From sequence record MW384823.1: 64,000 nt of DNA. The stretch is one strand, 5' to 3'. The stretch's first letter is position 1, and each line of letters opens with the position of its first letter. Below the pieces are notes generated by a model. The model searched no databases and was not told the DNA's origin. It worked only from the letters and a program-made list of their open reading frames with translations. The translations under genes were made by a program, and so were the position numbers. Positions 1 through 64,000 of this stretch are shown one piece after another.

Positions 1-4
1 AACG

Positions 5-31
5 GAAGGGCCTGATGGCCCTTCTTTTTTT
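5..31 (+). terminator. intrinsic terminator
   Basis: GAAGGGCC-tgat-GGCCCTTC stem followed by T run. Confidence 0.8.
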
Positions 32-57
32 GTTCGCGGTGGTTCTTAGGAGTCATT

Positions 58-1485
58 ATGCAATTCTATTCCGAAGCGGCGTTGCAGCTTATTTACCGCC
101 AGGTGAACCGCGATAACCCAAACCTCCCTGCACCCATCAGTGACGACACCGTGGCCGTGAGCGGCAGTGTAAAGGCGGCAAGTACCGGTGCCGTTCGCAA
201 CAGCACCATTGTCGTCGTAGGAAAGCCGGGCCGGGGCTATTACGGTAAGACCACGTTGCGCTTTGACCGTGTTCTGTTACCGAACCTGTTCTTCCCTACG
301 CTGCGCCCAACGATTTACCTGCCCAAAACGATCACCACGTTGCAAGCGGCGTTGCCTTACATCAATGAGGCACTGGGGATCAGTTTGACGGTGGACGATC
401 TTGCTACCCCGACAACGGTTATCAGTCCAACAGCAAACAAGACCGATGTTTCCGTGGGTATTTCTTCCACCTCCCCGGCGTTTATTGGCCCGTTGCATTT
501 TAGCTATCAGTTGGAGCGTGGGGCGTATTACGACTGGTCTGGCCCAGGCCCGAAATACCTACTCTTAGGTGATGAGAACTTTGGTTATTTCGGTAAAGTC
601 GACACCACGGAGATGTTTACTAACCTTGAGTTCTGGAATGCGACATTTGCAGGGAAAGGCACCGCAGCGTCACGACAAGTTTTTGTAGAGGGATGGTTTA
701 AGTTCTTCTACAAAGGCAACGTGATTTTCATGCCGCAAGGGCCGGTTGCCAATAACGTCGGTTGGGATATGCTCTACAACCTCGGGTACATCTATGGGAT
801 TGACGGTGTTGGTAAATACCCAACCTCAACACCGGTGAACCAATCGAAGCAACTGACGTTGAAGAAAGCAGGCGTGACATCATACTTCAAAGTCCGCACA
901 CCGCGCGCTTCTCTTAACGATCCCGACGCGTACTTCAACGGACGGCCGGGTACAGGCAACTATGTGGGGACTGAGCTGGAGTTGATGTCTCGGATGTGGT
1001 CCGGTGGTGCGTGGGGTAACGAATCTGGTTCGCAGTGGGGCCAGTGGTGCATCATGCTGGACTCTATCAGTAGTGGCCCAACGACCGCCTTCCGTGTTTC
1101 GACCATGAATGCCGCGAACTGGACAGTGGGTACCAAGAGTGGTTCTGGGACGGGGTGGTATTGGTGGCCAGTCTTGGAATTGGTTGACCTCAACAACACC
1201 GTGGTGCCGCTCGAAACGGTAACAGGACGGCTTGAGAACAGCCTTATCACTTTACCTGCGATTGCTTCCGTTACAGAGACACTGTCACCTGTAGTGTTGG
1301 GCGTACCAAAGACCATCGAGTATGCACCGGTTGTGGCCAAAGCCACCGAACAATTCGAGCTGCATCCAATGGTGATGGGTACACCAAAAACCACCGACTT
1401 CAAACCGATTGCTGCCACCGCTGTTAATCGCGACATCCAGAAAACTGACCTCTCCAGCACCGACGGTGAACTGGGCGGGTTTTAA
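58..1485 (+). CDS. virion/tail-associated protein, type A paralog 1
   Basis: 475 aa; N-domain RNST...G...FDR; central GPGPxxLxxGDxxxGYFG...WFKF.YKG domain; C-terminal DGELGGF; GGAG SD. Confidence 0.7.
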   Translation: MQFYSEAALQLIYRQVNRDNPNLPAPISDDTVAVSGSVKAASTGAVRNSTIVVVGKPGRGYYGKTTLRFDRVLLPNLFFPTLRPTIYLPKTITTLQAALPYINEALGISLTVDDLATPTTVISPTANKTDVSVGISSTSPAFIGPLHFSYQLERGAYYDWSGPGPKYLLLGDENFGYFGKVDTTEMFTNLEFWNATFAGKGTAASRQVFVEGWFKFFYKGNVIFMPQGPVANNVGWDMLYNLGYIYGIDGVGKYPTSTPVNQSKQLTLKKAGVTSYFKVRTPRASLNDPDAYFNGRPGTGNYVGTELELMSRMWSGGAWGNESGSQWGQWCIMLDSISSGPTTAFRVSTMNAANWTVGTKSGSGTGWYWWPVLELVDLNNTVVPLETVTGRLENSLITLPAIASVTETLSPVVLGVPKTIEYAPVVAKATEQFELHPMVMGTPKTTDFKPIAATAVNRDIQKTDLSSTDGELGGF

Positions 1486-1497
1486 GAGGTACTACAC

Positions 1498-2496
1498 ATG
1501 GCCTTTATCTTACGTTGGACGAACCCTAACAAGCTCGCAACCACCGTGAACATCTACCGCGATACAAAAGCGTTGGTGTCGGGTGCGCTGCCCGCACCGA
1601 TTGCGACGCTCACGGGCGGAGAAACCCAGTGGCGGGATACCACGGCATTGAAGGGTGGAACTTACTATTACCTGCTGGCGGTCACCGCAAACGGAAAAAC
1701 CGTTTATGGTGCTCAGCAAAGTTACACCATTGAAGTGAAACGCGGGATTGGTCCGAACACCCTGCTTTGGGGAACGGATGAATACGGTTACTACGGACTG
1801 GTGCCGTACGCAGAACAGATGGATCAGTCGCAGTTCCCTGCTGCGTTCAATGCCATTAACACGACCGCGTTTACCGACCGTATTCCGATGATGAAGTATG
1901 CTTACCGCGGTAAGATTCTTTATCTCATCGACCGCACTCCACTTTATCCTGCGGACGTACCGTGGAATACGCTGTACACTGGCGGCCTAATCTATGGCGT
2001 TGATGGTCCGGGGCCAGATGGGTGCTGGGGTGATTCTCAGCCAACAGACCAAGGCGGTAAAATCCTGCACAACACCGACACTTATCGGTTGCGTGTACCG
2101 CGTGGCTTCCAAACCTACGACCAACCGTTGATGTTCCCATTCGACAATACGCTGGATAAAGTCAACCACGATAAGCTGGCGACCCAACCGGCGTACAACG
2201 AGTTCAACGACCTGATTTATACACAAGTGTTGGGCTTCCCAGCCAACCGTCGGGCACCGTGTAACCGTCCAAACACTTCGCTCAATTTGGGCAGCATCGC
2301 CTACCCTACGGGCAACGTTGCCTTTAACGGCGGGGTGGCGTGTCAGGAGCGGGATACGTTAACCAAGCGAGCGATGGCACGGGGGTGGTTTACCGCCACC
2401 ACGAAGGAAACTGTCCTCGATGCAATGCAGAAGGTAAACTACGTTGCTCCGACACAGGGCTGTCGTTATATCCCCATTATTGAGTTGCAGGAATAG
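1498..2496 (+). CDS. virion/tail-associated protein, type B paralog 1 (FN3/Ig-like N-domain)
   Basis: 332 aa; W...IYR...W.D...YYY N-domain plus GIGP..L.WG.DE.GYYG central domain. Confidence 0.7.
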   Translation: MAFILRWTNPNKLATTVNIYRDTKALVSGALPAPIATLTGGETQWRDTTALKGGTYYYLLAVTANGKTVYGAQQSYTIEVKRGIGPNTLLWGTDEYGYYGLVPYAEQMDQSQFPAAFNAINTTAFTDRIPMMKYAYRGKILYLIDRTPLYPADVPWNTLYTGGLIYGVDGPGPDGCWGDSQPTDQGGKILHNTDTYRLRVPRGFQTYDQPLMFPFDNTLDKVNHDKLATQPAYNEFNDLIYTQVLGFPANRRAPCNRPNTSLNLGSIAYPTGNVAFNGGVACQERDTLTKRAMARGWFTATTKETVLDAMQKVNYVAPTQGCRYIPIIELQE

Positions 2497-2504
2497 GAGC
2501 AGCG

Positions 2505-3440
2505 ATGACTATCCAAATCAAATGGCCGTCACAGGCTTCTAAGGGCCTAACGAGCATTGAGCTATACCGTAAGGTGGGTTGGAACGCTACGCTCGATGTG
2601 GTGAATCCTGGGACGCCTTACAAGGTGTTAGACCCGTCTGCGACATCCTTCACCGAAGACCTTAAAGACCTGACCGAGAAAACGATGTACTCGTACTGGG
2701 TAGCAGGGGTAAAAGGTGATGAGCGACTCATCGGGTCGAAGATTGTTCAGCCGTTCTATCTGGACACGGGTCCGGGTGCACAGGTGCCGATTCGGGGCGA
2801 CTGGATTTGCGGTTACTTCGGTCGGTTGTCGAAAGATGAGTTTTTCAACCGACAGGAAGTGTTGGCGCAGCTAACCAGTACACAGCAGAACATCTACCAA
2901 AACGAGCCTGCTTATTGGCACAAGTTTGTTTTTCGTGGAAAAATCCTGTTTATCCCTGAAACGCATCAGGGATACGTATCGATTGCCGGTGCGTACGCAC
3001 AAGGGATGGTCAGTGGGGCCGATGACTTAGCTATTACCCCGAGCGGCACGTCGAAGGTTGCCCAAAACACACGGGTACAAAAAGACGGCAGGCAGTACAT
3101 TCTACGCTTACCGTGGGGCAACACCCCCGGCGAGGCAAATGGATGGGGTAGCAAAGGTGAGTGGTTCAACACCATGGGTCGGTTGTATGGCGGGTCGGGA
3201 AGTAACGGCGCTGACAGCTTTATTTCGGATTTGGGCGTCAGCCAACCTTTCTGGGGTGATTTGCCCGTAGTTGGCAATGGGAGTGCCGGGACGGATATCG
3301 GTGCTGTGGCACTGATTCCACTGTTGACCACAAGCGTCTATTACTACGCCTATGCGTACCGCCCCATGTCACTCACGTCGGCGTCGGGCGTCACCTCGCC
3401 ACTGTACTTGCGTTACGTCTTTGAACTTGTCTTACCTTAA
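2505..3440 (+). CDS. virion/tail-associated protein, type C paralog 1
   Basis: 311 aa; I.W.SQ..KG...ELYR N-domain plus GPG...GYFG...WHKF.F.GKILFIP. Confidence 0.7.
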   Translation: MTIQIKWPSQASKGLTSIELYRKVGWNATLDVVNPGTPYKVLDPSATSFTEDLKDLTEKTMYSYWVAGVKGDERLIGSKIVQPFYLDTGPGAQVPIRGDWICGYFGRLSKDEFFNRQEVLAQLTSTQQNIYQNEPAYWHKFVFRGKILFIPETHQGYVSIAGAYAQGMVSGADDLAITPSGTSKVAQNTRVQKDGRQYILRLPWGNTPGEANGWGSKGEWFNTMGRLYGGSGSNGADSFISDLGVSQPFWGDLPVVGNGSAGTDIGAVALIPLLTTSVYYYAYAYRPMSLTSASGVTSPLYLRYVFELVLP

Positions 3441-3452
3441 CGGAGTATCACC

Positions 3453-4853
3453 ATGGGGCTATATGCGGCAAACTCACTAAGTTTGGTGTGCCAGCAAATC
3501 CTCCGTGACAACCCTGATCTCCCCTTTCCGCTGACCAAAGATAATATCCTTGTGCTCGGCGGACCTTTCACTACGAACCTTGGGACGAGCGGGCGAAAAA
3601 CCCGCCTTGTCTTAAACGGGAAAGCCGGTGCTGGGTTTACGGGGCGCAGAGAGTTTTTCTACGACAGGCTTGACCTGTCAAAACTCTTTACAGGTATCAC
3701 GGTGGTGTTTGAAGCGGATGGCAAAGCTGCGACGGTTGCAGATTTGTTACCGGCTTTAAATGAACAGTACGGACTGGGGTTAGAGGCGTCGGACATCTCG
3801 AATGGGACTACGGCGTTGTCTTACGCGTACCAGCCAACGGTTGTACCGATTACAGTTGCGTCAACATCACTTGCTTACACCGGCACGTTGTCGGTAACGT
3901 GGTCACGTAAACCTTCCGGCTATTACCCGGATTCTGGCCCCGGTTCAAAGACCATGTTGATTGGGGATATGTCGGCAGGCTATTTCGGTACGGTAACCCA
4001 AGCTGAATTTATGTCTGCGTCCGACCTCTTCGACAGTGACCGTGACACGCTGGGTAACTTTACACCGGTGCTGAATGTGAATCTCTTCTGGATTAAGATT
4101 GCATTGGATGGGGAAATCTATTACTTCCCAAGCAGCACGCTGATGACCGGGGTGACGTGGAATGCGTTGAATGCCATCGGTGCGGTGAAGGGCGACAGCA
4201 AATACCCGTGGGTCGTGAAAACCGGTGACGGGAATAATACGTTTGTTGATTTGGCATTGCCACGCTCGAATTCGGCTGACCCTATGGGGCCGGTACGGAA
4301 CGAGGCAGGGAGTGTCTCCGCTCGTATCTTTAATAAGCTGCACGGCAACACATACGGTACCAAAGAGTGGGATAACTTGTCGTTTGATTTAAACACATTG
4401 TTCATGTGGATGAACCATTACGACGACGGTACAACAAACTCCATCTTTACCAGCCAGATGAACCAAGCCACCGTAACCAGCATTAAGGATAACGTGGCGT
4501 ACAACTGGCGGCCCATGTTGAAATTGGTGCAAGGTAAGACGGTCGTTATTCCGCTGCGTAATGTTAAGGGCGAACCGTTTGGGCGAATTATTCCGCCTGC
4601 GATGAGCATTGACCAATCACGCGATCCGAAGATGCCGGTGCGTATGATCAATGTCTTGGGTACGTATCTGCGGACGATCAGTGCGCCTGCAATGCAGCTG
4701 CCGAGAATGTCACCGCAGGACACGGTACGACCTCCAATCAATGTGACTGCGGCAATTCCGAACGGCGGCTTCCGGTACATGAAAATTACCGTGGATGTCA
4801 ATTCGAAGATTCCGCTCAGTAGCCTTGACGGCGAACTCCCTGAATTTCAATAG
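3453..4853 (+). CDS. virion/tail-associated protein, type A paralog 2
   Basis: 466 aa; same architecture as 58..1485; ends DGELPEFQ. Confidence 0.7.
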   Translation: MGLYAANSLSLVCQQILRDNPDLPFPLTKDNILVLGGPFTTNLGTSGRKTRLVLNGKAGAGFTGRREFFYDRLDLSKLFTGITVVFEADGKAATVADLLPALNEQYGLGLEASDISNGTTALSYAYQPTVVPITVASTSLAYTGTLSVTWSRKPSGYYPDSGPGSKTMLIGDMSAGYFGTVTQAEFMSASDLFDSDRDTLGNFTPVLNVNLFWIKIALDGEIYYFPSSTLMTGVTWNALNAIGAVKGDSKYPWVVKTGDGNNTFVDLALPRSNSADPMGPVRNEAGSVSARIFNKLHGNTYGTKEWDNLSFDLNTLFMWMNHYDDGTTNSIFTSQMNQATVTSIKDNVAYNWRPMLKLVQGKTVVIPLRNVKGEPFGRIIPPAMSIDQSRDPKMPVRMINVLGTYLRTISAPAMQLPRMSPQDTVRPPINVTAAIPNGGFRYMKITVDVNSKIPLSSLDGELPEFQ

Positions 4854-4861
4854 GTGAAATC

Positions 4862-5914
4862 ATGGCTTTAAGATTAAAATGGGATAACCCCAACGTTGTC
4901 ACCACCAAGACAACGATTTACCGTGGTGATGCGCCGCTTGACAACGCGAACTTGCCTGCACCATTGGTAACGTTGGCCGCTGGGATTACCGAGTGGGTGG
5001 ATAACGACGCAAAGTTCGGTAACACGTACTATTACATCCTCGGCAGCAAAACCGACGTGGATGAAGTGTTGACACCTAACCAGAAGATTCTGGTGGCGGA
5101 CAACCGGGGCATTGGTCCTTCCACACTGATGTTGGGTGATGACAGCTTGGGCTTCTTCGGACAAGTGTTGTCTTCTGACTTTGTGAACTCAACCCACATT
5201 CTTGCCGCTGCCGCGACAACATCGGGTCTGCCGACCGGTACAGTTACACCGACATGGAACAAGTTTATCCGCAAGGGTAAAATCATTTATGTTCCAGATC
5301 GTACGTTCGGCGTGTGTCCTTGGTCATCTATTTATCAAGCGGGCTTGGTGTACGGTGTCGATGCAAACGGACCTGCCGACGCAGTCTTGGCCGGGTTAAC
5401 ACTAACGAACCAGAACCGCATCATCGACTTTAAGGGATACAAATACAAAGTTCGACTGCTGCGTGGCATCACTGACCGTCCATTGACGCTCGACCTGTGG
5501 AATGCTCAAAAAAGCAACCAAGAACAGCTCACGGTAGCTGAGGATAACGAATTCAACGATTTGTTCTATCCGTTGGTGTGGCCAGTGCCACTGAAGTACC
5601 AGCGTCTACCGAACATCTTTGAAGACGCGCCGGACTTGTTCTTGGGCGCGCCGTGGAACTCCTACGACAGCACCACTGCGGGCAACCTGACGTTGACTAA
5701 TCGTATTTGGTGTCAAGAGCGTGCACCTAACGCGAATTCTGCGGCGTCAACCTCCGTCGTGCGTGGGGTGCGTGTTGCAGTGTACGGCGGTACGACGTAT
5801 CCCTATACGGCGGATTACATTTCGGCGATGGCGTACAACGCGGGTAACTTGAGCTGCTTCTGGTTCCCGGTATTAGAGTTGGTTGAAGATACCGCTGTTG
5901 TGGCGAAGAGGTAA
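4862..5914 (+). CDS. virion/tail-associated protein, type B paralog 2
   Basis: 350 aa; MALRLKWDNPN resembles MAFILRWTNPN; RGIGP motif. Confidence 0.7.
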   Translation: MALRLKWDNPNVVTTKTTIYRGDAPLDNANLPAPLVTLAAGITEWVDNDAKFGNTYYYILGSKTDVDEVLTPNQKILVADNRGIGPSTLMLGDDSLGFFGQVLSSDFVNSTHILAAAATTSGLPTGTVTPTWNKFIRKGKIIYVPDRTFGVCPWSSIYQAGLVYGVDANGPADAVLAGLTLTNQNRIIDFKGYKYKVRLLRGITDRPLTLDLWNAQKSNQEQLTVAEDNEFNDLFYPLVWPVPLKYQRLPNIFEDAPDLFLGAPWNSYDSTTAGNLTLTNRIWCQERAPNANSAASTSVVRGVRVAVYGGTTYPYTADYISAMAYNAGNLSCFWFPVLELVEDTAVVAKR

Positions 5915-5920
5915 ACAAAA

Positions 5921-6805
5921 ATGGGTGTTAAAATCAGTTGGGATAGCCAAGCGGGTAAAGGGTTGGATGCGGTCGAAGTGTATCGTAGCAAAACCAAGAT
6001 TGACCCGCAGAATCCGGGTACGCCATTGGCGACGCTCGATCCGAGCCTGACGTCGTATGAAGATTTCACGGCGGTCAACAAAAACCTTTACTACTACTGT
6101 CTGGCAGCGAAGAAAGGGTCTGAACGGTCTTTTGGTACCAATCAGTTGACCGCGTATTTCTCGGAGACCGGGCCGGGTAACGCCACCCTTGCGCGGGGAA
6201 GTTGGAACGCAGGCTTTATGGATCGTGTGCCGAGTGCTTCGTTTATTACCGGAAACGACTTGGCCGCAAAACTGACGGGCCTGGTTTACACTGGTAACCC
6301 CGGACAACCGGCTAACTGGTTCAAGTTTGCGTACAAAGGGAAGATTCTGTTCTTCCCAGATGTCGCACTGTTCACCGCCTCGTGGAGCCGTTTCTACGAC
6401 GCAGGCATGGTGTTCGGTACCGATGATTTTGGGAAAACGCCGTCGGGGGTACCGGGTTCGGTTAACCAGAAACGTATCGTGGAAATCAACGGGTTGCAAT
6501 ACATCGCACGTTTGGCCAAGCTCTCTGACATCGACTTGGGTAAATACCTGACGGTGCAAGATGATACCATCGCCAGCGAATACCGTTCGACGTTAACCCG
6601 TATGCTGCGCGCGACGGTTGAAACACAAGCGGGTGCGTTACGTCGTTTCGGTGACATGACGTCGTTACCACTCATGTTGGGCCAACATCTATATTCGGCA
6701 ACACAGGCAGCGTTTGCGCAAGCGGCAGCACCGGCGACGTTAGGCGTGACGGCTATTACCACCGCCGTATCCACTGCCATTGTGCTTGAGCTGATCATGC
6801 CATAA
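5921..6805 (+). CDS. virion/tail-associated protein, type C paralog 2
   Basis: 294 aa; MGVKISWDSQAGKGL; WFKFAYKGKILFFP; ends LELIMP. Confidence 0.7.
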   Translation: MGVKISWDSQAGKGLDAVEVYRSKTKIDPQNPGTPLATLDPSLTSYEDFTAVNKNLYYYCLAAKKGSERSFGTNQLTAYFSETGPGNATLARGSWNAGFMDRVPSASFITGNDLAAKLTGLVYTGNPGQPANWFKFAYKGKILFFPDVALFTASWSRFYDAGMVFGTDDFGKTPSGVPGSVNQKRIVEINGLQYIARLAKLSDIDLGKYLTVQDDTIASEYRSTLTRMLRATVETQAGALRRFGDMTSLPLMLGQHLYSATQAAFAQAAAPATLGVTAITTAVSTAIVLELIMP

Positions 6806-6817
6806 CGGGGAAAGCCC

Positions 6818-8239
6818 ATGGGTTTCTACAACGGTACTGCACTGGAGTTATTGTGCAAACAAGTCGTCATTGATAACCCTGACATGGCGGGACTTATCTC
6901 GCCAGATTCTGTCGTTATACACGGGCCGGTTTCGGCCCGTAATTTTGGGGGTCGTAATACACTCGCGAATTTCGTGGGTGTACCCGGTAAAGGGTTAGCC
7001 GGTAAAATCGACCTCTATTACGACCGTATCAACCTCCTGAGTTTTACGAACCAAAAGTATCTTCCGGTCTCTGTTGCAGGCGACGCGGTAACATTAGAAG
7101 ATGCGATACCGGACATTAACGACGCGCTCGGGCTTAACTTGATGGCGGATGATTTCACTTCACCAAAGACGGTGTTGTCGGGCGGTATCAGTCCCACAAA
7201 TCTCTCCTTTGCCATCAAGAACACCTCGCCCCTCTACACCGGCAGCCTAAACGTGAGTTGGACAAGGAAACCGGTTGGTGTCTATCCAAATTCCGGACCG
7301 GGGCCGCAAGAACTGCGTATCGGTAACGAAGATTTGGGTTACTTTGGTATTGTCTCAGCTATCGATATGCCTAACGGTACACAAATCGCAAACGGTGTGG
7401 TGGCGGGCACGACCATTACCCCACCGGCGAGCGGCGGGACAACCGTAGGCTGGATGAAGTTCTTTTACAAAGGCAAAATCGTCTTTATCCCCAAAACGAA
7501 CATGGCGGGCGTAACGTGGAATGACTACTACAAGGCGGGTTCGCTCTACAGTCAAGACGACCCGAACTACCTTGTTAACCCCGGCACCGATAAAGTTGTT
7601 GTTCCGCAAGACAAGGTGTTTTCATACACCGACACCAAAAACCGGACATTCTATTTTCACCACCGTCTCCCACGCGGCTCCGATGTCATTGATCAAAAAA
7701 TTGGTTCGAATCTTCTGACCTTTGGGGAAGATTACGCATTGGTTTCACGACTCAATGGGGGTGAGTGGGGAACAGAGCCCGGTATCGCATTGTTCGGTAA
7801 CTATTGGATGTCGCAACACCGTATACCGGGAAACGATGCATGGTACATCATATTCAACTTCCGCGGTAGCGGTTTCATGGGTATGGATAAAACGTCAAAA
7901 TACAATTACGTCCCGGTATTGGAACTGGTAGACCCAAGCCAAGCGTTAATAGGCGTGGCTGACTTTACGGTACAATACACGATGCCGAATGGGCCTGTAT
8001 TTGCCGTGGCGGAACCGGCTGTAAATGACTTGGTTCCGATTGCACCGATCACGACGGCTGAGTTGCTTCACACGCCGCCTGCGGTGTCCGTTGAAAGCAC
8101 GGAGAGTATTGTCCCGATTGTACCTGCCCCTACCGACTCGATACGCTTCACGCCTGCGGTAGCCACGGCGACAATCCGTACACCAAATTCGAAATTCCCT
8201 CTCGATGAAGCAGACGGTGAATTGGATACCTTTAACTGA
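6818..8239 (+). CDS. virion/tail-associated protein, type A paralog 3
   Basis: 473 aa; same architecture; ends DGELDTFN. Confidence 0.7.
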   Translation: MGFYNGTALELLCKQVVIDNPDMAGLISPDSVVIHGPVSARNFGGRNTLANFVGVPGKGLAGKIDLYYDRINLLSFTNQKYLPVSVAGDAVTLEDAIPDINDALGLNLMADDFTSPKTVLSGGISPTNLSFAIKNTSPLYTGSLNVSWTRKPVGVYPNSGPGPQELRIGNEDLGYFGIVSAIDMPNGTQIANGVVAGTTITPPASGGTTVGWMKFFYKGKIVFIPKTNMAGVTWNDYYKAGSLYSQDDPNYLVNPGTDKVVVPQDKVFSYTDTKNRTFYFHHRLPRGSDVIDQKIGSNLLTFGEDYALVSRLNGGEWGTEPGIALFGNYWMSQHRIPGNDAWYIIFNFRGSGFMGMDKTSKYNYVPVLELVDPSQALIGVADFTVQYTMPNGPVFAVAEPAVNDLVPIAPITTAELLHTPPAVSVESTESIVPIVPAPTDSIRFTPAVATATIRTPNSKFPLDEADGELDTFN

Positions 8240-8256
8240 TAAGGAGTGCCGCGAAA

Positions 8257-9252
8257 ATGGCTTTCACATTACGCTGGCGGAACGACAATAAAAAACCGGT
8301 GGTCGTGCGCATCTACCGCGACACCTCGCCCATCTCCCCTGCCTCACTCCCAGAACCCTTAGCAGTGTTAAGTAATGGGGAAACGTCGTGGGATGACACC
8401 ACTGCGCTGTATGGTGTGGCCTACAACTACTTCACGACGGTAACGGACCCTGCCACTAACCGCACGGTAAACGGAATCAACACCGTTTACACCAAACAAC
8501 AACGGCGGGGCGTAGGGCCAAATGAGCTGGTCTACGGAACCGACCAGCTGGGGTATTTCGGGCCACTGGATTACGATGACCAGTTCCCTTTGGGTCAATT
8601 CCAGCAAAAAGTGCAGGATGTGTTCCTTGCCAGAAGTACCGCGTGGAATGCGGCCTACCGATTGAACCTCGTCAAATTCATTCGTAACGGTAAAATTCTC
8701 TACATTCCAGCGGCGGGCTATCTTACCAATCAGATGTCATGGGCTGACCTGTACGCCGCCGGGATGGTTTATGGTACCGATGATGCTGGGCCGGAAGGTG
8801 GGCACGGTGACTTGCCGGACGCCATTCAGGACGCAAAGTGCCAGTGGAAAGGGGATACCTATCGATTGCGTGTCCTGCGGGGGTTGTCGGACGACTCTGA
8901 CCCTAAAGCGTGGCCGTTTGATGAGAAGTACAACGGTGTGTCGCACGATGATACCGATTTGACCGGGTTCAGTGAATTCAACGATCTCTTTTATTCGACA
9001 CAGCTGTACTTCCCTAAGAAACGACGCGTGTCAGGATGGCGTTTTGCTTACCCGCCTTCCTCAGGCACGACAGGGTACCAAGATGGCCACATCTGCATGG
9101 AGCACGACACCAACTCAAATCGGTGCCTCACGCGTGGATTAACCAACTTAGGTTCGTCGTCGGTTACAAATATCACGCAAATCAATTACGTTAACCATGC
9201 CAACAAAAATGGCCTGTACTGTCCGGTAATTGAACTGGTGGAGAACTACTGA
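8257..9252 (+). CDS. virion/tail-associated protein, type B paralog 3
   Basis: 331 aa; MAFTLRWRN; RGVGPNELVYG. Confidence 0.7.
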   Translation: MAFTLRWRNDNKKPVVVRIYRDTSPISPASLPEPLAVLSNGETSWDDTTALYGVAYNYFTTVTDPATNRTVNGINTVYTKQQRRGVGPNELVYGTDQLGYFGPLDYDDQFPLGQFQQKVQDVFLARSTAWNAAYRLNLVKFIRNGKILYIPAAGYLTNQMSWADLYAAGMVYGTDDAGPEGGHGDLPDAIQDAKCQWKGDTYRLRVLRGLSDDSDPKAWPFDEKYNGVSHDDTDLTGFSEFNDLFYSTQLYFPKKRRVSGWRFAYPPSSGTTGYQDGHICMEHDTNSNRCLTRGLTNLGSSSVTNITQINYVNHANKNGLYCPVIELVENY

Positions 9253-10151
9253 TGGGTATTGTATTGAAGTGGCCCAGCCAGACTGCGAAGGGCATTGAGG
9301 CGATTGAAGTCTATCGTCTCGCAGGTCAGGCCGCCGTGTTGAATCGTAACACACTTCCTGCCCCACTGGTAACACTTGGTCCAGATGCTACCCGCTACGA
9401 GGATACATCGGTTGCAAAAAACACGGTGTACAGTTACTGGGTTGCATCGGTAAAAAACGGCGAGCGCGTCTTCGGTTCTCGACTGATTGAAGCGTATTAC
9501 CTTGATGTCGGGCCAGGACCCACGGATATTAAGTTCGGTACATGGTGGGAGGGGTATTTTGGGCCGGTGGAGGTCAGTGAACTGTTGACCCATCTGGAAA
9601 TCAATGGACAACTGGGGATAACGGCTGCGCAGTACACACCTGCACGGTACCACAAGTTCATGTTCCGGGGTCGGATATTGTTCATCCCCGAAACCCGAAC
9701 CGCCAGCATGACGTACAATCAACAGTACAACAGCGGTCTGGTATTTGGTACGGATGACAGCGGGGCAGTCCCTACGGGGTCGGCGTCGCGTAACCAACGG
9801 CGGACTGTGCAGAAAAACGGCCGGGAATTTGTAATACGGTTCCCGTACAACGCGGCTTATACAATCAAGCAAGCCTCCGGATTGAACGCTGCAAATTATC
9901 TGGCTGATGGCGAATGGCTTAACACCATGATACGTCTGTTGTTAATCAACAATGGCGGAGAAAAGTGGGGGGACATAGCACTTGCGGACACGGCAGCCAG
10001 CCTTAACGGATTGGGAAGCACGATGTTTGCACAGCAGTACGGCGTAAGCGTATGTTATTTTGTTTATGGAACAGCCCCCCAAAACGTGTCAACGTTGAAC
10101 GTGAGTAGCGCTGCGTCAATTTTCCACGTTTTGGAACTCGTGATACCGTAG
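9252..10151 (+). CDS. virion/tail-associated protein, type C paralog 3
   Basis: 299 aa; MGIVLKWPSQTAKG; TGATG stop/start overlap; ends LELVIP. Confidence 0.7.
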   Translation: MGIVLKWPSQTAKGIEAIEVYRLAGQAAVLNRNTLPAPLVTLGPDATRYEDTSVAKNTVYSYWVASVKNGERVFGSRLIEAYYLDVGPGPTDIKFGTWWEGYFGPVEVSELLTHLEINGQLGITAAQYTPARYHKFMFRGRILFIPETRTASMTYNQQYNSGLVFGTDDSGAVPTGSASRNQRRTVQKNGREFVIRFPYNAAYTIKQASGLNAANYLADGEWLNTMIRLLLINNGGEKWGDIALADTAASLNGLGSTMFAQQYGVSVCYFVYGTAPQNVSTLNVSSAASIFHVLELVIP

Positions 10152-10153
10152 AC

Positions 10154-10205
10154 AAAAAAATAAGGACCCTACTCTCCCGTAAAGGAGAGTAGGACTTTTT
10201 TATTT
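10154..10205. terminator. bidirectional intrinsic terminator
   Basis: A run, CCTACTCTCC-cgtaaa-GGAGAGTAGG, T run; between convergent genes. Confidence 0.8.
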
Positions 10206-10685
10206 CGTGACCAGTAAACCGGTTGTATTCAACGAGGGTTGGCCTTCCGTCACACATTGGAAGAACGTCATCCCTTCGCCATTTCCGGTGCTGGGGTCGA
10301 CAGTGGAATACGAATAGGTGGCATTCTTACCTTGGCTACCGTGTAAACGATAATAGCGGGTGCCGGTAAGAGGGTCGACACTGCCGTCGATTTTACCGAG
10401 CAGGTCTTTAAACAATTGAGGCGACTGCACATCACCACTCGGATAACTGGCGTGCCATGTGGCCCCGTTGTCAACCACGGTAACCGAGAACGGCATCAAT
10501 TCAAGCTTACCAATTTGCGGTTGGTACTTGACAAAAGTCTCTTTTGCCGCACTGCACTGATAGACCGTGAACTCGGTTGCTGCAACCGGAATGGTACCAA
10601 ACTGGCCCGTTGGGTTCGGTGCCATTGCACAGCCCGCGACCAACATAATCAGCGCGACGAATAACATTTGTAGTTTACGCATCAT
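10200..10685 (-). CDS. lipoprotein, possibly MliC/PliC-like
   Basis: Start moved to MMRKLQML; hydrophobic signal peptide with lipobox LVAG-C; YQC...TGTRY...FQC pattern. Confidence 0.65.
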   Translation of the reverse strand: MMRKLQMLFVALIMLVAGCAMAPNPTGQFGTIPVAATEFTVYQCSAAKETFVKYQPQIGKLELMPFSVTVVDNGATWHASYPSGDVQSPQLFKDLLGKIDGSVDPLTGTRYYRLHGSQGKNATYSYSTVDPSTGNGEGMTFFQCVTEGQPSLNTTGLLVTK

Positions 10686-10810
10686 TTCCCTACCTTTCAC
10701 AATTTCGATTTTATTAGTGACAAACGTCATATAACAAGCCACGTCTGTAAGAAAGTGCAACCCAGCTCTATTTTCTATGCACCACCTGTTAACACTAAGA
10801 GGAATACCTG

Positions 10811-11341
10811 ATGGCCATCATCACTCCACAGGCGCAACTGGTTGCCCTGTTCAATGCGAAAAACGCAAGTCTGCCGCAAGCACTGGTTGTTGCTGACGTC
10901 ACTTTCGGTGCCGTTGCTGCATACGTACCAGGCGACGGTAGCGATACCCGTAACACCAAACTGACCATCACCGCGGTGGCGGATAACGCCCACTTCACCG
11001 GTGCGAAAGAGCTGCACTACACCCGTCTGAGTTCCGGCATTGTTGGTCCGAAAGCAGTTACCGCTGCACAGGCTGACTGGGACACCGACGAAGAAGTGCT
11101 GGCGAAGCTGAATGCTGACGTGATCACGGCCGGTAAAGCCAACGATGAGTTTGCCCTGTCCGACCTGACCATTACCCGTACCGACGGCGAAGATGGTGCG
11201 AAGGTAATTGATATCAGCATCAACGCTGGCCACATCAAATACCTGCCGGGTCAGGTGGCGACGTACGCCGTCACTGAAGAGATTCAGAAAACCGACCTTA
11301 GCACCACTGATGGCGAACTTGACGGCTTCACCGCTGCTTAA
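10811..11341 (+). CDS. virion protein (type A N-domain only, plus DGELxxF tail)
   Basis: 176 aa; RNTKLTIT...FTG...YTR; ends DGELDGFTAA; GAGG SD. Confidence 0.65.
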   Translation: MAIITPQAQLVALFNAKNASLPQALVVADVTFGAVAAYVPGDGSDTRNTKLTITAVADNAHFTGAKELHYTRLSSGIVGPKAVTAAQADWDTDEEVLAKLNADVITAGKANDEFALSDLTITRTDGEDGAKVIDISINAGHIKYLPGQVATYAVTEEIQKTDLSTTDGELDGFTAA

Positions 11342-11373
11342 TACCCTGACCGGTTTGTTGAGGTTAGGTAAAT

Positions 11374-11403
11374 AGGGGGCTTCGGCTCCCTGTTTTATTT
11401 TTT
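11374..11403 (+). terminator. intrinsic terminator
   Basis: AGGGGGC-ttcg-GCTCCCT plus T-rich tail. Confidence 0.65.
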
Positions 11404-11419
11404 TCTTCAAGGAGTGCAC

Positions 11420-11920
11420 ATGGCTAAGACATTGCAAGAAGAGTTCATCGACATGGTGAACGCCAAAAACGCAGGTTTAGGTTTAACGTTAGCGGACGTG
11501 GATTTCAGCGACCCAAGCGATTATGTCCCCGGCGAGGAAGGTGGTACACGTAACAGTGTACTGACGCTAACAGCAAAAGCAACTAGCGCGACGTTCAAAG
11601 GCAGCAAAGCGTACCATTTCAACCGTTTCAACTTTACCCATCCAAACGGGGAAGATGAAGTATCGGTGATGATGAGTGACCTCGACCTGTACTGGCAAGA
11701 GGATGATTATGTTCTGGCACAGTTTAACAAAGCCTTGCCTAACCATCCGGTTACCATGTCAGAGGTCACCATTACCCGTACCACAGTAGATGGGCATCTG
11801 CGTGTGAAGATAAAAATCGTTCCGACGCACTTGAAATGGCAAGGGGCGTATGTGTTTGAAATCTATGACGGTAAAACGTTACTGGATAACCGGGACGGTG
11901 AGTTAGACGGGTTTAATTAA
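11420..11920 (+). CDS. virion protein, paralog of 10811..11341
   Basis: RNSVLTLT...FKG...FNR; ends DGELDGFN; AAGGAG SD favours ATG at 11420. Confidence 0.65.
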   Translation: MAKTLQEEFIDMVNAKNAGLGLTLADVDFSDPSDYVPGEEGGTRNSVLTLTAKATSATFKGSKAYHFNRFNFTHPNGEDEVSVMMSDLDLYWQEDDYVLAQFNKALPNHPVTMSEVTITRTTVDGHLRVKIKIVPTHLKWQGAYVFEIYDGKTLLDNRDGELDGFN

Positions 11921-11921
11921 T

Positions 11922-11966
11922 AAAAGGTGTACCGCTACCCTTCGGGGTAGCGGTATCCTTATTTTA
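11922..11966. terminator. bidirectional intrinsic terminator
   Basis: TACCGCTACCC-ttcg-GGGTAGCGGTA between convergent genes. Confidence 0.8.
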
Positions 11967-11985
11967 AACGGCCTGTACGGCCTTC

Positions 11986-12696
11986 TCAGGCGTTTAACAG
12001 TGGAATCTGCGTAATCGGCTGACTTAACGGCTGCGGCTGCCATGTGAGCGTTACAGCGTTAAATGCACGCTTGATATTCCGGTAACGCGCATTGACACAC
12101 ACCGCGTGCTTTACATCCCAACGTTCGTGCTCGGGAATCGCGTTTTCAATCTGTTCACGGAAGAACAGGTAGTTGCGATTGTAGTTCAGCGTGACATCCG
12201 ATATCGACGGATAACTGTATACATGCGGGTCATCGTTCTTATCGGCATAAGACGGCCAGCCGAAGTTCTTCACCGCTTCGTAGAACGAGTTGGCAAGGAA
12301 GGAATCGACCTTCATCATTTCCATAATCCGCAAGAACATCAAGTCCGCAAACGGCTTATCCGTTGCCCGCGACAGATTGCCTGCCGGGGTATCCGGGTAC
12401 GGAACCGGCGACGGGGCTTTCTGATACAGCAGGTCGTGGATGCACGCGGCGGCGGCCCATGGGCCATCAGGATGCAGAATAGGCTGCAAGGCGGCCGGGA
12501 TACTTGCCAAGTCTGTCACGAACCCCGCGGGAGCGGTAACATACATCAGCGTATCGGGATGGATACCCGACCGGTGTACCATGTCATCCAATCCGACGTG
12601 GTCACGGTACAGTGCGCGTAACGTGAACGGTACCCGAAAGTCTTCTGTCAGAATGAACCACTGCTTGTCCAGCACTTTATACTTCAACTCGTTCAT
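11986..12696 (-). CDS. DUF1353-domain protein
   Basis: PAGFVTDLASIP, AAACIHDLLY and ADLMF motifs typical of DUF1353. Confidence 0.8.
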   Translation of the reverse strand: MNELKYKVLDKQWFILTEDFRVPFTLRALYRDHVGLDDMVHRSGIHPDTLMYVTAPAGFVTDLASIPAALQPILHPDGPWAAAACIHDLLYQKAPSPVPYPDTPAGNLSRATDKPFADLMFLRIMEMMKVDSFLANSFYEAVKNFGWPSYADKNDDPHVYSYPSISDVTLNYNRNYLFFREQIENAIPEHERWDVKHAVCVNARYRNIKRAFNAVTLTWQPQPLSQPITQIPLLNA

Positions 12697-12809
12697 GAAA
12701 GCGCCACCTTAACCATACTGAGCACCACCATGCCTATAATCGACCCCCACAGCACATACGCAGGTGGATCATCCTCGGTAAAGAATTTTGTCGGTACAGA
12801 TTTGTTCAT
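12693..12809 (-). CDS. 38-aa single-TM peptide (not in ORF track)
   Basis: MNKSVPTKFFTEDDPPAYVLWGSIIGMVVLSMVKVALS; fills the intergenic gap; ATGA overlap with the DUF1353 start. Confidence 0.5.
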   Translation of the reverse strand: MNKSVPTKFFTEDDPPAYVLWGSIIGMVVLSMVKVALS

Positions 12810-12828
12810 GGTGATGCCCTTATGATTA

Positions 12829-13428
12829 TTATTTAGAACATACGCCTACCTTGATAGCGTAGTCGCCCATTTCACGGTAGACGCGGTCATACCAACCGTA
12901 AGTGAACTCTTCGTTCTGCACACGCTTCTCGGAAATCTCGGTGTAGTACGACACCTGATGCGAGGTCAGTGCGAACATCAGACGGTTGAAGCCATCCAGA
13001 CCACGGGCTTTCAGGAAGCCTTCCAGTGCAGTCATGGTGGCCGGGCCGATACCGCCATCAGCATCGATGTCGGCGTACAGTTTACCCTGACGGTTCAGGA
13101 CGTTCAGGATGCGCTGGAGAGACTTGATGCAGTTAGCACGACCGGCGTTGATACCGAAGTCGAACATACGGTCAGCCAAGAGCGGATTCCATGCGAGAAT
13201 ACGGTCAAGGCGCATACGGTCCCACCATCCTTTCTTGTAGATGTCAAGAGCCATCTGACGCGTCAGGTTACGCATGTCACCGGTGTACCCGTTTTCACGC
13301 GCGGTTGCTTGAGTGATGCCGAAGTTGGTTGGGCCACCCAAATCGTTTGGGTTGTTAACATAACCGGCTTCAATGTTAACTTTGGCCGCGATGATACCTT
13401 CCATACTCCAACGGTCTACAGCTGTCAT
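12829..13428 (-). CDS. endolysin, glycoside hydrolase family 108 with C-terminal peptidoglycan-binding domain
   Basis: EAGYVNNPNDLGGPTNFGIT, FDFGINAG, LQRILN...DGGIGPAT, F.YGW; start MTAVD after GAGG SD. Confidence 0.9.
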   Translation of the reverse strand: MTAVDRWSMEGIIAAKVNIEAGYVNNPNDLGGPTNFGITQATARENGYTGDMRNLTRQMALDIYKKGWWDRMRLDRILAWNPLLADRMFDFGINAGRANCIKSLQRILNVLNRQGKLYADIDADGGIGPATMTALEGFLKARGLDGFNRLMFALTSHQVSYYTEISEKRVQNEEFTYGWYDRVYREMGDYAIKVGVCSK

Positions 13429-13471
13429 AACGTTTCCTCTAATAAAGAACAACAGTCATAACAACCGTAAG

Positions 13472-13512
13472 AAAAAAAGAAAAGCGACCCACCCCCGAAG
13501 GAGTGGGTACGG
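13472..13512 (-). terminator. intrinsic terminator closing the radical SAM operon
   Basis: ACCCACTCC-ttcg-GGGGTGGGT plus T run on the minus strand, immediately after the 13514 stop. Confidence 0.75.
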
Positions 13513-13513
13513 C

Positions 13514-14170
13514 TTAGGCTACACCATTATCCGCAGCAAGCTGCTTGATTGCAGTGAAGTCTTTTTGTTCCGTGAGGATACGGATGCGTTGTTTCAGCAC
13601 GGACATGACCATGTGCAGGTCGTTGTCACGCGCGATGATTTCCGCATAGAGGGCTTTGACGTCCTCCACCGTCCACGGCTCGATAGGCTCGTTGTTCAGC
13701 GTCATCCAGTACATCGGGTCAACCCCGGACTGCATGTAGCTTTGCATCGAAGCGCGCGATTTCTCGTCGGCTTGGAACGTCTTGTCACGGAAGGTAATCG
13801 GTGCAAACCGTTCCGCGTTATACTTGTCGTTCAGCTTCGGATAAATCGCATTGACTTCCTGATAGAGATAGTTTTCCGTCGAGGTCAGCGCGGTACGTAC
13901 TTGGTCTAAATCAATCTCCAGCACGTTCGCGATGAAGTCTTTGGTCTTCTTCATCAGGAATTCAATTTCGACCGGAGACAGGTCGAAGCCTTTGAGTTTC
14001 TCGCGGGCTTTCTTGTCGCTCATACCGTTAATCAGATGGTAGTGCAGCAGCAGGCAGAACCCAATGCGGTTTTCCATCTGGTCTTGGTATTCTTCCACGT
14101 AGTTACCGTAGCGGTCGATACGTGTGCCCCGTTCGAAATAGCGGGCTTTTATTTCGTCGTTACTAAGCAT
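13514..14170 (-). CDS. DUF4376-like protein (family associated with tail-fibre genes)
   Basis: C-terminal ITFRDKTFQADEKSR...YWMTLNNE...VKALYAEI resembles DUF4376. Confidence 0.6.
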   Translation of the reverse strand: MLSNDEIKARYFERGTRIDRYGNYVEEYQDQMENRIGFCLLLHYHLINGMSDKKAREKLKGFDLSPVEIEFLMKKTKDFIANVLEIDLDQVRTALTSTENYLYQEVNAIYPKLNDKYNAERFAPITFRDKTFQADEKSRASMQSYMQSGVDPMYWMTLNNEPIEPWTVEDVKALYAEIIARDNDLHMVMSVLKQRIRILTEQKDFTAIKQLAADNGVA

Positions 14171-14706
14171 CCGGATTCTCCTGCAATCCCAAGGTCAACC
14201 AGCAGACCGAAGTCAATGAACTGGAAATCATTTTCCAACTCTTCACCCCAGAGCAGTTTGGCCTCTTCTGCTTCGTCACCCATCTCTTCCAGCGTCTTAC
14301 GTGCCACTTCGAACTCGTGGTAGAACGCATCGGTCAGGTGGGTACCGCGCAGAGCACGGATGGTCACACCAGGGAAGTTCAGGGCCAGTCCCACGACGTT
14401 AGTTGGGTCGGCATCACCGGTAGACCGGCGCAGCACCTGCAACTTGTGTTTCGGGAACGCCACCACACGTTCTTCGAAACCGGGATTACGCTTCTCGATT
14501 TCGACAACAGACTGGTGGTCATCTTCCACGCCCTGTAAAGGCAGGATGACGTTCAGGCCATAACGGTTCAACAGACGAATGGTGTCATCGTTGAAATCTT
14601 CACCCGGCACGATCGCATGGATGTTGTACAGCTTGTGTTTGCGAAGAAACGCATCAACAAGGTGAACGTTACGCCGAGTAAAATTGTGAATCAGCAATGA
14701 CTTCAT
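14149..14706 (-). CDS. hypothetical protein in the radical SAM operon
   Basis: 185 aa; overlaps both neighbours. Confidence 0.65.
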   Translation of the reverse strand: MKSLLIHNFTRRNVHLVDAFLRKHKLYNIHAIVPGEDFNDDTIRLLNRYGLNVILPLQGVEDDHQSVVEIEKRNPGFEERVVAFPKHKLQVLRRSTGDADPTNVVGLALNFPGVTIRALRGTHLTDAFYHEFEVARKTLEEMGDEAEEAKLLWGEELENDFQFIDFGLLVDLGIAGESGCLVTTK

Positions 14707-16015
14707 TCGAGGCTCCGAGTTCTAATTTAAGTTTGTCTGCCTGCATACGTTCACGTACACAGCTCGCACAGTAGCACATGGACTTATCGTGCAGGTCTGC
14801 GACATTCGTGGTACCGGTTTTCTGATACCAGTATTCGGACACCAACAGTTTCGCGGTCGTCCAACCACACTGGCGACGCTCAGCGTGGTACTCTTTACGC
14901 GCTTCCAGCTCACCGTCACCGTTCTCGTAAGACGCGGCCGCACAGCTACCGCACGAGTGTTTCATCGGGCAGCCTAAGCAGGTAGACGGGTAGTTGGTGT
15001 ACTGCGTCTGGATTTCGTTCAGGAGCTTGTGACCGTCAATGTTCACAATCTCACGGCCACGCAGTTCTGCTACAGCCGAACGGGTGGTCACGGTTGACAT
15101 GAAGCGGTTACAGCCGTAAATCTTACGGTCGAAGCCGAGACAGGTCATGTGGGTCAGCGTACCGCAGTAAGGACGTACGCGGTCTGGGTGCAGACGGGTT
15201 GCTTCATCGTCCAGCAACTTCTGACGCCAGTCCGGGTCCCATGTCGCCATGAAGTCCAGCCCATCAGGAATGATGTGGGTCAGGATGTTACGCGGGGACT
15301 TGTGGTAGCCGTTGTCGACCCAGTAATCGATAACGTCCATCATCTGGTTCGCAATGCCCAGAGACATATCACGCGTCAGGATATCTTCATACGTGACGTT
15401 ACCGGAGATGGTACCACCGCCTGTTTCTTTAATCAGGTGAATCATGCTCTCGCCGTAACGAGGCAGGGTCTCACCAGTAAAGGTGGCTTTGATACCGAGT
15501 TCTGCAATACCGACAGATTTCAGGTATTGGTAGCCGCGCATCGCTTGCTCGTACGAGCCTTCACGCGAGGTGGTGAAGATACGATAGCGGTCGTGCACTT
15601 CTGGCAGACCATCGATGGACACACCAATCGACAGACGGTCTTTCCAGCGTTCAATGATTTCTTTGCTGATGGGACGGTCGAACAAGGTGCCGTTGGTAGA
15701 AATAGAGAATACGTACTGACGGTTGTCGCGCGCCGCTAATTCTTCCGCTGTCTCAAAGACGGCTTTCAGAATCTTCGGCTGCATAAACGGCTCACCCCCG
15801 ATGATGTCGATAATGATTTCGGCATCTTCGATGTGACGGTCGCGGTCAAAACACGCATGAATAAAATCGACAGCGTCATCCACTTTGTTGTTACGCGGAT
15901 ATTTACGCTCGTAGCAATACGAACAGTCGAGATTACAAGACAGGTTAGTTACCACCTGATACGTGAGTGTGGGGCGCTGTTTACGCGTCTGCGATGTAGA
16001 TCGTTCTTCGCTCAT
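14669..16015 (-). CDS. radical SAM/SPASM-domain peptide maturase
   Basis: CNLDCSYC (CxxxCxxC), GGEP, STNG, SIDG; C-terminal C...GC...CLGCPMKHSCGSC...C SPASM-like Cys set. Confidence 0.9.
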   Translation of the reverse strand: MSEERSTSQTRKQRPTLTYQVVTNLSCNLDCSYCYERKYPRNNKVDDAVDFIHACFDRDRHIEDAEIIIDIIGGEPFMQPKILKAVFETAEELAARDNRQYVFSISTNGTLFDRPISKEIIERWKDRLSIGVSIDGLPEVHDRYRIFTTSREGSYEQAMRGYQYLKSVGIAELGIKATFTGETLPRYGESMIHLIKETGGGTISGNVTYEDILTRDMSLGIANQMMDVIDYWVDNGYHKSPRNILTHIIPDGLDFMATWDPDWRQKLLDDEATRLHPDRVRPYCGTLTHMTCLGFDRKIYGCNRFMSTVTTRSAVAELRGREIVNIDGHKLLNEIQTQYTNYPSTCLGCPMKHSCGSCAAASYENGDGELEARKEYHAERRQCGWTTAKLLVSEYWYQKTGTTNVADLHDKSMCYCASCVRERMQADKLKLELGASNEVIADSQFYSA

Positions 16016-16905
16016 TTGATTACCTCATTGCGATGTTTGCGAGCGTGGATCGTGCGATTGATGTAACGGTAGGCGTCTTGCCCAATGACTTTCGCCAGCA
16101 TGTTACAGCCGCTATCGATTTCCATCTCGACATCCATCGTGTAGCCGATAGACGCATCGGAGTCCAGACGAACCAGACCGCTGCACGCGTTGCACGACTG
16201 CTCAAAGAACTTGCTGATGGAGAACCCGGTTGAGCCATTGTTCATGACATTCAAGCGTTCAATCTGGTCTTCCATCTTGTTGTAACCGAACATGAAGTTC
16301 ATCACCAAATCTTGGTTCAGAGGTTTCTTCATGCGGTTGTCCAACAGCAGCGTCATGTCTTTGAAGCCGTAGTGGTAGAGTGCGCGGTGTAAGTCCAGCA
16401 GGTCAGTGTGCCAATATTTATCAGCCAACTGCTCACGAGTCACCACGGCCCACGTATGGACGTTGTTCAGCGCAGCCATCACTTCGAAGGCTTCGAATGC
16501 GCCATCTTCAACGACACGCCAGAGCGGACGTTCGCTCTTTTTGTATCCATCGAACGACACACAGATACGGTTAAACTGTTGCAGCATCGGGAGGTGCTCC
16601 AGACGCATTTTCAGGCCGTTCGTGTACAGCTCGTGAGTGAGATGCGGATAACGGGCTTTGACTTCGGCCAGCAACGGCTCAATCTTACGGGTTGCCATCA
16701 ACGGCTCACCGCCCGTCCAGTTCATCCCTTGTAAAGTCGGGTACTTCTCCAGTTGTTCAAACAGCGCTTCACGCTGAATTTCCCGACCAACATCTTTTGT
16801 GTCCATGTAATACGCTCCGCCGCAGAAACTACAATCCAAATTACACTTGGACGTCGTCACTATCGACAGCTCGGTAGGGGGACGTATTTGTGGTGCATCG
16901 GTCAT
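16012..16905 (-). CDS. second radical SAM enzyme with short C-terminus
   Basis: CNLDCSFC, TGGEP, YTNG, SFDG; only CNAC...C downstream; 4-nt overlap with the next gene. Confidence 0.85.
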   Translation of the reverse strand: MTDAPQIRPPTELSIVTTSKCNLDCSFCGGAYYMDTKDVGREIQREALFEQLEKYPTLQGMNWTGGEPLMATRKIEPLLAEVKARYPHLTHELYTNGLKMRLEHLPMLQQFNRICVSFDGYKKSERPLWRVVEDGAFEAFEVMAALNNVHTWAVVTREQLADKYWHTDLLDLHRALYHYGFKDMTLLLDNRMKKPLNQDLVMNFMFGYNKMEDQIERLNVMNNGSTGFSISKFFEQSCNACSGLVRLDSDASIGYTMDVEMEIDSGCNMLAKVIGQDAYRYINRTIHARKHRNEVIK

Positions 16906-16923
16906 TGCAGATTGCTCCAGTTT

Positions 16924-17802
16924 TTAATAGATCGCGAAAAGGGGATCGTCCTCAAACTTCGCGCCCACATCCAGCAAGAAGTCGGAGTGGTAGGCTTCGA
17001 GAATCTGATTCAGAATCGCATGACGGTCGTTAACCCGCTTGAGGTCATCGAGGGTCACGATTCGCGACTTGATGTTTGAAACTGCCTTTTCTTCGTCAGC
17101 TGTCAGGGAAACCTTCGTCATAAGGAAACTTACCAGCTTGCTCAGGTCAGCCTCGGTGCCCGGCGCTTCACCGTAACGCCACTGAACCAAGAACTGCATC
17201 CACGGTTTGCGGATACGGCGACTGATTTCGTGTGGGTCGGTAATCGCTTCGAACTGCTCATCTACCGCATTCCAGCGGAACTTGTAGCTGTAGGCCAGCA
17301 AGTCAGCCAGACAATGGATACCGAGCGTTTCATAACCTACGATGTGGTGGTATTTTTCCACACCTTTATACTCTTCGGTGCCGGTTGGTACTAAGGTGTA
17401 CCAGAACGGATTGGAAGACGGATAGTCCCAGCTCCATTCGCGACGAACCATGGGAATGACGTCCAAATCCGCAAACGGCGTGAAGATCATTTCCAAATCC
17501 ATCGAGTGGTTCAGGACTGCATCAGTAAAGAAATACTTACCGTCAATCAGTCGGCCACTGGAGTTCAGCTCGCTTTCATTAAACTTCACATGCTGAACGG
17601 TGTGCTTACCGATGGAGTAGGTATTCTCTTCGGTGTACTGCTTACGAACAATGTCCCGCCCACGTACCTTAGGCCATTCGCCTGGCAGCATCGAGATAAG
17701 GCGTACTTCGTCCGCGATGTGTGCTTTCACACTGTCGTACGACGAAATGTGTAACGGGAAATTTTGCGTCGTGCGGTACGCCAAATGGAGGTCGTTCTTC
17801 AT
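16924..17802 (-). CDS. hypothetical protein between precursor peptides and radical SAM genes
   Basis: 292 aa open frame, colinear with the operon. Confidence 0.75.
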   Translation of the reverse strand: MKNDLHLAYRTTQNFPLHISSYDSVKAHIADEVRLISMLPGEWPKVRGRDIVRKQYTEENTYSIGKHTVQHVKFNESELNSSGRLIDGKYFFTDAVLNHSMDLEMIFTPFADLDVIPMVRREWSWDYPSSNPFWYTLVPTGTEEYKGVEKYHHIVGYETLGIHCLADLLAYSYKFRWNAVDEQFEAITDPHEISRRIRKPWMQFLVQWRYGEAPGTEADLSKLVSFLMTKVSLTADEEKAVSNIKSRIVTLDDLKRVNDRHAILNQILEAYHSDFLLDVGAKFEDDPLFAIY

Positions 17803-17820
17803 GGTTTCTTTATCCTTACT

Positions 17821-18030
17821 TTATCGGTTACCCGCGCCGTAACTGCACCCACCACTGCACGACCAGCTACAGCTACCGTTGCAGTTATAATGCGAGAGTG
17901 GAAGCCCAGCAAGGTTGTTGGTCGAACTGACCGTGCCGCGTGTGGCGATATAGTTATTGGCCTGTGCGGTCGTGATGTAGCCCTCGACGTTCTGCACCCG
18001 ATCGCGAATGTTTTTCAATGAGATTGCCAT
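17821..18030 (-). CDS. putative RiPP precursor 3 (short core, 4 Cys)
   Basis: 49-aa leader MAISLKNIRDRV..VE; core CNGSCSWSCSGGCSYGAGNR; GAGG SD. Confidence 0.8.
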   Translation of the reverse strand: MAISLKNIRDRVQNVEGYITTAQANNYIATRGTVSSTNNLAGLPLSHYNCNGSCSWSCSGGCSYGAGNR

Positions 18031-18051
18031 AGGTCCTCACTCGATAGATTT

Positions 18052-18444
18052 CTATCGACTGCCTGAACAGCCAGAGCATCCCGTACAACTTGAACTACAG
18101 GAACCGGAACAGTTACCGGAGCATGTACCCGAACAACCGGAGCACCCGCCCGAACACGAACCAGAACATCCTGAGCACCCACTGGTACACCCAGCAGTAC
18201 AGCTCGACGAACAAGAGGAACCGCAGCCCCCTGATGCCGAACCGGAACAGCCACCTGAACAGCTAGAACAACCCCAGCTACAGGTTCCGCCGCAATCGTA
18301 ATGAACACGTCCTTGGCCGCCGAATAAGTCGACGTTATTGGTTGCCTTGCCACGAATGTAGGTTTGAACCCCACCTTCCGTTTTTAAGGCGTTCGCTTCG
18401 ATCACCGCAATGCGATCCGCGAGGTTTCGTAAGTTGATAGCCAT
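18052..18444 (-). CDS. putative RiPP precursor 2 (Cxxx/Cxx-repeat core, 20 Cys)
   Basis: 50-aa leader MAINLRNLADRI..IE; 80-aa C/S/G/T core; GGAG SD. Confidence 0.85.
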   Translation of the reverse strand: MAINLRNLADRIAVIEANALKTEGGVQTYIRGKATNNVDLFGGQGRVHYDCGGTCSWGCSSCSGGCSGSASGGCGSSCSSSCTAGCTSGCSGCSGSCSGGCSGCSGTCSGNCSGSCSSSCTGCSGCSGSR

Positions 18445-18453
18445 TGTTGCTCC

Positions 18454-18843
18454 CTACTGTGGACCAGAGCACGCAGAACAACCGGTGCAGCTAGAAGAAC
18501 ATGACCCAGCGCAACCGCCGCCACACTTACCGCTGCACGATGACGCACAGGTACCTGAGCAACCCGAACAACCCGAACACCCACCACCGCAGTTAGAAGA
18601 ACAGCTACCCACGCACGTAGAAGTACAGGTTCCTGCGCAGCTGGTACAGCTTGCAGAACACCCGTTAGAACACGACCAGCTACAACTGCCGCCACAATCC
18701 AGACGGGAGGGAGACCACCCACTGAACGAGTCCGCAGCGTTGTAAGCTTTCGATGCTACCTGCCCATCTACACGAGGCCCGGTAGCATAGTTTGCTTCCA
18801 CATTGTTAACGCGGTCGCGTATGTTTTTCATTGAAATCGCCAT
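18454..18843 (-). CDS. putative RiPP precursor 1 (Cxxx/Cxx-repeat core, 21 Cys)
   Basis: 49-aa leader MAISMKNIRDRV..VE; 80-aa Cys-periodic core; AAGG SD. Confidence 0.85.
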   Translation of the reverse strand: MAISMKNIRDRVNNVEANYATGPRVDGQVASKAYNAADSFSGWSPSRLDCGGSCSWSCSNGCSASCTSCAGTCTSTCVGSCSSNCGGGCSGCSGCSGTCASSCSGKCGGGCAGSCSSSCTGCSACSGPQ

Positions 18844-18860
18844 ACGTTTCCTTTGTCAAT

Positions 18861-18898
18861 AAAAAAATGAGGACGCTGCCATAATGACAGCACCTCAT
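18861..18898 (-). terminator. imperfect intrinsic terminator upstream of the precursor genes
   Basis: ATGAGGtGCTGTC-attat-GGCAGCgtCCTCAT plus T run on the minus strand. Confidence 0.55.
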
Positions 18899-18908
18899 GT
18901 AATAAGTG

Positions 18909-20108
18909 TTATCGTGAACCCGCTTCGGCCTGTACGTCGTCGCGAGAAGTCAGGCTGCTATTGACGTGTACCGCCGCCTGAACCACACCACCGTACTGCT
19001 TGTGGAGATAGTTCGGGTGTGGGTTGTCCGCGTTAACGTGGTTCTGGAGATTCTGCGACAGGGTGTTGATGGAGTTCTGCAACCCAGCAACTTGCTGTTT
19101 CAGTGCATTAAGCTGACCAGAGAGATCCTGAATCTGCTGCTGCGTATCGGAACCGGCGGATTCCAAATCACTGATGCGCTGCTTGAGCCCATTGATGACT
19201 TGGTTCTGGTCATTGACCATCTTCTGGAGTTGCAACACCAGAGAGTTGAGGTCAGCCTGTTGTAAGGCCGCCTTCTGGTAGTTCAACGCCACCGAGTTCA
19301 GTTGGTCGTTCCACGAACCGAGCGCACTGACCACAGCATCGATGCGCGCGCCGAGTGCGGTGTCTGCGGCTTTCAGATTACCAATGTCGGCTAAGACCGC
19401 GTTAATCGCCGTTTGCACCGTTTGAATCAACGCACGGATTTCGGTTTCCGTCAGACCGTTTGCCTGATGGATGTCCAGCGCATGGACGTTACCTTTGGCA
19501 TCGATGTGCGATTGCAGAGCCGCCATCATCTGGGTTTGCATGTCAGACATGGCTGCCAGAATCTGTTGGAGCTGCACTTCGTTACCGGAGTTAATCGCGT
19601 CAGTCATCAGCGCCAGTTGCGTGATGATGTATTCGAAACCGAACAGGTCACCGAGGTCTTTAAATGCCGGAGCAGACGCAAAGGTATCCGGGACATTACG
19701 CAAATCCGCGAAGTCAACTTTACGGTCTTCAAGGTTGGCATCAGCCAACGCCTGTTTAATCGCAGAGATAACCGCCGATTGTGGGCCACCAACCGCCTGT
19801 GCAAGACAGACGATATCGGTTGGGATAGCCGGGTTAGTGACGACCACACCCATACAGATTTCGCGGTTCTTCGCAAGCTTCATGTACGCCGGATGGATGT
19901 AAATCAGCTCGTAGTCGGTACCGCGTTTATAAATGGTGTTGGGTTGATTGGCAGGCCGCATACGGAACGTGTCCGCAAAGAACGGCCCTGCTGGGAAAGC
20001 AAACGCACGGTTGACCTTCCCCCCACCTAACACAACCGGGACATTGACCGCGTTACTGGACGCAGCCCCTGTCAGGTCAAGTGGGTATTGAAATAGAATA
20101 TCTGGCAT
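18909..20108 (-). CDS. short tail-fibre-like virion protein with long coiled coil
   Basis: N-domain (GPFF...RGTDYE) shared with the three giant proteins; heptad-rich C-half; HVNADNPH motif. Confidence 0.6.
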   Translation of the reverse strand: MPDILFQYPLDLTGAASSNAVNVPVVLGGGKVNRAFAFPAGPFFADTFRMRPANQPNTIYKRGTDYELIYIHPAYMKLAKNREICMGVVVTNPAIPTDIVCLAQAVGGPQSAVISAIKQALADANLEDRKVDFADLRNVPDTFASAPAFKDLGDLFGFEYIITQLALMTDAINSGNEVQLQQILAAMSDMQTQMMAALQSHIDAKGNVHALDIHQANGLTETEIRALIQTVQTAINAVLADIGNLKAADTALGARIDAVVSALGSWNDQLNSVALNYQKAALQQADLNSLVLQLQKMVNDQNQVINGLKQRISDLESAGSDTQQQIQDLSGQLNALKQQVAGLQNSINTLSQNLQNHVNADNPHPNYLHKQYGGVVQAAVHVNSSLTSRDDVQAEAGSR

Positions 20109-20155
20109 GGCCAAACTCCCTTAGTGAGACGTCCTTGTCTCGACGTGTTAGATGG

Positions 20156-23100
20156 TTACGGCAACTTAGGCATAAGATTGACCGTCAGTTTCGATGGGGT
20201 GACCGTTCCACCGTAATAGTTGACCCCGTTGCCGATGTACAACGCGTTATCCGCAATCATCACCGGTATCGGTTGACGGAAGACGACATCCCCATGAACA
20301 ATCGGGAAGTAGTCATCGATTGAAACCCCCGCGGGCATCGCAACCTTATAGACGTCCAACACCCCACCGGTAATACGGGCAGTGGAACTGTCCACGTTTG
20401 TTGCTGCACGAATCGCCACAGTGGCAGCGTCGGAAGTGTAGAACACCGACGATGAGCCGTTGTCCACGTTTGCGATGCTGAACGCGGCGAAAGCCGAGGC
20501 TTGCCCGCCAGTAATGCCGCTAAACACAAACGTGTTCTTGACCCCCACATCTGCGGACAGGGTAATCTCGGACAATGCAGACGCGAAAGTACCAGAAACC
20601 GCAAGGTTGGCGTTAGTACACACGATGGTACCCGCGCCCAAGGTATAACCCGGTTTGAGTTTGATTTTCACCGTCGGGGTCGATGGGGTGACCTCAACAA
20701 TCATTCTCCACGCAATCGAGTTAATGGCTGACATCCCCGGAATACCCACAGAATACGCATTGTCCACATCCGAAGCCTGACTAACGTTGGCCCCTTTCAT
20801 CGTAAACTTTTTGTAGTCTTTAGGTAAGCTGGAGGTAAGCGCATCGCGTAGCAGCTCGATAGGCACCTTGTGGGTTCGTGCGGCAAAGATACCGCCGATT
20901 TGCGCGACATCCAAGTAGCCATCCCCGGTAGCCGCAGGTGCAGCAAGCGGCTGTTTGCGGAGCAGCCCCAGACGGGACAGGCGCGCTTCACTGTCCACGT
21001 TCACATCGTGACTGTAAACGATTTCAGCGTGCTCAGTCAGTTGTTTCAATTCACCCAGACGTTTCACTTTCGTGAACTCCGATGAAAGGATTCGCTGACT
21101 GTCGGTAACCACCGTCCCGATAAACAACCGACTATTGGTGTCTGGCATTTTCTGCGTCAACAGCTGGTATTCCGGTTTGCCGTTCACCACCGCCGCGTGC
21201 ATGTAGAACGTCCGGTTCTGATACGCACCGGGGAACAACGTCTTGAGGTTCTGGTTGTAGGCATCCAACGTGTAATAGTCGGAACCAAACCGTAAGCTCT
21301 CAGACTCGGTGATGTACAGCTCCCAGCCTTCTGCCGTTTTCACCCCAGCCACAATCTCATACGGCCGTGCAGTCGGTACCCAACCCGGCACGTTTGCGAT
21401 GTAGTCCTCAGGAGGCGCTGCCGGACCTGCAAGGTAGGCAGGCGAGACGTAGCTTTGGTTCGTGCGAGCAAGTTTATTACCGACAATTGCCAACTGGGTT
21501 GGGTTGTAGTAATACGCTGAACTCAGCATCGTTGCACCGTTGTTGACGAGCTTCGACCCGTTTAAGGTGAACTTCATCTCAAAGTGCTTTGACCCCGCAC
21601 CCCCAACCACGTTGTACTGATACACGTTCGGCAAGTGCAGGAAACCTGTGCCGTCCCCTTTCTCGTAAAAGATAGGTTGTGTGTAACGCTGGGTGTGGTA
21701 ATGGTAATACGTGATACTCATCGCCGTGATTGACGGTTCGGCAATGTTGACGCCGTACACCATGTCAACCGTGGTGATGGGGAACGTTACCGTTGAGCCT
21801 GTCACGGTAGGGTAAATCTGGAACAGGTAGTAGTCGACGAAACGGCTACTGTTGCGGTCACTCTTCACCGCCACTTGCACCAACCAAATCGGCTTGGCAT
21901 CTTTCGGACGAATCGCCCACACAGAGAACTGAGGGTCAGCTCCTGCATTGATATATTCGTTCGCGTAAGCGTTAGCCGAACCCGACGGTGCTTGTGACTT
22001 GATGGTGCTTAGGAGCGTGTTCCAGTCACTCTGGCTAATTGTCAGGACGTCAGCAGTTGGGCTGTCACCCACGGCTTGGTAGTTCTGACTGCCGGGTGCT
22101 GTCCAGTAGGCACCTTGCGGTTTCCCGTTTTGCAGACTACCGGATGCACACCACGTCATGTTCCCCAGCTTGTAATACTTCGCGAGGTCAAACGCACGCC
22201 GCACGTTGGACGGGCCTAAGCCGCCAAAGTCCGGTGAGTAACGGGTGTCCGGGTCAGTCTCAACATACACCGCACTGGCCTCAGTAATTGGTGCCAGCAG
22301 GTATGCGTTGTTGCCGAGGTATACCGCGCCACTGTAACCCACTTTCAGTACCGACCCCACCCCGCCATTGAACACCCACGCATCTACCTGATTCATGCCG
22401 TAGTTAGAATGGGCTTCCAGATGGTCAAACAACGAACGGCTATTATCCCCTAACACACAACGGCTAATCCCGGTCTGGTTCGCCGCGTCACCGGGGTCAA
22501 AGTACGTCCAGAAATACGGGCTATTGTCAATCGGATAAACGTGGGTACGGTTGTTGGCAAAACCATACGCCCATTTCGCTTGATAGCCTTTGGTGCGCAT
22601 TTCTTCGCCGGTAGCCAGATATACCCCGTCGACATCAATCTTCAGCGGGAAGATCTCAGGGTTCTCAAGCGTAACCGCGAACGCATCCATGTCCACCACG
22701 AACGATGTCGGCCACACGGTAAATGGATACGACCCATCAGCATTCGCCAGATAAATCGTACCGTTTACACCGACGCGCAACGTCGCGTTTTTCAGGGCAA
22801 CACCGGCATGGGTTTGTGGGCCATGCGCAATGTTACGCGTTTGCCACTTCGCCAAGCCCGCCGCCGTTACCGTTGACAGACCGTTCGGCACAACAGTTGT
22901 CGAGCCGGGGTCAATCGGTTGACGCAAGTTAACGAAGACGCCTTGGCGACTGGTACCGCCAGTCAGCGCCACAGACGCGAACACTATTCCCCCGTTGGCG
23001 TTTACCGTACCGACCAACATAAAGGTGCGGTAATAGTTGTTAGTGACTTCCATGCGTAGGATATACACGCGGTCTTTGTAGACCACAACATGATCCGTCA

Positions 23101-25177
23101 ACTGGTTCGGTGAATAGTTAAACGTAGAGCCAGAACCGGGTAAATCGGTTGGGAAGGTCGTCTGCCAAACACGCAGGTGTTTCTTCTGGTTAAGCGTCCC
23201 GTCAAACATGATGGTGTAGTATTTGTTGTCTGTCCCCAAACAGACCATCGCGTCTTCACCACACACGACGATTGCCACCAGTTTCACACCGGGGAACGCA
23301 CTCATGCCCGCCGGTTGATAAACGTAGGAGGTTTGCTGGCGTTTAACCATCAGTCCCGCCGTGTCAATCTGAGCATACGAGTAATAGATGTAGTCCGTAT
23401 TCGGTAAGCCGTCGTTGGCGTTCCGTAAGGCATACACCGTGTCCGCTTCCTGCTTAATCACCCCTAAAGACTGTGGTTGATTAAACCGTTTGGCAAAACC
23501 TGCGTAGTTACCCACAGCCGGGATGGGCAGATAGCCGGGGTTACCGTAAGCAGCACCACCGGTCGTCCACGACGGCATCAGGCCATCCAGCACCCCTTTG
23601 TACTCGTTCAGACGCTGCTGTACATTGTAGCCCTGCTTTGACGTCACCACCTTATTCGTGGTGTTATCAATTGCATCCCACAGCTGCAACAGACCCGCGT
23701 CTGTATCGGACGCCGTGGGCACGCCAGTCAGGTCAGCGAAAGTGTGCGTGTGGTTTGCCAGTGACTTGTTTGCCAGCACTGCACGGATCGCATTGGTCAG
23801 TGGTTTCTCAGCAGGGGCGGTGTTGTTGATGTTACCCACACCCAAATCGGTTGCCGTCAGGGTCAGTGACTGCTTTGTGCCGTCATCAATAAACTTCTTC
23901 CCGTTGATGGTGTACGTGTTGTCCACGTAATCATCCAGCGTCTTTTTCAGGACGTTAACAGCGTACTGGGAAATCGCAGTACCGGAAGAAATATTTGCAG
24001 ACAGGTTGGTAATGGCAAACAGACCCGGCACTTTGTCAGTGGCGGTCGGGAGTTGCGCATTCATGGTCAGGGGAGACGACTGCTTCGCCGTACCGAACAC
24101 CTTGATGGTGTCGGTGGGCGAAAAATACGCATTGCCCGGCAACAGTTTTACTTCGGACAGGTACAGCGATACCATATCCGGTGTGACCAAGTATGCCCCG
24201 TTAAAGATAGGTGCCACGGCACCGTTGAGTACATACGCGGTGTTCAGGCCGGAACCCAACTCCACACCCACGCCCCGTTCGTTGCTGTCTGCATCGGCAG
24301 TGATGTTAATAGCACGGGTAGTGGTAATAAGGAACTTGTCACCTTGCAGGGTGATGACGTGACTGGAGTCGGCGGTACGGAACGTCAGGGCACCGTTGTT
24401 CAGCACCTTGAGGCGACCACGCAGTTCGCCGAGTACCACCGGCATCAGGGTATCGATGTGGGTTTGCTGAATACCGTTCGCTTTCATGATAGCGACTAAC
24501 TCGTCCAGCGTCTTACCGAACGCCTTCGTTGAGTCAATTGCCTTGGTCAATACCTTTAATGCCCCAATCTCATCTGCCGTGTATTGGTGTGCGTTCTTGA
24601 TGCGGTGGTGGCTGTACAGGTTGTCATCAAAAATCTTTTTACCGTTGGCGAAAATCAAATCGGTGACTTCGGTGTACGCCGCATCCATTTCCCCTGCACG
24701 CTTAATCAGACCCTGGCGAATGTCATCCAGTGCTTTGACCACTTCGTCACGGAGCAGGGCTTCGTCCAGGTTAGCAGGTGGGTCAATTGCAGGAATCACC
24801 GGCGCATAACGCATCAGTTCAGACCAATCGGTGTTACGCGGGTCTTTGATGTCCTCTTTTACTAAGAACTTACCAATCTCGGTTTGTGGCACGCGATATT
24901 CACGGCCAACGGAATAGATTGTGTAGTCAACGGAGGTGTCCCCGTTAATCAACATAATCCCGCCGTAGATTTGGTCTTTCATTGCGACAGCGGCTTCTTT
25001 GTAATAGTAGCCGAGGTAGTAATCCAGACCCTCAATGAGCTTTACGCCTGCGCTGTTTTTCAGCTCAAGCCCGGTACGGAAGAACGGCCCCTCAGGAGGG
25101 ATGACCACATTGTATTTGTTCGGATACGTGGTCGTCAGTAGCGTACCGGTAAATTTGGCTACGTTCGTGCTCGCCAT
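20156..25177 (-). CDS. giant tail-fibre-like virion protein (1673 aa)
   Basis: Shared GPFF N-domain; G+.N+.NT...KP...HTH module; Gly/Thr/aromatic beta-rich body. Confidence 0.7.
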   Translation of the reverse strand: MASTNVAKFTGTLLTTTYPNKYNVVIPPEGPFFRTGLELKNSAGVKLIEGLDYYLGYYYKEAAVAMKDQIYGGIMLINGDTSVDYTIYSVGREYRVPQTEIGKFLVKEDIKDPRNTDWSELMRYAPVIPAIDPPANLDEALLRDEVVKALDDIRQGLIKRAGEMDAAYTEVTDLIFANGKKIFDDNLYSHHRIKNAHQYTADEIGALKVLTKAIDSTKAFGKTLDELVAIMKANGIQQTHIDTLMPVVLGELRGRLKVLNNGALTFRTADSSHVITLQGDKFLITTTRAINITADADSNERGVGVELGSGLNTAYVLNGAVAPIFNGAYLVTPDMVSLYLSEVKLLPGNAYFSPTDTIKVFGTAKQSSPLTMNAQLPTATDKVPGLFAITNLSANISSGTAISQYAVNVLKKTLDDYVDNTYTINGKKFIDDGTKQSLTLTATDLGVGNINNTAPAEKPLTNAIRAVLANKSLANHTHTFADLTGVPTASDTDAGLLQLWDAIDNTTNKVVTSKQGYNVQQRLNEYKGVLDGLMPSWTTGGAAYGNPGYLPIPAVGNYAGFAKRFNQPQSLGVIKQEADTVYALRNANDGLPNTDYIYYSYAQIDTAGLMVKRQQTSYVYQPAGMSAFPGVKLVAIVVCGEDAMVCLGTDNKYYTIMFDGTLNQKKHLRVWQTTFPTDLPGSGSTFNYSPNQLTDHVVVYKDRVYILRMEVTNNYYRTFMLVGTVNANGGIVFASVALTGGTSRQGVFVNLRQPIDPGSTTVVPNGLSTVTAAGLAKWQTRNIAHGPQTHAGVALKNATLRVGVNGTIYLANADGSYPFTVWPTSFVVDMDAFAVTLENPEIFPLKIDVDGVYLATGEEMRTKGYQAKWAYGFANNRTHVYPIDNSPYFWTYFDPGDAANQTGISRCVLGDNSRSLFDHLEAHSNYGMNQVDAWVFNGGVGSVLKVGYSGAVYLGNNAYLLAPITEASAVYVETDPDTRYSPDFGGLGPSNVRRAFDLAKYYKLGNMTWCASGSLQNGKPQGAYWTAPGSQNYQAVGDSPTADVLTISQSDWNTLLSTIKSQAPSGSANAYANEYINAGADPQFSVWAIRPKDAKPIWLVQVAVKSDRNSSRFVDYYLFQIYPTVTGSTVTFPITTVDMVYGVNIAEPSITAMSITYYHYHTQRYTQPIFYEKGDGTGFLHLPNVYQYNVVGGAGSKHFEMKFTLNGSKLVNNGATMLSSAYYYNPTQLAIVGNKLARTNQSYVSPAYLAGPAAPPEDYIANVPGWVPTARPYEIVAGVKTAEGWELYITESESLRFGSDYYTLDAYNQNLKTLFPGAYQNRTFYMHAAVVNGKPEYQLLTQKMPDTNSRLFIGTVVTDSQRILSSEFTKVKRLGELKQLTEHAEIVYSHDVNVDSEARLSRLGLLRKQPLAAPAATGDGYLDVAQIGGIFAARTHKVPIELLRDALTSSLPKDYKKFTMKGANVSQASDVDNAYSVGIPGMSAINSIAWRMIVEVTPSTPTVKIKLKPGYTLGAGTIVCTNANLAVSGTFASALSEITLSADVGVKNTFVFSGITGGQASAFAAFSIANVDNGSSSVFYTSDAATVAIRAATNVDSSTARITGGVLDVYKVAMPAGVSIDDYFPIVHGDVVFRQPIPVMIADNALYIGNGVNYYGGTVTPSKLTVNLMPKLP

Positions 25178-25201
25178 GAAAAAACACTCCTACGTATTGA
25201 T

Positions 25202-25230
25202 AAAAGGTTACCGCCCTTTCGGGCGGTAGC
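25202..25230 (-). terminator. intrinsic terminator
   Basis: TACCGCCC-gaaa-GGGCGGTA then ccTTTT on the minus strand. Confidence 0.6.
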
Positions 25231-25263
25231 TTGCGGGTAACACGCCCGCAAGCGTGTACCCCT

Positions 25264-28200
25264 TTATACCCACTGACCGAGGTCAGTTCCATCTGTGGTG
25301 CGTTCAGCGTCCATCTTAGCCTGCAACACATTCCACAACTTTGTGGTCATGTGCAACGGGTTTATCCTTTTCGCTGTGTAGCGGTCAGCCACGAACCACA
25401 TCGCGTCCGCCACGGTAGCTTCCGTTATCGTGGTGAGCAATGTGCCGCCCGCATCGTAAAGTTCGTACGTGAACTCCAGTGTCAGCGGATCGGGTGTGTA
25501 TCCCGGCAAATAGACCAGTTGGAGTTTTAACCCACCGCGACGGGCCGAAAACGGAACACCGATTTCACCCGCGACAGGTGAACCGGCCGCCACATTCACC
25601 ACCTGCCCACCAATGGCAATCTGACGTACCGCTTTGGCTGCTGTGCCTTTGACGATTTTCAGTTTTGCCACTTTGGAGGCTTGCGGGAGGTTGTAGTCAA
25701 CCACCATTCCTGCAACGAGGAAATTCGTGCCATCCGAACTGCCGTATTTCCCGAACCAGTTGCCGTTTGTCACAACCGAGTGAACCGACTGGAGGACTGC
25801 ATCTCGGTTGAACGCCAACGGCAGGTAACCTGCATGTGACGCATGGAAAGAACGACACCCCATCGGCACCAACTGGTATTCGGTATACCGCACATCTGGC
25901 GTGAACACCCCCGCTGGTACCACCACGGTCGCGTTGTTAACCGACGTATTTGGTAACACCCCGGAATCCGCGTACGACTCGAACAGTGAACGTAGGTATT
26001 GGTAGTTGTCTTCGACAAACCCAATCCCCTCCAGCGGTGCCACAGACCCCAAGAGACTACAGACACTTGCGCCCCCTCCTAACGGCGGCAGTTCAAGCCC
26101 AACATAGCCACCCATCAGCCCACGGACATCAACATCGAACTGAATCTCCAGCTCATTGATGAGTAAAGACCCGTCAGTGTCGTTTGGATTGCCCGCGAAG
26201 TACACACTGAACACCGACAGTTTCCTGAGCGTGACGTTGTACGAGTACCGCACCGCCAGTCTTGGGGAACCTGCTTTCAGCGTGGTCAAGTCCATTACCC
26301 CCAACACCGACGACGCTTCATTTTTCCGAAGCGATGTGGTTTTGGAATACAGGATATTGGATTCAAACGTCGGTAGGGTCGTCTCAACACCCGCATGGGA
26401 TGCGATGGCGTTAACGTAGCCGTAGTCAGGTTCGGTGGCACCATCAAGCGGAACACGCAGATACCGGTTTCGGTAATCTGCACTCACACTCCCAAGCGTT
26501 GGGCTGGCGAACAGCAGCGCAGGTAAAGGTTGTGCGAACAGACCGTTCGTTTGGTACTCCTCGTACACCAACCCACCTTGGAATGTCGCAGCCCCATTCG
26601 CTTTCGGATTTGACGGAGTGAACCACCACTGTGGCGATTGCTCCGTCGTCTCCAACAGCATGTACGCTTTCTTCGTGGCGCTGTTGCGCGACATTTGGGC
26701 TAACCCATAAACCGTCTCCGCACCCGCCGTGACTTCGCCATACAGCGCTGACGGTGAATTGAACCGCAGTTTACCAATCGGCAACATCAGCGCGTTATCT
26801 GCCAGCGACCAATCACGCGCGACCGCGAGGTGTTGTTGCAGACTGGCGATGTGGTCGGCGGCTTCGTTCGACACCCCGTAATCGTGCATCATCGGGAAAC
26901 TGATGGTCGATGTACTGATGCCGCCCGCAGGGACATCAACAACACCAATCAGTGCAGTCTCCGGTGCAACCTCGTTCGTCAGTTGCGGTTCCGCACGGCT
27001 GTACATGGACTGGGTCACCATGTTCAGATACAGGAAGTGGCGGTTGCCAAACGTTGGGGTCATGAACTCCCCAAGCTGTGTAATCGGTGTCCCGACATCA
27101 CTGCGGTAAATTGGCAGGGATTCGTCGTACACCTCAAACGCCATGGCTGCTGCTTTGGTTGGGTCGTTACAGTCTGCACGAATCCCCAGACAGGCAGATT
27201 GTTTTGCAGAGTTCACGTCGACTTCCAAGAAGAGCGGCGAGTTGCCTGTACCTACTTCTTGCCCGTCCAGATAAACCGTCACCTTGCCACCCGCCACGAT
27301 ATACAACCGCAGCGTGCCTGTGTACGATTTTAAGCGCAGTTTAGACAACAGAGAGATAACGGACAGGTTACCCATCCCAGTCGCACTCAAACCGATTGGG
27401 GTCGCTTTTAAGGCAAACTTCGGTTTAGAGGAGATGGTTGAGAAGTCAAAGTTCGCTGCTGTGTTCTTCACCGCAGGCGTCCAGTTACGTTCCATCGTGT
27501 TGTTCGGACTGAACCAATTGAACATCGGGGTGGTTTCGAGGTTAATCGACCCACTGACCTTGCCCTCAGCCCGGTCATTTCCGCGCAGGTAGAAATACTG
27601 GAGGTCTTTGACTTGCAGGATACGGCCGGATGCCACCGACCATGTTGACGCGTTAATGATGGAAAAGTCCGAAGACACGCCGGTTTTCACCGACTTCAAC
27701 GCATCACTAATCACATCCAAACGATCGCTCAACCGTTTCAGGACATTCGGGGTCACACCTTTGTTGGCCACCAGACCATCATCCAAATCGGTATAGCGTC
27801 CCAAGCCTTCACTGACGTTTGTCGCCAGCGGTAAGTTTAGGGAAGCAAACGTGTGTTTGTGTCCTTTATCGCTTAACCCGTCCATCGCAGTAGATTGGTC
27901 AGCGGATACCGGTTTGTCCACATCAGCGGTATTATCCGCTTGGCTCAAACCGATATCGGCCTTTGTCATCACCCGTGCACCGTCGTCCATCGGTTTGGAA
28001 TTGAGCATGGTGGTTTTTGCCACATAGCCCGACGCCTTACCTTCGTACGGCTGTAACGAATCCGGGGTCGATGCAACGCCAGTGGTTTCGTCACCGGTAC
28101 CCGATTTTAACACCGCGGTGCCTTTTACGGCACTGGTGGCTGTCGGGAGGGAAAGCGTGGCCTTGACTGGATCGGCTTTCGAACCTTTACCCGTTACCGA

Positions 28201-29343
28201 AATGCCGCCGCGTCCCTGAACATAAATCTTCTGGTCATCAGGGTCGCTGGTTTGCCCGCCGTCGGTCGGCTGGTATTTCATCAGTAACGTGGTCGTGAGC
28301 AGCACCTTCCCGTTCAGGGTCAGTTTGTCCATCCCGAGCGCGTTACCGGATGATTCGATACGCAAGGTATTTGTCCCCGACGTCCACTCCATGAAACGGG
28401 TCGTGGGGTCATTGGCATCGTACCCAGCAGCCAAAATCACCGCGCCGTTACTTTTAATCGTAAAGGCGGTATCGGTGAACGTGATTTCAGAAGTGCCGCT
28501 TTTGGACTTGAACAACGAACGGTTCGCAGCCAATTGCTGAATAAAGACACCGGAGACATCTTTGCACGCCCACTTCTCGATGTACTTATCGATGTCGCTT
28601 TGCTGGAGCCCCAAGGCACGGATTTCAGCGGTCAGGGTACGTAGGGTCTTCCCGTAAGCTAAGAACGTGTCTGGAGTCTTCAGGTTCGCAGGATGGACAT
28701 TGGCTTGCGCCGCTGTCGTTCCGTGTGGGTTATGCGCCGCAATGTGTGCCGGGTAGTTGAAGTCGGTGATCTCTTTAGCCAACCCGGCGACCGTGACTTT
28801 CAGTGCAGCAAGCTTTGCCTTAACTGCATCGTTTGCCGCTTCGGAGTCCAGCTCAACATCGTGCACCGCTGAGGCCACGTACTTTTTGTTCAGCAGGTCA
28901 TGCCACGACGTGGCAGCCGGTTTAGCTGGGAAGAATGTCGGGCGATTATTAACCTTAAACCAATCTGCATCCACAGGGTTGTTCAGGTATTTAATCAGTT
29001 CATCGAGCATGTCAATGAACGGCGAATAGAACGTATCCCCCAACGCTTGACCGGTAAAGGTCAACGACCCACCGATTTTCGGATTGATGAGGTGGACACC
29101 ACACGCGACTGGTGTGGCAACCGACTCATTCAGTTCTGGCATCTGGTAGGTTATTTCATAATCGACACCACGGGTAAGCGGGGTCGTACTGCCGGACGCA
29201 GTCACCACTAAGCTGACTTCGAAGAACGGGCGGTTTTTCAGAATCACCACCCGGTCATCGGTTTTGTCGTTCGTGATGATGCGTTCTTCCCTGAACGCAT
29301 TTGCGGGGCTAGTACCCTTCCAGTCGTAAGGATACGAAACCAT
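25264..29343 (-). CDS. giant tail-fibre-like virion protein (1359 aa)
   Basis: RPFF...RGVDYE N-domain; HIAAHNPH; DNTADVDKPVS...HKH. Confidence 0.7.
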   Translation of the reverse strand: MVSYPYDWKGTSPANAFREERIITNDKTDDRVVILKNRPFFEVSLVVTASGSTTPLTRGVDYEITYQMPELNESVATPVACGVHLINPKIGGSLTFTGQALGDTFYSPFIDMLDELIKYLNNPVDADWFKVNNRPTFFPAKPAATSWHDLLNKKYVASAVHDVELDSEAANDAVKAKLAALKVTVAGLAKEITDFNYPAHIAAHNPHGTTAAQANVHPANLKTPDTFLAYGKTLRTLTAEIRALGLQQSDIDKYIEKWACKDVSGVFIQQLAANRSLFKSKSGTSEITFTDTAFTIKSNGAVILAAGYDANDPTTRFMEWTSGTNTLRIESSGNALGMDKLTLNGKVLLTTTLLMKYQPTDGGQTSDPDDQKIYVQGRGGISVTGKGSKADPVKATLSLPTATSAVKGTAVLKSGTGDETTGVASTPDSLQPYEGKASGYVAKTTMLNSKPMDDGARVMTKADIGLSQADNTADVDKPVSADQSTAMDGLSDKGHKHTFASLNLPLATNVSEGLGRYTDLDDGLVANKGVTPNVLKRLSDRLDVISDALKSVKTGVSSDFSIINASTWSVASGRILQVKDLQYFYLRGNDRAEGKVSGSINLETTPMFNWFSPNNTMERNWTPAVKNTAANFDFSTISSKPKFALKATPIGLSATGMGNLSVISLLSKLRLKSYTGTLRLYIVAGGKVTVYLDGQEVGTGNSPLFLEVDVNSAKQSACLGIRADCNDPTKAAAMAFEVYDESLPIYRSDVGTPITQLGEFMTPTFGNRHFLYLNMVTQSMYSRAEPQLTNEVAPETALIGVVDVPAGGISTSTISFPMMHDYGVSNEAADHIASLQQHLAVARDWSLADNALMLPIGKLRFNSPSALYGEVTAGAETVYGLAQMSRNSATKKAYMLLETTEQSPQWWFTPSNPKANGAATFQGGLVYEEYQTNGLFAQPLPALLFASPTLGSVSADYRNRYLRVPLDGATEPDYGYVNAIASHAGVETTLPTFESNILYSKTTSLRKNEASSVLGVMDLTTLKAGSPRLAVRYSYNVTLRKLSVFSVYFAGNPNDTDGSLLINELEIQFDVDVRGLMGGYVGLELPPLGGGASVCSLLGSVAPLEGIGFVEDNYQYLRSLFESYADSGVLPNTSVNNATVVVPAGVFTPDVRYTEYQLVPMGCRSFHASHAGYLPLAFNRDAVLQSVHSVVTNGNWFGKYGSSDGTNFLVAGMVVDYNLPQASKVAKLKIVKGTAAKAVRQIAIGGQVVNVAAGSPVAGEIGVPFSARRGGLKLQLVYLPGYTPDPLTLEFTYELYDAGGTLLTTITEATVADAMWFVADRYTAKRINPLHMTTKLWNVLQAKMDAERTTDGTDLGQWV

Positions 29344-29353
29344 TTGCTTCTCC

Positions 29354-32300
29354 TTAATCTCTAAATACGATGGCCTTGTAGTTACTACCTACGAGTTGCA
29401 AGTCCATCCCCACGTAGTTTATCGCGCTCGGCAGACCGTCAGCCCATTTCGCCGCCGCAATGCTGTTGGCGATAACGGATTTCTTGAGGTCAAACGCTTG
29501 CGAGTTACCAGCCGCCCCTTCGTAGACACGCACACGCCCCAACTCACTGTAGTTGTTCAGGTAGTCGAGTGCTGTAACATATTTGTGCTGTGCATTGAAT
29601 TGACCGTCGGTATAACTCACTTTGATTTTTGCCGTTTTGTTCAGCGCTGCCCCGACACCGAAGTAAATCGGCTTTTCAGGTGTGCTGAGGAGCATGGCAA
29701 CGTCGATATCAGCTGCCGCTAAACGGCTTGTGATGTCAGTCGTGCTTTTCTCCCCGGTGTCTGTCCGTTCAATCACCATCGTTGACGCAGCAGGTGCCAG
29801 TGTCACCGTGTACTTGATGGTGTAGTTCAAAAGGCTCACTGTCCCGGTCATGACAATGTTTGGGCCACGGTTCAGGCCATACGTCAGTCGAGGGTTGAGT
29901 CTGTCAAACGATGATGCTATCGCGTAACGTGACTCATCGATACCCAACATGAACGATGGGTTCGGTGCAGACGCTCCCCAGTTCCCGCACAACGCGAGGT
30001 TGACACGGTTACCGGCAGGGCTGTTGATTCCCGACGTAGTAACGGCAAGAGACAAGGTGCGGAAGACATTGTCTTTCTTGTACGCCAAGAGGTGCAAGAC
30101 ACCGTCACCCGAAACAGTCGAGCCGTCCGGTGTGAAGTTCACACCCACACCGTCAATGAACGACAATGGCGTCACGTTCAACCATCCAGCGCGGAACGTG
30201 GACGTAACTTGGAAGCCACCATCAATAGGGTAACCGGCCGCCAAAGCAGTCAGACCTTCAATGGCAAACTCACGCCAGTCACTTCCTACGTTGTTTACCG
30301 CACCTGACCCACCGACCCACGAAATACCTTCACGGCCGTAGGTGTAGCCGAAGTCCCGCTGTGTGATAGCACGCGGGGTGTGTGCGTTCACGTCTGCCGC
30401 ATGGTCAGCCAGCTCACGGTAATCGCCCAAACGGGTCACGTTACGCACGCTCGCAGAAATGATGCCGTCTTCATCTGTCAGAACATCGCCAATCCGCGTC
30501 ATCGTTTCTGACTCGGCGAGGTTGGCACTGTCCTTAATGACATAAACAGCCGCATTATCCACGATGTCCACAAAGATACCGAACGTGGCGTCTTCGTGGC
30601 TTGCCGGGAACAGCTCAGCAACGTTGAAGGTGGTCAATGGCACCGCGTAATCACGCCCAACGAAGTAGTTGTTCGCTTTGATGGACACCATCCAGCCTGT
30701 GGACGTTGCACCCGCCTGAATTGCGCCATTGCCGCTTGAGCCATAACGCAGGATATCAATCACCGCATTCGGGTCACTGTTGTCCTGTACAGCTTCAAGC
30801 TTCGCCACGTCTTTCAGTTGTTGAACCACGTAAGAACCGTCGAGTGCAAGTGTTGCGTCATTCACCAGACCACCGTAACGGATAAGGCCCGCTTTGGCGG
30901 TAGTGGCCGAACCGATACCGAACGCCGCAGCGTCATGGGTATGGCCAACCTGCGCATACTTCGCAAACTCGGTGGCTTGCGCGGTCGACACCGGCAGTGC
31001 ATCATCGCCGATGTTTTCCACGCTACCCAGATTCAGCGTATACTTATCAATGGTCACCGAAGACGCCAGTGACACCCCATTGATGTACGCACGCGCCTTC
31101 TCCAGTTTCCCAGTGAACGTCTGCGCCAGCTTCTTAATCAGTGCCGGAGTGGCAGCCAATGACTGCGAGTCACCAAACTCACTGGTGAGTAAGCGCATGG
31201 CCAGTGTATTTACATCCGAATCCGATGGCGGAACAAAGGTCAGGATAAACGGCTGGGTTTCAATCCCGTTGCCGGTGATTGTGACCGTTGTGGTGTTGGC
31301 ACCGTAATAGACGCCGTCACCACCCCCGCTATTCCCCGGCAGGTACTGACCAACCGTCGTCGGGTCGAGTAAGATTTTGTTGTTCCACCGCAGACCACGC
31401 GAGTCAGGGTAGAGCACAAACGTATTCGCCCCCGCCGTAAACGTAATCGGTTGGTTACCGGCAGACACTCGGATATTGTCCCGCGCTAAGGCACGCACCG
31501 CCTTGTCATCAACCTGTAAGTTCGTTCCCACACCATTCGACTCAGCGTCTTTTGATGAGGTAACAGATGACAGACCCGGCAACATGGTAAAGGTGCCAGT
31601 AATCGTACGGGCGGCACCCGTCCGCAACATTTTGTCTGTGAAGTCTGAGGCTTTCGCACTGAGGCCATTCACATACGTGGCTAATTGCGCCTGTGTACGC
31701 CCGTAGACGAGCGCTGCATCGTCAGCAATACCGTTGGTCTCAATGGTCCGCATACGCCCGTAGGAATCGTCTCCGTGCGGATTGTTCTTATCGGTAACGT
31801 GTGCGATTGCCGGTGAGGTACGGTACAGCTTATCCACCAACTCATGGTATTTCTTGAGAATGGTTAAGACATCACTGCCGTCTGGCGTCTCTACGTTTGC
31901 ACCCGGAAGGGTTTGTACAGAGAACGTGTCGCCCACATCACCGTAGAACCAATAGCGGATGTCGGTTGTGCGCTTAGACAAACGCGAGCCGATGGATTGG
32001 GATGCCCAAATAGACGCTAACACTGCCGGTGGGTTTTTGAAGTCCAGCTTGGTATCCAGAATCACGACACCATTCTGCTCGACGCGAATCGCGATGGTGT
32101 CGTCTGTCCAGCTGTTATCAACGAACACTCTGAACGGTTTCGCAAAGAGAACGTTAGCCGGGATCGATGCCGAAGCGAACGGGGTGTGCAGGTAATCGTA
32201 ACTTCCGCCATTCGGGTCAAGAGAATAGAGAACGGCTTGGAGTTGTCCGTTCGAATACTCTAGATGGATACCCGCGAACCCACTTCCCCAGTAATTTCGC

Positions 32301-33034
32301 AGCGACAGCGAAAAATTATCAGCCGTCGGCGTGGTCTGTGAGGGGAGATTAAACGTCATCGCCAAGGTATAGTCTTTCAAATACTGACCGGAACCTTGGA
32401 TGATGTAAAACGGACTGCTCGGCTTTTTCGCGAACTTCCAACTGGCATCGTTTTGGTAAACGACTTCGCCACGGGTGTAGTTACCTTCGTGGTTAGTGAA
32501 GCCATAGGTGTTGTTGATGATAGGGTCTGGAATCGGGGGAACTTCGGTCAGCTTCTTACCGATGGCCGCAATGGCCGTCATCAGTTCACGCTCACCTTTC
32601 CAGTTTTCCCAATCGAATTGGATGTCAACTGGTGGGAAGTACACATCCCCAATCACCATTTCCCACTGACAGTCAGACGGGAACACATCTTTATTACGGT
32701 CACGCTCAGCGTTGACCTGCGCAGTCGTTCCAGCACCGATACCTACCGCGTGGTAATCCAGTGTGAAGTTCTGCGTGTAATCGGGGTTAATTATCCACAC
32801 CATGCCGTGAGTGGCACGGCCCGTCCGCTGCATAGAGGTCATGTAGGGATGGGTGATGACGTAGTCCGAGGCCAGCTTTAAAACTTTACCAGCACTTTTG
32901 ACGACCAATGAACCGGTGTAAAAAGGGCCATTCTTCGGGACCAGCATGCGGTACTTCGTACCAATGACGGTTCCCGGCTCACCGGTAATTTTATTACCCG
33001 GTAATTTTTGATGCGGGTCAAAGACGACAGCCAT
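29354..33034 (-). CDS. giant tail-fibre-like virion protein (1226 aa)
   Basis: GPFY N-domain; HVTDKNNPH; ENIGDDALPVS...HTH. Confidence 0.7.
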   Translation of the reverse strand: MAVVFDPHQKLPGNKITGEPGTVIGTKYRMLVPKNGPFYTGSLVVKSAGKVLKLASDYVITHPYMTSMQRTGRATHGMVWIINPDYTQNFTLDYHAVGIGAGTTAQVNAERDRNKDVFPSDCQWEMVIGDVYFPPVDIQFDWENWKGERELMTAIAAIGKKLTEVPPIPDPIINNTYGFTNHEGNYTRGEVVYQNDASWKFAKKPSSPFYIIQGSGQYLKDYTLAMTFNLPSQTTPTADNFSLSLRNYWGSGFAGIHLEYSNGQLQAVLYSLDPNGGSYDYLHTPFASASIPANVLFAKPFRVFVDNSWTDDTIAIRVEQNGVVILDTKLDFKNPPAVLASIWASQSIGSRLSKRTTDIRYWFYGDVGDTFSVQTLPGANVETPDGSDVLTILKKYHELVDKLYRTSPAIAHVTDKNNPHGDDSYGRMRTIETNGIADDAALVYGRTQAQLATYVNGLSAKASDFTDKMLRTGAARTITGTFTMLPGLSSVTSSKDAESNGVGTNLQVDDKAVRALARDNIRVSAGNQPITFTAGANTFVLYPDSRGLRWNNKILLDPTTVGQYLPGNSGGGDGVYYGANTTTVTITGNGIETQPFILTFVPPSDSDVNTLAMRLLTSEFGDSQSLAATPALIKKLAQTFTGKLEKARAYINGVSLASSVTIDKYTLNLGSVENIGDDALPVSTAQATEFAKYAQVGHTHDAAAFGIGSATTAKAGLIRYGGLVNDATLALDGSYVVQQLKDVAKLEAVQDNSDPNAVIDILRYGSSGNGAIQAGATSTGWMVSIKANNYFVGRDYAVPLTTFNVAELFPASHEDATFGIFVDIVDNAAVYVIKDSANLAESETMTRIGDVLTDEDGIISASVRNVTRLGDYRELADHAADVNAHTPRAITQRDFGYTYGREGISWVGGSGAVNNVGSDWREFAIEGLTALAAGYPIDGGFQVTSTFRAGWLNVTPLSFIDGVGVNFTPDGSTVSGDGVLHLLAYKKDNVFRTLSLAVTTSGINSPAGNRVNLALCGNWGASAPNPSFMLGIDESRYAIASSFDRLNPRLTYGLNRGPNIVMTGTVSLLNYTIKYTVTLAPAASTMVIERTDTGEKSTTDITSRLAAADIDVAMLLSTPEKPIYFGVGAALNKTAKIKVSYTDGQFNAQHKYVTALDYLNNYSELGRVRVYEGAAGNSQAFDLKKSVIANSIAAAKWADGLPSAINYVGMDLQLVGSNYKAIVFRD

Positions 33035-33100
33035 TTTCTACTCCTTAATATCCAAGTCGTCGAGTTCATACTATGACCTGAACCCTTAGAGGAATCGCTT

Positions 33101-34360
33101 GTGGATGCTATTTATCAAGTGCGGGGCGACTGTGCATTTGGCTTCTCCAGAGACACCCGGACTTGGGTTGCCATCGACGTTTCCCAGCCATTAAAAACAC
33201 TCTGTGGAGATTACCACACTTTCGAAGTGGGGTTAGAATCCCTCGGACGCGAGTTTACCTTATTCAGTCTGTATTACTTAGGCGAACTCCAGCAGCGCTC
33301 TGATACGTTGCAAGACTGGTTAAACACCAAGGCGGGGATAAGTCTGGCCCTGCTGAAAGATGGGCTGCCTAAGCTCGAGTTTGTAGAAGGTCACTACCAG
33401 TGCCTGAATGCGCCTGTGGGGCCAGAAGCCTACCTGTGCCCACCAAACTACCACTACAGTCAGGACTTTGCGTTAGACGACGCGAGCGACATGGTGGTGC
33501 TGGCAACCGGGGAAGACCGGCAGACATTAGCCACCAATGCGCTGTTCAACGTTAATGGTCAGTGGGTACCCCACAAACAAGACACCGTGGGTGTGCGCTT
33601 ACCGGGGGCGGGTAATGTGGTTCGTCGTAGCGGGCAATCAGATATCGGTTGTTGGTTCTTTGATGACATTGGGTCGGTTGAAACCTATCCACTGAAAGAC
33701 CTGACCATCAACAAACTGGACACGACGCGCGATTACCACTCTACCCTGATGGTTTCACTCCCAACGAGCATCACCGGGAAAACTGTCGGGTATGTGATTG
33801 GGGGTATTCTGCACTGGTTGAAGCCGGAGTTCTATTTCAGCGACAAAGCCATCATGCTGAGTCTGCCGAACATGAGCCTGATTAAAACCATTATGGAAAC
33901 CCGTGAGTATTACGACTGGGAGAAAATTGGTCTGGGCGATTTGTCCACACCGACCTCAGTGAATGCGCTCAGAAACCCAGAGAACTTCAAAGCATTGCTC
34001 CAGCACGAGTCAAGCTTCATTGTGTTGGTCGATAACCCGTATCTGGAGTTTGAAGAACTCGGTCTGAACCACGGTGCCTCATACGGTCGTTTCCACCTGC
34101 GTGACCCGAATGATATCGACAGTGAAAAACCGCTCGGCCCACTGTTTAATCAGTTCGGCAAATGTGTGGGGTACTGGCCAACGTGGGAAGACGGGGAATG
34201 GACATTCCATACCGGGGAACTGACGCGACCGAATTGGTTGTTTAACCGCAGCCAGTGGCAAAGTCAGGGTCTGGTAAATGATGCCATCCCGATTCACAGC
34301 TACCAGCCGTATCGCGTTATCAATGCGTACATGAAGCGCGTTAAAGCACGAAAAAAATAA
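33101..34360 (+). CDS. hypothetical protein, probably virion structural
   Basis: 419 aa; GTG start after GAGG; divergent from the fibre operon. Confidence 0.6.
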   Translation: MDAIYQVRGDCAFGFSRDTRTWVAIDVSQPLKTLCGDYHTFEVGLESLGREFTLFSLYYLGELQQRSDTLQDWLNTKAGISLALLKDGLPKLEFVEGHYQCLNAPVGPEAYLCPPNYHYSQDFALDDASDMVVLATGEDRQTLATNALFNVNGQWVPHKQDTVGVRLPGAGNVVRRSGQSDIGCWFFDDIGSVETYPLKDLTINKLDTTRDYHSTLMVSLPTSITGKTVGYVIGGILHWLKPEFYFSDKAIMLSLPNMSLIKTIMETREYYDWEKIGLGDLSTPTSVNALRNPENFKALLQHESSFIVLVDNPYLEFEELGLNHGASYGRFHLRDPNDIDSEKPLGPLFNQFGKCVGYWPTWEDGEWTFHTGELTRPNWLFNRSQWQSQGLVNDAIPIHSYQPYRVINAYMKRVKARKK

Positions 34361-34406
34361 CCTATCTACCTCTCCTTCACGGGAGAGGTAGTGGTTTTAC
34401 TTTTTT
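34351..34406. terminator. bidirectional intrinsic terminator
   Basis: CTACCTCTCC stem with GGAGAGGTAG, flanked by A and T runs; between convergent genes. Confidence 0.75.
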
Positions 34407-34408
34407 GC

Positions 34409-34618
34409 TTATTCAGCTTTGTAGACGATGGCGCTACCGTGTTGGGTGTTGTTGCCGGAGATACCGACCACCTTGAACGCATCGCCGCCTGCTTCTTCGG
34501 CTTTCTTAGCCAGCGCGGCAGTTACGTCATCAACAGTTGAACCGGTAGCACTGACGTTACTGATTTTCTTGTAGTTAGACGGAATGGTTTCTGCGCTTGC
34601 GAACTCTTTAATGCTCAT
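34409..34618 (-). CDS. DUF1471 (BhsA/McbA/YdgH-like) domain protein lacking a signal peptide
   Basis: ISNVSATG-STVDDVTAALAKKAEEAGGDAFKVVGISGNNTQHGSAIVYK matches the DUF1471 pattern; GAGG SD. Confidence 0.7.
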   Translation of the reverse strand: MSIKEFASAETIPSNYKKISNVSATGSTVDDVTAALAKKAEEAGGDAFKVVGISGNNTQHGSAIVYKAE

Positions 34619-34681
34619 TACAAAATCCTCTTTCTGATTAAAGGCACAATGCCATGTAGCATATTAACAGGCCAGAACAGT

Positions 34682-34718
34682 AAAAAAGAAAAGAACCCTA
34701 CTCCTCGGAGTAGGGGTT
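34682..34718 (-). terminator. intrinsic terminator
   Basis: CCCTACTC/GAGTAGGG stem with an A run on its left (T run on the minus strand). Confidence 0.6.
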
Positions 34719-34871
34719 TCCCATGGCGTTAATTTAGACCGAGGTCTGCCATGCCTATTGTGAACATCTTCAAATTAGCGCTGAAAAAGTGGCTGCTTAA
34801 CAAGACGGGGTTTAATGTCGTCGAGTATTCGACAGCTATGACGTTTGTCATAATAGACAGTTGTCTTGTAA

Positions 34872-35138
34872 TTAATGTTTCACTTCGTTGCGCTTGGCAT
34901 GAAAGACCGTGTCCCGTTTAGCAGGAGTCAACACTGGGTAGTCAACAAACCCCGGCACGTTACGGTTCTTCTCTTTGGCTTCTTTCGAGGCCCAGAACGG
35001 GACATCGAGCACGAAGACCAATTCCCCGCGTGCAACGGGACCCTCATAACCGATGGGGCCGCCCTTCGTTTCATCGATGAGGCCGGGTGAGAACATCGCG
35101 CCGTGCGCGGGAATAATCATTCTGTCTTTGATAGCCAT
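34872..35138 (-). CDS. small hypothetical protein downstream of the spike gene
   Basis: 88 aa, 11 bp after the spike stop. Confidence 0.55.
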   Translation of the reverse strand: MAIKDRMIIPAHGAMFSPGLIDETKGGPIGYEGPVARGELVFVLDVPFWASKEAKEKNRNVPGFVDYPVLTPAKRDTVFHAKRNEVKH

Positions 35139-35149
35139 ATACTTTACCT

Positions 35150-36076
35150 TTACTGTGGTTTGGACACCAGATTGCCATCGCCTTGTTCGCGGTGCGTGTG
35201 AACAGAGAACGTGATGTTCGCAATCTTCGCATCCGTAACCGTGAACAGACCTTTACCTTCACCTGTGCCACCATACAGGAAGTCTTTCACGACTTCGACG
35301 TTGCCGGTGAACTTGGACTTCGGTGAGTCGACCAACCAGTCTTGTGTTTTGAACGTGGCCGATTTACCAGCGGTCACATCCCAGACCTCACACTTACCCT
35401 TGATGAGTTTCGATTCCATGTTTATCGATTTCTTCGAGAACATGAAGATGTCTTCTTTGTTCATGTTGATTTTCGATAGCATGGCGTTCTCAAACCCAAG
35501 GTCATATTCCAGTGAGTTCATGTAATACTGGTTGCCGAGGTGGTCACGACAAATCCACGTACCGTCGCGGGTGTTGAACTGATGGATGTACGCCGCCTTC
35601 TCCCCATTCATCATCGAGGTACGCAGGGTAATGTGTCCGTCCATCGGTGAGTAGTTCACGACGTAGGCGTTTGACAGGTCATCCGCCATCATGTTGTTCG
35701 GGTCGGCCGAGAAGGCGAAGATAGCATCTTCTAATCGCTTCACGTTTGCCGTGTTCAAGTCAACCCAAAAGAAGATGTCTGTTTCGCCCAAGCGATAAAT
35801 CAGCACTTGGTCTTCTTTACGCACATTCGGGGAGTTGACTCGGTTCGAGTTGAACTTCCACCACCGAGCGGTTATGGTGTTCCCCTCTTTAACTTTTAAG
35901 TTGTCAGTTGCGGTGCCCGTGGAGTGGGATTTTTCTGTTTCCATCTCTTGGACAGCAACCTTGGTCGGTTCCATGAAGCTGACTTCAATGGGAATGATTC
36001 TCACGATATCGGTTTTCCGCGCTTTGTCTTCGGCAACGATACCCAGAGAATAGAAATGGACTTGAGACTTTTCCAC
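35150..36076 (-). CDS. baseplate central spike, gpV/Gp5-like
   Basis: OB-fold-like N-part (PNVRKEDQVLIYR); repetitive beta-rich middle; C-terminal SVHTHREQGDG HxH tip motif; GTG start with GAGGAGGT SD. Confidence 0.7.
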   Translation of the reverse strand: MEKSQVHFYSLGIVAEDKARKTDIVRIIPIEVSFMEPTKVAVQEMETEKSHSTGTATDNLKVKEGNTITARWWKFNSNRVNSPNVRKEDQVLIYRLGETDIFFWVDLNTANVKRLEDAIFAFSADPNNMMADDLSNAYVVNYSPMDGHITLRTSMMNGEKAAYIHQFNTRDGTWICRDHLGNQYYMNSLEYDLGFENAMLSKINMNKEDIFMFSKKSINMESKLIKGKCEVWDVTAGKSATFKTQDWLVDSPKSKFTGNVEVVKDFLYGGTGEGKGLFTVTDAKIANITFSVHTHREQGDGNLVSKPQ

Positions 36077-36361
36077 GTTTACCTCCTCGGTTCTCATATT
36101 ACCCCTTTTTTACGTCTGATCCGTTTGATGTGTCGAAGGGAAACCGTCGGGGGAAAGGGGGGATCTGTGTGAGGATTGCATAGATCAACGGAGGTAGCGT
36201 CCCTGCTACCGACACCCTTTATTCTTTTTGTCTTGACCTTGACCTATTCTTTTTTTTACAGCAGCAGACAGTCGTATGGCACTAAGCCATACGGATACCG
36301 TGTTCGTTATTCCTTTCGAGTAACGTCGGTTATCCCTTCTTCCTTTTTAGAGGTATTAGAG

Positions 36362-37069
36362 ATGGGCAAAATCAATTACAACTTCAATGTTACGTTCGGG
36401 GCGGCTATCTTGGCGGAGGGTGTTGCCGGTGTGCCAAAATCCCAATGGCGGTTAAAGTTCGGTAAGCTCCTGTCAGAATCCGGGATACGGTCAGTTGCCT
36501 CCCCGTACTACGACATCCGTGACCTTATCCCGGTGTCTCCCTGCGAAGACCGCGAGGGTGGTGCCATTATTCTCGAACTCAACAACAATGAGTATCTGCG
36601 TCAGTTAGAGAGTCACTACGCTAAGATGCTAACGGCGGCGTACAATACGGTAGATAAGAAAGTCTCTGTGCATGACATGAATGCCAGACTGACAATTCGC
36701 CAACATGGTCGTTCTTTGACGGATGTTGTCATGGAGTTGTGGGTGAGCGGTAGCGTTAACGATGGTCACCCGCAAGGTGTCCAGCCATTCACCGAATGCT
36801 TCGTGTTTGAAGCGTCCATGCGCCGCGATCCGTACCCAACTGGTACAACGGAATTCGGTACTGACGAAGAACGTATCCCAGATGTCGCTGAACGTAGCAT
36901 CAATTCGCCCGTCTATCTGGTTCAGGCCCAGAATGTGAAGACCACGTTTGGGGTTACCGCAAAAGAAAACCCAGAACGCATTTACATCATGGCGCGTTGG
37001 GCGGGCTGGAGTGAAGTGAAATTCTACGGTGGTCAGGTGTTGCTGATAGCGAAACTGTCTATCGGTTAA
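36362..37069 (+). CDS. hypothetical protein (paralog group with GW...GxQVxLI C-domain)
   Basis: Start moved to MGKINY after GAGG; C-terminus similar to the next two genes. Confidence 0.7.
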   Translation: MGKINYNFNVTFGAAILAEGVAGVPKSQWRLKFGKLLSESGIRSVASPYYDIRDLIPVSPCEDREGGAIILELNNNEYLRQLESHYAKMLTAAYNTVDKKVSVHDMNARLTIRQHGRSLTDVVMELWVSGSVNDGHPQGVQPFTECFVFEASMRRDPYPTGTTEFGTDEERIPDVAERSINSPVYLVQAQNVKTTFGVTAKENPERIYIMARWAGWSEVKFYGGQVLLIAKLSIG

Positions 37070-37073
37070 CTGT

Positions 37074-37107
37074 GTGGGGCTTCGGCCCCACTTCGATTAA
37101 ATTTTTT
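37074..37107 (+). terminator. intrinsic terminator
   Basis: GTGGGGC-ttcg-GCCCCAC, with a T run 10 nt downstream. Confidence 0.6.
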
Positions 37108-37133
37108 CTCAGATATATATTACCTGAGTGAGA
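37107..37133 (+). promoter_or_regulatory. phiKZ-type early promoter
   Basis: TCTCAGATATATATTACCTGAGTGAGA contains TATATTAC; 25/27 identical to the 40195 copy. Confidence 0.7.
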
Positions 37134-37179
37134 TTACATTGGTAATCTTTAATCTATTGACTGTCGAGGATTACTTATC

Positions 37180-37821
37180 ATGAATTTATTTAATGCGGCT
37201 TTCACCAAATTACTGACAGAGAAAGACAACCGTGAATTTGCAAACGTTTGTCGTATCGCAATTCGCTCCACGTTGAAAGTAAAAACAGTTCCCTATCAAT
37301 GCTTCACCATCACACCCGAACTTGCTGCGGAGCAAAACTTTAAGCCTGTTACTGTTCCTGAAAATTCCATGACGCCCAGTCTGGAACATCTTCGGGACAT
37401 GATGCAGACCGCGTTAGAAGAATCTCTGACGTCGAACGGGATTACCTACACCGTAGCAAAAGCTGTGATTAGCTGTGGGGTAAATAGAATGCCCGGTTAC
37501 AACCGGGAAAACTTTATCCCCATGGCGATTGTCGAAGTGTGTGTAATGAATGGCGAAGAGATTGTCTGTTGGAATCGCTGCATTGAAGAGTTGCGCGAGG
37601 AAGACAACAAAACGCAACATCCGAAACTGGAATGGGATCGTGTTTCATTCCCGACACCGGATACGGTAAACGATGATGAGCCTGTCCGGCTGCTGGGTGC
37701 AACGGATCTCGCTTTAATCTCAACCGGCAATGAGACGATTCGGGACTTTGCCAAAGAAGCCATCGATGCAGGCTGGAGCAGTGTCAGTATTCGCGGCACA
37801 CAGCTTCTGTTAATCAAATAA
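37180..37821 (+). CDS. hypothetical early protein (paralog group)
   Basis: 213 aa; PVRLLG...AGW...GTQLLLI. Confidence 0.75.
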   Translation: MNLFNAAFTKLLTEKDNREFANVCRIAIRSTLKVKTVPYQCFTITPELAAEQNFKPVTVPENSMTPSLEHLRDMMQTALEESLTSNGITYTVAKAVISCGVNRMPGYNRENFIPMAIVEVCVMNGEEIVCWNRCIEELREEDNKTQHPKLEWDRVSFPTPDTVNDDEPVRLLGATDLALISTGNETIRDFAKEAIDAGWSSVSIRGTQLLLIK

Positions 37822-37839
37822 GACTATCAAGGAGTAATC

Positions 37840-38439
37840 ATGTGCCAATTTCCAGATTTGCCCGATTTAGTAAGCGACCTGTCGCGTAATCCCGATGACG
37901 TAACGTATACTGAACTGGAGCGCTTCCTACCGGATGCTACCACCGACTTATACGTTATCGCTGACCCGGATGATGTCGACTCCGTTAAAATCATCCGTGC
38001 CCAAAACGCAGGGTTTTCAAAACATCTGTTGGGTAAAGTGTTTACCGAACTGAACGGCACGGCGGTTATCACCACCGAGCGGTTACGCGTCGAATCCACC
38101 GTCATTCGTCTACACAGCGAAGGTATTCGTGTGCCAGGGGTTTCCCTGTACTACAAACCGGAACTGTTTGCTGACAACGATGGACCCATTGAAATACACC
38201 TTGTGCTTCGCAAAGACTGGGAAGAGACATGGGCTGCCGTGGAGCATGACAAGTATCCCGATGTTGACGACGTTACACGTAACGCCCCGATGAAGCTGTT
38301 GGGGCCAAACGAGTTGCGTGCTATCTGTAGTAATCTAATTCCGCTAGAACACCAAGCCTATGTCGTCGCGAGACTGGCAAGACGTTATGGCTGGCGTCGT
38401 GGGATTCCCGCAGGTAATCAAGTGTGCTTAATCGGATGA
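37840..38439 (+). CDS. hypothetical early protein (paralog group)
   Basis: 199 aa; PMKLLG...YGW...GNQVCLI. Confidence 0.75.
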   Translation: MCQFPDLPDLVSDLSRNPDDVTYTELERFLPDATTDLYVIADPDDVDSVKIIRAQNAGFSKHLLGKVFTELNGTAVITTERLRVESTVIRLHSEGIRVPGVSLYYKPELFADNDGPIEIHLVLRKDWEETWAAVEHDKYPDVDDVTRNAPMKLLGPNELRAICSNLIPLEHQAYVVARLARRYGWRRGIPAGNQVCLIG

Positions 38440-38981
38440 AAAATAAAATGATTGTAAAACAAATGAACAGCGGCGAAATCATGTTCAATTACGGTAAGGA
38501 GTTTCCGACCTTACAAAAATTACCTATCACCGGGGAATACATCGTCTTTGAAGATGATCACAAACCAGCAGTTATCTTCAAGTATGCCATGATGGCGGGA
38601 TCGCGCGTTTTCCTGCTTGAGTCCATCTTTACCACCAAAAGCGAGCTTCCTGCTCGTGAACTGTGTGCGTTTTGTCCCGGTGGGCCAAAACAGTTTTCGG
38701 TTATTTTTGTTCTTCCTCTTTCACTTACGGTCGAGGATAAAGACCCGTCGGGTTCCATTTGTGCACCCGATGGCGAAAACGGTTACAAAGGGATTAGCGA
38801 TGCGTTGATTTTGACCGATGCACACCACTTCTCGAACGACGACATTGACAAGTTACTGAAAGGTGCAGAAGGCCGTAATGTGGCTGTCTGCTATGGCAAT
38901 GACGTTCACCGTACAAAAGCGCTGCGCCATCTGGCGGAGCACCACAACTATTGTGTAGCAAAACACATCTATTCATTCTAA
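38436..38981 (+). CDS. hypothetical protein
   Basis: ATGA overlap with the previous stop. Confidence 0.7.
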   Translation: MKNKMIVKQMNSGEIMFNYGKEFPTLQKLPITGEYIVFEDDHKPAVIFKYAMMAGSRVFLLESIFTTKSELPARELCAFCPGGPKQFSVIFVLPLSLTVEDKDPSGSICAPDGENGYKGISDALILTDAHHFSNDDIDKLLKGAEGRNVAVCYGNDVHRTKALRHLAEHHNYCVAKHIYSF

Positions 38982-38991
38982 GGAGCAAGAC

Positions 38992-39555
38992 ATGCGCTAT
39001 GAAGCGTTTCACATCTGTAAACCTTCTACCTTCATTGAGTCACTGAAAGCAATGGAGGGCAACTCCCTCGTTGAAATGCGCCCGACGTTTTATACAGCGA
39101 CTCGTGAAGGGGCGCAAAAGATTGCCAAGCAGTACGGCAGTGTAACAATTATCCCGGTTACACTCAGCCTGTCGCGTCCGTTTATTAATGCACCGGAAGC
39201 GTCACGAATCACACTCGACTGGTTCTATGAGTTCCTTCCAGCCTATAAAGTGCTTGCGATCGCCGGTCGATTCGAGCACCTTTTAGTCAACACCAGCCGC
39301 TGGCAGGAACTTGAGGCCAGTCACGGGACACCACTCACACTGGCCGCTCTTTACGACCGAAGCCTTCAGGACTTCCTGACGTTACCTTTAGAAATCTGTG
39401 CATTAGCCGAAGATGGCGCGATACGGAACATGGTTTCGTCAATGGGGTTCGATGGCTTCATCTATGGTGGTAGCGGCGATGCTGAGGGGGAGGTGATCTA
39501 CTATCCCCTGAACACCGCCAGTATTCGCTATGGCAGTGAAGAAATGGTGAGTTAA
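38992..39555 (+). CDS. possible ADP-ribosyltransferase-fold (ART-PolyVal-like) protein
   Basis: AFH...FYTAT...A..Y...PVTLSLSRPF...GFDGFIY pattern; GGAG SD. Confidence 0.4.
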   Translation: MRYEAFHICKPSTFIESLKAMEGNSLVEMRPTFYTATREGAQKIAKQYGSVTIIPVTLSLSRPFINAPEASRITLDWFYEFLPAYKVLAIAGRFEHLLVNTSRWQELEASHGTPLTLAALYDRSLQDFLTLPLEICALAEDGAIRNMVSSMGFDGFIYGGSGDAEGEVIYYPLNTASIRYGSEEMVS

Positions 39556-39559
39556 GTCG

Positions 39560-39583
39560 TGGGGACGTTGTCCCCAATTTTTT
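39560..39583 (+). terminator. intrinsic terminator
   Basis: TGGGGAC-gtt-GTCCCCA plus T run. Confidence 0.6.
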
Positions 39584-39615
39584 ACAACAGCAATCTATAT
39601 TTTTAGGATAACATC

Positions 39616-40188
39616 ATGCTACAAATGCACAGCTATTTTGATACAGCTGAATTGGAACGTCTGCAACGTGAGGGGAAACTTCCCGTTGGACTATCTCTGG
39701 GCAGTATTCAGAAATGCATGAGCAACGGGGACGGGGTATTACTGGTATTCCGTTGTGCACGGTCATGGGATGTGAAAGCAGCCCTTGTCTCCCTGCCAAT
39801 CGGTGAAACCAAAAATACCCGCAAGGTGTTGACGGCGTTTTGCTCCGTCTACGAACTGCCCTCCGAAGCGTTCTATCACCACCTTGAATCAAACCACTTT
39901 GCCAGTGCCGAAGTTCATATCCCATCTTCCGCCTGCTTGACCGACGACTTCCCAGAATGGGTGGTCTATCGCCACGTACGACAAGCGCCGGGAGTACCAG
40001 ATGAAATGCGGATTCTAGAGCCGGGTATGGTTGATGTGGCGTTGGGGAATCTGGACGATAACGAACGGCCTGAGCGTATGGAAATCTTTGTGGCCCGTAA
40101 AGCCATTAAAGATGTCGGTAACAACATGCGTGGGTTAATTAAGCGCGGGTTCATCTCACGCAAGTTCATTTACCAGATCTCGCAGTAA
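39616..40188 (+). CDS. hypothetical protein
   Basis: 190 aa, AGGA SD. Confidence 0.7.
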   Translation: MLQMHSYFDTAELERLQREGKLPVGLSLGSIQKCMSNGDGVLLVFRCARSWDVKAALVSLPIGETKNTRKVLTAFCSVYELPSEAFYHHLESNHFASAEVHIPSSACLTDDFPEWVVYRHVRQAPGVPDEMRILEPGMVDVALGNLDDNERPERMEIFVARKAIKDVGNNMRGLIKRGFISRKFIYQISQ

Positions 40189-40194
40189 AAATAA

Positions 40195-40221
40195 TCTCAG
40201 ATATATATTACCTAGGTGAGA
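40195..40221 (+). promoter_or_regulatory. phiKZ-type early promoter
   Basis: TCTCAGATATATATTACCTAGGTGAGA; second copy of the 37107 motif. Confidence 0.7.
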
Positions 40222-40276
40222 GTTAGCTATTAACTCTTGCCTTTCTTTCGTTTTACCCTTTACAAGGATTAACATC

Positions 40277-40741
40277 GTGGATAAAGCAACCATTATTGCC
40301 ATTCGTAAACTGCTGGCGAACCGTACCAAAGTCGTCGCCCACTTCGAGAGCTTCAAAGATAAGCTTGACGAAGTGTGGAAAGCTGTACGTGAAGCAAATG
40401 GCGACGAACGTCAGTATAACGCAACGTCGCAGGAAGTTGTGTTCGCCATGAATCTGCCACCGGCCATGCGCGTCCACGTCATGGACGAATTCTGCGATTG
40501 GGCGGAGAGCCGTGCTAGAGAAGTTATCGGCCGCAACGAACTGTCCGAAAACGACGTTGAGATTGAAAACTACACCCGTTGCGCCGTTGAGCGTGTTGGT
40601 GACGGCGTGTTCATTAAGTTCACTGAAGAGTTAAGCGGCATTGAAACGCGTATCGAAGTCGCCTACGCCGAACTGGCCGGAATGATCGCACTCGGTTACA
40701 ACTTCAACAAAGAAGCACGTCTGTTCTTTACTGTCTACTGA
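40277..40741 (+). CDS. hypothetical early protein
   Basis: 154 aa, GTG start after AAGGA. Confidence 0.7.
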   Translation: MDKATIIAIRKLLANRTKVVAHFESFKDKLDEVWKAVREANGDERQYNATSQEVVFAMNLPPAMRVHVMDEFCDWAESRAREVIGRNELSENDVEIENYTRCAVERVGDGVFIKFTEELSGIETRIEVAYAELAGMIALGYNFNKEARLFFTVY

Positions 40742-40747
40742 TTCCCT

Positions 40748-40785
40748 GTGGTGACCCTCGCGGTCACCGCATCCTTAACTTTTTT
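40748..40785 (+). terminator. intrinsic terminator
   Basis: GTGGTGACC-ctcgc-GGTCACCGC, T run about 10 nt downstream. Confidence 0.5.
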
Positions 40786-40799
40786 AAGAGAATGAAAAA

Positions 40800-41183
40800 A
40801 TGCGCAAGCTCCTATCGACTATCGCGGTTGTATGTTTTGTACTGGCAGGCTTATCTAAAGTGGTGGAAGCGAACGATACCACGTTCGACAAATTCAAGCC
40901 CGCGGATGATACCTATCCGATGGCTCCCGATGAACACGCGGAGTTGCTTCGATTTCAAGGAGACATCTACGTGTACAAACTGGTGGGTTCAGATGGTAGC
41001 TGCCATGGAGTGGCCCTTGCAAATGGTCATACCCGCTTCTACCAACGTCTCGAAGATATCGGATGTGACCCAAATATCGACCATGTGTCCTTTGCCCCTT
41101 CTGAACTAGAAGGTTACCAAACGTTGAACTTCTACAGTAAAACAGTCGCCGTCGGGCGGATCACAATTAAAGCTCAGGAGTAA
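40800..41183 (+). CDS. exported protein with Cys pair (paralog 1 of 3)
   Basis: Signal peptide MRKLLSTIAVVCFVLAGLSKVVEA; GSC...GCDP. Confidence 0.7.
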   Translation: MRKLLSTIAVVCFVLAGLSKVVEANDTTFDKFKPADDTYPMAPDEHAELLRFQGDIYVYKLVGSDGSCHGVALANGHTRFYQRLEDIGCDPNIDHVSFAPSELEGYQTLNFYSKTVAVGRITIKAQE

Positions 41184-41187
41184 TATC

Positions 41188-41589
41188 ATGAAAGTTATCC
41201 TTACGCTGTTGGTTGCAACCCTGTTTAGTTTTGCCAATCTGTCTTACGCGAACACCAAACCTCGGTACCCCGACCACATCACCTACGAAAAGACCAAGGT
41301 CTCCTTCTGGTGTCAGCGTGAGGATATCAAAGCCGGTGATTGCGACGTGGTCTCCATGACCCCGGATGAAGAGTGGGTGTCCGTCACCGGCACTCCGGGT
41401 ACCGCATGTGAAGATACCCCTATCGGTATCGTGAACATGCGTACTGGCAAAGCACGCGATATTGATTACGACGGTGGGTGTAAGACCCAGACCCGTCCGC
41501 AGTTTGTACAGATGGCTGATGGCAAGATAGGCTTGCAGGTCGTCGATGTTAAAGCCAATTGGGCAATCACCACTGTTCCCCTGAACTAA
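41188..41589 (+). CDS. exported protein with 4 Cys (paralog 2 of 3)
   Basis: Signal peptide MKVILTLLVATLFSFANLSYA; GTAC...GGC; ends TVPLN. Confidence 0.7.
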   Translation: MKVILTLLVATLFSFANLSYANTKPRYPDHITYEKTKVSFWCQREDIKAGDCDVVSMTPDEEWVSVTGTPGTACEDTPIGIVNMRTGKARDIDYDGGCKTQTRPQFVQMADGKIGLQVVDVKANWAITTVPLN

Positions 41590-41599
41590 GGAAAGTCAC

Positions 41600-41989
41600 A
41601 TGCGCCACGTAGTTGCAGCTATCACCGGTTTCGTTTTCGCGTTAGCCGTTTCGTTTACTCCCGCCGCTTCCGCGTCAACGGATATCGGTGCTATCTTGCA
41701 GGAAATTCAGTATCAGTACAACCCACCGGATTTCGGTGTGTGTGAAAATGGTACCGTGGCGTGTAAAGAGGTCGGCAAAAAGGACGAGTTCATTCTCGTC
41801 CATGCTGACGGTGGCACCCACTGCCCTGCGGGATACTACTTCATCCTGAATTCCAAAGAGGGAATCATTGAGCCGGTCATCGCACCGACTTGTGACCCGT
41901 CTTTAAAGATTGGTTTCGCACACAGCAGTCGTGCCATCGAACTCGCCTTGTTTGGTAAAGTCTCAGGCACTGTTCCGCTCGACCGCTAA
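41600..41989 (+). CDS. exported protein with 4 Cys (paralog 3 of 3)
   Basis: Signal peptide ending AASA; GTHC...TCDP; ends TVPLDR. Confidence 0.7.
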   Translation: MRHVVAAITGFVFALAVSFTPAASASTDIGAILQEIQYQYNPPDFGVCENGTVACKEVGKKDEFILVHADGGTHCPAGYYFILNSKEGIIEPVIAPTCDPSLKIGFAHSSRAIELALFGKVSGTVPLDR

Positions 41990-42073
41990 CGGTTTGGCCC
42001 TGTAACGTTTTCCCCCTAAGATGTTATCCTGGTTGCAGGGTCCTTTTTATTCTTGACTATCGAGGTTTATATC

Positions 42074-42619
42074 ATGATTACTTCTATTACTACAGCTGTT
42101 AATACCGCCCGTCGTTATTTCGAAGTGAAAACTGCATACAACATTGACCGGTTCCGTTTCCAGTCAATGGTTTCAACCGCCCACAAACTGCTCACCCTGT
42201 CGGATGCGATTCGTCGCGATGGGGATGAGCAGGCGGTGGCGCTGGCAGAAAGTATCAGCCATCACTGGTTTACCAAAACGCTGGGTTCTAGCTTGTTTGC
42301 TGAGCACAAAGAAGTCTTCCTTGCAGTGCAGTCGTGGATATATGCGTCGGGTCATCAGTTTGACGTGTCGCAGAACCAGTATGCAACGGATGAGTATTGC
42401 CAATACATTCTGGTCTTACCCCCTGCTACATCGACGCCAAAGATTCTGAACATGACCAACTCAGAAATGGCCTTACCAGATTTCGTGCGCTCGGAAATGC
42501 ACAAAAAGGCAAACGGTGTGCTGCAAATTGGCAAGCGTCGTTTACCTATCTTTGATTTTACTCGCCGTGAGTGTGGACTGCCGTACAATATCGTGAGCGG
42601 ATATTGGCCGACAGTCTAA
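42074..42619 (+). CDS. hypothetical protein
   Basis: ATG after GAGG SD. Confidence 0.7.
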   Translation: MITSITTAVNTARRYFEVKTAYNIDRFRFQSMVSTAHKLLTLSDAIRRDGDEQAVALAESISHHWFTKTLGSSLFAEHKEVFLAVQSWIYASGHQFDVSQNQYATDEYCQYILVLPPATSTPKILNMTNSEMALPDFVRSEMHKKANGVLQIGKRRLPIFDFTRRECGLPYNIVSGYWPTV

Positions 42620-42625
42620 GTCGCA

Positions 42626-42658
42626 GAGGGTGGGGGCTATTGCCCACCCTCTTTTTTT
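42626..42658 (+). terminator. intrinsic terminator
   Basis: GAGGGTGGG...CCCACCCTC plus T7. Confidence 0.8.
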
Positions 42659-42676
42659 GCCCAAAAAGGAACCATT

Positions 42677-43252
42677 ATGTTTGATCAAGAGCTGTTAACC
42701 GCCATCCGTGTACTGGAGATTCAGGAGTCCCTCAAGAACGGCACCAGTGCGTTCATGATGGGATGTTCAAAAGGAAGCTTTGACATGTTCCGTCAACACC
42801 CAACGATTGGCCCATGGTTGGAACAAAAGTATCCCCACACACTGGCGGCGATTGATGCGTACTTCGAGGAACCTGTGGAAGAACGCAATATACACGAAGA
42901 TCCGTTCCGTTATCTCACCAATCAAGAAATGCCGGTGCGGGTGATGTTGGTGTCGAACACAGAGAACACCATTGAGTGTGAGTTCCCCAATTGGGACAAC
43001 GGTGAATCTCGTGTGGTGGTGATTCGTAATCCGGTCGGTTATCAGAGTGTTGGTGCGCCGGGCACGATCTACGATTTTCAGAATCCATCCACGCCTTATA
43101 TCGTGCCGGTCTTCTTGGGCGATAAGGCACCCCTCTATACGCACGACCTTGCGGTCATGATGACTCAGGTTACGCTGGAACTATTACAGTCGGAAGAAGG
43201 GGTTGCGTGGAGTAACATTTTGGCGGAGCGTTCAAAAGACGCCAACGCCTGA
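42677..43252 (+). CDS. hypothetical protein
   Basis: 191 aa, AAGGA SD. Confidence 0.7.
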   Translation: MFDQELLTAIRVLEIQESLKNGTSAFMMGCSKGSFDMFRQHPTIGPWLEQKYPHTLAAIDAYFEEPVEERNIHEDPFRYLTNQEMPVRVMLVSNTENTIECEFPNWDNGESRVVVIRNPVGYQSVGAPGTIYDFQNPSTPYIVPVFLGDKAPLYTHDLAVMMTQVTLELLQSEEGVAWSNILAERSKDANA

Positions 43253-43255
43253 CGT

Positions 43256-43288
43256 GGTGGCCTTCGGGCCACCTCATTTAATTTTTTT
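43256..43288 (+). terminator. intrinsic terminator
   Basis: GGTGGCC-ttcg-GGCCACC plus T-rich tail. Confidence 0.65.
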
Positions 43289-43342
43289 ACGTGAGTATTA
43301 GTGATTATGAAAGAACTACAACTAATTCATTAGGACCTCACG

Positions 43343-45856
43343 ATGCTGAAGGTTGAGCGCATTATTCTAAAAGGTTTTACGGGCATGGGATTGCACGAAA
43401 TCGAAACCTTTGATTTCACTCTCATGTCTGACGTGACCATCATCTTAGGGGGTAATGGTTGCGGGAAAACAAGTTTGCTGAATGTCTTCTTCCCGATAGC
43501 CCCACCGAAAACCGACTTCGTCGATGGAGGGGTGTACACCAATATCGCCCTCTGTGGCGACGACCGTTACGAGTTCAAAGTGAAACGTGACGGAAACAGT
43601 CTGGTTTGCTTTATCAAAAACCTGAGCAAAGATTTGGTGGTGTTGGATCATGCCAACGCCAAAGTGTATAACTCCCGTGTGCACGAGCTGACCGGCATTG
43701 ATAAAGAAGTCAAAGAACTCATCAACGGTGAAGCACTCCTGACCAACGGGAACACAGAGCAGCGTCGCAAGTGGTTTACCCGAATGTCCACTTCCGATTT
43801 GAGCTATGCGCTGGACTTCTACAAGAAGCTGCGCAAACAAGCCAGTCTGATGAACGGGGCTATTGACCATACCGCGAAAAAGATAGCGGATTTGCAAGTG
43901 CGGGTGTTGCACGACGATGAGGAGCGCAAATTACTCAGCGCACGCTTGGTCGAGATGGAGTCCGAACTCCGCCAACTCGATGAAGCCATCGCCGTCCTGC
44001 CAAACTTTGACGGGTCATCAAACCGGGATAAAATCGTCGCGTTCTTAAAGAGTCTGGAAAGTCAAGTCGCTAAGGTACTGAACGAACGCACTCTGCCGAC
44101 CGATTTGGAAATTAGCGTAGCAGAACAGACTCTCTCGGTGTGGAAAGAGTCTGCGGCTTCGGCGGATGCCACGACGGATGCGTACAGCCGTGAGTTGTCG
44201 ATTTTGATGGATGAGTCGACGCGTCAGGAATACCTGATGAAAAACCACACGGGACTCAAAGAGACGATTGAGAACCAATCTGCCGCCTTAAATGCTATGG
44301 TCAAGCACATCACCGCATGGCCAGAGTTAATCGAGGAAGGCACACTCAGCTCCCAGATGCTCATAAACGCGCAGAACGACCTCTCCCAGTGGACATACTC
44401 GTTATCCGGGTCGTTAGATGAAATCAACCATCCGTCGCGTCTGCGTGAAGCTGAGGGGCGTCTGGCGGAACATGACGCTATCTCTGCGGGGTTGCGTGAA
44501 CAACTTCAGCGGGCTGAGAATGTGTTGAACGGGTTAGAGCATGACCGTACGCATTTTATCGACACGCAAGAAGTGACGTGTCCGCGTTGTACCCACGTCT
44601 TTCGTCCCGGCATCAATGACAGCTTGGAGAACATCGAAGCGGCCATTCGTCGTGAAGTCGAAGTGTGTAAAGGATTGCGGACGAAGATTGAGACCCATCA
44701 GTCCACGCGCGGGGATATTGAAACGGACGTGGTGGCTAAACGCCGTATCCGTGACATTATCATGACGTACACGAAAGACCCGGTCGTGGGGCTGTTCTTC
44801 AAACGGTTGATTGTGGAAGAAGTCTTTACCATTAACCGTGACCGTTATGCCATGATGTCCGTGCAATTCTTCGAAGAACTGAAACAAGCGATTGAATACC
44901 GTCGGGTGTTTGAAGACTTGGTGAAGGCGAAGAAGGATTGGGATGAAGCGGTTAATGCTGTCGGAAACATCGACAGTGCACTGAGTGCCAAGATTGACCG
45001 TATCCGTGCGTTACTGGCGGAGTCCTCTCAGAAGCGCTCAGACGCGCAACGTGAGGTCGTGAAGTGGCGTGAAGAGTTACACCGTCTGAATGACGTGCGT
45101 ACGACTGTGGAGTTCCTGAGCCGCGCATTTACGGTTCTGGACACCATGATTGAAACGTCGACCACCAACGTCATGGTAACCTGCTTACAGACCAAGCGAC
45201 AATCATTACTGGACACCTATGCGGTGGCCCGTGACCGGTTCCGTCAAATGGACAGTGAGCTGCAAACCTTGGCTTCGTTGGAGTCGGAGCAGAAAGAACT
45301 GCAACACCGACAGAAAAACATTCGTCTCATGATTACCGCGTGGTCACCAGAGAAGGGTGTACTGAAAAAGTACATCTACAACTCGATTGTGCGTATCACT
45401 GAGATGATGAACCGTTACATCGGGGCAGTCTGGCAATACCCGATGAACGTGCTGCCGTGTGATGTCAGTGAAGGCGATTTGGATTACACGTTCCCGTACA
45501 CGCTAAAAAACAACCCAGACCCTGTGGTGGATGTCGTCAAAGGCTCCAAAGCACAGAAGAACATCTTTAACCTGAGCTACCGCTTGACCGCTTACAAAGG
45601 ACTGAACTTACGTCAGTATCCTTTGCTATTGGACGAGCCGTCGGAAGGAATGGATGAAGAACACAAGCAAGCACTTGTGGCTTTTATCAAGATGTTGGTC
45701 GAATCGGGGGAATTCTCTCAGGTGATTGTGGTTTCCCACGAACCCGAGGTGCATTCCAAGTTGAACGAAGCGACGTACTGTGTTGTTGAACCAACGGGTG
45801 TGACGTTACCCCCGGTTTACAACGTGGGCGTGAAAATCAAATACGCAGGTCAGTAA
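43343..45856 (+). CDS. sbcC: SbcC/Rad50-like SMC ATPase
   Basis: Walker A GGNGCGKTS; coiled coils; zinc hook CPRC; signature GSKAQ; Walker B LLLDEP; H-loop VVSHE. Confidence 0.9.
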   Translation: MLKVERIILKGFTGMGLHEIETFDFTLMSDVTIILGGNGCGKTSLLNVFFPIAPPKTDFVDGGVYTNIALCGDDRYEFKVKRDGNSLVCFIKNLSKDLVVLDHANAKVYNSRVHELTGIDKEVKELINGEALLTNGNTEQRRKWFTRMSTSDLSYALDFYKKLRKQASLMNGAIDHTAKKIADLQVRVLHDDEERKLLSARLVEMESELRQLDEAIAVLPNFDGSSNRDKIVAFLKSLESQVAKVLNERTLPTDLEISVAEQTLSVWKESAASADATTDAYSRELSILMDESTRQEYLMKNHTGLKETIENQSAALNAMVKHITAWPELIEEGTLSSQMLINAQNDLSQWTYSLSGSLDEINHPSRLREAEGRLAEHDAISAGLREQLQRAENVLNGLEHDRTHFIDTQEVTCPRCTHVFRPGINDSLENIEAAIRREVEVCKGLRTKIETHQSTRGDIETDVVAKRRIRDIIMTYTKDPVVGLFFKRLIVEEVFTINRDRYAMMSVQFFEELKQAIEYRRVFEDLVKAKKDWDEAVNAVGNIDSALSAKIDRIRALLAESSQKRSDAQREVVKWREELHRLNDVRTTVEFLSRAFTVLDTMIETSTTNVMVTCLQTKRQSLLDTYAVARDRFRQMDSELQTLASLESEQKELQHRQKNIRLMITAWSPEKGVLKKYIYNSIVRITEMMNRYIGAVWQYPMNVLPCDVSEGDLDYTFPYTLKNNPDPVVDVVKGSKAQKNIFNLSYRLTAYKGLNLRQYPLLLDEPSEGMDEEHKQALVAFIKMLVESGEFSQVIVVSHEPEVHSKLNEATYCVVEPTGVTLPPVYNVGVKIKYAGQ

Positions 45857-46029
45857 TGTATAATGCAGCGGTATCGATAGTCGGTTGGATTTGGACGGTG
45901 TTATACATCGTCTTTGGGGGAGGATGGGCGGTCGGTATCGCGACCGCCTCACTGTTCATGATTGCATGGCCAATGCCGTTGCGGTTTGCTAAGCGAGTAA
46001 AAGCAAAGTACAAAGGAGATAAGCCATGA
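45856..46029 (+). CDS. 57-aa membrane protein (not in ORF track)
   Basis: MYNAAVSIVGWIWTVLYIVFGGGWAVGIATASLFMIAWPMPLRFAKRVKAKYKGDKP; TAATG coupling to the SbcC stop. Confidence 0.6.
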   Translation: MYNAAVSIVGWIWTVLYIVFGGGWAVGIATASLFMIAWPMPLRFAKRVKAKYKGDKP

Positions 46030-46133
46030 TGTTCGATGTGTTGTTCACTTTAGGTTGTTTGTATCTTGTTGCACGTTCTCTGAACTGGGTGCTGAAGCGT
46101 GCTAAATTTAAAGGAGCCTTCGATGAAGTCTAA
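46026..46133 (+). CDS. 35-aa membrane peptide (not in ORF track)
   Basis: MMFDVLFTLGCLYLVARSLNWVLKRAKFKGAFDEV; AAAGGAG SD; ATGA overlap. Confidence 0.6.
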   Translation: MMFDVLFTLGCLYLVARSLNWVLKRAKFKGAFDEV

Positions 46134-46320
46134 GAAACCGAGCTGCGAGTGCACCATTACGTGGTGGGATGGTTTGGGTATTGTCGGGATGTTGTTGATA
46201 GTCCTTTTTTTGAAGTGGGATTGGTTTACCATGGCCATCGTCTCGCTCGAGATGTTTGTGCTCGGAATGCGCTGGGGGCGTAACCCATCGTACTTCAAAC
46301 CACTGCTGTTCTGGCGGTAA
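46123..46320 (+). CDS. small two-TM membrane protein
   Basis: MKSKKPSCECTITWWDGLGIVGMLLIVLF...; AAGGAG SD. Confidence 0.6.
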   Translation: MKSKKPSCECTITWWDGLGIVGMLLIVLFLKWDWFTMAIVSLEMFVLGMRWGRNPSYFKPLLFWR

Positions 46321-46325
46321 CTATA

Positions 46326-46433
46326 ATGACTAAGATCTTCAAAGGTCTACTTTGCTCCATCCTTTGCTTCGTTACTGGTACAAGTGCATTTGCCTTTGGG
46401 GCGGTGTATTCCTTGTGCATGGGATTGTTCTGA
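46326..46433 (+). CDS. 35-aa hydrophobic peptide (not in ORF track)
   Basis: MTKIFKGLLCSILCFVTGTSAFAFGAVYSLCMGLF; fills the gap between colinear genes. Confidence 0.45.
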   Translation: MTKIFKGLLCSILCFVTGTSAFAFGAVYSLCMGLF

Positions 46434-46447
46434 TATAGGACCAATTC

Positions 46448-46699
46448 ATGAATAAAGAAAATCCATCTGAGTCGGATGATCTCGAGGACAGAGTGCGGAA
46501 GATTGTAGTAATCGGTCTGGGGATGACCGGTATTTCTACTGCACGCCCAATCGACCATTTCGCTCAGGAAGTAAAACTAGAGAATGTGAAGTTGGAGCGG
46601 CGTTTCGGGGAAGACTGGCGGGGAAACCAGGTAAGCCACGAACGGCATGTGGGGAAACGTGCCGCAAAAACGCGACTTTGGAAAAGTCAACGACGATAA
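46448..46699 (+). CDS. small hypothetical protein
   Basis: 83 aa, AGGA SD. Confidence 0.55.
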   Translation: MNKENPSESDDLEDRVRKIVVIGLGMTGISTARPIDHFAQEVKLENVKLERRFGEDWRGNQVSHERHVGKRAAKTRLWKSQRR

Positions 46700-46774
46700 T
46701 AGCAACCATGCTATGCGTACTACGCAACCGATTTCACTAACCGTCTCTTAGGCGGTCTCACTCAGGATAATAAG

Positions 46775-47260
46775 ATGATTGAAGCAGCGATTCTTAAAGA
46801 CTCGACTGAGCTGACAACAGATCAGCAGAAACAGTTGTTAGGTTTACATTATGCTTTTTTGAATTATCAACGTAGCGTTTTAGGCGTCAATATTGACGTG
46901 CCTGAGCTGGCCATTGCCACACTGTTCCGAGGTAACCGCATTGCGGTTTCGCTTGTTGCAGGTCGTGTGGTGGGCTATTGCATTTACCGGGTTATTTCCG
47001 GGGTGCTAAAACTGCGTACGCTCTTTGTGGCTGAAGAATACCGTCGTTCCGGTAAGATGTCTGCCCTCATTGAGCTGATTAGCGCGCGTGAGGTCTATGC
47101 TAACGCACAATTGACTGTGCACCAAAAATGCCGACCTGCGTACAATTTCTTCACACGTCTCGGGTACGTGGCCAGCGAGTTAGACTGCTGGTTAAACCTG
47201 TTTCTTGATAAACACGTCAGTTTGACCAATAACAAGACCACACAATCAGCCGTTGTTTAA
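46775..47260 (+). CDS. GNAT-family acetyltransferase
   Basis: VVGYCIY...LRTLFVAEEYRRSGK (motif A)...AYNFFTRLGY (motif B). Confidence 0.8.
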   Translation: MIEAAILKDSTELTTDQQKQLLGLHYAFLNYQRSVLGVNIDVPELAIATLFRGNRIAVSLVAGRVVGYCIYRVISGVLKLRTLFVAEEYRRSGKMSALIELISAREVYANAQLTVHQKCRPAYNFFTRLGYVASELDCWLNLFLDKHVSLTNNKTTQSAVV

Positions 47261-47326
47261 ACCTGTAGCTCTCCTTACGAATCACCTCACTATGAGTGAA
47301 GTGTTTTTACGTGAGGAGAGCTATTT

Positions 47327-47659
47327 ATGTTAAACCCTAAAATTTCGTTTATCCCGGAAGTCGTCTGTGCGCAAGAATACGCACGGGTCGTACCGTACTT
47401 AAAGGACACACTGATGGCTGAGCCAAAGCATGTGAATGTAGGAACGATTGGTCATGTTGATCATTCGCGTTCCGGTATCTCGGCGTGTATTTCTGGCGCG
47501 CTGGGCACCTTACCGAAAACCACCACCCTCTGGGATGTGGTCAGTGTTAAACCCCAACAACCGCTGAACGCGATGAATGCCAGTATGCTGGAGTTGGTTG
47601 AAGACGCTGTCCTCAACGGCAGGGACGTTTACGTTGCGCACGTTCAACCGAAGGTGTAG
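47327..47659 (+). CDS. small protein carrying the EF-Tu N-terminal G1 segment
   Basis: [16 protein letters not shown] versus EF-Tu [23 protein letters not shown] SD. Confidence 0.7.
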   Translation: [110 protein letters not shown]

Positions 47660-47661
47660 CA

Positions 47662-48174
47662 ATGAGTCGGGTAGACATCTACGGTGAGGAGCACACAGTA
47701 GATGAGCGCAATCGGGTAGAGTGGGCAATACTCGACAACCATCGTCGTGACCCTTACCAGTTTCTGCTGTGTGAAGAACTGGGGCCGTATGCATGGCATA
47801 CCCCTAAAGAAATTACACAGGCTATCAAAGACCGGATGTGGAGTATCTCTCCGCGTGGGTTGGAACTGGCTTTAAAGCTCAAGATACCGGCCATTGGTAT
47901 CGACCTGTGGGATGACGATGTTTATGCCAAAGACATCAAAGATAAAAACGGCTTTGCGGTCAATGTAAGCCGGAGTTTCTTCTTACGTGAAACCAAGATG
48001 GTAGACACGATAGAGGAGTACCGACAGAAAGGTCGGTTGGCCGTCATGATAGGTGACGCGCATTTACGTACCGTTGCGACAAAAGAGTTGGGCGACCCCT
48101 CTCTGCTGTGGCAGCGGTTTCGAAAAGACAAGCAAGTGGTTATTTACCGTAGCCCTTGTAAAGAAATTGACTAA
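47662..48174 (+). CDS. possible TraB/ChaN/EreA-superfamily protein
   Basis: YGEEH, LCEE, RETKM and IGDAHL motifs in the expected order. Confidence 0.5.
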   Translation: MSRVDIYGEEHTVDERNRVEWAILDNHRRDPYQFLLCEELGPYAWHTPKEITQAIKDRMWSISPRGLELALKLKIPAIGIDLWDDDVYAKDIKDKNGFAVNVSRSFFLRETKMVDTIEEYRQKGRLAVMIGDAHLRTVATKELGDPSLLWQRFRKDKQVVIYRSPCKEID

Positions 48175-48186
48175 GGATAACAGGCC

Positions 48187-48579
48187 ATGACTTTTAGACC
48201 CGCCATTCAAACCGTTTATAAAGACGAAGCAGAAGTCGCACGTCTGTCCCAACTGGCGCACGAGATGATGCTGCGTTGGAAGTGCACCCAAATCGGTAAT
48301 ACCATGTTGACACGTCTTAATTTCCTGCTGCGTATGGAGCCGGTGATTGAAGCAGCCAACATCACACCGAAGTACCTTCGCCCGTCTCTGTTCCGTGAAG
48401 TTAAGATGTTGACCCACGTCGGTGTCGATGTGCGGAAAGTCTGGCCTGCTATGATGAACCCGCAGAAATGCGAACAAATTACATCAACCATCAATCTTGT
48501 GTCTTGCCTTCGCCGCAGTGGAATACACCACGAAGGGTTGGAAGCCGCATTTGCTTCCTGGGTAAGGAAAAATAAATGA
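48187..48579 (+). CDS. hypothetical protein
   Basis: 130 aa, colinear. Confidence 0.65.
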   Translation: MTFRPAIQTVYKDEAEVARLSQLAHEMMLRWKCTQIGNTMLTRLNFLLRMEPVIEAANITPKYLRPSLFREVKMLTHVGVDVRKVWPAMMNPQKCEQITSTINLVSCLRRSGIHHEGLEAAFASWVRKNK

Positions 48580-48824
48580 CCAAAGTAATACCGGAGCACG
48601 TCTCCGTCGCCTTAAAAGAGTTGTCGGGGATTCACCGACCACTTATCAGTAGCTGCACAGAAAGCGAGCGCATGTATCTGCATTCTGGGCTGGCCATCGC
48701 GTTACGGTGGTACGAAAAAGATATCCCGCCTCTCAGGGAGGGGTACAAACGTACCTTCTACTACACCCGTAAAGAGGAGTTCCCACGGACTGCCGTCTTT
48801 ACGCATCATGATGAGGTTATCTGA
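48576..48824 (+). CDS. hypothetical protein
   Basis: 82 aa, ATGA overlap, AAGGA SD. Confidence 0.6.
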   Translation: MTKVIPEHVSVALKELSGIHRPLISSCTESERMYLHSGLAIALRWYEKDIPPLREGYKRTFYYTRKEEFPRTAVFTHHDEVI

Positions 48825-49086
48825 CATGCCCCAGTTTCGTCGTGAAGGTTTTGTTGAAGCACCCCGCAAATGGAATCCAAAGTCCTTAGTGGCGATTTGT
48901 GTGGAGAGCGCCATGAAGTGGCCTCAGACGCTTCGTACCGAAGCCGAGTTCATTGCAGACCGGCCACAACCGTCGAGCGACTCCGTCTTGAATGGGGTGG
49001 TGAGAACCACCATCATCGCGACGGTTGAAAAAGAGTTGCAGAGTGTTTGGCGTGGGATTACCGGTCATGCTCATCTTCCGCGATGA
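48808..49086 (+). CDS. hypothetical protein
   Basis: 92 aa, overlaps both neighbours. Confidence 0.55.
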   Translation: MMRLSDMPQFRREGFVEAPRKWNPKSLVAICVESAMKWPQTLRTEAEFIADRPQPSSDSVLNGVVRTTIIATVEKELQSVWRGITGHAHLPR

Positions 49087-49552
49087 ACGTCATGTTGACG
49101 GTGATTTATTTAATGCCCCCGAGACGTATAAAGTCATCACGATAAATTGTGTCGGGGCGATGGGTAAGGGTATTGCACTCGCGTGTCGTGAACGTTATCC
49201 CGATTTGTATGAAAACTATCGCACGCGGTGTCGTGCTGGCGAGATTACCATCGGGCACGTTTACCTCTACGAAGAGGAGAAGATTATCCTGCTGCCAACC
49301 AAGACCCATTTTAAGATGCGGTCTGAGTTGTCATTCGTCACCTCAGGGATTGATGCGTTAGCTGATCTTGGACGTGACCTCAATGATTCCATTGCGATTC
49401 CTCCTTTGGGGATGGTCAATGGGTGGATGAAATGGAAAGAGCGTGTAGAGGTCTATCATCACCTCTACAACCGGCTACAACCTGGAGAAACGAACTATCG
49501 CGTATACTTGCCTTTAGCATTAATTACAGAGGCAAAGAAAGCCTTAATCTAA
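49067..49552 (+). CDS. macrodomain protein (DarG/Appr-1''-p-processing-like)
   Basis: GDLF...TINCVGAMGKGIA...Y...IILLPTK.H...SIAIPPLG..NG...W. Confidence 0.85.
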   Translation: MLIFRDERHVDGDLFNAPETYKVITINCVGAMGKGIALACRERYPDLYENYRTRCRAGEITIGHVYLYEEEKIILLPTKTHFKMRSELSFVTSGIDALADLGRDLNDSIAIPPLGMVNGWMKWKERVEVYHHLYNRLQPGETNYRVYLPLALITEAKKALI

Positions 49553-49563
49553 ACTTTCTTAAA

Positions 49564-49574
49564 TAGATATTATC
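49564..49574 (+). promoter_or_regulatory. candidate promoter variant
   Basis: Intergenic TAGATATTATC, identical to 59101..59111 and similar to the TATATTAC motif. Confidence 0.4.
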
Positions 49575-49667
49575 ACATGGGCACGTACCAAGGAGTCATT
49601 GCTGTCCGCGCCGTTATTCATGTCGAGTAACGGAAAAGTATAAAGAACACCAACGGAGTATACGACG

Positions 49668-50432
49668 ATGTTACGTTTCATTCTTATTTGTTTGGCGACA
49701 TTGCTGTCGTTTAACGCAGCTGCCATCACCTCGAGTCCAAAGAAGGACTACGCAACAGAGTTTAAAATGATTGAGGGTCGGTTCGAAAAGGTTCGCCCCC
49801 TCATCGTGAAAATCAGTAACGAGCAAGGCGTGCACAGCGGCCTTATGACCACACTGATTTATAAGGAATCCACATTCAACCGCATGGCGGTGAATAAACA
49901 AGGCAGTACCGCAAAAGGGCTCGTCGGTATGACTGACCCCACCAAGCGAGCGATGCTCAAAATGTACGGTAAGCAGCTTGGTCTTGCACGCAATGCAGAC
50001 ATTCACAATTCGCGCGTGGCCATTAAATTAGCCTCGGCCTATCTTAACCATGTCGAAAACGCCATGACCAAACGCTTGAAGCGTCCTGTGTCTAACGGAG
50101 AAATATATCTGGGTTACAAATTTGGCCCTGCGGGTGCTATCGCTATGCTCAAGAAGAAACCGTCTAAGGCGGCTCGTGAGCTTCGCTCCTACAAACGGGA
50201 TGCGGCCTTTTATGGCGCGTTGGTTAAGCCTATCGATGCATCTGAACCCGAAAAACAAACTGCCGCGGTCAAACCCGACGACAGTGAGAAAGTCGCCGAA
50301 CTCCAAGAGATTTGGCACACCTTGTATGGCACATACGCGCCGGTAACTCGTACCACGTTACTGGCCTCTACATTGACTATAGGAGCACCGCTTGAACATC
50401 GTCCAACAACCATGGTATCCCGCTTTATGTAA
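49668..50432 (+). CDS. exported lytic transglycosylase (SLT-like)
   Basis: Signal peptide MLRFILICLATLLSFNAAA; IYKESTFN catalytic Glu; GLVGM; AYL; Y..YKFGP. Confidence 0.75.
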   Translation: MLRFILICLATLLSFNAAAITSSPKKDYATEFKMIEGRFEKVRPLIVKISNEQGVHSGLMTTLIYKESTFNRMAVNKQGSTAKGLVGMTDPTKRAMLKMYGKQLGLARNADIHNSRVAIKLASAYLNHVENAMTKRLKRPVSNGEIYLGYKFGPAGAIAMLKKKPSKAARELRSYKRDAAFYGALVKPIDASEPEKQTAAVKPDDSEKVAELQEIWHTLYGTYAPVTRTTLLASTLTIGAPLEHRPTTMVSRFM

Positions 50433-50904
50433 AGCGGCACAATTGACAGCCGGTGATATTCTGTCGATTGCGTTAGGGGCTGACACCATTGACCCTGAAA
50501 AACCATTTACCCGAGAAGAGTTCTCGGAGCGCCACAACTTCTGGGATGCGTTTGAAACTGCGTTCGGTGACACCGAAGATGCAGAATTCGACTGGAACGC
50601 AAACCAAGCGGTCATGTGGATATGTGGCATGCGCCCGTATGTTGACGAAACCGAAGTTGGCCATGTTCTGACGTGGCGTCAAAATCAGCCGTACAATCGC
50701 GACCTGAGCTTCACCGAAGCGTACATGGAAGCGTCTGTTGCGTTGCAGAACATTTTCTGGGGTGAGTCAGCGTACGTCCAACGTTCATTCCTGACCATTC
50801 TGGAAAAGCTCAAGCAGACGCACAAAATCTGGCGCAGTGAAACAGCCCCAGAGCATCTGTTTGTGCTGGAGTACCAAGTGGTACCTAACCAGCCGTTAGT
50901 GTAA
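50392..50904 (+). CDS. hypothetical protein
   Basis: 170 aa, TTG start after GGAG, overlaps the SLT 3' end. Confidence 0.55.
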   Translation: MNIVQQPWYPALCKAAQLTAGDILSIALGADTIDPEKPFTREEFSERHNFWDAFETAFGDTEDAEFDWNANQAVMWICGMRPYVDETEVGHVLTWRQNQPYNRDLSFTEAYMEASVALQNIFWGESAYVQRSFLTILEKLKQTHKIWRSETAPEHLFVLEYQVVPNQPLV

Positions 50905-50913
50905 CCGAAAACG

Positions 50914-50950
50914 CCAGACCTTTCGGGGTCTGGTTGTTTTAATTTATTTT
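50914..50950 (+). terminator. intrinsic terminator
   Basis: CCAGACCT-ttcg-GGGTCTGG plus T-rich tail. Confidence 0.6.
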
Positions 50951-50972
50951 GCCCCCTACAAGGAGAATCTTT

Positions 50973-51461
50973 ATGTTTGCACGTTATCAACGCTGGGGAC
51001 ACAACGATCCCTATGCCTACTTCATGTTAAACGCGCTGGTCGTCTGCACCTTCTTTTACGCCTATGGGGTCTTCGTACTCAGTCAAGACCCGGCAGGTGC
51101 ATTCTTGTTTGTCTACATCGGCATGTGGGTCTTCTGTTGCAGTATCATGGCTATTCTCTACCGACTGACCATGATAGATCTCTGGGTAGAGAAGTCGGGC
51201 TATACCCTTGAGGAGTTGGGTTGGCTACAACGGCTTGCGGTGGAAGAAGTGCGTGGGTTATACAAGACTGCCGATTGGACGGACTTGAGAAACGCAGCAA
51301 AACGGATTCAACGGGAGCTGCCAAATTTTGACATGGATTATGCGATCATGGCTATTGTCTGGGCGCAGAGCAAACGAAACAAGCCAGTGAAGGTCTGTGA
51401 GGACGCCACTGGCTTCGTCTCGTACAACCCGAGAATATGGCACATCATCAATTACGTTTAA
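50973..51461 (+). CDS. membrane protein (2 TM)
   Basis: Two hydrophobic segments; AAGGAG SD favours MFARY. Confidence 0.7.
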   Translation: MFARYQRWGHNDPYAYFMLNALVVCTFFYAYGVFVLSQDPAGAFLFVYIGMWVFCCSIMAILYRLTMIDLWVEKSGYTLEELGWLQRLAVEEVRGLYKTADWTDLRNAAKRIQRELPNFDMDYAIMAIVWAQSKRNKPVKVCEDATGFVSYNPRIWHIINYV

Positions 51462-51473
51462 GGAAAAATAATA

Positions 51474-52037
51474 ATGGCTAGTACATCCCTCATTAAGTTG
51501 GCAGAAATCAGAAAGCCGGTGCATCCGTTCCGGTTATACATTCTCACCCGTTGGCGTTTTATCTCCACGTACATGGTACTGGTGGTGATGTGTTTGATCT
51601 TCTCGGTCATTCTCTCACTGCTGACCAACTGGAGCGCTTTTGACCTGTTGGTATTTGAGTCCTTCGCCATTCCGGTACTCATCACCCTCAGTGTGACGGG
51701 GTACCTGAAACGTCGCTGGATACAGAAGTCCACGCTGACCACAGACGATGTTTACGAACTGGTCGCTTATGGAAAATGGCTAATCCGTAAGTACGGTAAG
51801 CGGATGGAGTGGCCGACGATTTGCACGGCAGCTTCCAACCCTGAGCCAAAAGTCGGTTCGCAGGCGGGGTATTCAAGCCCGCCGCGTTTCGATCGTGATT
51901 ATCCACAAGAGGCGGTGTTGGGTGGCATTCTCTGTGCCATGGTGAAAGAAGGCGGTTGGGATTCTTTACCGCAAGAAGCCATCAATGCCATGTTCTATTA
52001 CCCTGACATCTACAAGCCGTTCTACGGCCACTATTAA
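51474..52037 (+). CDS. membrane protein (2 TM)
   Basis: Two hydrophobic segments near the N-terminus. Confidence 0.7.
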   Translation: MASTSLIKLAEIRKPVHPFRLYILTRWRFISTYMVLVVMCLIFSVILSLLTNWSAFDLLVFESFAIPVLITLSVTGYLKRRWIQKSTLTTDDVYELVAYGKWLIRKYGKRMEWPTICTAASNPEPKVGSQAGYSSPPRFDRDYPQEAVLGGILCAMVKEGGWDSLPQEAINAMFYYPDIYKPFYGHY

Positions 52038-52089
52038 TTTTACGTAACCCACCCTTTTAATGACTATCTAAAACACAAGGAATAACAAC

Positions 52090-52971
52090 ATGTTTCACGC
52101 TTCCGTAATCAAAGCCCTCGTGGCCCGTGTCCAGTCTCGTGACTTCTCTTATCCGCTGAACGCGCTGAACGCACTCAGTAACCTCATCGTCATGCGCAAT
52201 GCTGGTCTGAACACGGTTACGGGTTCTGAACTCGAAGCCCTGCTCGGTTGTGAGCTGGAAAAAGTGTTCCCGCTGCCTGCGATGCAGATTGTCGTTGACG
52301 GGATTGAGAACACCGTGACCATCAACGGCCACAAGTTCCACACGCCGGAAGAAGAAGCGGCGAAGTTGACATGGCGTCCGCATCCGGCATGGGGTATCGT
52401 GGTTAAAGACGAAGCCGGTGTCTACCAGCTTATCGCCTCCGCCGACCCGTACCGTATTCCGCGCGGTGAAGTATCCATTCCGTTTGATTATGCTGAATAC
52501 GCCGAATCTCTCGGCGCTATCAAGCAGGACAACATGCTGATGTCTCGCGGTCAGGTTATCTGGGAAATCCGTAACTGGTCTGACGTGTCGAAGATTCTCA
52601 ACTCCTGCGAATACTTCGAAATGGGTATCCAGCGTCGTCAGCGTCAGTACGGTGAAGAAACGCCCACCCTGCTCGGCAACGAAAACGATCTGAAAACCAC
52701 CTTCGTTGATACCGGCCTGCTGGAAGAACGTGGTCTGGAAATCGGGGTGTACGGCAACTCTGTGCTGGAACTGGTTGACCGTCTGATTAAAGTCGAAGGT
52801 GAAACCGTGAAGGTGGATATCGATGAAGAACAGATGGCCATCGTGGCGAAGATTCACAAAGAGCTGGGTATCGATGCAATTGTCGAGCAGCTCAAGCAAG
52901 TCCCGGCCAAGAAGCGTACCCGCAAAGAAGTGCGCGGTATCATGGCCGCTTTCCTCGCGCAAGACAAATAA
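52090..52971 (+). CDS. hypothetical protein, probably highly expressed
   Basis: 293 aa; strongly biased codon use; AAGGA SD. Confidence 0.75.
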   Translation: MFHASVIKALVARVQSRDFSYPLNALNALSNLIVMRNAGLNTVTGSELEALLGCELEKVFPLPAMQIVVDGIENTVTINGHKFHTPEEEAAKLTWRPHPAWGIVVKDEAGVYQLIASADPYRIPRGEVSIPFDYAEYAESLGAIKQDNMLMSRGQVIWEIRNWSDVSKILNSCEYFEMGIQRRQRQYGEETPTLLGNENDLKTTFVDTGLLEERGLEIGVYGNSVLELVDRLIKVEGETVKVDIDEEQMAIVAKIHKELGIDAIVEQLKQVPAKKRTRKEVRGIMAAFLAQDK

Positions 52972-53017
52972 ATAAAAAGCCTACCTACCCCGATGGGGTA
53001 GGTAGCTTTATTTTTTT
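52972..53017. terminator. bidirectional intrinsic terminator
   Basis: CTACCTACCCC-gat-GGGGTAGGTAG with A and T flanks; between convergent genes. Confidence 0.85.
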
Positions 53018-53633
53018 AATTTGTTAAGCCAGCGTCTTTGATGATTTTCAACATGTTGTCGTTCATCACCTGCAACTCATTCGCACGCTGGGTTGCCGCT
53101 GCTAACTGCTCAGTCAGCGGAGCCGATTGCCGAATCGTCGCTTTGCGTCGTGCTTCCATCTTGATATGGTCTTCCTCGGTGACAGTCCCCTCGTATTGCA
53201 TGACAGTCAGTTCACCGGTGGTTTCCACACCCACTTGCGATTTAATCAGCGCAATGATGTCGTCGTTCAGCTTACCCACATCCACATAACTCGGTGTCAA
53301 CCCCAAGTCGAACACATACACATTACGGGTATATGCAATCGAGTTTTGTCCGGGGTAATCTGCCAAGAACGTGTTGGGTACATAACGGACTTCGCCGTCG
53401 GTTGATTTGAACGTTAAGATTGCAGCCTTAACGTCCGCGTCATCGAGGTAGTCCTGTCGCGACAATCCTTTTGGTTCGTAATACTTGAGATAAACATCCT
53501 CACCATCACGAACCAGTTCGGGGAACGTACGAATGGCCTCCAGTTTGAAGACCACGTTGTTTGGAAACTCATACGGGTTATTCGCAGTGAACAACCCGGC
53601 CAAGTTTACCTCTGGCGTTAAAGGTATCCGCAT
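53016..53633 (-). CDS. hypothetical protein, probably virion structural
   Basis: 205 aa, GGAG SD, C-terminal coiled coil. Confidence 0.65.
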   Translation of the reverse strand: MRIPLTPEVNLAGLFTANNPYEFPNNVVFKLEAIRTFPELVRDGEDVYLKYYEPKGLSRQDYLDDADVKAAILTFKSTDGEVRYVPNTFLADYPGQNSIAYTRNVYVFDLGLTPSYVDVGKLNDDIIALIKSQVGVETTGELTVMQYEGTVTEEDHIKMEARRKATIRQSAPLTEQLAAATQRANELQVMNDNMLKIIKDAGLTN

Positions 53634-53643
53634 TTACGACTCC

Positions 53644-55002
53644 TTATTGCCAAACAGCGCTACGTGCCAGAACACGGAACTCCACGTTATCAAACTCAAA
53701 GACCCAGAAGGTTAACCCATCGTGATCTTCGTCTTCCATCTTCACCACGTTCAGGGATGAGTTATATGGATGGTACTCCTCTGCCGCAATCAGCGCTTCG
53801 AGGTATAAGCTCAACCATTCGGTGGTCGGTTTTGAAACACGAGAGATGTCTGGGTTGCTGCTGCCAATCAATGCGTAGTCTGGAATGATGTCCATCAAGG
53901 ACGCTTTCTTCTTATCATTCTCAGGGCCAGCGATTGCGATAGCGTTGAGCGACTTATAAATGCTCGGCAGGTCAGAAACTTCCGTGGTCGGTAACGGGAT
54001 AGTGCCGTTATTTTTCTCAGCAGCGGTGAGCGCGCGCCATTCGCCGAATTTGGAAATGGCTTTTACTTGGAGATCATATGGGAACAGGGGCAAATATAAT
54101 GCCGCGACGTCTTCTTGGTTTGGAATCCCTCGGATAGACCAGCCAGGAATGATGGTGAATTTGGTGGTGGTGAAAATTTCCGGGAAGACCGGCACCCAAT
54201 CCTTATTCCCATAATCCGAGTTCGCCAGAATGTAATCACGTAGTGCTTGTTTCTGACGAGTTGGGTTCAAACCTGCCCGACCGTAGATTATGAGGGTCAT
54301 TGGAATGATCAATGTCGCCTCGTAGTCCTCGCGGTCGTGCCAGGTGTAGTTGTGCGTTAAACGCGCCGTAAATGGATAACCGTCAGCGAGCACGTTGACT
54401 TTATCATCGTGGTCGGGTAAGTTGAAAGATTCCATCGCTTTTGCGACAACCGTTTTGACAGCTTGGAAAGTGTCAACCGGCATGATGGGCATCTGCACTT
54501 CAATTTCCCAGCCAAGATAGTCTTGATCAAAATCAGCGTCTGAGAACCAAACCATAATTTGGTTATCAACATCGGATGGACTTTCTACTTTGTCCGCCGT
54601 GGTTTCGAATTTCCAGCTCACCCAGCGTGGGAACCAGTTACCGTTTGCCTGAATCATGGCACCCGTCTGCACATTGCTGATTGTGGTTTGGAATTGTCCC
54701 ACTAACAAACGCTGAAACTCTGACTCGTCATTTTTCGTATTGCCCAGGATCGCTTGGTTATAAATCCACTGGGTCAATCCGAGGACGTGGTCAGTAAAGA
54801 GTGCCGGTACTTTTATCTTCGTGTTGTCGCGAAGATACGTGAACGCCACTAATTCAACCTGAAGGTTAGCCTTTGCGAATTTTTGTTTATTCTTCGCAAA
54901 AGACCAACTTTGATCGGATAACTCACCTACTGGAGCAACTGCACCTTCAGGAGCGTTATCGATTAGTGCCGGTATTTCGATGAAGCCTTGTAAATTGAAC
55001 AT
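53644..55002 (-). CDS. hypothetical protein, probably virion structural
   Basis: Start moved to MFNLQGF after GGAG SD; 452 aa. Confidence 0.65.
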   Translation of the reverse strand: MFNLQGFIEIPALIDNAPEGAVAPVGELSDQSWSFAKNKQKFAKANLQVELVAFTYLRDNTKIKVPALFTDHVLGLTQWIYNQAILGNTKNDESEFQRLLVGQFQTTISNVQTGAMIQANGNWFPRWVSWKFETTADKVESPSDVDNQIMVWFSDADFDQDYLGWEIEVQMPIMPVDTFQAVKTVVAKAMESFNLPDHDDKVNVLADGYPFTARLTHNYTWHDREDYEATLIIPMTLIIYGRAGLNPTRQKQALRDYILANSDYGNKDWVPVFPEIFTTTKFTIIPGWSIRGIPNQEDVAALYLPLFPYDLQVKAISKFGEWRALTAAEKNNGTIPLPTTEVSDLPSIYKSLNAIAIAGPENDKKKASLMDIIPDYALIGSSNPDISRVSKPTTEWLSLYLEALIAAEEYHPYNSSLNVVKMEDEDHDGLTFWVFEFDNVEFRVLARSAVWQ

Positions 55003-55024
55003 AAAAATAAACTCCGAGGTGAGC

Positions 55025-55513
55025 ATGATAGCTGCAATTATTAAACTGCTTCCTTTTCTCCAGTTGCTTTTAGAAGCATTCAAGCCGGGGGATGGAGAAA
55101 AGGTAACCCGAGCCAATAAAATCACAGCACTCGCAATCGTTTTACTTCTGACGTATTCACTCTTTGTGTCGTACGCCTACGTTGACCAGTTTCATAAATT
55201 GGTTCAGATTCGAGAACACGACCAGTACGTCGCTCGCCAGAACGAGGAGCGTGGAGAGACCATCAAAACGCAGGCGGATGAGTTAAGGACGCTCTACAGC
55301 CGCATTTTCGAATGCTTGAGCAATCGACCATATGATGGCGCGAAGGGCGCAGCAAGTGTCCCTCCTCCTGCACCGGTAGCGGTACCTCAAACACCGGTTC
55401 ACACCGAAACCAAAACCACCGACAATAAGCGCGAAGCTGCGGCGAAGCCGGTAGGTGTAGTAGATATGAGTCAGTTCCGTCAAGAACTGCTCAGGAACCT
55501 AAACGAGGAGTGA
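55025..55513 (+). CDS. putative inner-membrane spanin (Rz-like)
   Basis: One TM, then a coiled coil and Pro-rich linker; directly upstream of a lipoprotein gene. Confidence 0.5.
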   Translation: MIAAIIKLLPFLQLLLEAFKPGDGEKVTRANKITALAIVLLLTYSLFVSYAYVDQFHKLVQIREHDQYVARQNEERGETIKTQADELRTLYSRIFECLSNRPYDGAKGAASVPPPAPVAVPQTPVHTETKTTDNKREAAAKPVGVVDMSQFRQELLRNLNEE

Positions 55514-55515
55514 AA

Positions 55516-55980
55516 ATGAGGGTCATGCTAATTTGCTTATCGCTGTTGCTAACAGCGTGTAGCAGCTGGGCACCCGTCAAGACGACCACTGCAAATACCG
55601 AGTGGTCGGTTCGTGAACTTGGACCACCCCCTGTTTATCCACAAGGGGTAGTAAGTCTGGATGACCCGCGATACCGTTCGTGGGTGGCAGATGTTAATGC
55701 GTATGCGTACTACGTGTTCGTGTACGCCCGTAATCTTAATGATTACGCCAGAGTTCACGGGTGGCGGCCACCGCAGGTTGCGCCCATTTGTGAGAAGTTT
55801 GATTTGTGGGTGGTTCATCCCATTCCACAACGCATTACCTTGGACGAAAGTGCTCGCCGTCCTGAGGACATCTCACGCGATTTGGCAACGCAGCTCAAGC
55901 GCATCCTACTGAACTACCGTGAAGATCGTAAGTCTTTCCAAAAAGCATACGAAGCCCACCTTAGCACATGCCTTAACTAA
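55516..55980 (+). CDS. lipoprotein, putative outer-membrane spanin (Rz1-like)
   Basis: MRVMLICLSLLLTA-C lipobox; Pro-rich segment after the Cys. Confidence 0.55.
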   Translation: MRVMLICLSLLLTACSSWAPVKTTTANTEWSVRELGPPPVYPQGVVSLDDPRYRSWVADVNAYAYYVFVYARNLNDYARVHGWRPPQVAPICEKFDLWVVHPIPQRITLDESARRPEDISRDLATQLKRILLNYREDRKSFQKAYEAHLSTCLN

Positions 55981-55983
55981 ACA

Positions 55984-56023
55984 CGACACCTATTCCTTCG
56001 GGGGTAGGTGTCGCTTTATTTTT
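55984..56023 (+). terminator. intrinsic terminator
   Basis: CGACACCTATTCC-ttcg-GGGTAGGTGTCG plus T-rich tail. Confidence 0.75.
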
Positions 56024-56067
56024 ACACAACCAACCCATCTAATGTATACCCACAGGAGAGTTTAATC

Positions 56068-56823
56068 ATGACCGAAGTCGCCCCAACTAAACGCACACCG
56101 AATATCTTCGATGCGCCCGACATCCATATCCCAACTATCGTCATCGGTATTGACGTCGAGACCAAGTCAACCCGCGCTGATGCGTATCCGGTTGCTATCG
56201 GCGCAGGGGCATGGGACATCGCCACGATGCGTCTGATTGCAACCCACTACCAGACCATCGACCCAAACGATGAAAAGGCAAAGGCCATCTTCCACGAAGA
56301 CCCGTACACGATGGCGTGGTGGCGTGGGGAAGGGGACAACCCCGACTATGCACCGTCGCGTGAAGCTTACGCCGAAGCGTTCTCTGGCACCATGGCAATG
56401 CCAGAAGCCTTGTGGGGAATGTACAACTTCCTTGAGAAGTTCAAATCTCATAAGGTTGCACTGACTATGCGTGGCCCAGAATTCGACCAACCGATTCTGA
56501 TGAACGCTTTTGCCCAGTGTGATGTTCCAACCAGCCTCCTGAAACGTTTCTCGATGCTGGATTCTGACCGGACGGCGGAGCGTATTATGTACGCGTTTAA
56601 CCTGACGCCGGACTACCGCGCGGAGTCACACAACTGGACACGCGGCAAAGACGCCTATTTACACCACGCCTGCTTTGATGCGGCGCGTGAAGGCTATGTT
56701 ACTGCCCGTATTTATCACTTAGCACTGATTGCACGTCTGCACGGCTTTGACCGTATGCTGGAAGCGCACAATCAACTGATGACCGGTGAATATACGGCGA
56801 TGGATTATCTGAGAGAGGAATAA
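56068..56823 (+). CDS. DEDDh 3'-5' exonuclease
   Basis: GIDVET (Exo I), RGPEFD (Exo II), HHACFDA (Exo III). Confidence 0.85.
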   Translation: MTEVAPTKRTPNIFDAPDIHIPTIVIGIDVETKSTRADAYPVAIGAGAWDIATMRLIATHYQTIDPNDEKAKAIFHEDPYTMAWWRGEGDNPDYAPSREAYAEAFSGTMAMPEALWGMYNFLEKFKSHKVALTMRGPEFDQPILMNAFAQCDVPTSLLKRFSMLDSDRTAERIMYAFNLTPDYRAESHNWTRGKDAYLHHACFDAAREGYVTARIYHLALIARLHGFDRMLEAHNQLMTGEYTAMDYLREE

Positions 56824-58343
56824 TGGACGTTAAAGAGTACGATCATGTCGTCGTCTATACGGACGGTAGTCGTGTAGGCCCTCCTAATGGTACGGGGGGC
56901 GGTATCCATGGATACGCTTTCAACACTGGGGTGTTAAATGAAAATACCCCGTACAGCCTGCCGGACGTAGAGGAGTGTGTCACGACCAACGGGTACAAAA
57001 AGTTCCCGAAGGACATTAAGAAGCCCACGGTGCCTGAAACAGTTGATTTCTTCGACTGTGTAATTCCCGTTCCGGCGGAATTCTGGTCGGACGTGGCAGA
57101 ACTGATGGCATTTATCAGTCTCTTTGAAAACTCACCTATCCTTGCCAAGAACTACACCGTCTATATCGATGCGTCTTACGTAGTCAATGCGTGGAACGAT
57201 TGGATGGACGGTTGGCGCAAACGTGGTTGGACGAAGGCAGACGGTACCCCAATTGCCAACGTGAATCTCATCAAGAAGATTGATGAAATTAAAACTCGCC
57301 TGCGTCAGGAAGGACGTTCTATCCGCGTGATCAAAATCAAAGGTCACGCTGGGTTCTACGGCAATGAGCGTGCGGACATGATGGCGCGTAAAGCTTCGTC
57401 GATGGTCGCTGCTGGTCAAGGGGTTGAGTATCGTCCGTTGTGGAGTGTTTCCGGCGAGCTGCCTCCAGAACCCGAAGCTGAGGTGATGGGCAGTGACGGC
57501 AGTTTACTCAACATGCCGAAAATCACCAACACGAAATTCTGCTATCCGTTGGTGAACGAAGAACACCCGACCATGTCCATTAACGGTGAAAGCTGGAAGT
57601 ACATGTTCGGTGGGAACCACGCAAAGAACAAGGAAGACATCGTGTTCATCGGCAAGATGATTCCCGATGCGCAGTTTGCGGTGTTCCTGAGTAAAGAGGG
57701 TTGGGATAACGTTTACCAGTTGGTCAATAAGCACAACGAGCTGGCGTGGGATAATGTCCCGCCGATGAAACGTTACGACCCGATTGCCATTGTGTACAAC
57801 ACGATGATTAAGCGCAAGAAGTTCCAAGATGCCGCCAAAGAAGGGTTGCCGGTTAACCTGATGAAATTCAGTGAAGATGGTAACCTGTGGTTGTACGAAG
57901 ACCTTGCGATTACCCGTGTCGTGCGCCCTGCGCTGCTCTCTTACCGTGCGTTGGAAATCCGTGATGAACTGGCTGCCTTTTTACGCGACGGCGTAGAAGA
58001 CCGCCCAAGCGTTGTGCTGAACGATATCACGCATCTGCTGTTTGATGAGAAAGACAAACCGGTGAAGACTTTTTACCGTAATGTCGACGTCAGCTTCAAC
58101 GTGAAGGTCAACTACCCCGAAAGCGACAAGCAGATTCCGATTATCCTGACCCGTAATATCGACATGCCGGATCGTACCGACATGAACCGTATCATGGAGC
58201 CGGGCGGTAAATGGTACGTGGCTTGTCGTCGTCCCCAGAAACGTTGCGTGGAGTTTGCTGTGGTCTATATTGGTAAGGAATACCATGGGCTGTGGTGTGG
58301 CTATTACGCCAACAAACGCATCTTGAAAGAAGAGGAAGTGTAA
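56823..58343 (+). CDS. RNase HI-domain protein with long C-terminal extension
   Basis: YTDGS, AEL.A, YIDASYV, W...GW, KIKGHAGFYGNERAD. Confidence 0.88.
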   Translation: MDVKEYDHVVVYTDGSRVGPPNGTGGGIHGYAFNTGVLNENTPYSLPDVEECVTTNGYKKFPKDIKKPTVPETVDFFDCVIPVPAEFWSDVAELMAFISLFENSPILAKNYTVYIDASYVVNAWNDWMDGWRKRGWTKADGTPIANVNLIKKIDEIKTRLRQEGRSIRVIKIKGHAGFYGNERADMMARKASSMVAAGQGVEYRPLWSVSGELPPEPEAEVMGSDGSLLNMPKITNTKFCYPLVNEEHPTMSINGESWKYMFGGNHAKNKEDIVFIGKMIPDAQFAVFLSKEGWDNVYQLVNKHNELAWDNVPPMKRYDPIAIVYNTMIKRKKFQDAAKEGLPVNLMKFSEDGNLWLYEDLAITRVVRPALLSYRALEIRDELAAFLRDGVEDRPSVVLNDITHLLFDEKDKPVKTFYRNVDVSFNVKVNYPESDKQIPIILTRNIDMPDRTDMNRIMEPGGKWYVACRRPQKRCVEFAVVYIGKEYHGLWCGYYANKRILKEEEV

Positions 58344-59098
58344 TGCAGAAGCTTTACAGTGAAACGCTCGTCATGCACACCACACGGTTGGTTGAAGCGA
58401 TGGCGGACTACGCCTATATGCTTTACGTCAAAGGACGGGCGGATTGCGGTATCGGCGATGCAATACCAAACTTCGACTGCGGAGAGGTTGGGAAGCAGGC
58501 CATGGCGGAAGTCGTGGCTGAACTTCTTCTCGATGCAATTATGGGGATTAACGCGGGCACCGGCTATAGCTATCGTACCGTGGTGAAGATGCCCGTTATT
58601 CACACGGAGAAATACCAGAACTGGCGAGACTCGGGCAACTGTGGGATGTTCACCATCCAAGAGATGTTTGACGCCCATTGTCGTGAGTTGCCATTGGGGC
58701 CGTTGATTGAGGGGGCGATTCGTTGGTATACCCGTGAGTTTGTCAACGAAGTGCATAGCATCATCAACAACGAATGGTATTGCGATCGGGAAAATGAACT
58801 TGTTATCTTCACAACCCGTGAAATGCTAGTTCGGCAAATACTGAACGGGACGGTGGTGTTAGCGTTGCTGTCACGGGAAGATTACGAATTTGCGGCCGAG
58901 GCAGATTGTCTTGCTGATATCCGCGATGAGGTTTTCCAATACCCGTATTCGTTCGTTACCCAAAATGACATGAAGGTATTACACGAACGGATTCCGTCCT
59001 TCATTCTCTCGCCGGAAGACCAAGACTCAGATGAAGACCCTGGGGTTGAACTCTTTGTCTTGAAGCCAGAAACGATTGATGGAATCAAAAAACTCTGA
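58343..59098 (+). CDS. hypothetical protein
   Basis: TAATG coupling to the RNase H stop. Confidence 0.7.
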   Translation: MQKLYSETLVMHTTRLVEAMADYAYMLYVKGRADCGIGDAIPNFDCGEVGKQAMAEVVAELLLDAIMGINAGTGYSYRTVVKMPVIHTEKYQNWRDSGNCGMFTIQEMFDAHCRELPLGPLIEGAIRWYTREFVNEVHSIINNEWYCDRENELVIFTTREMLVRQILNGTVVLALLSREDYEFAAEADCLADIRDEVFQYPYSFVTQNDMKVLHERIPSFILSPEDQDSDEDPGVELFVLKPETIDGIKKL

Positions 59099-59100
59099 GA

Positions 59101-59119
59101 TAGATATTATCTTGGTGAG
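59101..59119 (+). promoter_or_regulatory. candidate promoter variant
   Basis: TAGATATTATCTTGGTGAG aligns with the TATATTAC-N5-TGAG early motif. Confidence 0.45.
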
Positions 59120-59140
59120 TAGTCTATAAGGAGTATCAAC

Positions 59141-59875
59141 ATGCTTCGTGTCAACACCCCCGAACTCCTTCTCTTTAACCCCTCGCTTGTCGAGGGGTTG
59201 TTCGACAAGATGTGGGAGCGGTACTTTAGAGAGGAGATGAATTCTGACCCATGGTGGTATCGCTATCGGGGTGACTTCTTTCTTGACTCGTCGCAGATTA
59301 CGCTGGATGTGTTCAGCCGCTGTGTCGAGGAAGTGGTACAAGCTGCAAACTTGCGTCGTCCGCTGGACTTCAATTACGTCACGTTTGATTTTTCATGGTA
59401 CATGGACAATTACAACTACGAATGTGATTTGGGGATAGACGACCAAGAGAAGATTGAAAACAAAATGTTTGACTTCTTCCACTTCGTGATTAATCAACTG
59501 GTTTCGCAGGAGTTCTTAGATGCGGCAACGAAACGCTTGACACCCACATGGGAAGCCTTAACGGAACTCGTGGGCCAGCGTGGGATTGTGGGCTTCTGGT
59601 ACGAACCCTGTCAAGGCCAGATGAAGATGGACTCCGGACGTGACCACGTCTGGGCGGTACAGGAAGGGGATTACGACGCTGAGCTGTATGCTGAGTGGCA
59701 AGGTGCTCGTGCGGGCACACTCTTTTACCACGCCACCGTTGGCGATGGTAATGAGTTTTATTTATTTAATGGGTCGCTTATCCAAGACGGGCAATCACTT
59801 GACCATATCCCATACGGGGAAATGGTGACGCTGTGTCGCCTGACTGAAAAAGCACAAACTACAATTGACCTTTAA
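59141..59875 (+). CDS. hypothetical acidic protein
   Basis: 244 aa, AAGGAG SD. Confidence 0.75.
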   Translation: MLRVNTPELLLFNPSLVEGLFDKMWERYFREEMNSDPWWYRYRGDFFLDSSQITLDVFSRCVEEVVQAANLRRPLDFNYVTFDFSWYMDNYNYECDLGIDDQEKIENKMFDFFHFVINQLVSQEFLDAATKRLTPTWEALTELVGQRGIVGFWYEPCQGQMKMDSGRDHVWAVQEGDYDAELYAEWQGARAGTLFYHATVGDGNEFYLFNGSLIQDGQSLDHIPYGEMVTLCRLTEKAQTTIDL

Positions 59876-59887
59876 GGAGTATCTACC

Positions 59888-60256
59888 ATGAAACTTGATC
59901 AAGCTATCCAACAGTATGTTACCCAATTTAACCGTCACGGTCTGTTCCTGCTGCGCTTTACCAACGAAGCCCAGTTGTTGGAACACAACCCAAAAACGTT
60001 TGCTGTGGTGTATGAAAACGATAGCATCGGCGAGCCTGAGCGTGACACCCTGCGTAAGCTGCGCGAAGATGCTATCGTCGCCGAAGTCGTGCATGTTCAG
60101 TCTGTTATCTGTGCCGAAGGTTGGCCGGGGAAACTCGATACCGAAGCGGACGTGGTGTTAGAAGTCGTACAGGAAGGGGACACTCGCACTCTGGTGCCGG
60201 TGAAATGGCGTGCAGTCGATACCCTGCCTGAACCGATTGAGTTCACGGAGCTGTAA
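59888..60256 (+). CDS. hypothetical protein
   Basis: 122 aa, AAGGAG SD. Confidence 0.75.
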   Translation: MKLDQAIQQYVTQFNRHGLFLLRFTNEAQLLEHNPKTFAVVYENDSIGEPERDTLRKLREDAIVAEVVHVQSVICAEGWPGKLDTEADVVLEVVQEGDTRTLVPVKWRAVDTLPEPIEFTEL

Positions 60257-60258
60257 GT

Positions 60259-60996
60259 ATGGATATGCGTCCAGTCAGGCTATATCTCCTGACGGCGCTT
60301 CACGATCATTTGATGCGTCTCGGTGAGGCGCGTCATATCGCGAAGACAGCATACCTGATGATTGCGCGAGAAATCGCGCGGTCTGACTTGCGCTGCCGTC
60401 ACAAGTGGTTGTTAACGGACGTCTGCGAGCGTTTAAAGGCAAGCGTCTATTCGGACGGACTGACCCGTGCCCTTTCTTACGTCTGGGTCTACGATGATAT
60501 CCGGGGTGAATCCTTTATCGACAACAGTGCGCGTGTGGTTAAGTTAATCGAGCGGGTAACCAACGATTATTACGCCACCACGGGCGGTCTCACCACCGAA
60601 GTGAATATCCAAAGCACCATCTTGGATTCGCTTCGCGAAACGGCCAATCATCTCGACGCCCCCATTCTTTTTTCTACCGACTACGACCTGTTGCGTTTCC
60701 GCATCTGGTTTACCGGGGAAATGGACGATGTCGATATGCACGAGCTGTGGTGTCACGATGTGCACAGCATGGATGAATGGACAACCCTCCTTACCACCTA
60801 CCCGTCAGAGAAATATCTGTGGCGTCAAGATCACGAGCCGTTGATTCCGGAAAGACTGAATGATGAAGGTTACGACATCGAAGCGTTCTGGAAAAACATC
60901 TCGATTCTCAGTTTGGACAAGCTCTACGTGATGGCGAAGGAGCGTCTGTGTTCCGAGGATGACGACCGATGCGAACTGTACACAGCTATGCACTGA
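60259..60996 (+). CDS. hypothetical protein
   Basis: 245 aa, colinear. Confidence 0.7.
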   Translation: MDMRPVRLYLLTALHDHLMRLGEARHIAKTAYLMIAREIARSDLRCRHKWLLTDVCERLKASVYSDGLTRALSYVWVYDDIRGESFIDNSARVVKLIERVTNDYYATTGGLTTEVNIQSTILDSLRETANHLDAPILFSTDYDLLRFRIWFTGEMDDVDMHELWCHDVHSMDEWTTLLTTYPSEKYLWRQDHEPLIPERLNDEGYDIEAFWKNISILSLDKLYVMAKERLCSEDDDRCELYTAMH

Positions 60997-61385
60997 TGAT
61001 GTTTCAAGCGTGGTGGCCCAAACTCACGGACGGGATTATCGGCATTTCTGGGTGGGAATATGTGCTCGTGACCTCGTACCTGATTGAGTGTGCGAAAAAC
61101 GGGCTTATCCTGCCCAGTGAGCGCCGACAGGCGATACTGATGGAGAAACTCGATTCCATGTATCCTGCCGCAATGTTCCAACACCGCAAGCATTTGTTCC
61201 ATGCGGCGCTGGTTGAGTTGGGCGATGAACGCACCGCGATTATCGTGAAGAAAATACGCGATGAGATGGTTAATGTGTCACGCGAACTTAATCTGGTTTG
61301 GGTCGGTGTGACCTACACACCGTTAGATGTTGTTCGTTGTCGCTACCAAGTTAATTTCGCATCCAAGTCCAGAGGTGTTGCATGA
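60996..61385 (+). CDS. hypothetical protein
   Basis: TGATG coupling. Confidence 0.65.
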   Translation: MMFQAWWPKLTDGIIGISGWEYVLVTSYLIECAKNGLILPSERRQAILMEKLDSMYPAAMFQHRKHLFHAALVELGDERTAIIVKKIRDEMVNVSRELNLVWVGVTYTPLDVVRCRYQVNFASKSRGVA

Positions 61386-61921
61386 AAGTATTATTAGACT
61401 TCTCGTTATCAGAGTCACGGGCAAAGCTCGATGCGATTCTGCTGACGATGAAGAAGTCGTTGGAGTTCGAAGTCCACAACGCGCTGGCCGAATATGAGCG
61501 TTCGTTAAAAGTGGAAACGGGCGATGTCTACTGTCTGGTCGATGCCGAGGGGATTGTCAAAACCACGGTCGATTCGATGATTGATAAAGTCCGTAACGTT
61601 CTCAGTACCCCGCTGCCGGTGATGGTGGCGCACTGGGACGATGGGGCCGATGTGCTTGACCTGATTCGTGATGCCTTTGAAAAGGGTGCCGCGAACATGG
61701 AAAGTATGGCGCTAGGCGATGCGACCGAAGTGTACGTGACCGTCCCCATGAAAGAGGGCGGGAACAACTTCGAGATGGTGTCGCTGCACGAGGTGCTGAA
61801 CACGGCCAATTCGCAGGCGATTGATAAGATACTGGACGATGCGTGTGTGAAAGTGCGCGACGTCTGTATCAAAGAGATTGTCTATATTCAGGAAAAACTC
61901 TTGAAGGGAGCTACCTGGTGA
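61382..61921 (+). CDS. hypothetical acidic helical protein
   Basis: ATGA coupling; GAGG SD. Confidence 0.7.
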   Translation: MKVLLDFSLSESRAKLDAILLTMKKSLEFEVHNALAEYERSLKVETGDVYCLVDAEGIVKTTVDSMIDKVRNVLSTPLPVMVAHWDDGADVLDLIRDAFEKGAANMESMALGDATEVYVTVPMKEGGNNFEMVSLHEVLNTANSQAIDKILDDACVKVRDVCIKEIVYIQEKLLKGATW

Positions 61922-62520
61922 AACTCCACATTAACCTGACCCCCAGCAACTTTGAAAAGCACTGGCCGGAAATGATGATGCAAATCCGTGAGTCGATGGA
62001 TGCGTTCATGCATGAGTTTACCGGCTTGGCGGTAGAAGACAACAAACTTCTCACACTGCCACTCTGGTCGGTTTTGTTTGATCCGATATCGCGGTTGTCT
62101 AACTCCATGCTGACGTTTGAATTTGACAAGTCAGACATCGAAGATAAACGTATTGAGAAGAACATCGAGATTATCACCCTCGATACGAAACTCGACAGCG
62201 TGCTGGAAGACATTCGCGATGCGGTGAACTATGAGTTGAATGAGTTCAAGACGCACACCACTGCGAATGAAGCACTCAACGGATGGTTAAAAGAGATGTC
62301 TGACGAAACCCGTGGTAAGTTGCGGGATGAGTTGGTTGGGTTGGTTCATCGACACATCTCGACACTACTCGACATCCTGTTCGCACAATTGACAGCGGAA
62401 ATCATCGAAATCTCGTTCCGCTTTCGCCCGCGCCCTGTGATGGTTGCCACTGACGGCGGTAAGCAGATGGTTGGTCGAATCTCGGACATGATTCAGGATG
62501 TCCCTGACGAACCGGCTTAA
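61918..62520 (+). CDS. hypothetical acidic helical protein
   Basis: GTGA coupling; GGAG SD. Confidence 0.7.
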   Translation: MKLHINLTPSNFEKHWPEMMMQIRESMDAFMHEFTGLAVEDNKLLTLPLWSVLFDPISRLSNSMLTFEFDKSDIEDKRIEKNIEIITLDTKLDSVLEDIRDAVNYELNEFKTHTTANEALNGWLKEMSDETRGKLRDELVGLVHRHISTLLDILFAQLTAEIIEISFRFRPRPVMVATDGGKQMVGRISDMIQDVPDEPA

Positions 62521-62522
62521 CC

Positions 62523-63002
62523 ATGAACGTTTATTTCGATTACGACGATTCGCATATCCGGCAGTTGTGGGTGGATGCGTTTGATAGCATCCGTATCGAG
62601 TTACAAGAGTACCTGCGAAATCAGATGCGCGAGTGTTCGCATACGGAATCGGTTGTTCTGGCGCAAACGTTGCTACAACCCACCTATCTGGTGTTCTACA
62701 AGCAACATGACACTGTGTTTCGTACCATTGTCGAAAAGGATGATTTGGATTCGACAGAGTACACCTTTGAGATTGACGATGAAGCGTACCGGAAACTTAT
62801 CAATCAGTCCATCGAAGAGTCGGTTGCGGAAACGAAAAAGGCATGGAACGTCAGAACGTTACCGGTGTTATTCGACCGGGAAATCGTTTGCCGAAAAATC
62901 GAAGCCATCCTCTTTGAGCATCTGGATGAGTTTGTCATGGAGCTGATTGGGTACATGGAAGCCTTTGTCAATGAACTGATAGAGCAACGTCGAAATAAAT
63001 AA
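62523..63002 (+). CDS. hypothetical acidic helical protein
   Basis: 159 aa, colinear. Confidence 0.7.
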   Translation: MNVYFDYDDSHIRQLWVDAFDSIRIELQEYLRNQMRECSHTESVVLAQTLLQPTYLVFYKQHDTVFRTIVEKDDLDSTEYTFEIDDEAYRKLINQSIEESVAETKKAWNVRTLPVLFDREIVCRKIEAILFEHLDEFVMELIGYMEAFVNELIEQRRNK

Positions 63003-63045
63003 AAAGCCTACCTACTCCCGAAGGAGTAGGTAGCTTTATTTTTTT
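62997..63045. terminator. bidirectional intrinsic terminator
   Basis: CTACCTACTCC-cgaa-GGAGTAGGTAG with A and T flanks; near copy of the 52972 element. Confidence 0.85.
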
Positions 63046-63800
63046 TATTTTGAATTGGCCTTTAAGGCTTTCAGTCTATCCCCGGTCTGGCTTAATGCTT
63101 GAATCAGCTCGTTGTTCTGTTTCATGAACAGCCCGAACAGCTCAACCCAATCGGATGCCATATCCAGCATCTTGACGATTTCAGCCGCGCACTGTGGATG
63201 CACCGGCGTTTCGGCTAATTCATCGGTGCTGGCCCCAATGCTACCGATCAACTTATCAATGTTGCGCTTGAGCTTTTCGGTAATCTCTTTGCTCAGTGCT
63301 TTGCTGCGGTTGAACGCCACATCAATTTCACCGGCATTGTGGAAGACCTTTTCAATCGGACGTTGGTCGACCGATGTGGTGGTGTAAGACGCGGCCAATT
63401 TCTTGACGAGGTCTTTCGGGTCCACATTTTTGAGGGGATACTTCAAATCTTTGAAGCGGAACCCGACAGGAACAGTGAGCATTCCTTTGTCGTGGGTAAA
63501 CGCGGCCAGTTGGCGGTTTACCGGTTCCAGCACGCCATCAACCAAATTGTCCAATACCGACCATACCGACTCCAGACGCTGGATATGGTCAATCATGTAC
63601 ACGTTCAGGCCCGGCGGTACGGTGACAAGCATCCCGGAGAAATGCAGGAACTTCTCTTGCTGCATCCATTTGGACATTGCCGACATGTCATCGTAGTTTG
63701 CCGGTTTGATTTCTTGTTCGCTTCCGTTGAACATTTTAGGAAGCACAGCCGACACTTTCGAGGCAAAAGTAGAAAGCGCGGCAATCGGGTTCAGGTTCAT
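63045..63800 (-). CDS. hypothetical helical protein
   Basis: About 251 aa; GAGG SD favours ATG at 63800. Confidence 0.7.
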   Translation of the reverse strand: MNLNPIAALSTFASKVSAVLPKMFNGSEQEIKPANYDDMSAMSKWMQQEKFLHFSGMLVTVPPGLNVYMIDHIQRLESVWSVLDNLVDGVLEPVNRQLAAFTHDKGMLTVPVGFRFKDLKYPLKNVDPKDLVKKLAASYTTTSVDQRPIEKVFHNAGEIDVAFNRSKALSKEITEKLKRNIDKLIGSIGASTDELAETPVHPQCAAEIVKMLDMASDWVELFGLFMKQNNELIQALSQTGDRLKALKANSK

Positions 63801-63891
63801 TTTCACCTCGGTGGAAGGGTAGGCTACATACTAAGTCTTTTTACGGTTAAGCCCTGTGTTATGTAGACGACTAACCCCTGAGGAATTGAAG

Positions 63892-64000
63892 ATGCAAATC
63901 AAAATGTTTACGCGTGCCTTGTCCGCGAAATTCGAACCTGAAATCTATTTTACCCCCCTTCGTAAAGACAACGAAGGTAATCGCCTGATGGTTGGTCGCA
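63892..64000 (+). CDS. 5' fragment of a gene running off the window
   Basis: GAGG SD, MQIKMFTRALSAKFEP..., no stop before the window end. Confidence 0.55.
   Translation, partial: MQIKMFTRALSAKFEPEIYFTPLRKDNEGNRLMVGR

Follow-up and report, generated by a model that had tools for sequence, protein, structure and literature searches.

A block of eight genes in the Erwinia jumbo phage pEa_SNUABM_43 (Machinavirus, 241.9 kb; GenBank MW384823) is best explained, with a probability that we put at about one half, as a maturation module for Cys-repeat proteins of the tail-fibre tip. The block lies in a stretch of 64,000 nucleotides of this record, referred to below as the window. Cross-linking of a fibre tip is preferred to production of a secreted antibiotic peptide because related Cys repeats form the far end of prophage tail fibres.

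Results

Gene block and its surroundings

A check of the ORFs in the window confirmed eight co-linear minus-strand genes between two terminator-like hairpins, as the original prediction had described (Table 1). In gene order, they are separated by gaps of 9, 21, 18, and 18 nt and then overlap by 4, 38, and 22 nt. It should be noted that the hairpins by themselves are weak evidence, since the scanned 7.6 kb contain 11 terminator-like sites and shuffled sequences 6.2 ± 3.0. The predicted setting in the tail-gene region, with the endolysin as a neighbour, was also found; upstream lie four paralogous virion/tail proteins (18909–33034), of which the first is a candidate carrier of P1–P3, and the homologue of SPN3US gp168 among the other three is a tail protein. 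The DUF4376-like gene was correctly recognized as well (41.9 bits against a Pfam cut-off of 25).

Table 1. Features of the eight-gene block and its neighbours (window positions).
Feature	Position	Strand	Family or remark
Three large paralogous virion/tail proteins, 1673, 1359, and 1226 aa	20156–33034	−	
Virion structural protein, 399–401 aa, coiled coil	18909–20114	−	SPN3US gp167 family, phrog_2163
Terminator-like hairpin and T run	18872–18894	−	ends upstream virion-protein gene, precedes P1
P1, 129 aa	18454–18843	−	phrog_6085
P2, 130 aa, P1 paralogue	18052–18444	−	phrog_6085 family
P3, 69 aa	17821–18030	−	phrog_6085 family
Accessory protein, 292 aa	16924–17802	−	SPN3US gp165 family, phrog_8030
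Small radical SAM enzyme, 297 aa	16012–16905	−	Pfam Radical_SAM
Radical SAM/SPASM enzyme, 448 aa	14669–16015	−	Pfam Radical_SAM; conserved SPASM Cys
185-aa protein	14149–14706	−	phrog_7988
DUF4376 protein, 218 aa	13514–14170	−	Pfam DUF4376; weak PHROG matches to tail-fibre/tail proteins
Terminator-like hairpin and T run	13487–13508	−	closes eight-gene block
Endolysin, GH108 and PG_binding_3	12829–13452	−	downstream context
38-aa ORF, C-terminal half mostly hydrophobic	12693–12809	−	downstream context
DUF1353 protein, "tail assembly chaperone"	11986–12696	−	phrog_1158; downstream context

Cys-repeat proteins

P1 consists of a 49-residue N-terminal segment and a Cys/Ser/Gly ladder of 80 residues, 21 of which are Cys, mostly in CXXX spacing, and matches its PHROG profile at E = 1.5e-48. 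P2 has 20 Cys and the junction motif N-N-V-D-L-F-G-G-Q-x-x-x-H-Y-D-C-G-G-T-C-S-W. P3 has an N-terminal segment and junction motif as in P1 and P2, and its ladder is truncated, as it contains only 4 Cys (phages CR5 and Wellington have 2); of the three Cys-repeat peptides originally described, P1 and P2 are thus Cys-rich, while the description of P3 needs correction. Chains of at least eight closely spaced Cys occur in P1 and P2 only, in the whole 64-kb window. The cores of P1–P3 are metallothionein-like in composition (25% Cys) and contain no Asp or Glu and at most one Lys or Arg. Within this family, sequence varies more in the core than in the conserved N-terminal region; from genus to genus, the cores hardly change in length or number of Cys, and the trio, with 21, 20–23, and 2–4 Cys, is kept in eight relatives (several genera and three metagenomic contigs). 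No recognizable tail-fibre attachment domain was found in P1–P3 themselves.

With pEa_SNUABM_6, a 90%-identical relative, as the reference, substitutions at codon positions 1/2/3 of the minus frame number 7/2/39 in P1, 2/0/36 in P2, and 3/1/27 in P3. Judged by this third-position bias, all three are real, translated coding genes under purifying selection rather than low-complexity artefacts. The GenBank annotation of MW384823 lacks P1 and P2 and has plus-strand ORFs over both, and low-complexity repeats remain open in several frames, as would be expected if a GC-rich repeat had left the Cys-repeat frames open by chance and the real genes were those on the plus strand. This reading is contradicted by the codon-position counts of P1 and P2, by N-termini and a Cys register conserved across genera, and by the match of the proteins to phrog_6085 (E about 1e-48), and we consider it refuted short of direct protein detection. 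P1–P3 are absent from the protein lists in part of the published SPN3US literature; this is weak evidence against the proposed fibre-tip module because the SPN3US record leaves P1 and P3 unannotated and has P2 in the wrong frame, and because the cores are so poor in Lys and Arg.

Radical SAM enzymes

Pfam Radical_SAM matched both enzymes (E = 4e-11 and 4e-15), in line with the profile check proposed earlier, while Pfam SPASM matched neither of them in the same search. The 448-aa enzyme carries CX3CX2C at residues 27–34 and seven conserved C-terminal Cys; the SPASM Cys C284, C302, C346, C349, C355, C358, and C383 do not vary among 25 aligned relatives. The 297-aa enzyme has CX3CX2C at residues 21–28, two invariant C-terminal Cys (C241 and C267), and no full SPASM domain, and gives weak matches to QueE, MoaA, NrdG, and viperin models, all far under the family cut-offs.

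The expectation of peptide- or protein-modifying enzymes is supported by the top NCBIfam matches of the 448-aa enzyme, which are peptide maturases without exception; TIGR04115 (E = 1.7e-36) is the nearest named family, tied with PapB (E = 2.8e-36). The best solved relative of its family profile is CteB (5wgg, E = 2e-36), followed by anSME, and the alignment with CteB extends through the SPASM domain of the latter. On sequence grounds, the enzyme is classed as a radical SAM/SPASM peptide maturase nearest to the CXXX-repeat family TIGR04115, PapB, and CteB. It scores far below the cut-off of every curated NCBIfam family, so that confident transfer of chemistry is impossible; TIGR04115, named in the original prediction, is thus the nearest named family, but membership fails at 126 bits against a cut-off of 350, with about 25% identity to true members. 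Neither the enzymes nor the accessory protein yielded a RiPP recognition element (RRE), and the ~100 residues at the N-terminus of CteB have no counterpart in the SPASM enzyme.

Accessory protein and remaining genes

The C-terminal half of the 292-aa protein is homologous to proteins of 250 aa encoded alongside the enzyme pair in prophages (E = 6e-12 with the Deferribacter protein, which matches that of Campylobacter at E = 5e-9). It has no NCBIfam match, and its confident predicted model matches no solved fold, so the predicted fold is novel. The 185-aa protein, with a confident alpha/beta model, occurs only in the jumbo-phage clade; neither this protein (with reference to the core as seen in prophages) nor the DUF4376 protein belongs to the four-gene core described below. 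Pfam, NCBIfam, and PHROG searches of the cluster revealed no protease, transporter, or immunity gene.

Conservation of the module and its link to tail fibres

A Cys-repeat neighbour was observed on the same strand in 71 of 80 viral contigs with related enzymes, covering about 21 of 27 enzyme lineages, and on the opposite strand in 3 of 80. The suspicion that such enzymes might routinely occur without the peptides is not borne out by this synteny, and the strand bias indicates that the Cys-repeat proteins are very probably the enzyme substrates. Four genes travel together, namely those for the Cys-repeat protein, a 250–290-aa accessory protein, the small radical SAM enzyme, and the radical SAM/SPASM enzyme, in an order that is kept in both myovirus and siphovirus settings. 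For both the accessory protein and the SPASM enzyme, 62–63 phage records were found, all but one from SPN3US-like jumbo phages.

The nearest non-jumbo relatives lie where P2-like and lambda-like prophages have their tail-fibre genes; there, the junction motif and Cys repeat are the C-terminus of bona fide tail-fibre proteins and are followed by the accessory protein and the enzyme pair. In a Campylobacter P2-like element, which could be a tailocin instead of a prophage, the repeat ends a 384-aa protein whose residues 1–314 match tail-fibre PHROGs (E = 1e-55) and Pfam Phage_tail_fib; next come the 250-aa protein, the SPASM enzyme, the small enzyme, and DUF1353, then the sheath and tube genes. 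The repeat ends a 250–300-aa protein downstream of a GpJ-like gene in Deferribacter and contigs L013 and L015, and in L016 a protein of 401 aa whose gene lies between those for baseplate and sheath. These C-termini match phrog_6085 (E = 4e-12, 7e-6, and 4e-12) and have the junction motif in common with P1–P3; in L075, L081, and L088, a Peptidase_S74 fibre chaperone domain directly follows a Cys repeat. By these profile matches, P1, P2, P3, and the C-terminal tips of tail-fibre proteins from unrelated prophages and viral contigs form one family. Homology links the first 50 residues of P1–P3 to the final segment of the shaft in prophage tail fibres, so that a docking or assembly segment is more likely than a cleaved leader.

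Discussion

Of the known systems, TIGR04115 ("radical SAM peptide maturase, CXXX-repeat target family", NCBIfam, bioinformatically defined) likewise combines CXXX-repeat proteins with a neighbouring radical SAM/SPASM enzyme that has no RRE at its N-terminus, and its true members in viral contigs (586, 521, and 379 bits) also lie in the baseplate/tail-fibre region. The window enzyme, however, is accompanied by another, small radical SAM enzyme and by a 250–290-aa accessory protein, whereas L017, the one true-member locus examined in detail, yielded no second radical SAM-like ORF and no accessory-protein homologue. The best-scoring characterized relatives, the ranthipeptide synthases PapB (freyrasin) and CteB (SCIFF), have the same SPASM architecture and introduce multiple thioether rings into a repetitive, Cys-containing core, but the window enzyme falls under their cut-offs (125 against 340 and 61 against 425), the Asp/Glu acceptors of PapB are missing from the cores, the N-terminal RRE of CteB is missing from the enzyme, and fibre-related proteins take the place of 40–50-aa peptides as targets.

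The His-Xaa-Ser system (HxsA–D) shares the four-part layout of repeat peptide, SPASM radical SAM enzyme, small radical SAM enzyme, and accessory protein, but its repeat is H-X-S rather than C-X-X-X, and the HxsB and HxsC models match at 84 and 33 bits, far under the cut-offs of 370 and 268. Tail-fibre assembly aids (the Peptidase_S74 intramolecular chaperone and DUF1353/Tfa-type "tail assembly chaperones") are likewise dedicated genes right after the fibre gene that mature its distal end, and S74 after the Cys repeat and DUF1353 near the module, here and in Campylobacter, recall them; they act by folding or self-cleavage, without radical chemistry.

The small size of P1–P3 (69–130 aa), the conserved N-terminal region next to a more variable core, the sacti-/ranthipeptide-like arrangement of several paralogous precursors beside SPASM maturases, and the adjoining endolysin would suit a classical RiPP, in which the leader is removed from the core and cross-linked peptides are freed at lysis with an antimicrobial, signalling, or anti-defence role. 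We consider this improbable, since the cluster has no leader peptidase, transporter, or immunity gene and no detectable RRE, the supposed leader is homologous to an internal tail-fibre segment in proteins of 250–400 aa that end in the Cys repeat, and bacteriocin cores typically evolve fast, whereas the number of Cys and the length of the core are almost fixed here. Of the RiPP-like precursors originally predicted, the part that stands is thus their probable role as enzyme substrates, and the leader-and-core scheme is not supported; a virion-linked product instead of a classical secreted bacteriocin is the claim most favoured by the results above.

Somewhat less probable still is that the ladders serve a virion or assembly protein as domains for binding metal or iron-sulfur clusters, with the enzymes catalysing formylglycine formation (Cys/Ser oxidation), epimerisation, or methylation and no cross-linking. 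The core composition, the Cys/Ser-oxidising SPASM enzyme anSME as second-best solved relative, and two different enzymes, suggesting more than one reaction, agree with it, but the best sequence relatives are the thioether-forming maturases CteB, PapB, and TIGR04115, and a 20-fold repeat differs from the short, defined motif of anSME-type targets. That the enzymes are unrelated in function to their neighbours and act on a nucleotide, cofactor, or sugar could be read from the weak matches of the small enzyme and from scores far under all family cut-offs; the co-occurrence across lineages, the gene order kept in two tail types, and the peptide-maturase matches of the large enzyme already make this very unlikely.

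For the proposed maturation module of fibre-tip proteins, the genes would be expressed late, together with the tail genes. The accessory protein would hold the junction N-x-x-x-L-x-G-x-x-x-x-Y-x-C-x-G-x-C-S-W and feed the C-S-G-X ladder to the SPASM enzyme, which would install numerous thioether (sulfur-to-carbon) links within the molecule, at most about one for each repeat; as the cores lack Asp and Glu, the acceptors would have to be Ser, Thr, Gly, or Asn. Given the relatives of the enzyme, we regard thioether chemistry as somewhat favoured. The small enzyme might, as a guess, introduce a second type of modification or serve a subset of sites. The product would be a rigid rod or knob ending the tail fibre, resistant to reduction and proteases. 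In prophages the ladder would be the fibre's own C-terminus, whereas in SPN3US-like jumbo phages it would be split off as three separate small chains or subunits, which would use their N-terminal ~50 residues to dock on the fibre proteins whose genes lie immediately upstream; a location of the P1–P3 product at the virion fibre tip has, by homology, slightly better than even odds.

A precedent for RiPP-type thioethers on whole proteins is CrpC/CrpA of Methanococcus voltae (Dieter et al. 2026; PMC13692751), in which a SPASM radical SAM enzyme puts ranthionine links on a Cys-repeat protein, not a short peptide, and paralogous substrates have their N-terminal ~47 residues in common. The likeness to the module, drawn from the published description, lies in the Cys-repeat protein substrate and the paralogues with a shared N-terminus; CrpC/CrpA differ in being archaeal and cellular with no virion link, in a predicted RRE of CrpC, and in a 17-residue repeat with a C-X-X-Q/D motif (PMC13692751). 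Our literature search found no description of a characterized phage system of such design, in agreement with the original prediction. If the model is true, the module would represent an undescribed way of chemically cross-linking the virion fibre tip.

Organization of the Gene Block

The sequence matches Erwinia phage pEa_SNUABM_43 (MW384823, Machinavirus, 241,904 bp) at 100% identity, with window position 13400 corresponding to record position 137400. The eight-gene block is real: all eight minus-strand ORFs of the original prediction were recovered at exactly the coordinates assigned to them, with gaps of 9-21 nt and overlaps of 4, 38, and 22 nt. At each end of the block there is a terminator-like hairpin followed by a T run; sites of this kind occur only about twice as often as in shuffled sequence, and as evidence for the block limits they are supportive at best. 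The Cys-repeat genes P1, P2, and P3 lie directly 3' of four paralogous virion/tail proteins, that is, in a tail-fibre slot. Searches with Pfam, NCBIfam, and PHROG revealed no peptidase, exporter, or immunity gene in the block or among the genes flanking it.

Table. Features of the block and its surroundings (window coordinates)
Feature	Position	Strand	Remark
DUF7941 gene	10811-11341	plus	
DUF7941 gene	11414-11920	plus	
DUF1353 protein	11986-12696		PHROG "tail assembly chaperone"; beyond the 38-aa ORF
38-aa ORF	12693-12809		between endolysin and DUF1353 gene
Endolysin	12829-13452		GH108 + PG_binding_3; downstream flank
Terminator-like hairpin + T run	13508-13487	minus	
DUF4376 protein	13514-14170	minus	218 aa
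185-aa protein	14149-14706	minus	
Radical SAM/SPASM enzyme	14669-16015	minus	448 aa
Small radical SAM enzyme	16012-16905	minus	297 aa
Accessory protein	16924-17802	minus	292 aa
P3	17821-18030	minus	69 aa
P2	18052-18444	minus	130 aa
P1	18454-18843	minus	129 aa
Terminator-like hairpin + T run	18894-18872	minus	
Four paralogous virion/tail genes	18909-33034		upstream flank

The four successive virion-protein genes upstream (399, 1673, 1359, and 1226 aa; phrog_2163/7557/8078/7449) have one N-terminal domain in common, correspond to SPN3US gp167-gp170, of which gp168 is a tail protein, and resemble phiKZ gp131. On the other side, the 38-aa ORF has a mostly hydrophobic C-terminal half, keeps its position in Machina and Wellington, and may be a component of the lysis cassette. 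The DUF1353 gene is found near the radical SAM pair in two settings, here and in a Campylobacter P2-like element (L007 8068-8433). Between it and the tail genes, the two neighbouring DUF7941 genes form a tandem paralogue pair.

Coding Evidence and Composition of the Cys-Repeat Proteins

Several reading frames stay open across the repeat DNA, and GenBank record MW384823 has plus-strand ORFs annotated over P1 and P2, in their place. We aligned the region with pEa_SNUABM_6 (89.5% identical) and counted substitutions at codon positions 1/2/3 of the minus frame, obtaining 7/2/39 for P1, 2/0/36 for P2, and 3/1/27 for P3, a pattern equal to that of the neighbouring enzyme genes. P1-P3 are thus genes, and the plus-strand ORFs are ruled out because the codon-position bias favours the minus frame.

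The trio is kept in the same order in Machina, pEa_SNUABM_6, SPN3US, CR5, Wellington, and three metagenomic jumbo-phage contigs, with nearly fixed numbers of Cys residues: 21 in P1, 20-23 in P2, and 4 in P3 (2 in CR5 and Wellington). P1 and P2 contain 13-15 CXXX and 5 CXX spacings; the cores consist of 30% Ser, 27% Gly, and 25% Cys, built on the unit C-S-G-[S/G/T/N], with at most one Lys or Arg and, in the eight cores examined, no Asp or Glu. Pfam and NCBIfam gave no useful match for P1-P3 or for the 292-aa and 185-aa proteins, and a TIGR04118 match on P3 (E 0.09) was treated as noise. No fibre attachment or shaft domain was found in P1-P3, whose sole match was the PHROG family that contains them, phrog_6085.

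In the reference annotations, the Cys-repeat genes are absent or mis-framed in the window (18052-18843), in SPN3US (L003 4949-5978), and in Wellington (L091 3627-4672). SPN3US gp166, which lies over P2, and Wellington gp183 are wrong-frame annotations, and P1 and P3 of SPN3US have none; the Machina record has all three genes annotated correctly. The SPN3US studies consulted contain no proteomic information on gp161-gp166 and do not mention them. Standard proteomics would miss P1-P3 because P1 and P3 are unannotated, gp166 is in the wrong frame over P2, and the cores have almost no tryptic sites.

Radical SAM Enzymes

Both enzymes carry the Pfam Radical_SAM domain and the CX3CX2C motif. In an alignment of 25 relatives of the 448-aa enzyme, residues C27, C31, C34, C284, C302, C346, C349, C355, C358, and C383 are invariant; the seven C-terminal Cys, where about seven are expected for two auxiliary clusters, fit a putative full SPASM domain, and the Pfam SPASM model itself did not match. 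The profile of these relatives found CteB (5wgg, E 2e-36) as its best solved relative, followed by anSME. It aligns to CteB residues 104-431, the enzyme starting about 100 residues later, so the N-terminal recognition domain of CteB is lacking. The 297-aa enzyme has generic radical SAM similarity only and two invariant C-terminal Cys. For its counterparts SPN3US gp164 (L003 6889-7050) and CR5_154 (L004 6902-7040), the annotated starts lie downstream of CX3CX2C, which is intact and in frame upstream; the deposited proteins are therefore N-terminally truncated.

The link drawn in the original prediction to the CXXX-repeat families around TIGR04114/04115 proved a good lead, since TIGR04115 was the top NCBIfam match of the 448-aa enzyme (126.4 bits, E 1.7e-36), next to PapB (125.4 bits), and a neighbouring protein is built of CXXX repeats, as expected for a TIGR04115 target. 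Membership in TIGR04115 (rSAM_Cxxx_rpt) does not hold because the score is far under the cut-off of 350 bits, and judged by score the enzyme represents a sister lineage. The PapB-type ranthipeptide system differs as well: its model NF047865 needs at least 340 bits, and the PapB core needs Cys-X3-Asp/Glu acceptor motifs, whereas the cores examined have no acidic residues, so that the acceptors would have to differ from those of PapB. With the models of the His-Xaa-Ser system, the window enzymes score 83.6 (HxsB) and 33.0 bits (HxsC) against cut-offs of 370 and 268, which does not place them in that system.

Accessory, 185-aa, and DUF4376 Proteins

The AlphaFold model of the accessory protein (pLDDT 88.9) had no PDB match under E 0.39 and no BFVD match except its own orthologue in Foldseek, and the accessory profile had no match among PDB sequences; according to the model, the protein has a new fold. 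No RRE or known chaperone fold was recognised in it with Foldseek of the model, Pfam, or NCBIfam, and a novel recognition domain in the enzyme or the accessory protein is conceivable. The family is tiny, with 42 representative clusters among 1.84 billion proteins.

The 185-aa protein was modelled with confidence as an alpha/beta domain (pLDDT 88.4) resembling alpha/beta barrels, among them, weakly and without significance, the radical SAM cores of CteB (TMq 0.57, E 0.05) and QueE. A CX3CX2C motif is lacking, and comparing its profile with those of both enzyme families gave nothing significant (probability < 6%), which led us to reject the claim that it is a third, degenerate radical SAM protein; from the model, it may be a degenerate relative or merely a generic fold. 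The 218-aa protein matches DUF4376 at residues 113-202 (41.9 bits against a gathering cut-off of 25, E 1.5e-10). Both proteins are restricted to the jumbo clade and lie outside the four-gene core described below.

Relatives in Tail-Fibre Slots

The 448-aa enzyme was searched against 5.8 billion proteins. Identity among the relatives falls in a step, from at least 49% in jumbo-phage orthologues to 31-39% on bacterial chromosomes and viral contigs, and in this second class a tail module was present in every locus examined, with the relatives placed after gpJ/gpI or GpJ. In Campylobacter pinnipediorum, the order is gpW, gpJ, gpI, a 384-aa fibre, a 250-aa protein, the SPASM enzyme, the small radical SAM enzyme, DUF1353, sheath, and tube. 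The 384-aa protein matches Pfam Phage_tail_fib, its residues 1-314 match tail-fibre PHROGs (E 1e-55), and its last 40 residues are a Cys repeat of the CSG type. In Deferribacter abyssi, a 302-aa protein with H-x-H-D-x-R-Y-Y-T-E repeats, encoded downstream of a GpJ-like gene, ends in N-A-D-Q-L-G-G-Q-A-G-S-Y-Y-R-C-S-D-C-S-W and then about 90 residues of CXXX repeats; the genes of a 250-aa protein, the small radical SAM enzyme, and the SPASM enzyme follow. The same pattern occurs in the viral contigs L013 and L015 (both lambda-like) and L016 (P2-like), and the N-terminus of the L016 fibre protein matches phrog_3904 (E 2e-9).

The C-terminal parts of the relatives' fibre proteins match phrog_6085 (E 4e-12, 7e-6, and 4e-12), beginning at profile position 17-30, within the supposed "leader" of P1-P3. 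Direct alignment showed that the fibre ends and P1-P3 have in common the junction N-A-x-x-L-x-G-Q-x-x-x-Y-Y-x-C-x-G-x-C-S-W-x-C-S. The 292-aa protein is homologous to the Deferribacter 250-aa protein (E 6e-12), and this to the Campylobacter 250-aa protein (E 5e-9). The fibre-end matches and the chain of accessory homology thus define a conserved four-gene core, made up of a Cys-repeat fibre end, the accessory protein, the small radical SAM enzyme, and the SPASM enzyme. It occupies the fibre slot in all three settings, namely jumbo myoviruses, P2-like elements, and siphoviruses of the lambda type.

Scanning IMG/VR with the alignment of the enzyme as query gave 80 loci, and 71 of them, or about 21 of the 27 enzyme clusters at 50% identity, had a Cys-repeat neighbour, defined as an ORF on the same strand within 6 kb containing a chain of at least eight closely spaced Cys (opposite-strand control, 3/80). 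In the 64-kb window, P1 and P2 are the only ORFs with a chain of this kind. The Cys-repeat proteins of the IMG/VR loci are between about 115 and more than 1,400 aa long, and Pfam was mostly empty for ten diverse ones. Three of the viral enzymes are true TIGR04115 members (586 bits in contig L017, 521 in L048, and 379 in L030), and the L017 module follows baseplate-wedge and tail genes. The SPASM enzyme and the accessory protein of the window are each present in 62-63 deposited phage records, which with one exception belong to SPN3US-like jumbo phages. Scanning genome contigs with one protein as query recovered nothing beyond its source locus.

Other repeat classes were also seen. A C-T-C-N-C-N-Y(F) repeat adjoins three radical-SAM-like genes in L075, L081, L084, L087, and L088; in L075, L081, and L088 the Peptidase_S74 domain, an intramolecular chaperone that fibres and spikes typically carry, comes immediately after the C-T-C-N-C-N-Y repeat, and L084 has four tandem paralogues. 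Proteins of 650 to more than 1,400 aa with long C-E/Q-x-x repeats and up to about 150 Cys are encoded in L060, L061, L064, L069, L077, L083, and L086, beside SPASM enzymes for which PapB is the best-scoring model. Large viral contigs (L048-L059, L062, L063) encode Cys-repeat proteins of 821-834 aa; the one tested, from L048, has an ALK/LTK glycine-rich domain (PF12810, E 2e-96) and adjoins a true TIGR04115 enzyme.

Discussion

Co-occurrence and enzyme type give good support to the view that the Cys-repeat proteins are substrates of the enzyme pair. Thioether formation is the most likely chemistry of the module, given that every one of its nearest characterised relatives forms thioethers; installation of such links on a whole Cys-repeat protein was shown in a 2026 study (PMC13692751). 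The original prediction had the enzymology largely right, and its hunch of a virion link is favoured by homology and fibre-slot position. What did not stand is the description as a RiPP operon with leader peptides, for which a radical-SAM maturation module for Cys-repeat tail-fibre ends is the better name.

With a probability of roughly 0.45, we tentatively propose that in many tailed phages the distal fibre end is a CXXX ladder that is thioether-stapled by dedicated radical SAM enzymes, and that in SPN3US-like jumbo phages the ladder is split into three chains, maybe forming a heterotrimeric tip. Homology and position would place the Cys repeat at the fibre tip. In the jumbo phages, the repeat would have become detached from the fibre protein and divided among three small chains, whose N-terminal segments of 50 residues might dock onto the fibre paralogues encoded upstream, the obvious candidate being the 399-aa coiled-coil protein; that P1, P2, and P3 could together form one trimeric tip is speculation.

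The classical reading, in which the module makes free RiPPs, takes the N-terminal segments of P1-P3 for leaders; we consider it unlikely. A classical sacti-/ranthipeptide cluster has an RRE (PqqD-like) in the maturase or a partner, and a leader peptidase and/or exporter with immunity genes; none of these was recognised in the window module or, for the latter genes, in the block and its neighbours. It is also hard to see the prophage fibre domain as a disposable leader, because the prophage repeat is the C-terminus of a protein with an established N-terminal fibre domain.

The proposed stapled fibre end would put an already known type of chemistry to a previously undescribed use; full-text literature searches on CXXX-repeat systems and on radical SAM enzymes with tail fibres found no description of such a system. 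In the Aeromonas giant phage 332-Vera, eight radical SAM genes within the structural/tail-fibre cluster were called "highly unusual" and left unexplained (PMC12390700); this set may be an expanded form of the same theme. In most reference annotations the substrate genes are missing or placed in the wrong frame, and they have been overlooked for this reason.

If the proposal is true, RiPP chemistry serves as virion building material. It would introduce a new post-translational chemistry into virion assembly, namely radical-SAM cross-links in the receptor-facing fibre, and it makes concrete predictions for model phages with existing genetics and proteomics, such as SPN3US. Thioether-stapled Cys/Ser/Gly rods would be of interest to peptide and protein engineers. 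A biological role would be given to the uncharacterised CXXX-repeat maturase family and also to the "highly unusual" radical SAM genes of phage structural clusters (PMC12390700).

Follow-up and report, generated by a model that had tools for sequence, protein, structure and literature searches.

A candidate two-part radical SAM maturase for Cys-repeat tail fibres in an Erwinia jumbo phage and unrelated phages

The known cases of radical SAM (rSAM) chemistry of the RiPP type concern small secreted peptides and a few enzymes. Several described systems resemble, in one respect or another, the pair of rSAM enzymes reported here. TIGR04115 comprises SPASM-type rSAM enzymes with the same Cys layout as the large enzyme of this pair, which act on targets with CXXX repeats of small residues; a literature search found no published chemistry for this family. 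The His-Xaa-Ser system, in which a SPASM rSAM enzyme (HxsB) is accompanied by a non-SPASM rSAM enzyme of ∼290 aa (HxsC), by HxsD and by the tripeptide-repeat protein HxsA, is the only curated system among the libraries compared that pairs a large SPASM enzyme with a small non-SPASM rSAM enzyme, and we know of no chemistry described for it. The thioether synthases CteB (SCIFF/thermocellin) and SkfB are among the best whole-length structural matches of the small enzyme. In the ranthipeptide system PapB/PapA (freyrasin), one SPASM enzyme modifies Cys repeat by repeat, and the substrate Cys is bound by auxiliary cluster 1 of PapB (PMC12373016).

Here, we analyzed a window of 64,000 nucleotides of DNA from the Erwinia jumbo phage pEa_SNUABM_43 (record MW384823.1), which encodes two adjoining rSAM enzymes (Table 1). 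In agreement with a first-pass annotation of this DNA, the open reading frames belong to two different rSAM enzymes that carry CNLDCS(Y/F)C and GGEP and whose genes overlap by 4 nt in an ATGA sequence. The GAGG located 5' of the ATG of the large rSAM gene is a Shine-Dalgarno-like word, and small and large rSAM genes overlapping by 1 to 4 nt were also found in the loci L007, L009, L206 and L207. Both genes were present in 62 of 62 SPN3US-like phage records, and their dN/dS values against phage Machina (0.036 for the large and 0.034 for the small rSAM gene) indicate strong purifying selection on each of them. Based on this distribution and these ratios, chance occurrence of the pair could be excluded. 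A literature search found no experimental or other papers on SPN3US gp163 or gp164; from this region, papers on SPN3US mention gp168 alone, a tail protein similar to phiKZ gp131 that is located at the baseplate periphery (PMC5105663). The two rSAM proteins show a remote likeness to each other, with 28% identity that is limited to 76 residues, and recent paralogy was rejected on this ground.

Table 1. Features of the rSAM locus in the window of pEa_SNUABM_43
Feature	Position	Strand	Homologue or remark
DUF4376 protein, 218 aa	13514-14170	-	domain linked to tail fibres
185-aa protein, possible accessory	14149-14706	-	phrog_7988, SPN3US gp162
Large radical SAM/SPASM enzyme, 448 aa	14669-16015	-	SPN3US gp163 homologue
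Stop/start overlap ATGA of small and large rSAM genes	16012-16015	-	GAGG 8 nt upstream
Small radical SAM enzyme, 297 aa	16012-16905	-	SPN3US gp164 homologue
Helper protein, 292 aa	16924-17802	-	phrog_8030, SPN3US gp165 homologue
Cys-rich protein, 69 aa	17821-18030	-	phrog_6085; 49-aa N-terminal part and minimal CNGSCSWSCSGGCS core
Cys-rich CXXX-repeat protein, 130 aa, likely substrate	18052-18444	-	annotated on same strand in phage Machina
Cys-rich CXXX-repeat protein, 129 aa, likely substrate	18454-18843	-	annotated on same strand in phage Machina
Virion structural protein, 401 aa, coiled coil	18909-20114	-	phrog_2163, SPN3US gp167
1673-aa protein	20156-25177	-	SPN3US gp168 homologue

Both proteins can be assigned to the radical SAM superfamily by their CX3CX2C motif (C27/C31/C34 in the large enzyme, CNLDCSYC; C21/C25/C28 in the small enzyme, CNLDCSFC) and by scores above the gathering score of Pfam Radical_SAM (PF04055; 56.7 bits for the large and 43.8 bits for the small enzyme, gathering score 29.5). 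The GGEP motif, present in both, was invariant among the homologues of each. The full SPASM-like Cys set that the first-pass annotation had ascribed to the large enzyme alone was recovered in 26 homologues, down to 32% identity, in which C284, C302, C346, C349, C355, C358 and C383 are invariant and C292 is nearly invariant. These eight C-terminal Cys follow the SPASM-type pattern C..C..CX2CX5CX2-3C..C, from which two auxiliary clusters would be expected; the assignment is based on this pattern and on how JGI names the homologues, the Pfam SPASM model giving no match to the large enzyme at E ≤ 0.01. The extra C-terminal CYCASC (CxCxxC) noticed earlier is genuine, but it is limited to the jumbo-phage-like clade.

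The best NCBIfam matches of the large enzyme were TIGR04115 (126.4 bits, cut-off 350) and PapB (NF047865; 125.4 bits, cut-off 340), which places it as a sister of the TIGR04115 CXXX-repeat maturases and of PapB, below both cut-offs. Membership in TIGR04115 was rejected on this score, although the adjoining genes carry CXXX repeats, and membership in the PapB family was rejected on its score and on the lack of Asp and Glu in the repeats. Genuine members of TIGR04115 reach 430-586 bits, and more than 60 phage contigs carry one, as the only rSAM enzyme, beside CXXX-repeat proteins, so that enzymes of this type and CXXX repeats go together. We also rejected an assignment of the pair as HxsB/HxsC (83.6 bits versus a cut-off of 370 and 33 versus 267.9 bits, respectively; the repeats are CXXX). 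Its Cys set and its nearest families, TIGR04115 and PapB, keep the large enzyme a candidate for thioether-type chemistry, as the first-pass annotation had proposed.

In the small enzyme, the few C-terminal Cys noted before (CNAC...C) correspond to C238, C241 and C267; a comparison of 32 homologues, the most distant at 16% identity, showed C238 and C267 in all of them and C241 in nearly all. Its CX3CX2C and GGEP motifs are kept in every lineage, fusion proteins included. The AF2 model of this protein (pLDDT 88.8) could be aligned along its entire length with the SPASM/twitch peptide maturases CteB, TigE, ChlB and anSME at Z of 17-19; the match to CteB (Z 18.8) covered 276 of the 297 residues. 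The twitch enzyme SkfB followed at Z 14.1, and SuiB and EpeE/YydG were also among the structural matches. A twitch domain would consist of a C-terminal beta-hairpin and helix and would ligate one auxiliary Fe-S cluster through 3-4 Cys, for which the three conserved Cys are candidates. These sequence and model data are best read as those of a probable reduced rSAM enzyme of the SPASM/twitch type that is putatively active in catalysis. An N-terminal recognition domain is absent from both the small and the large enzyme.

The gene that encodes the 292-aa helper adjoins the rSAM pair in unrelated phages too, and this protein is homologous to a 250-aa protein of a Deferribacter prophage (E = 6e-12); no known domain or lead for it came from searches of Pfam, NCBIfam or the ESM Atlas. 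Next to the helper lie three CXXX-repeat genes (17821-18843), whose repeats contain neither Asp nor Glu, and the gene of the 129-aa repeat protein has a dN/dS of 0.048. On the other side of the pair, the first 38 nt of the 185-aa gene are shared with the 3' end of the large rSAM gene, and weak homologues of its product are encoded directly 3' of the large rSAM gene in L205 and L206. A DUF4376 gene is located ahead of the CXXX fibre gene in L207 as well. The first-pass annotation had recognised neither tail-fibre proteins or fibre-associated mini-proteins as the likely substrates nor the conserved helper as part of the set.

The same set, composed of a fibre protein with C-terminal CXXX repeats, a helper of ∼250 aa, a small and a large rSAM enzyme, was found again in several phages from metagenomes, in a Deferribacter prophage of the lambda-like kind and in a P2-like one of Campylobacter. 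In the latter, it is the tail-fibre protein itself that ends in the CXXX repeats. The first-pass annotation had considered the case that one enzyme might be absent from most homologous loci; we found both in 12 of 13 independent lineages. The one exception is the L016 provirus, which has the fibre, the helper and the large enzyme but no detectable small rSAM enzyme, suggesting that the latter is not universally required; a small-enzyme profile search of the L016 record gave no match, an empty answer that for this search shows little. A related-locus search with an alignment of a subset of small enzymes yielded the Campylobacter locus and otherwise phage rSAM genes that are unrelated, and a contig search with the large-enzyme alignment, which returned mostly generic SPASM enzymes, was left out of the analysis.

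Proteins in which the small and large enzymes are fused were identified in at least eight clusters (P0143, P0236, P0302-P0304, P0310, P0331 and L017). Together with the close gene coupling in many lineages, these natural fusions favour the earlier idea of a partner subunit. The C-terminal Cys of the small domain were lost in seven of the eight fusions, which fits a shared use of the clusters of the large domain when the two are tethered. The AF2 model of the natural fusion P0143 had a pLDDT of 83.7 and a pTM of 0.62, and its linker (residues 220-260) was modelled at low confidence; thus, a fixed interface between the small and large parts is neither supported nor excluded by this model.

We consider it somewhat probable that the small and large rSAM enzymes each form a catalytic part of a single maturation machine, which acts, with the helper, on the CXXX tails of tail-fibre or fibre-associated proteins. 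In such a machine, the helper would probably hold or present the substrate, given that neither rSAM enzyme has an N-terminal recognition domain of its own. The main cross-linking would be done by the SPASM enzyme: if PapB, CteB and TIGR04115 are taken as models, a substrate Cys thiolate may sit on an auxiliary Fe-S cluster while the 5'-deoxyadenosyl radical takes a hydrogen from a nearby carbon, which would yield a thioether, repeat after repeat. The small enzyme, probably in a physical complex with the large one, may subject the same substrate to a further radical reaction, which would be a cross-link of a second class or at a second position, or possibly an epimerisation. Points that count against this reading are the lack, in the repeats, of the Asp/Glu acceptors that PapB uses, the L016 provirus without a detectable small enzyme, the fusion model described above and the distance between the two genes in L205.

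Fusions that arose repeatedly and independently, and the loss of the auxiliary Cys of the small domain specifically in fused forms, point to physical cooperation. It is unlikely that the enzymes act independently and sequentially without forming a complex, for example with the small enzyme epimerising and the large one cross-linking, the gene overlap reflecting operon economy only. What such an arrangement could explain is the distance of 2.5 kb between the two genes in L205, the variable gene order (large then small in Campylobacter and L208, the helper between both in L018), the pTM of the fusion model and the presence of an rSAM epimerase of similar size, EpeE/YydG, among the structural matches.

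A purely structural small enzyme, serving the large one as scaffold, substrate-recognition subunit or electron relay, would predict loss of the catalytic motifs somewhere. As mentioned above, the SAM-cluster and SAM-binding motifs are invariant down to the most distant homologues and in all fusions, which argues that the small enzyme is no dead partner, and its low dN/dS points the same way. We regard such a non-catalytic role as quite improbable, although the gene coupling and the fusions, the loss of auxiliary Cys from the small part in most fusions and the ability of L016 to manage without a small enzyme would all be in line with it.

The first-pass annotation had also suggested that the small enzyme acts at a conserved Trp. 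Modification of the Trp in the CSW motif of the substrates, such as a Cys-Trp or Lys-Trp-type cross-link, appears very improbable: the substrates of Campylobacter and L207 are Trp-less, yet the small rSAM enzyme is complete, those of L011 and L017 are Trp-less, yet the small-type domain is kept, and one substrate of L205 has Tyr where Trp would be expected. On the other hand, all five lineages with C(S/T)W(S/T)C (5/5) have a small enzyme with three C-terminal Cys, the substrate of L016, the sole locus without this enzyme, is Trp-less, and the Lys-Trp cross-linker SuiB is among the structural matches. With four lineages retaining the small enzyme or domain without Trp, we disfavour a Trp-specific role; the part of the earlier interpretation that held is the presence of two non-redundant rSAM enzymes in one maturation cassette.

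Least probable of all is that the Cys repeats are not cross-linked and that both enzymes serve metal/Fe-S binding or an anSME-type oxidation (formylglycine formation): the structural match to anSME is close (Z 17.1), some homologues are named AslB-like by JGI and the repeats have no acidic acceptors, but the nearest families are thioether formers, the repeat architecture parallels that of PapA (CXXXD) and of TIGR04115 targets, and an assignment as anaerobic sulfatase maturase (TIGR03942) was rejected, the large enzyme scoring 58.8 bits and the small one 25.2 bits, far under the cut-off of 349.

A more specific form of the two-part maturase can be put forward tentatively, and we hold it to be possible rather than probable: a new rSAM maturase with two active sites that acts on structural proteins of the virion instead of secreted peptides and staples Cys-repeat fibre tips covalently, possibly between the chains of a trimer, with a twitch-like small subunit that uses jointly with its SPASM partner the auxiliary clusters by which the latter binds the substrate. 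The likely substrates here are tail-fibre proteins of very different phages (jumbo, P2-like and lambda-like). If these fibres are covalently cross-linked, virions would be assembled and stabilised by a new principle, and rSAM cross-linking would represent a general, previously unrecognised route by which phages harden or shape their receptor-binding fibres, which could bear on host recognition and on the engineering of robust phage fibres. The pair would also offer a natural case of two rSAM enzymes that act together, in some cases as a fusion, and would allow one to dissect how the work is divided between SPASM and twitch-like enzymes. An amber-mutant genetic system exists for SPN3US, so the question is directly testable.

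Compared with the systems described so far, the phage cassette combines features that are found separately elsewhere. The likeness to the His-Xaa-Ser system is weak, with rounded scores of 84 bits for HxsB (large enzyme) and 33 bits for HxsC (small enzyme) that are far under the cut-offs of 370 and 268, and the repeat is HXS there and CXXX in the phages; the HxsD model did not match the phage helper. CteB shares 15% sequence identity with the small enzyme and differs from it by an N-terminal RRE and a full SPASM domain, both of which are lacking in the small enzyme with its only two or three C-terminal Cys. TIGR04115 is closest in its targets, but its loci have a single rSAM enzyme and no helper of the type seen in the phage cassette. 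PapA differs in its CXXXD motifs with Asp as the acceptor, in contrast to phage repeats without an acidic residue, and PapB works alone, its substrate being a small secreted peptide and not a fibre protein of a virion.

The two radical SAM (rSAM) genes of pEa_SNUABM_43 lie within a run of minus-strand genes (see table; the phage, of the genus Machinavirus, has a 242-kb genome, and window coordinates equal those of record MW384823 minus 124000). Every element of the pair described in the first-pass annotation was found to be present, including the 4-nt overlap, which reads ATGA and has GAGG 8 nt before the downstream start. The two proteins each score above the Pfam gathering threshold for Radical_SAM and fall into one PHROGs family, phrog_1802. 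Since the sequencing of phage SPN3US they have been named 'putative radical SAM superfamily protein 1/2' in GenBank, and our literature search on the two SPN3US-type genes found no paper discussing them. A recent duplication was rejected, as BLASTP gave 28% identity over only 76 N-terminal residues. CX3CX2C begins at residue 21 of the small enzyme and residue 27 of the large one; there is no space for a recognition domain at the N terminus of either. Over 13500-20200 the sequence matches Erwinia phage pEa_SNUABM_43 at 100% identity and phage Machina at 96%; comparison with Machina gave dN/dS values of 0.036 for the large and 0.034 for the small rSAM gene.

Genes of the rSAM locus and its surroundings (window coordinates)
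Feature	Coordinates	Strand	Assignment
1673-aa protein, SPN3US gp168 homologue	20156-25177	-	homology
401-aa virion structural protein	18909-20114	-	
Three Cys-rich proteins	18454-18843, 18052-18444, 17821-18030	-	phrog_6085
292-aa protein, function unknown (helper)	16924-17802	-	phrog_8030
Small rSAM	16012-16905	-	
Large rSAM	14669-16015	-	
185-aa protein	14149-14706	-	phrog_7988
DUF4376 protein	13514-14170	-	
Endolysin	12829-13452	-	

SPN3US gp168 is a tail protein resembling phiKZ gp131, a baseplate-periphery protein (PMC5105663). At 18052-18843, the GenBank record of pEa_SNUABM_43 shows two plus-strand ORFs (18123-18266 and 18434-18745) instead of two long Cys-rich minus-strand genes, which are annotated on the minus strand in Machina. 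In favour of the minus-strand reading are the phrog_6085 match, the occurrence of homologous CXXX tails in unrelated phages, and a dN/dS of 0.048, lower than the 0.145 of the opposite frame. The last 38 nt of the large rSAM gene (14669-14706) are shared with the gene for the 185-aa protein, and weak homologues of that protein occupy the equivalent position in two related loci, L205 and L206. A 236-aa protein (11986-12696, minus strand) has a homologue in phage Kwan with a tail assembly-like annotation. It also shows homology (E = 1.4e-6) to a DUF1353 protein of a Campylobacter prophage, L007, located directly after the rSAM pair there (10068-10433); it may be part of the same fibre-maturation set. 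Near-identical relatives of 14149-18843, with about half of the sampled 31-mers in common, were observed in contigs of sequencing runs from 12 studies, among them metagenomes of leaf, food, dust and fungus.

By tblastn, 62 phage records contain the small rSAM. The large one is present in each of these and, in addition, in five unrelated gut contigs. Every one of the 62 is from an SPN3US-like jumbo phage, with Erwinia, Salmonella, Escherichia, Cronobacter and Proteus as the hosts, and gene order is identical in Asesino, SPN3US (gp163-gp168), CR5 and Kwan. More distant loci were reached from large-rSAM relatives at 31-39% identity, traced to their contigs. In a lambda-like prophage of Deferribacter abyssi (L006), a 302-aa protein ending in ...YYRCSDCSWTCSSSCTGSC... 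repeats comes first, then a protein of 250 aa, a small rSAM of 263 aa and a large rSAM of 385 aa. In L007, a P2-like prophage of Campylobacter pinnipediorum, it is the tail-fibre protein itself (PF12571) that has GCNGCSGSCSGSCSSGC... at its end, and the genes after it encode, in order, a protein of 250 aa, a large rSAM, a small rSAM and the DUF1353 protein. The two 250-aa proteins are homologous to each other (E = 4e-10) and to the helper (E = 6e-12). Comparable gene sets are present in L009/L010, L015, L018, L205, L206, L207 and L208. According to precomputed Pfam hits, fibre proteins of the related loci carry PF27846, 'tSAM_targ_Cxxx_rpt'; the target family has thus already been recognised by database curators, and 'tSAM' may refer to the set of small and large enzymes.

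Absence of one enzyme from most homologous loci would have spoken against the first-pass annotation, but it was not observed: of 13 independent lineages, 12 have both enzymes, either as separate proteins or fused. In the L016 provirus, which has the fibre, helper and large rSAM genes, no small rSAM was found in 10.8 kb or in the whole 42-kb record, for which an empty profile search shows little. Variants of the gene set were also observed. The lambda-like phage contig L207 (4925-8105) has three consecutive rSAM genes after a CXXX-tailed fibre gene, itself preceded by a DUF4376 gene; they encode a divergent large-type enzyme of 362 aa, additional to the usual pair, a small enzyme of 319 aa and a large enzyme of 381 aa. 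The 213-kb contig L009 encodes a small-type rSAM of 472 aa (6583-8001) with a C-terminal extension of ~200 aa, and an upstream 71-aa rSAM fragment (5083-5298) that suggests a duplication remnant.

Across 25 homologues of the large rSAM (down to 32% identity), the rSAM Cys triad, GGE and eight C-terminal Cys in SPASM arrangement are all conserved, and the CxCxxC tail is restricted to the jumbo-phage-like clade. Its best curated family is TIGR04115, the CXXX-repeat target rSAM maturase (126 bits; cut-off 350), with PapB at 125 bits (cut-off 340) and HxsB at 84 bits. Scores below the first two cut-offs make it a relative of thioether-type SPASM maturases and a member of none. In the small rSAM, C21, C25, C28, GGE, C238 and C267 are invariant and C241 is nearly always kept (24 close, then 31 broader homologues). 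It matches generic rSAM cores only, with PapB (41 bits) and HxsC (33 bits) at the top. Its AF2 model (pLDDT 88.8) aligns over nearly the whole length to peptide-modifying SPASM/twitch enzymes (Z scores: CteB 18.8, TigE 17.6, ChlB 17.2, anSME 17.1, SkfB 14.1), and a PDB profile search returned the same enzymes and the epimerase YydG/EpeE.

A profile search with the small-enzyme alignment against 1.8 billion representatives yielded ~30 full-length small-rSAM relatives, as well as proteins with a small-type domain fused ahead of a large-type domain. Together with a word search seeded by one fusion, it gave eight fusions from different clusters (P0143, P0236 in L011, P0302, P0303, P0304, P0310, P0331 and L017), whose neighbours again include a CXXX-tailed fibre protein and a helper. 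CX3CX2C and GGEP of the small-type domain are kept in all eight, and its C-terminal Cys are lost in seven. This loss of auxiliary Cys, seen only in fused forms, suggests that the small-type domain can use its partner's clusters when tethered. In the AF2 model of P0143 (pTM 0.62), inter-domain orientation is uncertain. The small enzyme had been proposed as a partner subunit; fusions and tight coupling support a physical partnership, short of proof, and the invariant catalytic motifs make a dead partner unlikely. The alternative that it acts at the conserved Trp is disfavoured. The jumbo phages, L006, L009, L015, L018, L205 and L206 have cores with the C(S/T)W(S/T)C start, but four lineages with Trp-less cores keep either a complete small rSAM (Campylobacter L007 and L207) or a fused small domain (L011 and L017).

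We infer the chemistry of the pair as follows. The helper would present the Cys-repeat tail to the enzymes. The large SPASM enzyme would form thioether links, one repeat after another, by analogy with PapB, whose auxiliary cluster 1 is the binding site of the substrate Cys (PMC12373016). A second radical reaction on that tail would fall to the small rSAM.

Among phages, maturation of CXXX repeats appears to be common. More than 60 IMG/VR loci (among L019-L091) have a single rSAM of ~445 aa beside a CXXX-repeat protein (100-540 aa), many of the phage contigs being from one large metagenome set. These enzymes score 430-586 bits against TIGR04115 and are true members, with no second rSAM; thus, the classical CXXX-repeat maturase works alone. 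Judged from these sequence comparisons, the clade of pEa_SNUABM_43 is a sister branch of TIGR04115 that acquired a second rSAM and the helper.

Follow-up and report, generated by a model that had tools for sequence, protein, structure and literature searches.

The evidence tilts modestly toward reading three cysteine-rich peptides of an Erwinia phage, P1–P3, as small proteins of the tail fiber module with Cys domains cross-linked by radical SAM enzymes, and not as the precursors of a classical secreted RiPP. We infer that the Cys domains are modified, the chemistry of that modification, that the N-terminal part is retained, and that the products are incorporated into the virion. A radical SAM–fiber peptide module of this kind appears to be common to many unrelated phages and has apparently never been described before. 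Our literature search found no paper linking radical SAM enzymes, or the TIGR04115 and PF27846 families, with tail fibers, or dealing with CXXX repeats or these jumbo phage genes.

The window, meaning the whole 64-kb stretch of DNA that was analyzed (MW384823), comes from Erwinia phage pEa_SNUABM_43; all coordinates given here refer to its minus strand. Within a tail fiber block lies a unit of eight genes encoding P1, P2, P3, an accessory protein, a small radical SAM enzyme (rSAM297), a radical SAM/SPASM enzyme (rSAM448), a 185-aa protein, and a DUF4376 protein. Terminator-like hairpins with T-runs stand on both sides of the unit, one between a 401-aa fiber gene and P1 (18872..18894) and the other after the DUF4376 gene (13487..13508). 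The trio heads the unit, between the fiber genes and the DUF4376 gene, and lies ~1.8–2.8 kb upstream of the rSAM448 gene, which adjoins that of rSAM297; a Cys-repeat target also neighbors the enzyme in all homologous loci. The last gene (13514..14170) encodes a 218-aa DUF4376 protein with weak matches to tail fiber and tail proteins, and the 185-aa protein (14149..14706, phrog_7988) belongs to the unit in jumbo phages only. Upstream of the trio, a coiled-coil virion structural protein (18909..20114), the ortholog of the non-head virion protein gp167 of phage SPN3US, is a candidate attachment partner.

P1 (type 1, 18454..18843) is a 129-aa peptide with 21 Cys, P2 (type 2, 18052..18444) a 130-aa peptide with 20 Cys, and P3 (type 3, 17821..18030) a 69-aa peptide with 4 Cys that ends in GAGNR and is encoded by the most conserved gene in the unit. 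The architecture reported in the initial annotation was recovered here in full. All three peptides share the start MAI(S/N)(L/M)(K/R)N(I/L)xDR(V/I), have an N-terminal region of uniform length (49–50 aa) that places the first Cys at residue 50, 51, and 50, respectively, and have cores that begin C(G/N)G(S/T)CSW(S/G)CS. The two long cores are 80 aa each and terminate in CSSSCTGCS(A/G)CSG, with Cys every 3–4 residues throughout and ~90% of residues drawn from S/C/G/T/A. By composition, Cys accounts for ~26% of the peptide, and the cores contain neither Asp nor Glu. Some of the wording of that description needed revision. The Ala that replaces an expected Cys in P2 does keep the register (Cys spacing of 8, as 4+4), but it is a conserved feature of the clade and not a one-off. 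The Trp described as invariant is nearly so, being present even in distant fibers, yet Phe takes its place in the type-2 peptides of Seoulvirus and of the jumbo phage contig L112; with two enzymes present, this residue could be a second modification site or could simply be structural. P3 had been regarded as having a truncated core, which proved wrong: the short form is conserved and is found in all clades, with 2–4 Cys. Small size, several paralogs, and an N-terminal region of ~50 aa are also typical of a RiPP cluster and in that respect speak against a fiber role.

Database searches with the peptides themselves returned little. None of P1–P3 matched a Pfam family, even at E ≤ 10 (in a Pfam copy without the PF27846 model), or an NCBIfam family, and a word-based homolog search with P1 gave four matches only, owing to the low complexity of its sequence. 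More informative was the domain structure. Each peptide consists of a ~50-aa N-terminal part with two predicted helices, a junction of the form N-(A/N)-x-x-(L/F)-x-G-x4-5-(Y/L)-x, and a C-terminal Cys domain that begins CxG(S/T)CS(W/F). Alignment and hhalign place the junction together with CxGxCSW at residues 35–56 of P1 (18676..18741), residues 36–57 of P2 (18274..18339, also by BLASTP), and residues 35–56 of P3 (17863..17928). The same succession of junction, CSW, and Cys repeats forms the C-terminus of true tail fiber proteins in unrelated phages and prophages. For example, P2 matched by BLASTP the C-terminal junction of fibers on contigs L027 (E = 4e-9, covering the junction and first repeats) and L024 (E = 3e-5), and hhalign aligned the junction to fiber shafts with a probability of 93.6 (E = 2e-7). 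A third such fiber, on L025, matches PF12571 (E = 1.8e-40). At the family level, N-termini belonging to tail fiber, collar fiber, and tail protein PHROGs are joined to a C-terminus of phrog_6085, the family to which P1 belongs (E = 1.5e-48). Several junction-bearing fiber proteins retrieved by profile search also match phrog_6085, among them P0191, which carries a faint precomputed match to PF27846. This family, named 'tSAM_targ_Cxxx_rpt', is recorded in precomputed annotations on fiber proteins that share the junction and repeats of the window; for the 568-aa L027 fiber and P0004 (precomputed PF27846), the Pfam copy used here, which lacks that model, returned no family.

The homology to fibers is limited to the last ~15 residues of the N-terminal region, and hhalign detects no fiber homolog of the first ~35 residues. 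We considered whether the N-terminal helix (LKNIRDRVxxVE) is related to the helices that precede the junction in fibers or to the 'ALKARVxAE' motif seen in mid-size targets, and dropped the idea because profile comparison backs the last 15 residues alone. The N-terminal region is as conserved as the core. Given that the junction and Cys repeats constitute the C-terminal domain of true fibers elsewhere, the apparent leader is better interpreted as a piece of shaft or adaptor that stays on the protein. Of the two functions first proposed for this region, enzyme recognition or assembly, the second fits better. With its final ~15 residues homologous to a fiber junction, it is unlikely to be a RiPP leader of the kind that is discarded.

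Fiber linkage extends to the enzymes. Homologs of rSAM448 with 31–38% identity, accompanied by at least one further radical SAM gene and an accessory protein, are encoded directly downstream of tail fiber genes. The contexts comprise a P2-like Campylobacter prophage, GpJ-type tail modules (Deferribacter and L114), a temperate phage with a T7 fiber-like protein (L111), and a T4 gp13-linked contig (L027), in which an accessory homolog went undetected. Radical SAM pairs or triplets occur in L024, L025, L027, L111, L112, and L114. The homology of the small enzyme with tail fiber-linked modules is weaker than that of rSAM448 and the accessory protein and involves two systems. A separate contig scan with the enzyme alignment found Cys-repeat ORFs at 13 of 80 loci, none of tail fiber type; its patterns were those of radical SAM enzymes in general, and most of what it recovered were unrelated SPASM enzymes.

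The 448-aa SPASM enzyme (14669..16015) has a CX3CX2C motif at residues 27–34 and a seven-Cys SPASM region. Across 18 homologs, the cluster motif (C27/C31/C34) and the further cysteines C284, C292, C302, C346, C349, C355, C358, and C383 are invariant or nearly so. Its best NCBIfam match is the CXXX-repeat target family TIGR04115 (126.4 bits, E = 1.7e-36, below the 350-bit cutoff), followed by the PapB ranthipeptide maturase (NF047865; 125.4 bits, below the 340-bit cutoff). The best match among solved structures is the radical SAM domain protein 5wgg (E = 2e-12), which we take to be the thioether-forming CteB of the thermocellin/SCIFF pathway. The core of rSAM448 begins at residue ~20, and the alignment starts at residue 105 of the 5wgg chain, leaving ~80 N-terminal residues of that chain without a counterpart; the missing stretch is presumably the RRE of CteB. 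With a SPASM gene whose best family matches are CXXX-repeat target and ranthipeptide maturases located 1.8 kb downstream in the same unit, the neighboring enzymes very likely act on the cores, which supports this side of the initial interpretation. The 297-aa enzyme (16012..16905) has CX3CX2C at residues 21–28, three C-terminal Cys, and a Twitch-like character, and it aligns over its full length, C-terminal Cys included, with a prophage counterpart. The 292-aa accessory protein (16924..17802, phrog_8030), a conserved companion of the two enzymes, is orthologous to SPN3US gp165, and its family HMM matches counterparts in L114, L111, and L025 (E = 7e-21 to 2e-13). AlphaFold gives it a confident model, for which Foldseek against PDB and BFVD retrieved only its own ortholog; a sequence search of PDB gave no match. 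A protease, RRE, or chaperone fold for this protein found no support in the Foldseek comparison.

Several known systems bear comparison. Those defined by TIGR04115 and PF27846 likewise place a SPASM radical SAM enzyme beside a protein in which Cys recurs every 3–4 residues over long stretches, although rSAM448 scores well below the TIGR04115 cutoff; to our knowledge, both families are bioinformatic definitions for which neither chemistry nor a biological role has been published. With CteB and with PapB, the freyrasin enzyme, rSAM448 shares the SPASM architecture. It further resembles PapB in beginning at the radical SAM core, as the PapB profile does, and freyrasin resembles the window's peptides in offering repeated short Cys-containing units (CX3D repeats) as substrate. 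However, the acidic residues that PapB uses as acceptors (Asp/Glu) are those absent from the window cores. Unlike those of ranthipeptide and sactipeptide systems, the phage products are apparently components of virion proteins and not free peptides, and the phage module adds a second radical SAM enzyme and a novel accessory protein as obligatory partners. Phage fiber tips with assembly factors, such as T4 gp37 with gp38/gp57A or those with Tfa-type chaperones, offer a parallel of another kind: position in the fiber block followed by non-virion helper genes, and a tip domain at the fiber C-terminus, as the Cys domain is in other phages. Here, in contrast, radical SAM enzymes fill the helper role, which implies covalent chemistry in place of folding help, and the jumbo phage tip domain is split into three proteins of ~7–13 kDa.

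The three-peptide set was found in every jumbo phage locus extracted, spanning several genera, and the number and register of its Cys are rigid; orthologs of P1 have 21 Cys in all clades. In these phages the Cys domain is separate from the fiber, with no fusion, and the unit lies in the structural tail fiber block at each locus examined. The fiber genes beside the trio are orthologs of SPN3US gp167–170, which are non-head virion proteins, gp168–170 having been called baseplate/tail fiber candidates (PMC5694885). Mass spectrometry of the SPN3US virion detected gp167–173 and left gp161–166 undetected (PMC5694885, Supplementary Table 1). Counterparts of P1–P3 are missing from this virion list, their ORFs having been absent or misframed in the search database. 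Published proteomes could not detect the peptides because the genes were unannotated or misframed.

A mechanism consistent with these observations can be proposed. Late in infection, the peptides, accessory protein, and two radical SAM enzymes would be made from one transcription unit. The SPASM enzyme would convert Cys thiols into covalent cross-links, probably aided by the accessory protein since both enzymes lack an RRE domain for leader binding. Because rSAM448 scores far under the TIGR04115 and PapB cutoffs, the chemistry of these links is assigned by analogy with the nearest characterized relatives: they are probably thioethers, most likely to carbons of neighboring Ser, Gly, Thr, or Ala. 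The smaller enzyme may add more of the same links or carry out another modification, for which the conserved aromatic residue is a possible site. The expected product is a rod or knob, covalently stapled and insensitive to redox conditions, that could be assembled in the reducing cytoplasm and would survive outside the cell. Its N-terminal part would be kept, serving to oligomerize the three paralogs and/or to dock them on the fiber apparatus of the virion. Assembly of P1–P3 into a heteromer is plausible; it would agree with the universal occurrence of three paralogs, with Cys columns that lie in register between types 1 and 2, and with the fact that fibers are trimers. In its widest form, which we advance tentatively and consider a little short of even standing, the proposal is that many unrelated tailed phages build a covalently cross-linked Cys-repeat fiber tip by means of a three-protein module (accessory protein, small radical SAM enzyme, and SPASM radical SAM enzyme), and that SPN3US-like jumbo phages have split the tip into three heteromer-forming mini-fiber proteins.

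One alternative is a classical phage RiPP, in which the ~50-aa leader would direct the radical SAM enzymes before being cut away, and the cross-linked cores would be freed at lysis as diffusible products with, for example, antimicrobial, signaling, or anticompetitor roles. The uniform N-terminal length agrees with this account, as do the multiple small ORFs just upstream of a SPASM enzyme akin to ranthipeptide and CXXX-target maturases, and related bacterial SPASM enzymes do adjoin short CXXX peptides of 61–94 aa that resemble true precursors. We nevertheless regard it as unlikely. No leader peptidase or exporter family was detected among the eight genes (Pfam, NCBIfam, and PHROGs), and no RRE was seen in rSAM448, by comparison with the 5wgg chain, or in the accessory protein model. 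The SPASM enzyme occurs in 62 jumbo phage records, with the unit embedded in fiber genes wherever the locus was examined, and its closest relatives all reside in tail modules in which the target domain is fused to a fiber. The peptides themselves also fit a RiPP poorly: the end of the supposed leader is the fiber junction, leader and core are equally conserved, and the type-3 peptide of L112 carries a further domain of ~140 aa after its Cys motif.

A second alternative dispenses with modification of the peptides and holds that the Cys region is a metal- or iron–sulfur-binding domain of metallothionein type, with the radical SAM enzymes acting elsewhere or sharing needs for cluster assembly. 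In its favor are the high Cys content and the outcome of structure prediction: modeled unmodified with AlphaFold from a 24-sequence alignment, without ligands, the Cys region of P2 has no confident fold (pLDDT 30–40), as would also be expected if the region needs cross-links or partners. T4-type fiber tips bind metal ions along the trimer axis, a precedent that also counts for this reading. The Cys pattern, however, is a regular CxxxC/CxxC with only S/G/T/A between and no His, unlike the CxC/CxxC clusters of metallothioneins, and no metallothionein family matched even at E ≤ 10 in Pfam. Moreover, across six or more phage contexts unrelated to one another, the Cys-repeat domain strictly co-occurs with a radical SAM pair and the accessory protein (undetected in L027), and the curated enzyme family closest to rSAM448 takes its definition from CXXX-repeat targets. 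Metal binding by unmodified peptides is improbable.

A variant of the fiber reading assigns the Cys domain a role in assembly: interchain links would nucleate or lock fiber trimers, and the staple might later be trimmed, as are the C-terminal intramolecular chaperones of tailspikes. The C-terminal position of the Cys domain in fused fibers, the three paralogs of jumbo phages, and the register shared by type 1 and 2 Cys columns would all suit such a trimerization staple. Type 3 peptides, with only 2–4 Cys, cannot pair along the full length, however, and in jumbo phages the domain is unattached to the large fiber proteins that would need nucleation. Family scans also detected no autoproteolytic chaperone domain, and we give this variant little credence.

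P1–P3 are real genes under constraint, and their pattern is not a product of chance. A Shine–Dalgarno-like motif precedes each of them. In the minus-strand frame, the P1 core compared with that of Huxley gives a dN of 0.006 and a dS of 0.244; between genera, dS is saturated and dN is only 0.15–0.37. Twenty Cys columns are invariant across both long paralogs in every clade. The repeat is preserved at the protein level, with all Ser, Cys, and Gly codons in use and a longest exact DNA repeat of 11–12 nt, and recent DNA slippage was rejected as its source. The deposited MW384823 annotation, in which P1 and P2 are unannotated and overlain by plus-strand CDSs, would make the Cys-rich frames artifacts of a G/C-rich repeat, a reading that can be set aside as virtually untenable given the gap between dN and dS in the minus-strand frame, the Shine–Dalgarno motifs before the minus-strand ORFs, a Cys register invariant across phages with saturated synonymous sites, the correct annotation of this frame in Machina, Stratton, and EC001, and a PHROG dedicated to the peptide family. 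This exposes an annotation gap: both MW384823 and the annotation of the model phage SPN3US lack the two long peptide genes or have them wrong.

For RiPP enzymologists, the locus provides a defined and conserved set of substrates (21, 20, and 4 Cys), two enzymes, and a partner protein of novel fold. If the proposal is true, radical SAM enzymes cross-link a domain of the tail fibers in phages of various types, and RiPP-style enzymology would gain a new purpose, building part of a virion instead of a diffusible natural product. It would also represent a new viral route to an extracellular, redox-proof structure made in the reducing cytoplasm. Such a structure would matter for how SPN3US-like jumbo phages, now under development against Salmonella and fire blight, recognize their hosts and for how stable their particles are.

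The three cysteine-repeat peptides are encoded by tightly packed minus-strand genes (ORF gaps of 9, 21, and 18 nt), each preceded by a Shine-Dalgarno-like motif. P1, the type-1 peptide (18454–18843), comprises 129 aa with 21 Cys, the first at residue 50; P2, the type-2 peptide (18052–18444), comprises 130 aa with 20 Cys, the first at residue 51; and P3, the type-3 peptide (17821–18030), comprises 69 aa with 4 Cys, the first at residue 50. Their cores, counted from the first Cys onward, span 80, 80, and 20 aa, respectively. Cys recurs every 3–4 residues, all three cores begin with C(G/N)G(S/T)CSW(S/G)CS, those of P1 and P2 end alike, and P2 bears Ala at one Cys position with the register intact. 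The initial annotation's counts for these features (first Cys, Cys numbers, core lengths, spacing, and the P2 Ala) were all correct on recount. Window positions correspond to MW384823 record positions minus 124,000, within a phage genome of 241.9 kb.

P1, P2, and P3 are real genes. In the minus-strand frame, the P1 core compared with that of Huxley gives a dN of 0.006 and a dS of 0.244, while between genera dS is saturated and dN reaches only 0.15–0.37. With dN far below dS, the reading in which overlapping plus-strand ORFs are the true genes is excluded. The Cys repeat is no DNA microsatellite, given that every Ser, Gly, and Cys codon is in use and no exact DNA repeat exceeds 11–12 nt. All three proteins match a single PHROG, phrog_6085 (function unknown), and none matched NCBIfam or the Pfam set scanned, which did not include PF27846. 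The deposited MW384823 annotation calls P3 alone and places plus-strand ORFs over P2 (pEaSNUABM43_00177, 18123–18266) and P1 (pEaSNUABM43_00178, 18434–18745). Several relatives carry the same misannotation at the P1/P2 position or no annotation there, and the type-1 gene of SEGD1 (L011, ~6001–6400) looks frameshifted.

Conservation was surveyed by tblastn, which retrieved 48 phage records with the P1 N-terminal region and 63 with the 448-aa SPASM radical SAM protein (rSAM448; 14669–16015, minus strand), 62 of the latter being SPN3US-like jumbo phages (Erwinia, Salmonella, E. coli, Proteus, and Cronobacter). Every jumbo-phage locus extracted encodes three paralog types. Type 1 has 21 Cys without exception, type 2 has 20 (21–23 in clades with Cys instead of Ala), and in-register alignment of the two gives 20 invariant Cys columns. 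P3 had been described as having a truncated core, but type 3 is short in all clades examined, with 4 Cys and a GAGNR terminus in Machina, Erskine, and Seoul viruses and a 2-Cys core (...CxGxCSW(S/T)SSGGAK...) in CR5-like and Wellington viruses. The single Trp proposed to be invariant is nearly so: Seoulvirus and L112, a 222-kb metagenomic jumbo phage, have Phe there in their type-2 peptide. Compared between the window phage and SPN3US, the N-terminal region and the core show equal conservation (67/70, 64/68, and 78/85%), and P3 ranks as the best-conserved gene in its eight-gene unit. Across clades, type-2 peptides with Ala at the "missing Cys" occur with 4-Cys type-3 peptides, and those with Cys there (CR5-like phages, Kwan) with type-3 cores of only 2 Cys, a weak co-variation spanning two or three clades (L020 3549–3947 and 3963–4172 and L109 4007–4672, compared with window 18052–18444 and 17821–18030).

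On the same strand, 3′ of P3, lie five genes encoding a 292-aa unknown (the accessory protein, 16924–17802), a 297-aa radical SAM protein (the small rSAM, 16012–16905; CX3CX2C plus three more C-terminal Cys), rSAM448 (CX3CX2C plus a SPASM region with seven Cys), a 185-aa unknown, and a 218-aa DUF4376 protein. Minus-strand terminator-like hairpins immediately ahead of P1 and behind the DUF4376 gene bracket this stretch, which suggests one eight-gene unit. A putative lysozyme/endolysin gene (12829–13428, minus strand) follows the unit's terminator; an M15 peptidase endolysin likewise lies directly 3′ of the radical SAM pair in the temperate phage L111. On the 5′ side of P1 are genes for a 401-aa coiled-coil virion protein (SPN3US gp167 ortholog) and three proteins of 1,673, 1,359, and 1,226 aa (20156–25177, 25264–29343, and 29354–33034, minus strand) orthologous to SPN3US gp168–170. 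SPN3US gp167–gp170 are non-head virion proteins (PMC5694885, Table 1, Supplementary Table 1), and gp168–170 have been termed baseplate/tail-fiber candidates (PMC5694885). The latter three are paralogous, and gp168 is essential in SPN3US. Orthologs of the eight-gene unit (gp161–166) were not detected in SPN3US virions (PMC5694885). SPN3US lacks an annotation for the type-1 gene, and its "gp166" (L002 7477–7812) was called in the wrong frame across the type-2 gene (type-1/type-2 region, L002 7001–7393 and 7404–7808); neither product could therefore have been seen in the published virion proteomes, and the non-detection is uninformative on the peptides themselves.

Against NCBIfam, rSAM448 scored best with TIGR04115 (radical SAM peptide maturase, CXXX-repeat target family; 126 bits), followed by the PapB ranthipeptide maturase at 125 bits; both scores fall far under the curated cut-offs. 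Among solved structures it is best matched by 5wgg, which has a radical SAM domain and which we take to be the thioether-forming CteB. The alignment starts at chain residue 105, and the preceding ~80-residue N-terminal stretch, presumably CteB's RRE, is absent from rSAM448. Among 18 rSAM448 homologs, the radical SAM triad and SPASM Cys are invariant or nearly so. The accessory protein yielded a confident predicted model (pLDDT 89) that matched no known fold in a structure search.

Beyond jumbo phages, the nearest rSAM448 homologs (31–38% identity, E = 1e-58 to 1e-86) all reside in phage or prophage tail modules: a P2-like Campylobacter prophage (gpW, gpJ, gpI, tail fiber, accessory, rSAM, rSAM, sheath, tube), two GpJ-type tail modules (Deferribacter and L114), L111 with its T7-fiber-like protein, and a contig with a T4 gp13-like gene (L027/L028). 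Each of the five has one or more additional radical SAM genes alongside; L114 (6622–9450), a GpJ-type module with a Cys-repeat fiber, has three in a row instead of two. Accessory-protein homologs occur in four of the five, three found by family HMM (E = 2e-13 to 7e-21) and that of Deferribacter by BLASTP (E = 6e-12); none was detected in L027. The small rSAM aligns over its full length to its L024 and L114 counterparts, partially and weakly to that of L025, and not above threshold to that of L111; it is less well conserved across the non-jumbo systems.

In all five systems, the Cys repeat is the C-terminal domain of the fiber protein itself (e.g., a 384-aa fiber with PF12571, E = 1.8e-40). A common junction motif precedes the repeat in fibers and window alike: KATNADQLGGQAGSYYRCSDCSWTCSSSC (Deferribacter fiber), NAVTLGGQPPDFYTCGGSCSWSC (L027), and KATNNVDLFGGQGRVHYDCGGTCSWGCSS (P2). 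An exhaustive junction profile search of 1.84 billion proteins returned only 42 clusters in two formats, small jumbo-phage-type proteins and 185–570-aa proteins whose junction lies close to the C-terminus, the latter joining tail-fiber, collar-fiber, or tail-protein N-termini to a phrog_6085 C-terminus. PF27846 (tSAM_targ_Cxxx_rpt), a newer Pfam family, is recorded on some junction-bearing fiber proteins. When hhalign was run on the window "leaders" without the Cys region, their final ~15 residues still matched fiber shafts (probability 93.6, E = 2e-7); the initial ~35 gave no match to them. In L112 (5001–5633, protein P0176), the type-3 peptide extends past ...CSGSCSKGAGG into a ~140-aa beta-rich domain that matched no family and may be a binding domain.

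Other Cys-rich proteins adjoin SPASM enzymes. In Candidatus Termititenax/Margulisiibacteriota MAGs (L029–L032), ~500–670-aa proteins with 79–122 Cys in CxxxC-type runs adjoin a SPASM radical SAM protein, the repeats preceded by a helix-like LKAxHLEEIRQVIDDALNNAR segment. A separate 170–250-aa class (L023 1829–2479; L110 ~4942–5520; L033, L036, and L037) has an N-terminal (F/Y)xALKA(R/K)VxAE helix, a domain of ~100 aa, and its Cys repeat at the C-terminus, and adjoins single SPASM enzymes only 25–26% identical to that of the window.

P1–P3 are best read as minimal tail-fiber-module proteins. A short N-terminal adaptor, predicted with moderate confidence to form two helices, would end in the conserved fiber junction, and the Cys-repeat domain beyond it would be the substrate of the adjoining enzymes. 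The most likely outcome is multiple thioether staples from Cys to S, G, T, or A residues, since the characterized relatives of rSAM448 make Cys thioethers; the cores contain no Asp or Glu, which rules out a reaction that is PapB-like in detail. The accessory protein may present the substrate, and, purely conjecturally, the conserved aromatic residue may be the target of the second enzyme. A putative P1:P2:P3 heteromer fits the universal three-paralog set and the in-register Cys columns. Related bacterial SPASM enzymes adjoin short 61–94-aa CXXX peptides, as a classical RiPP with a cleaved leader and diffusible product would have it, yet Pfam, NCBIfam, PHROGs, and structure comparison found no protease, exporter, or RRE in the unit, which argues against such processing and leaves this reading unlikely. 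We rate an unmodified metal-binding domain and an interchain assembly staple as less likely, each improbable.

CXXX-repeat targets of SPASM enzymes are an already curated kind, known bioinformatically. In the literature searched, we found no description of three points: a distinct clade of this system appears to form a tail-fiber maturation module common to very different phages, SPN3US-like jumbo phages carry the module's putative target as three separate mini-proteins, and the trio genes are missing or misframed in key records. We see a substantial, though less than even, chance that the system puts radical SAM peptide chemistry to a new biological purpose.
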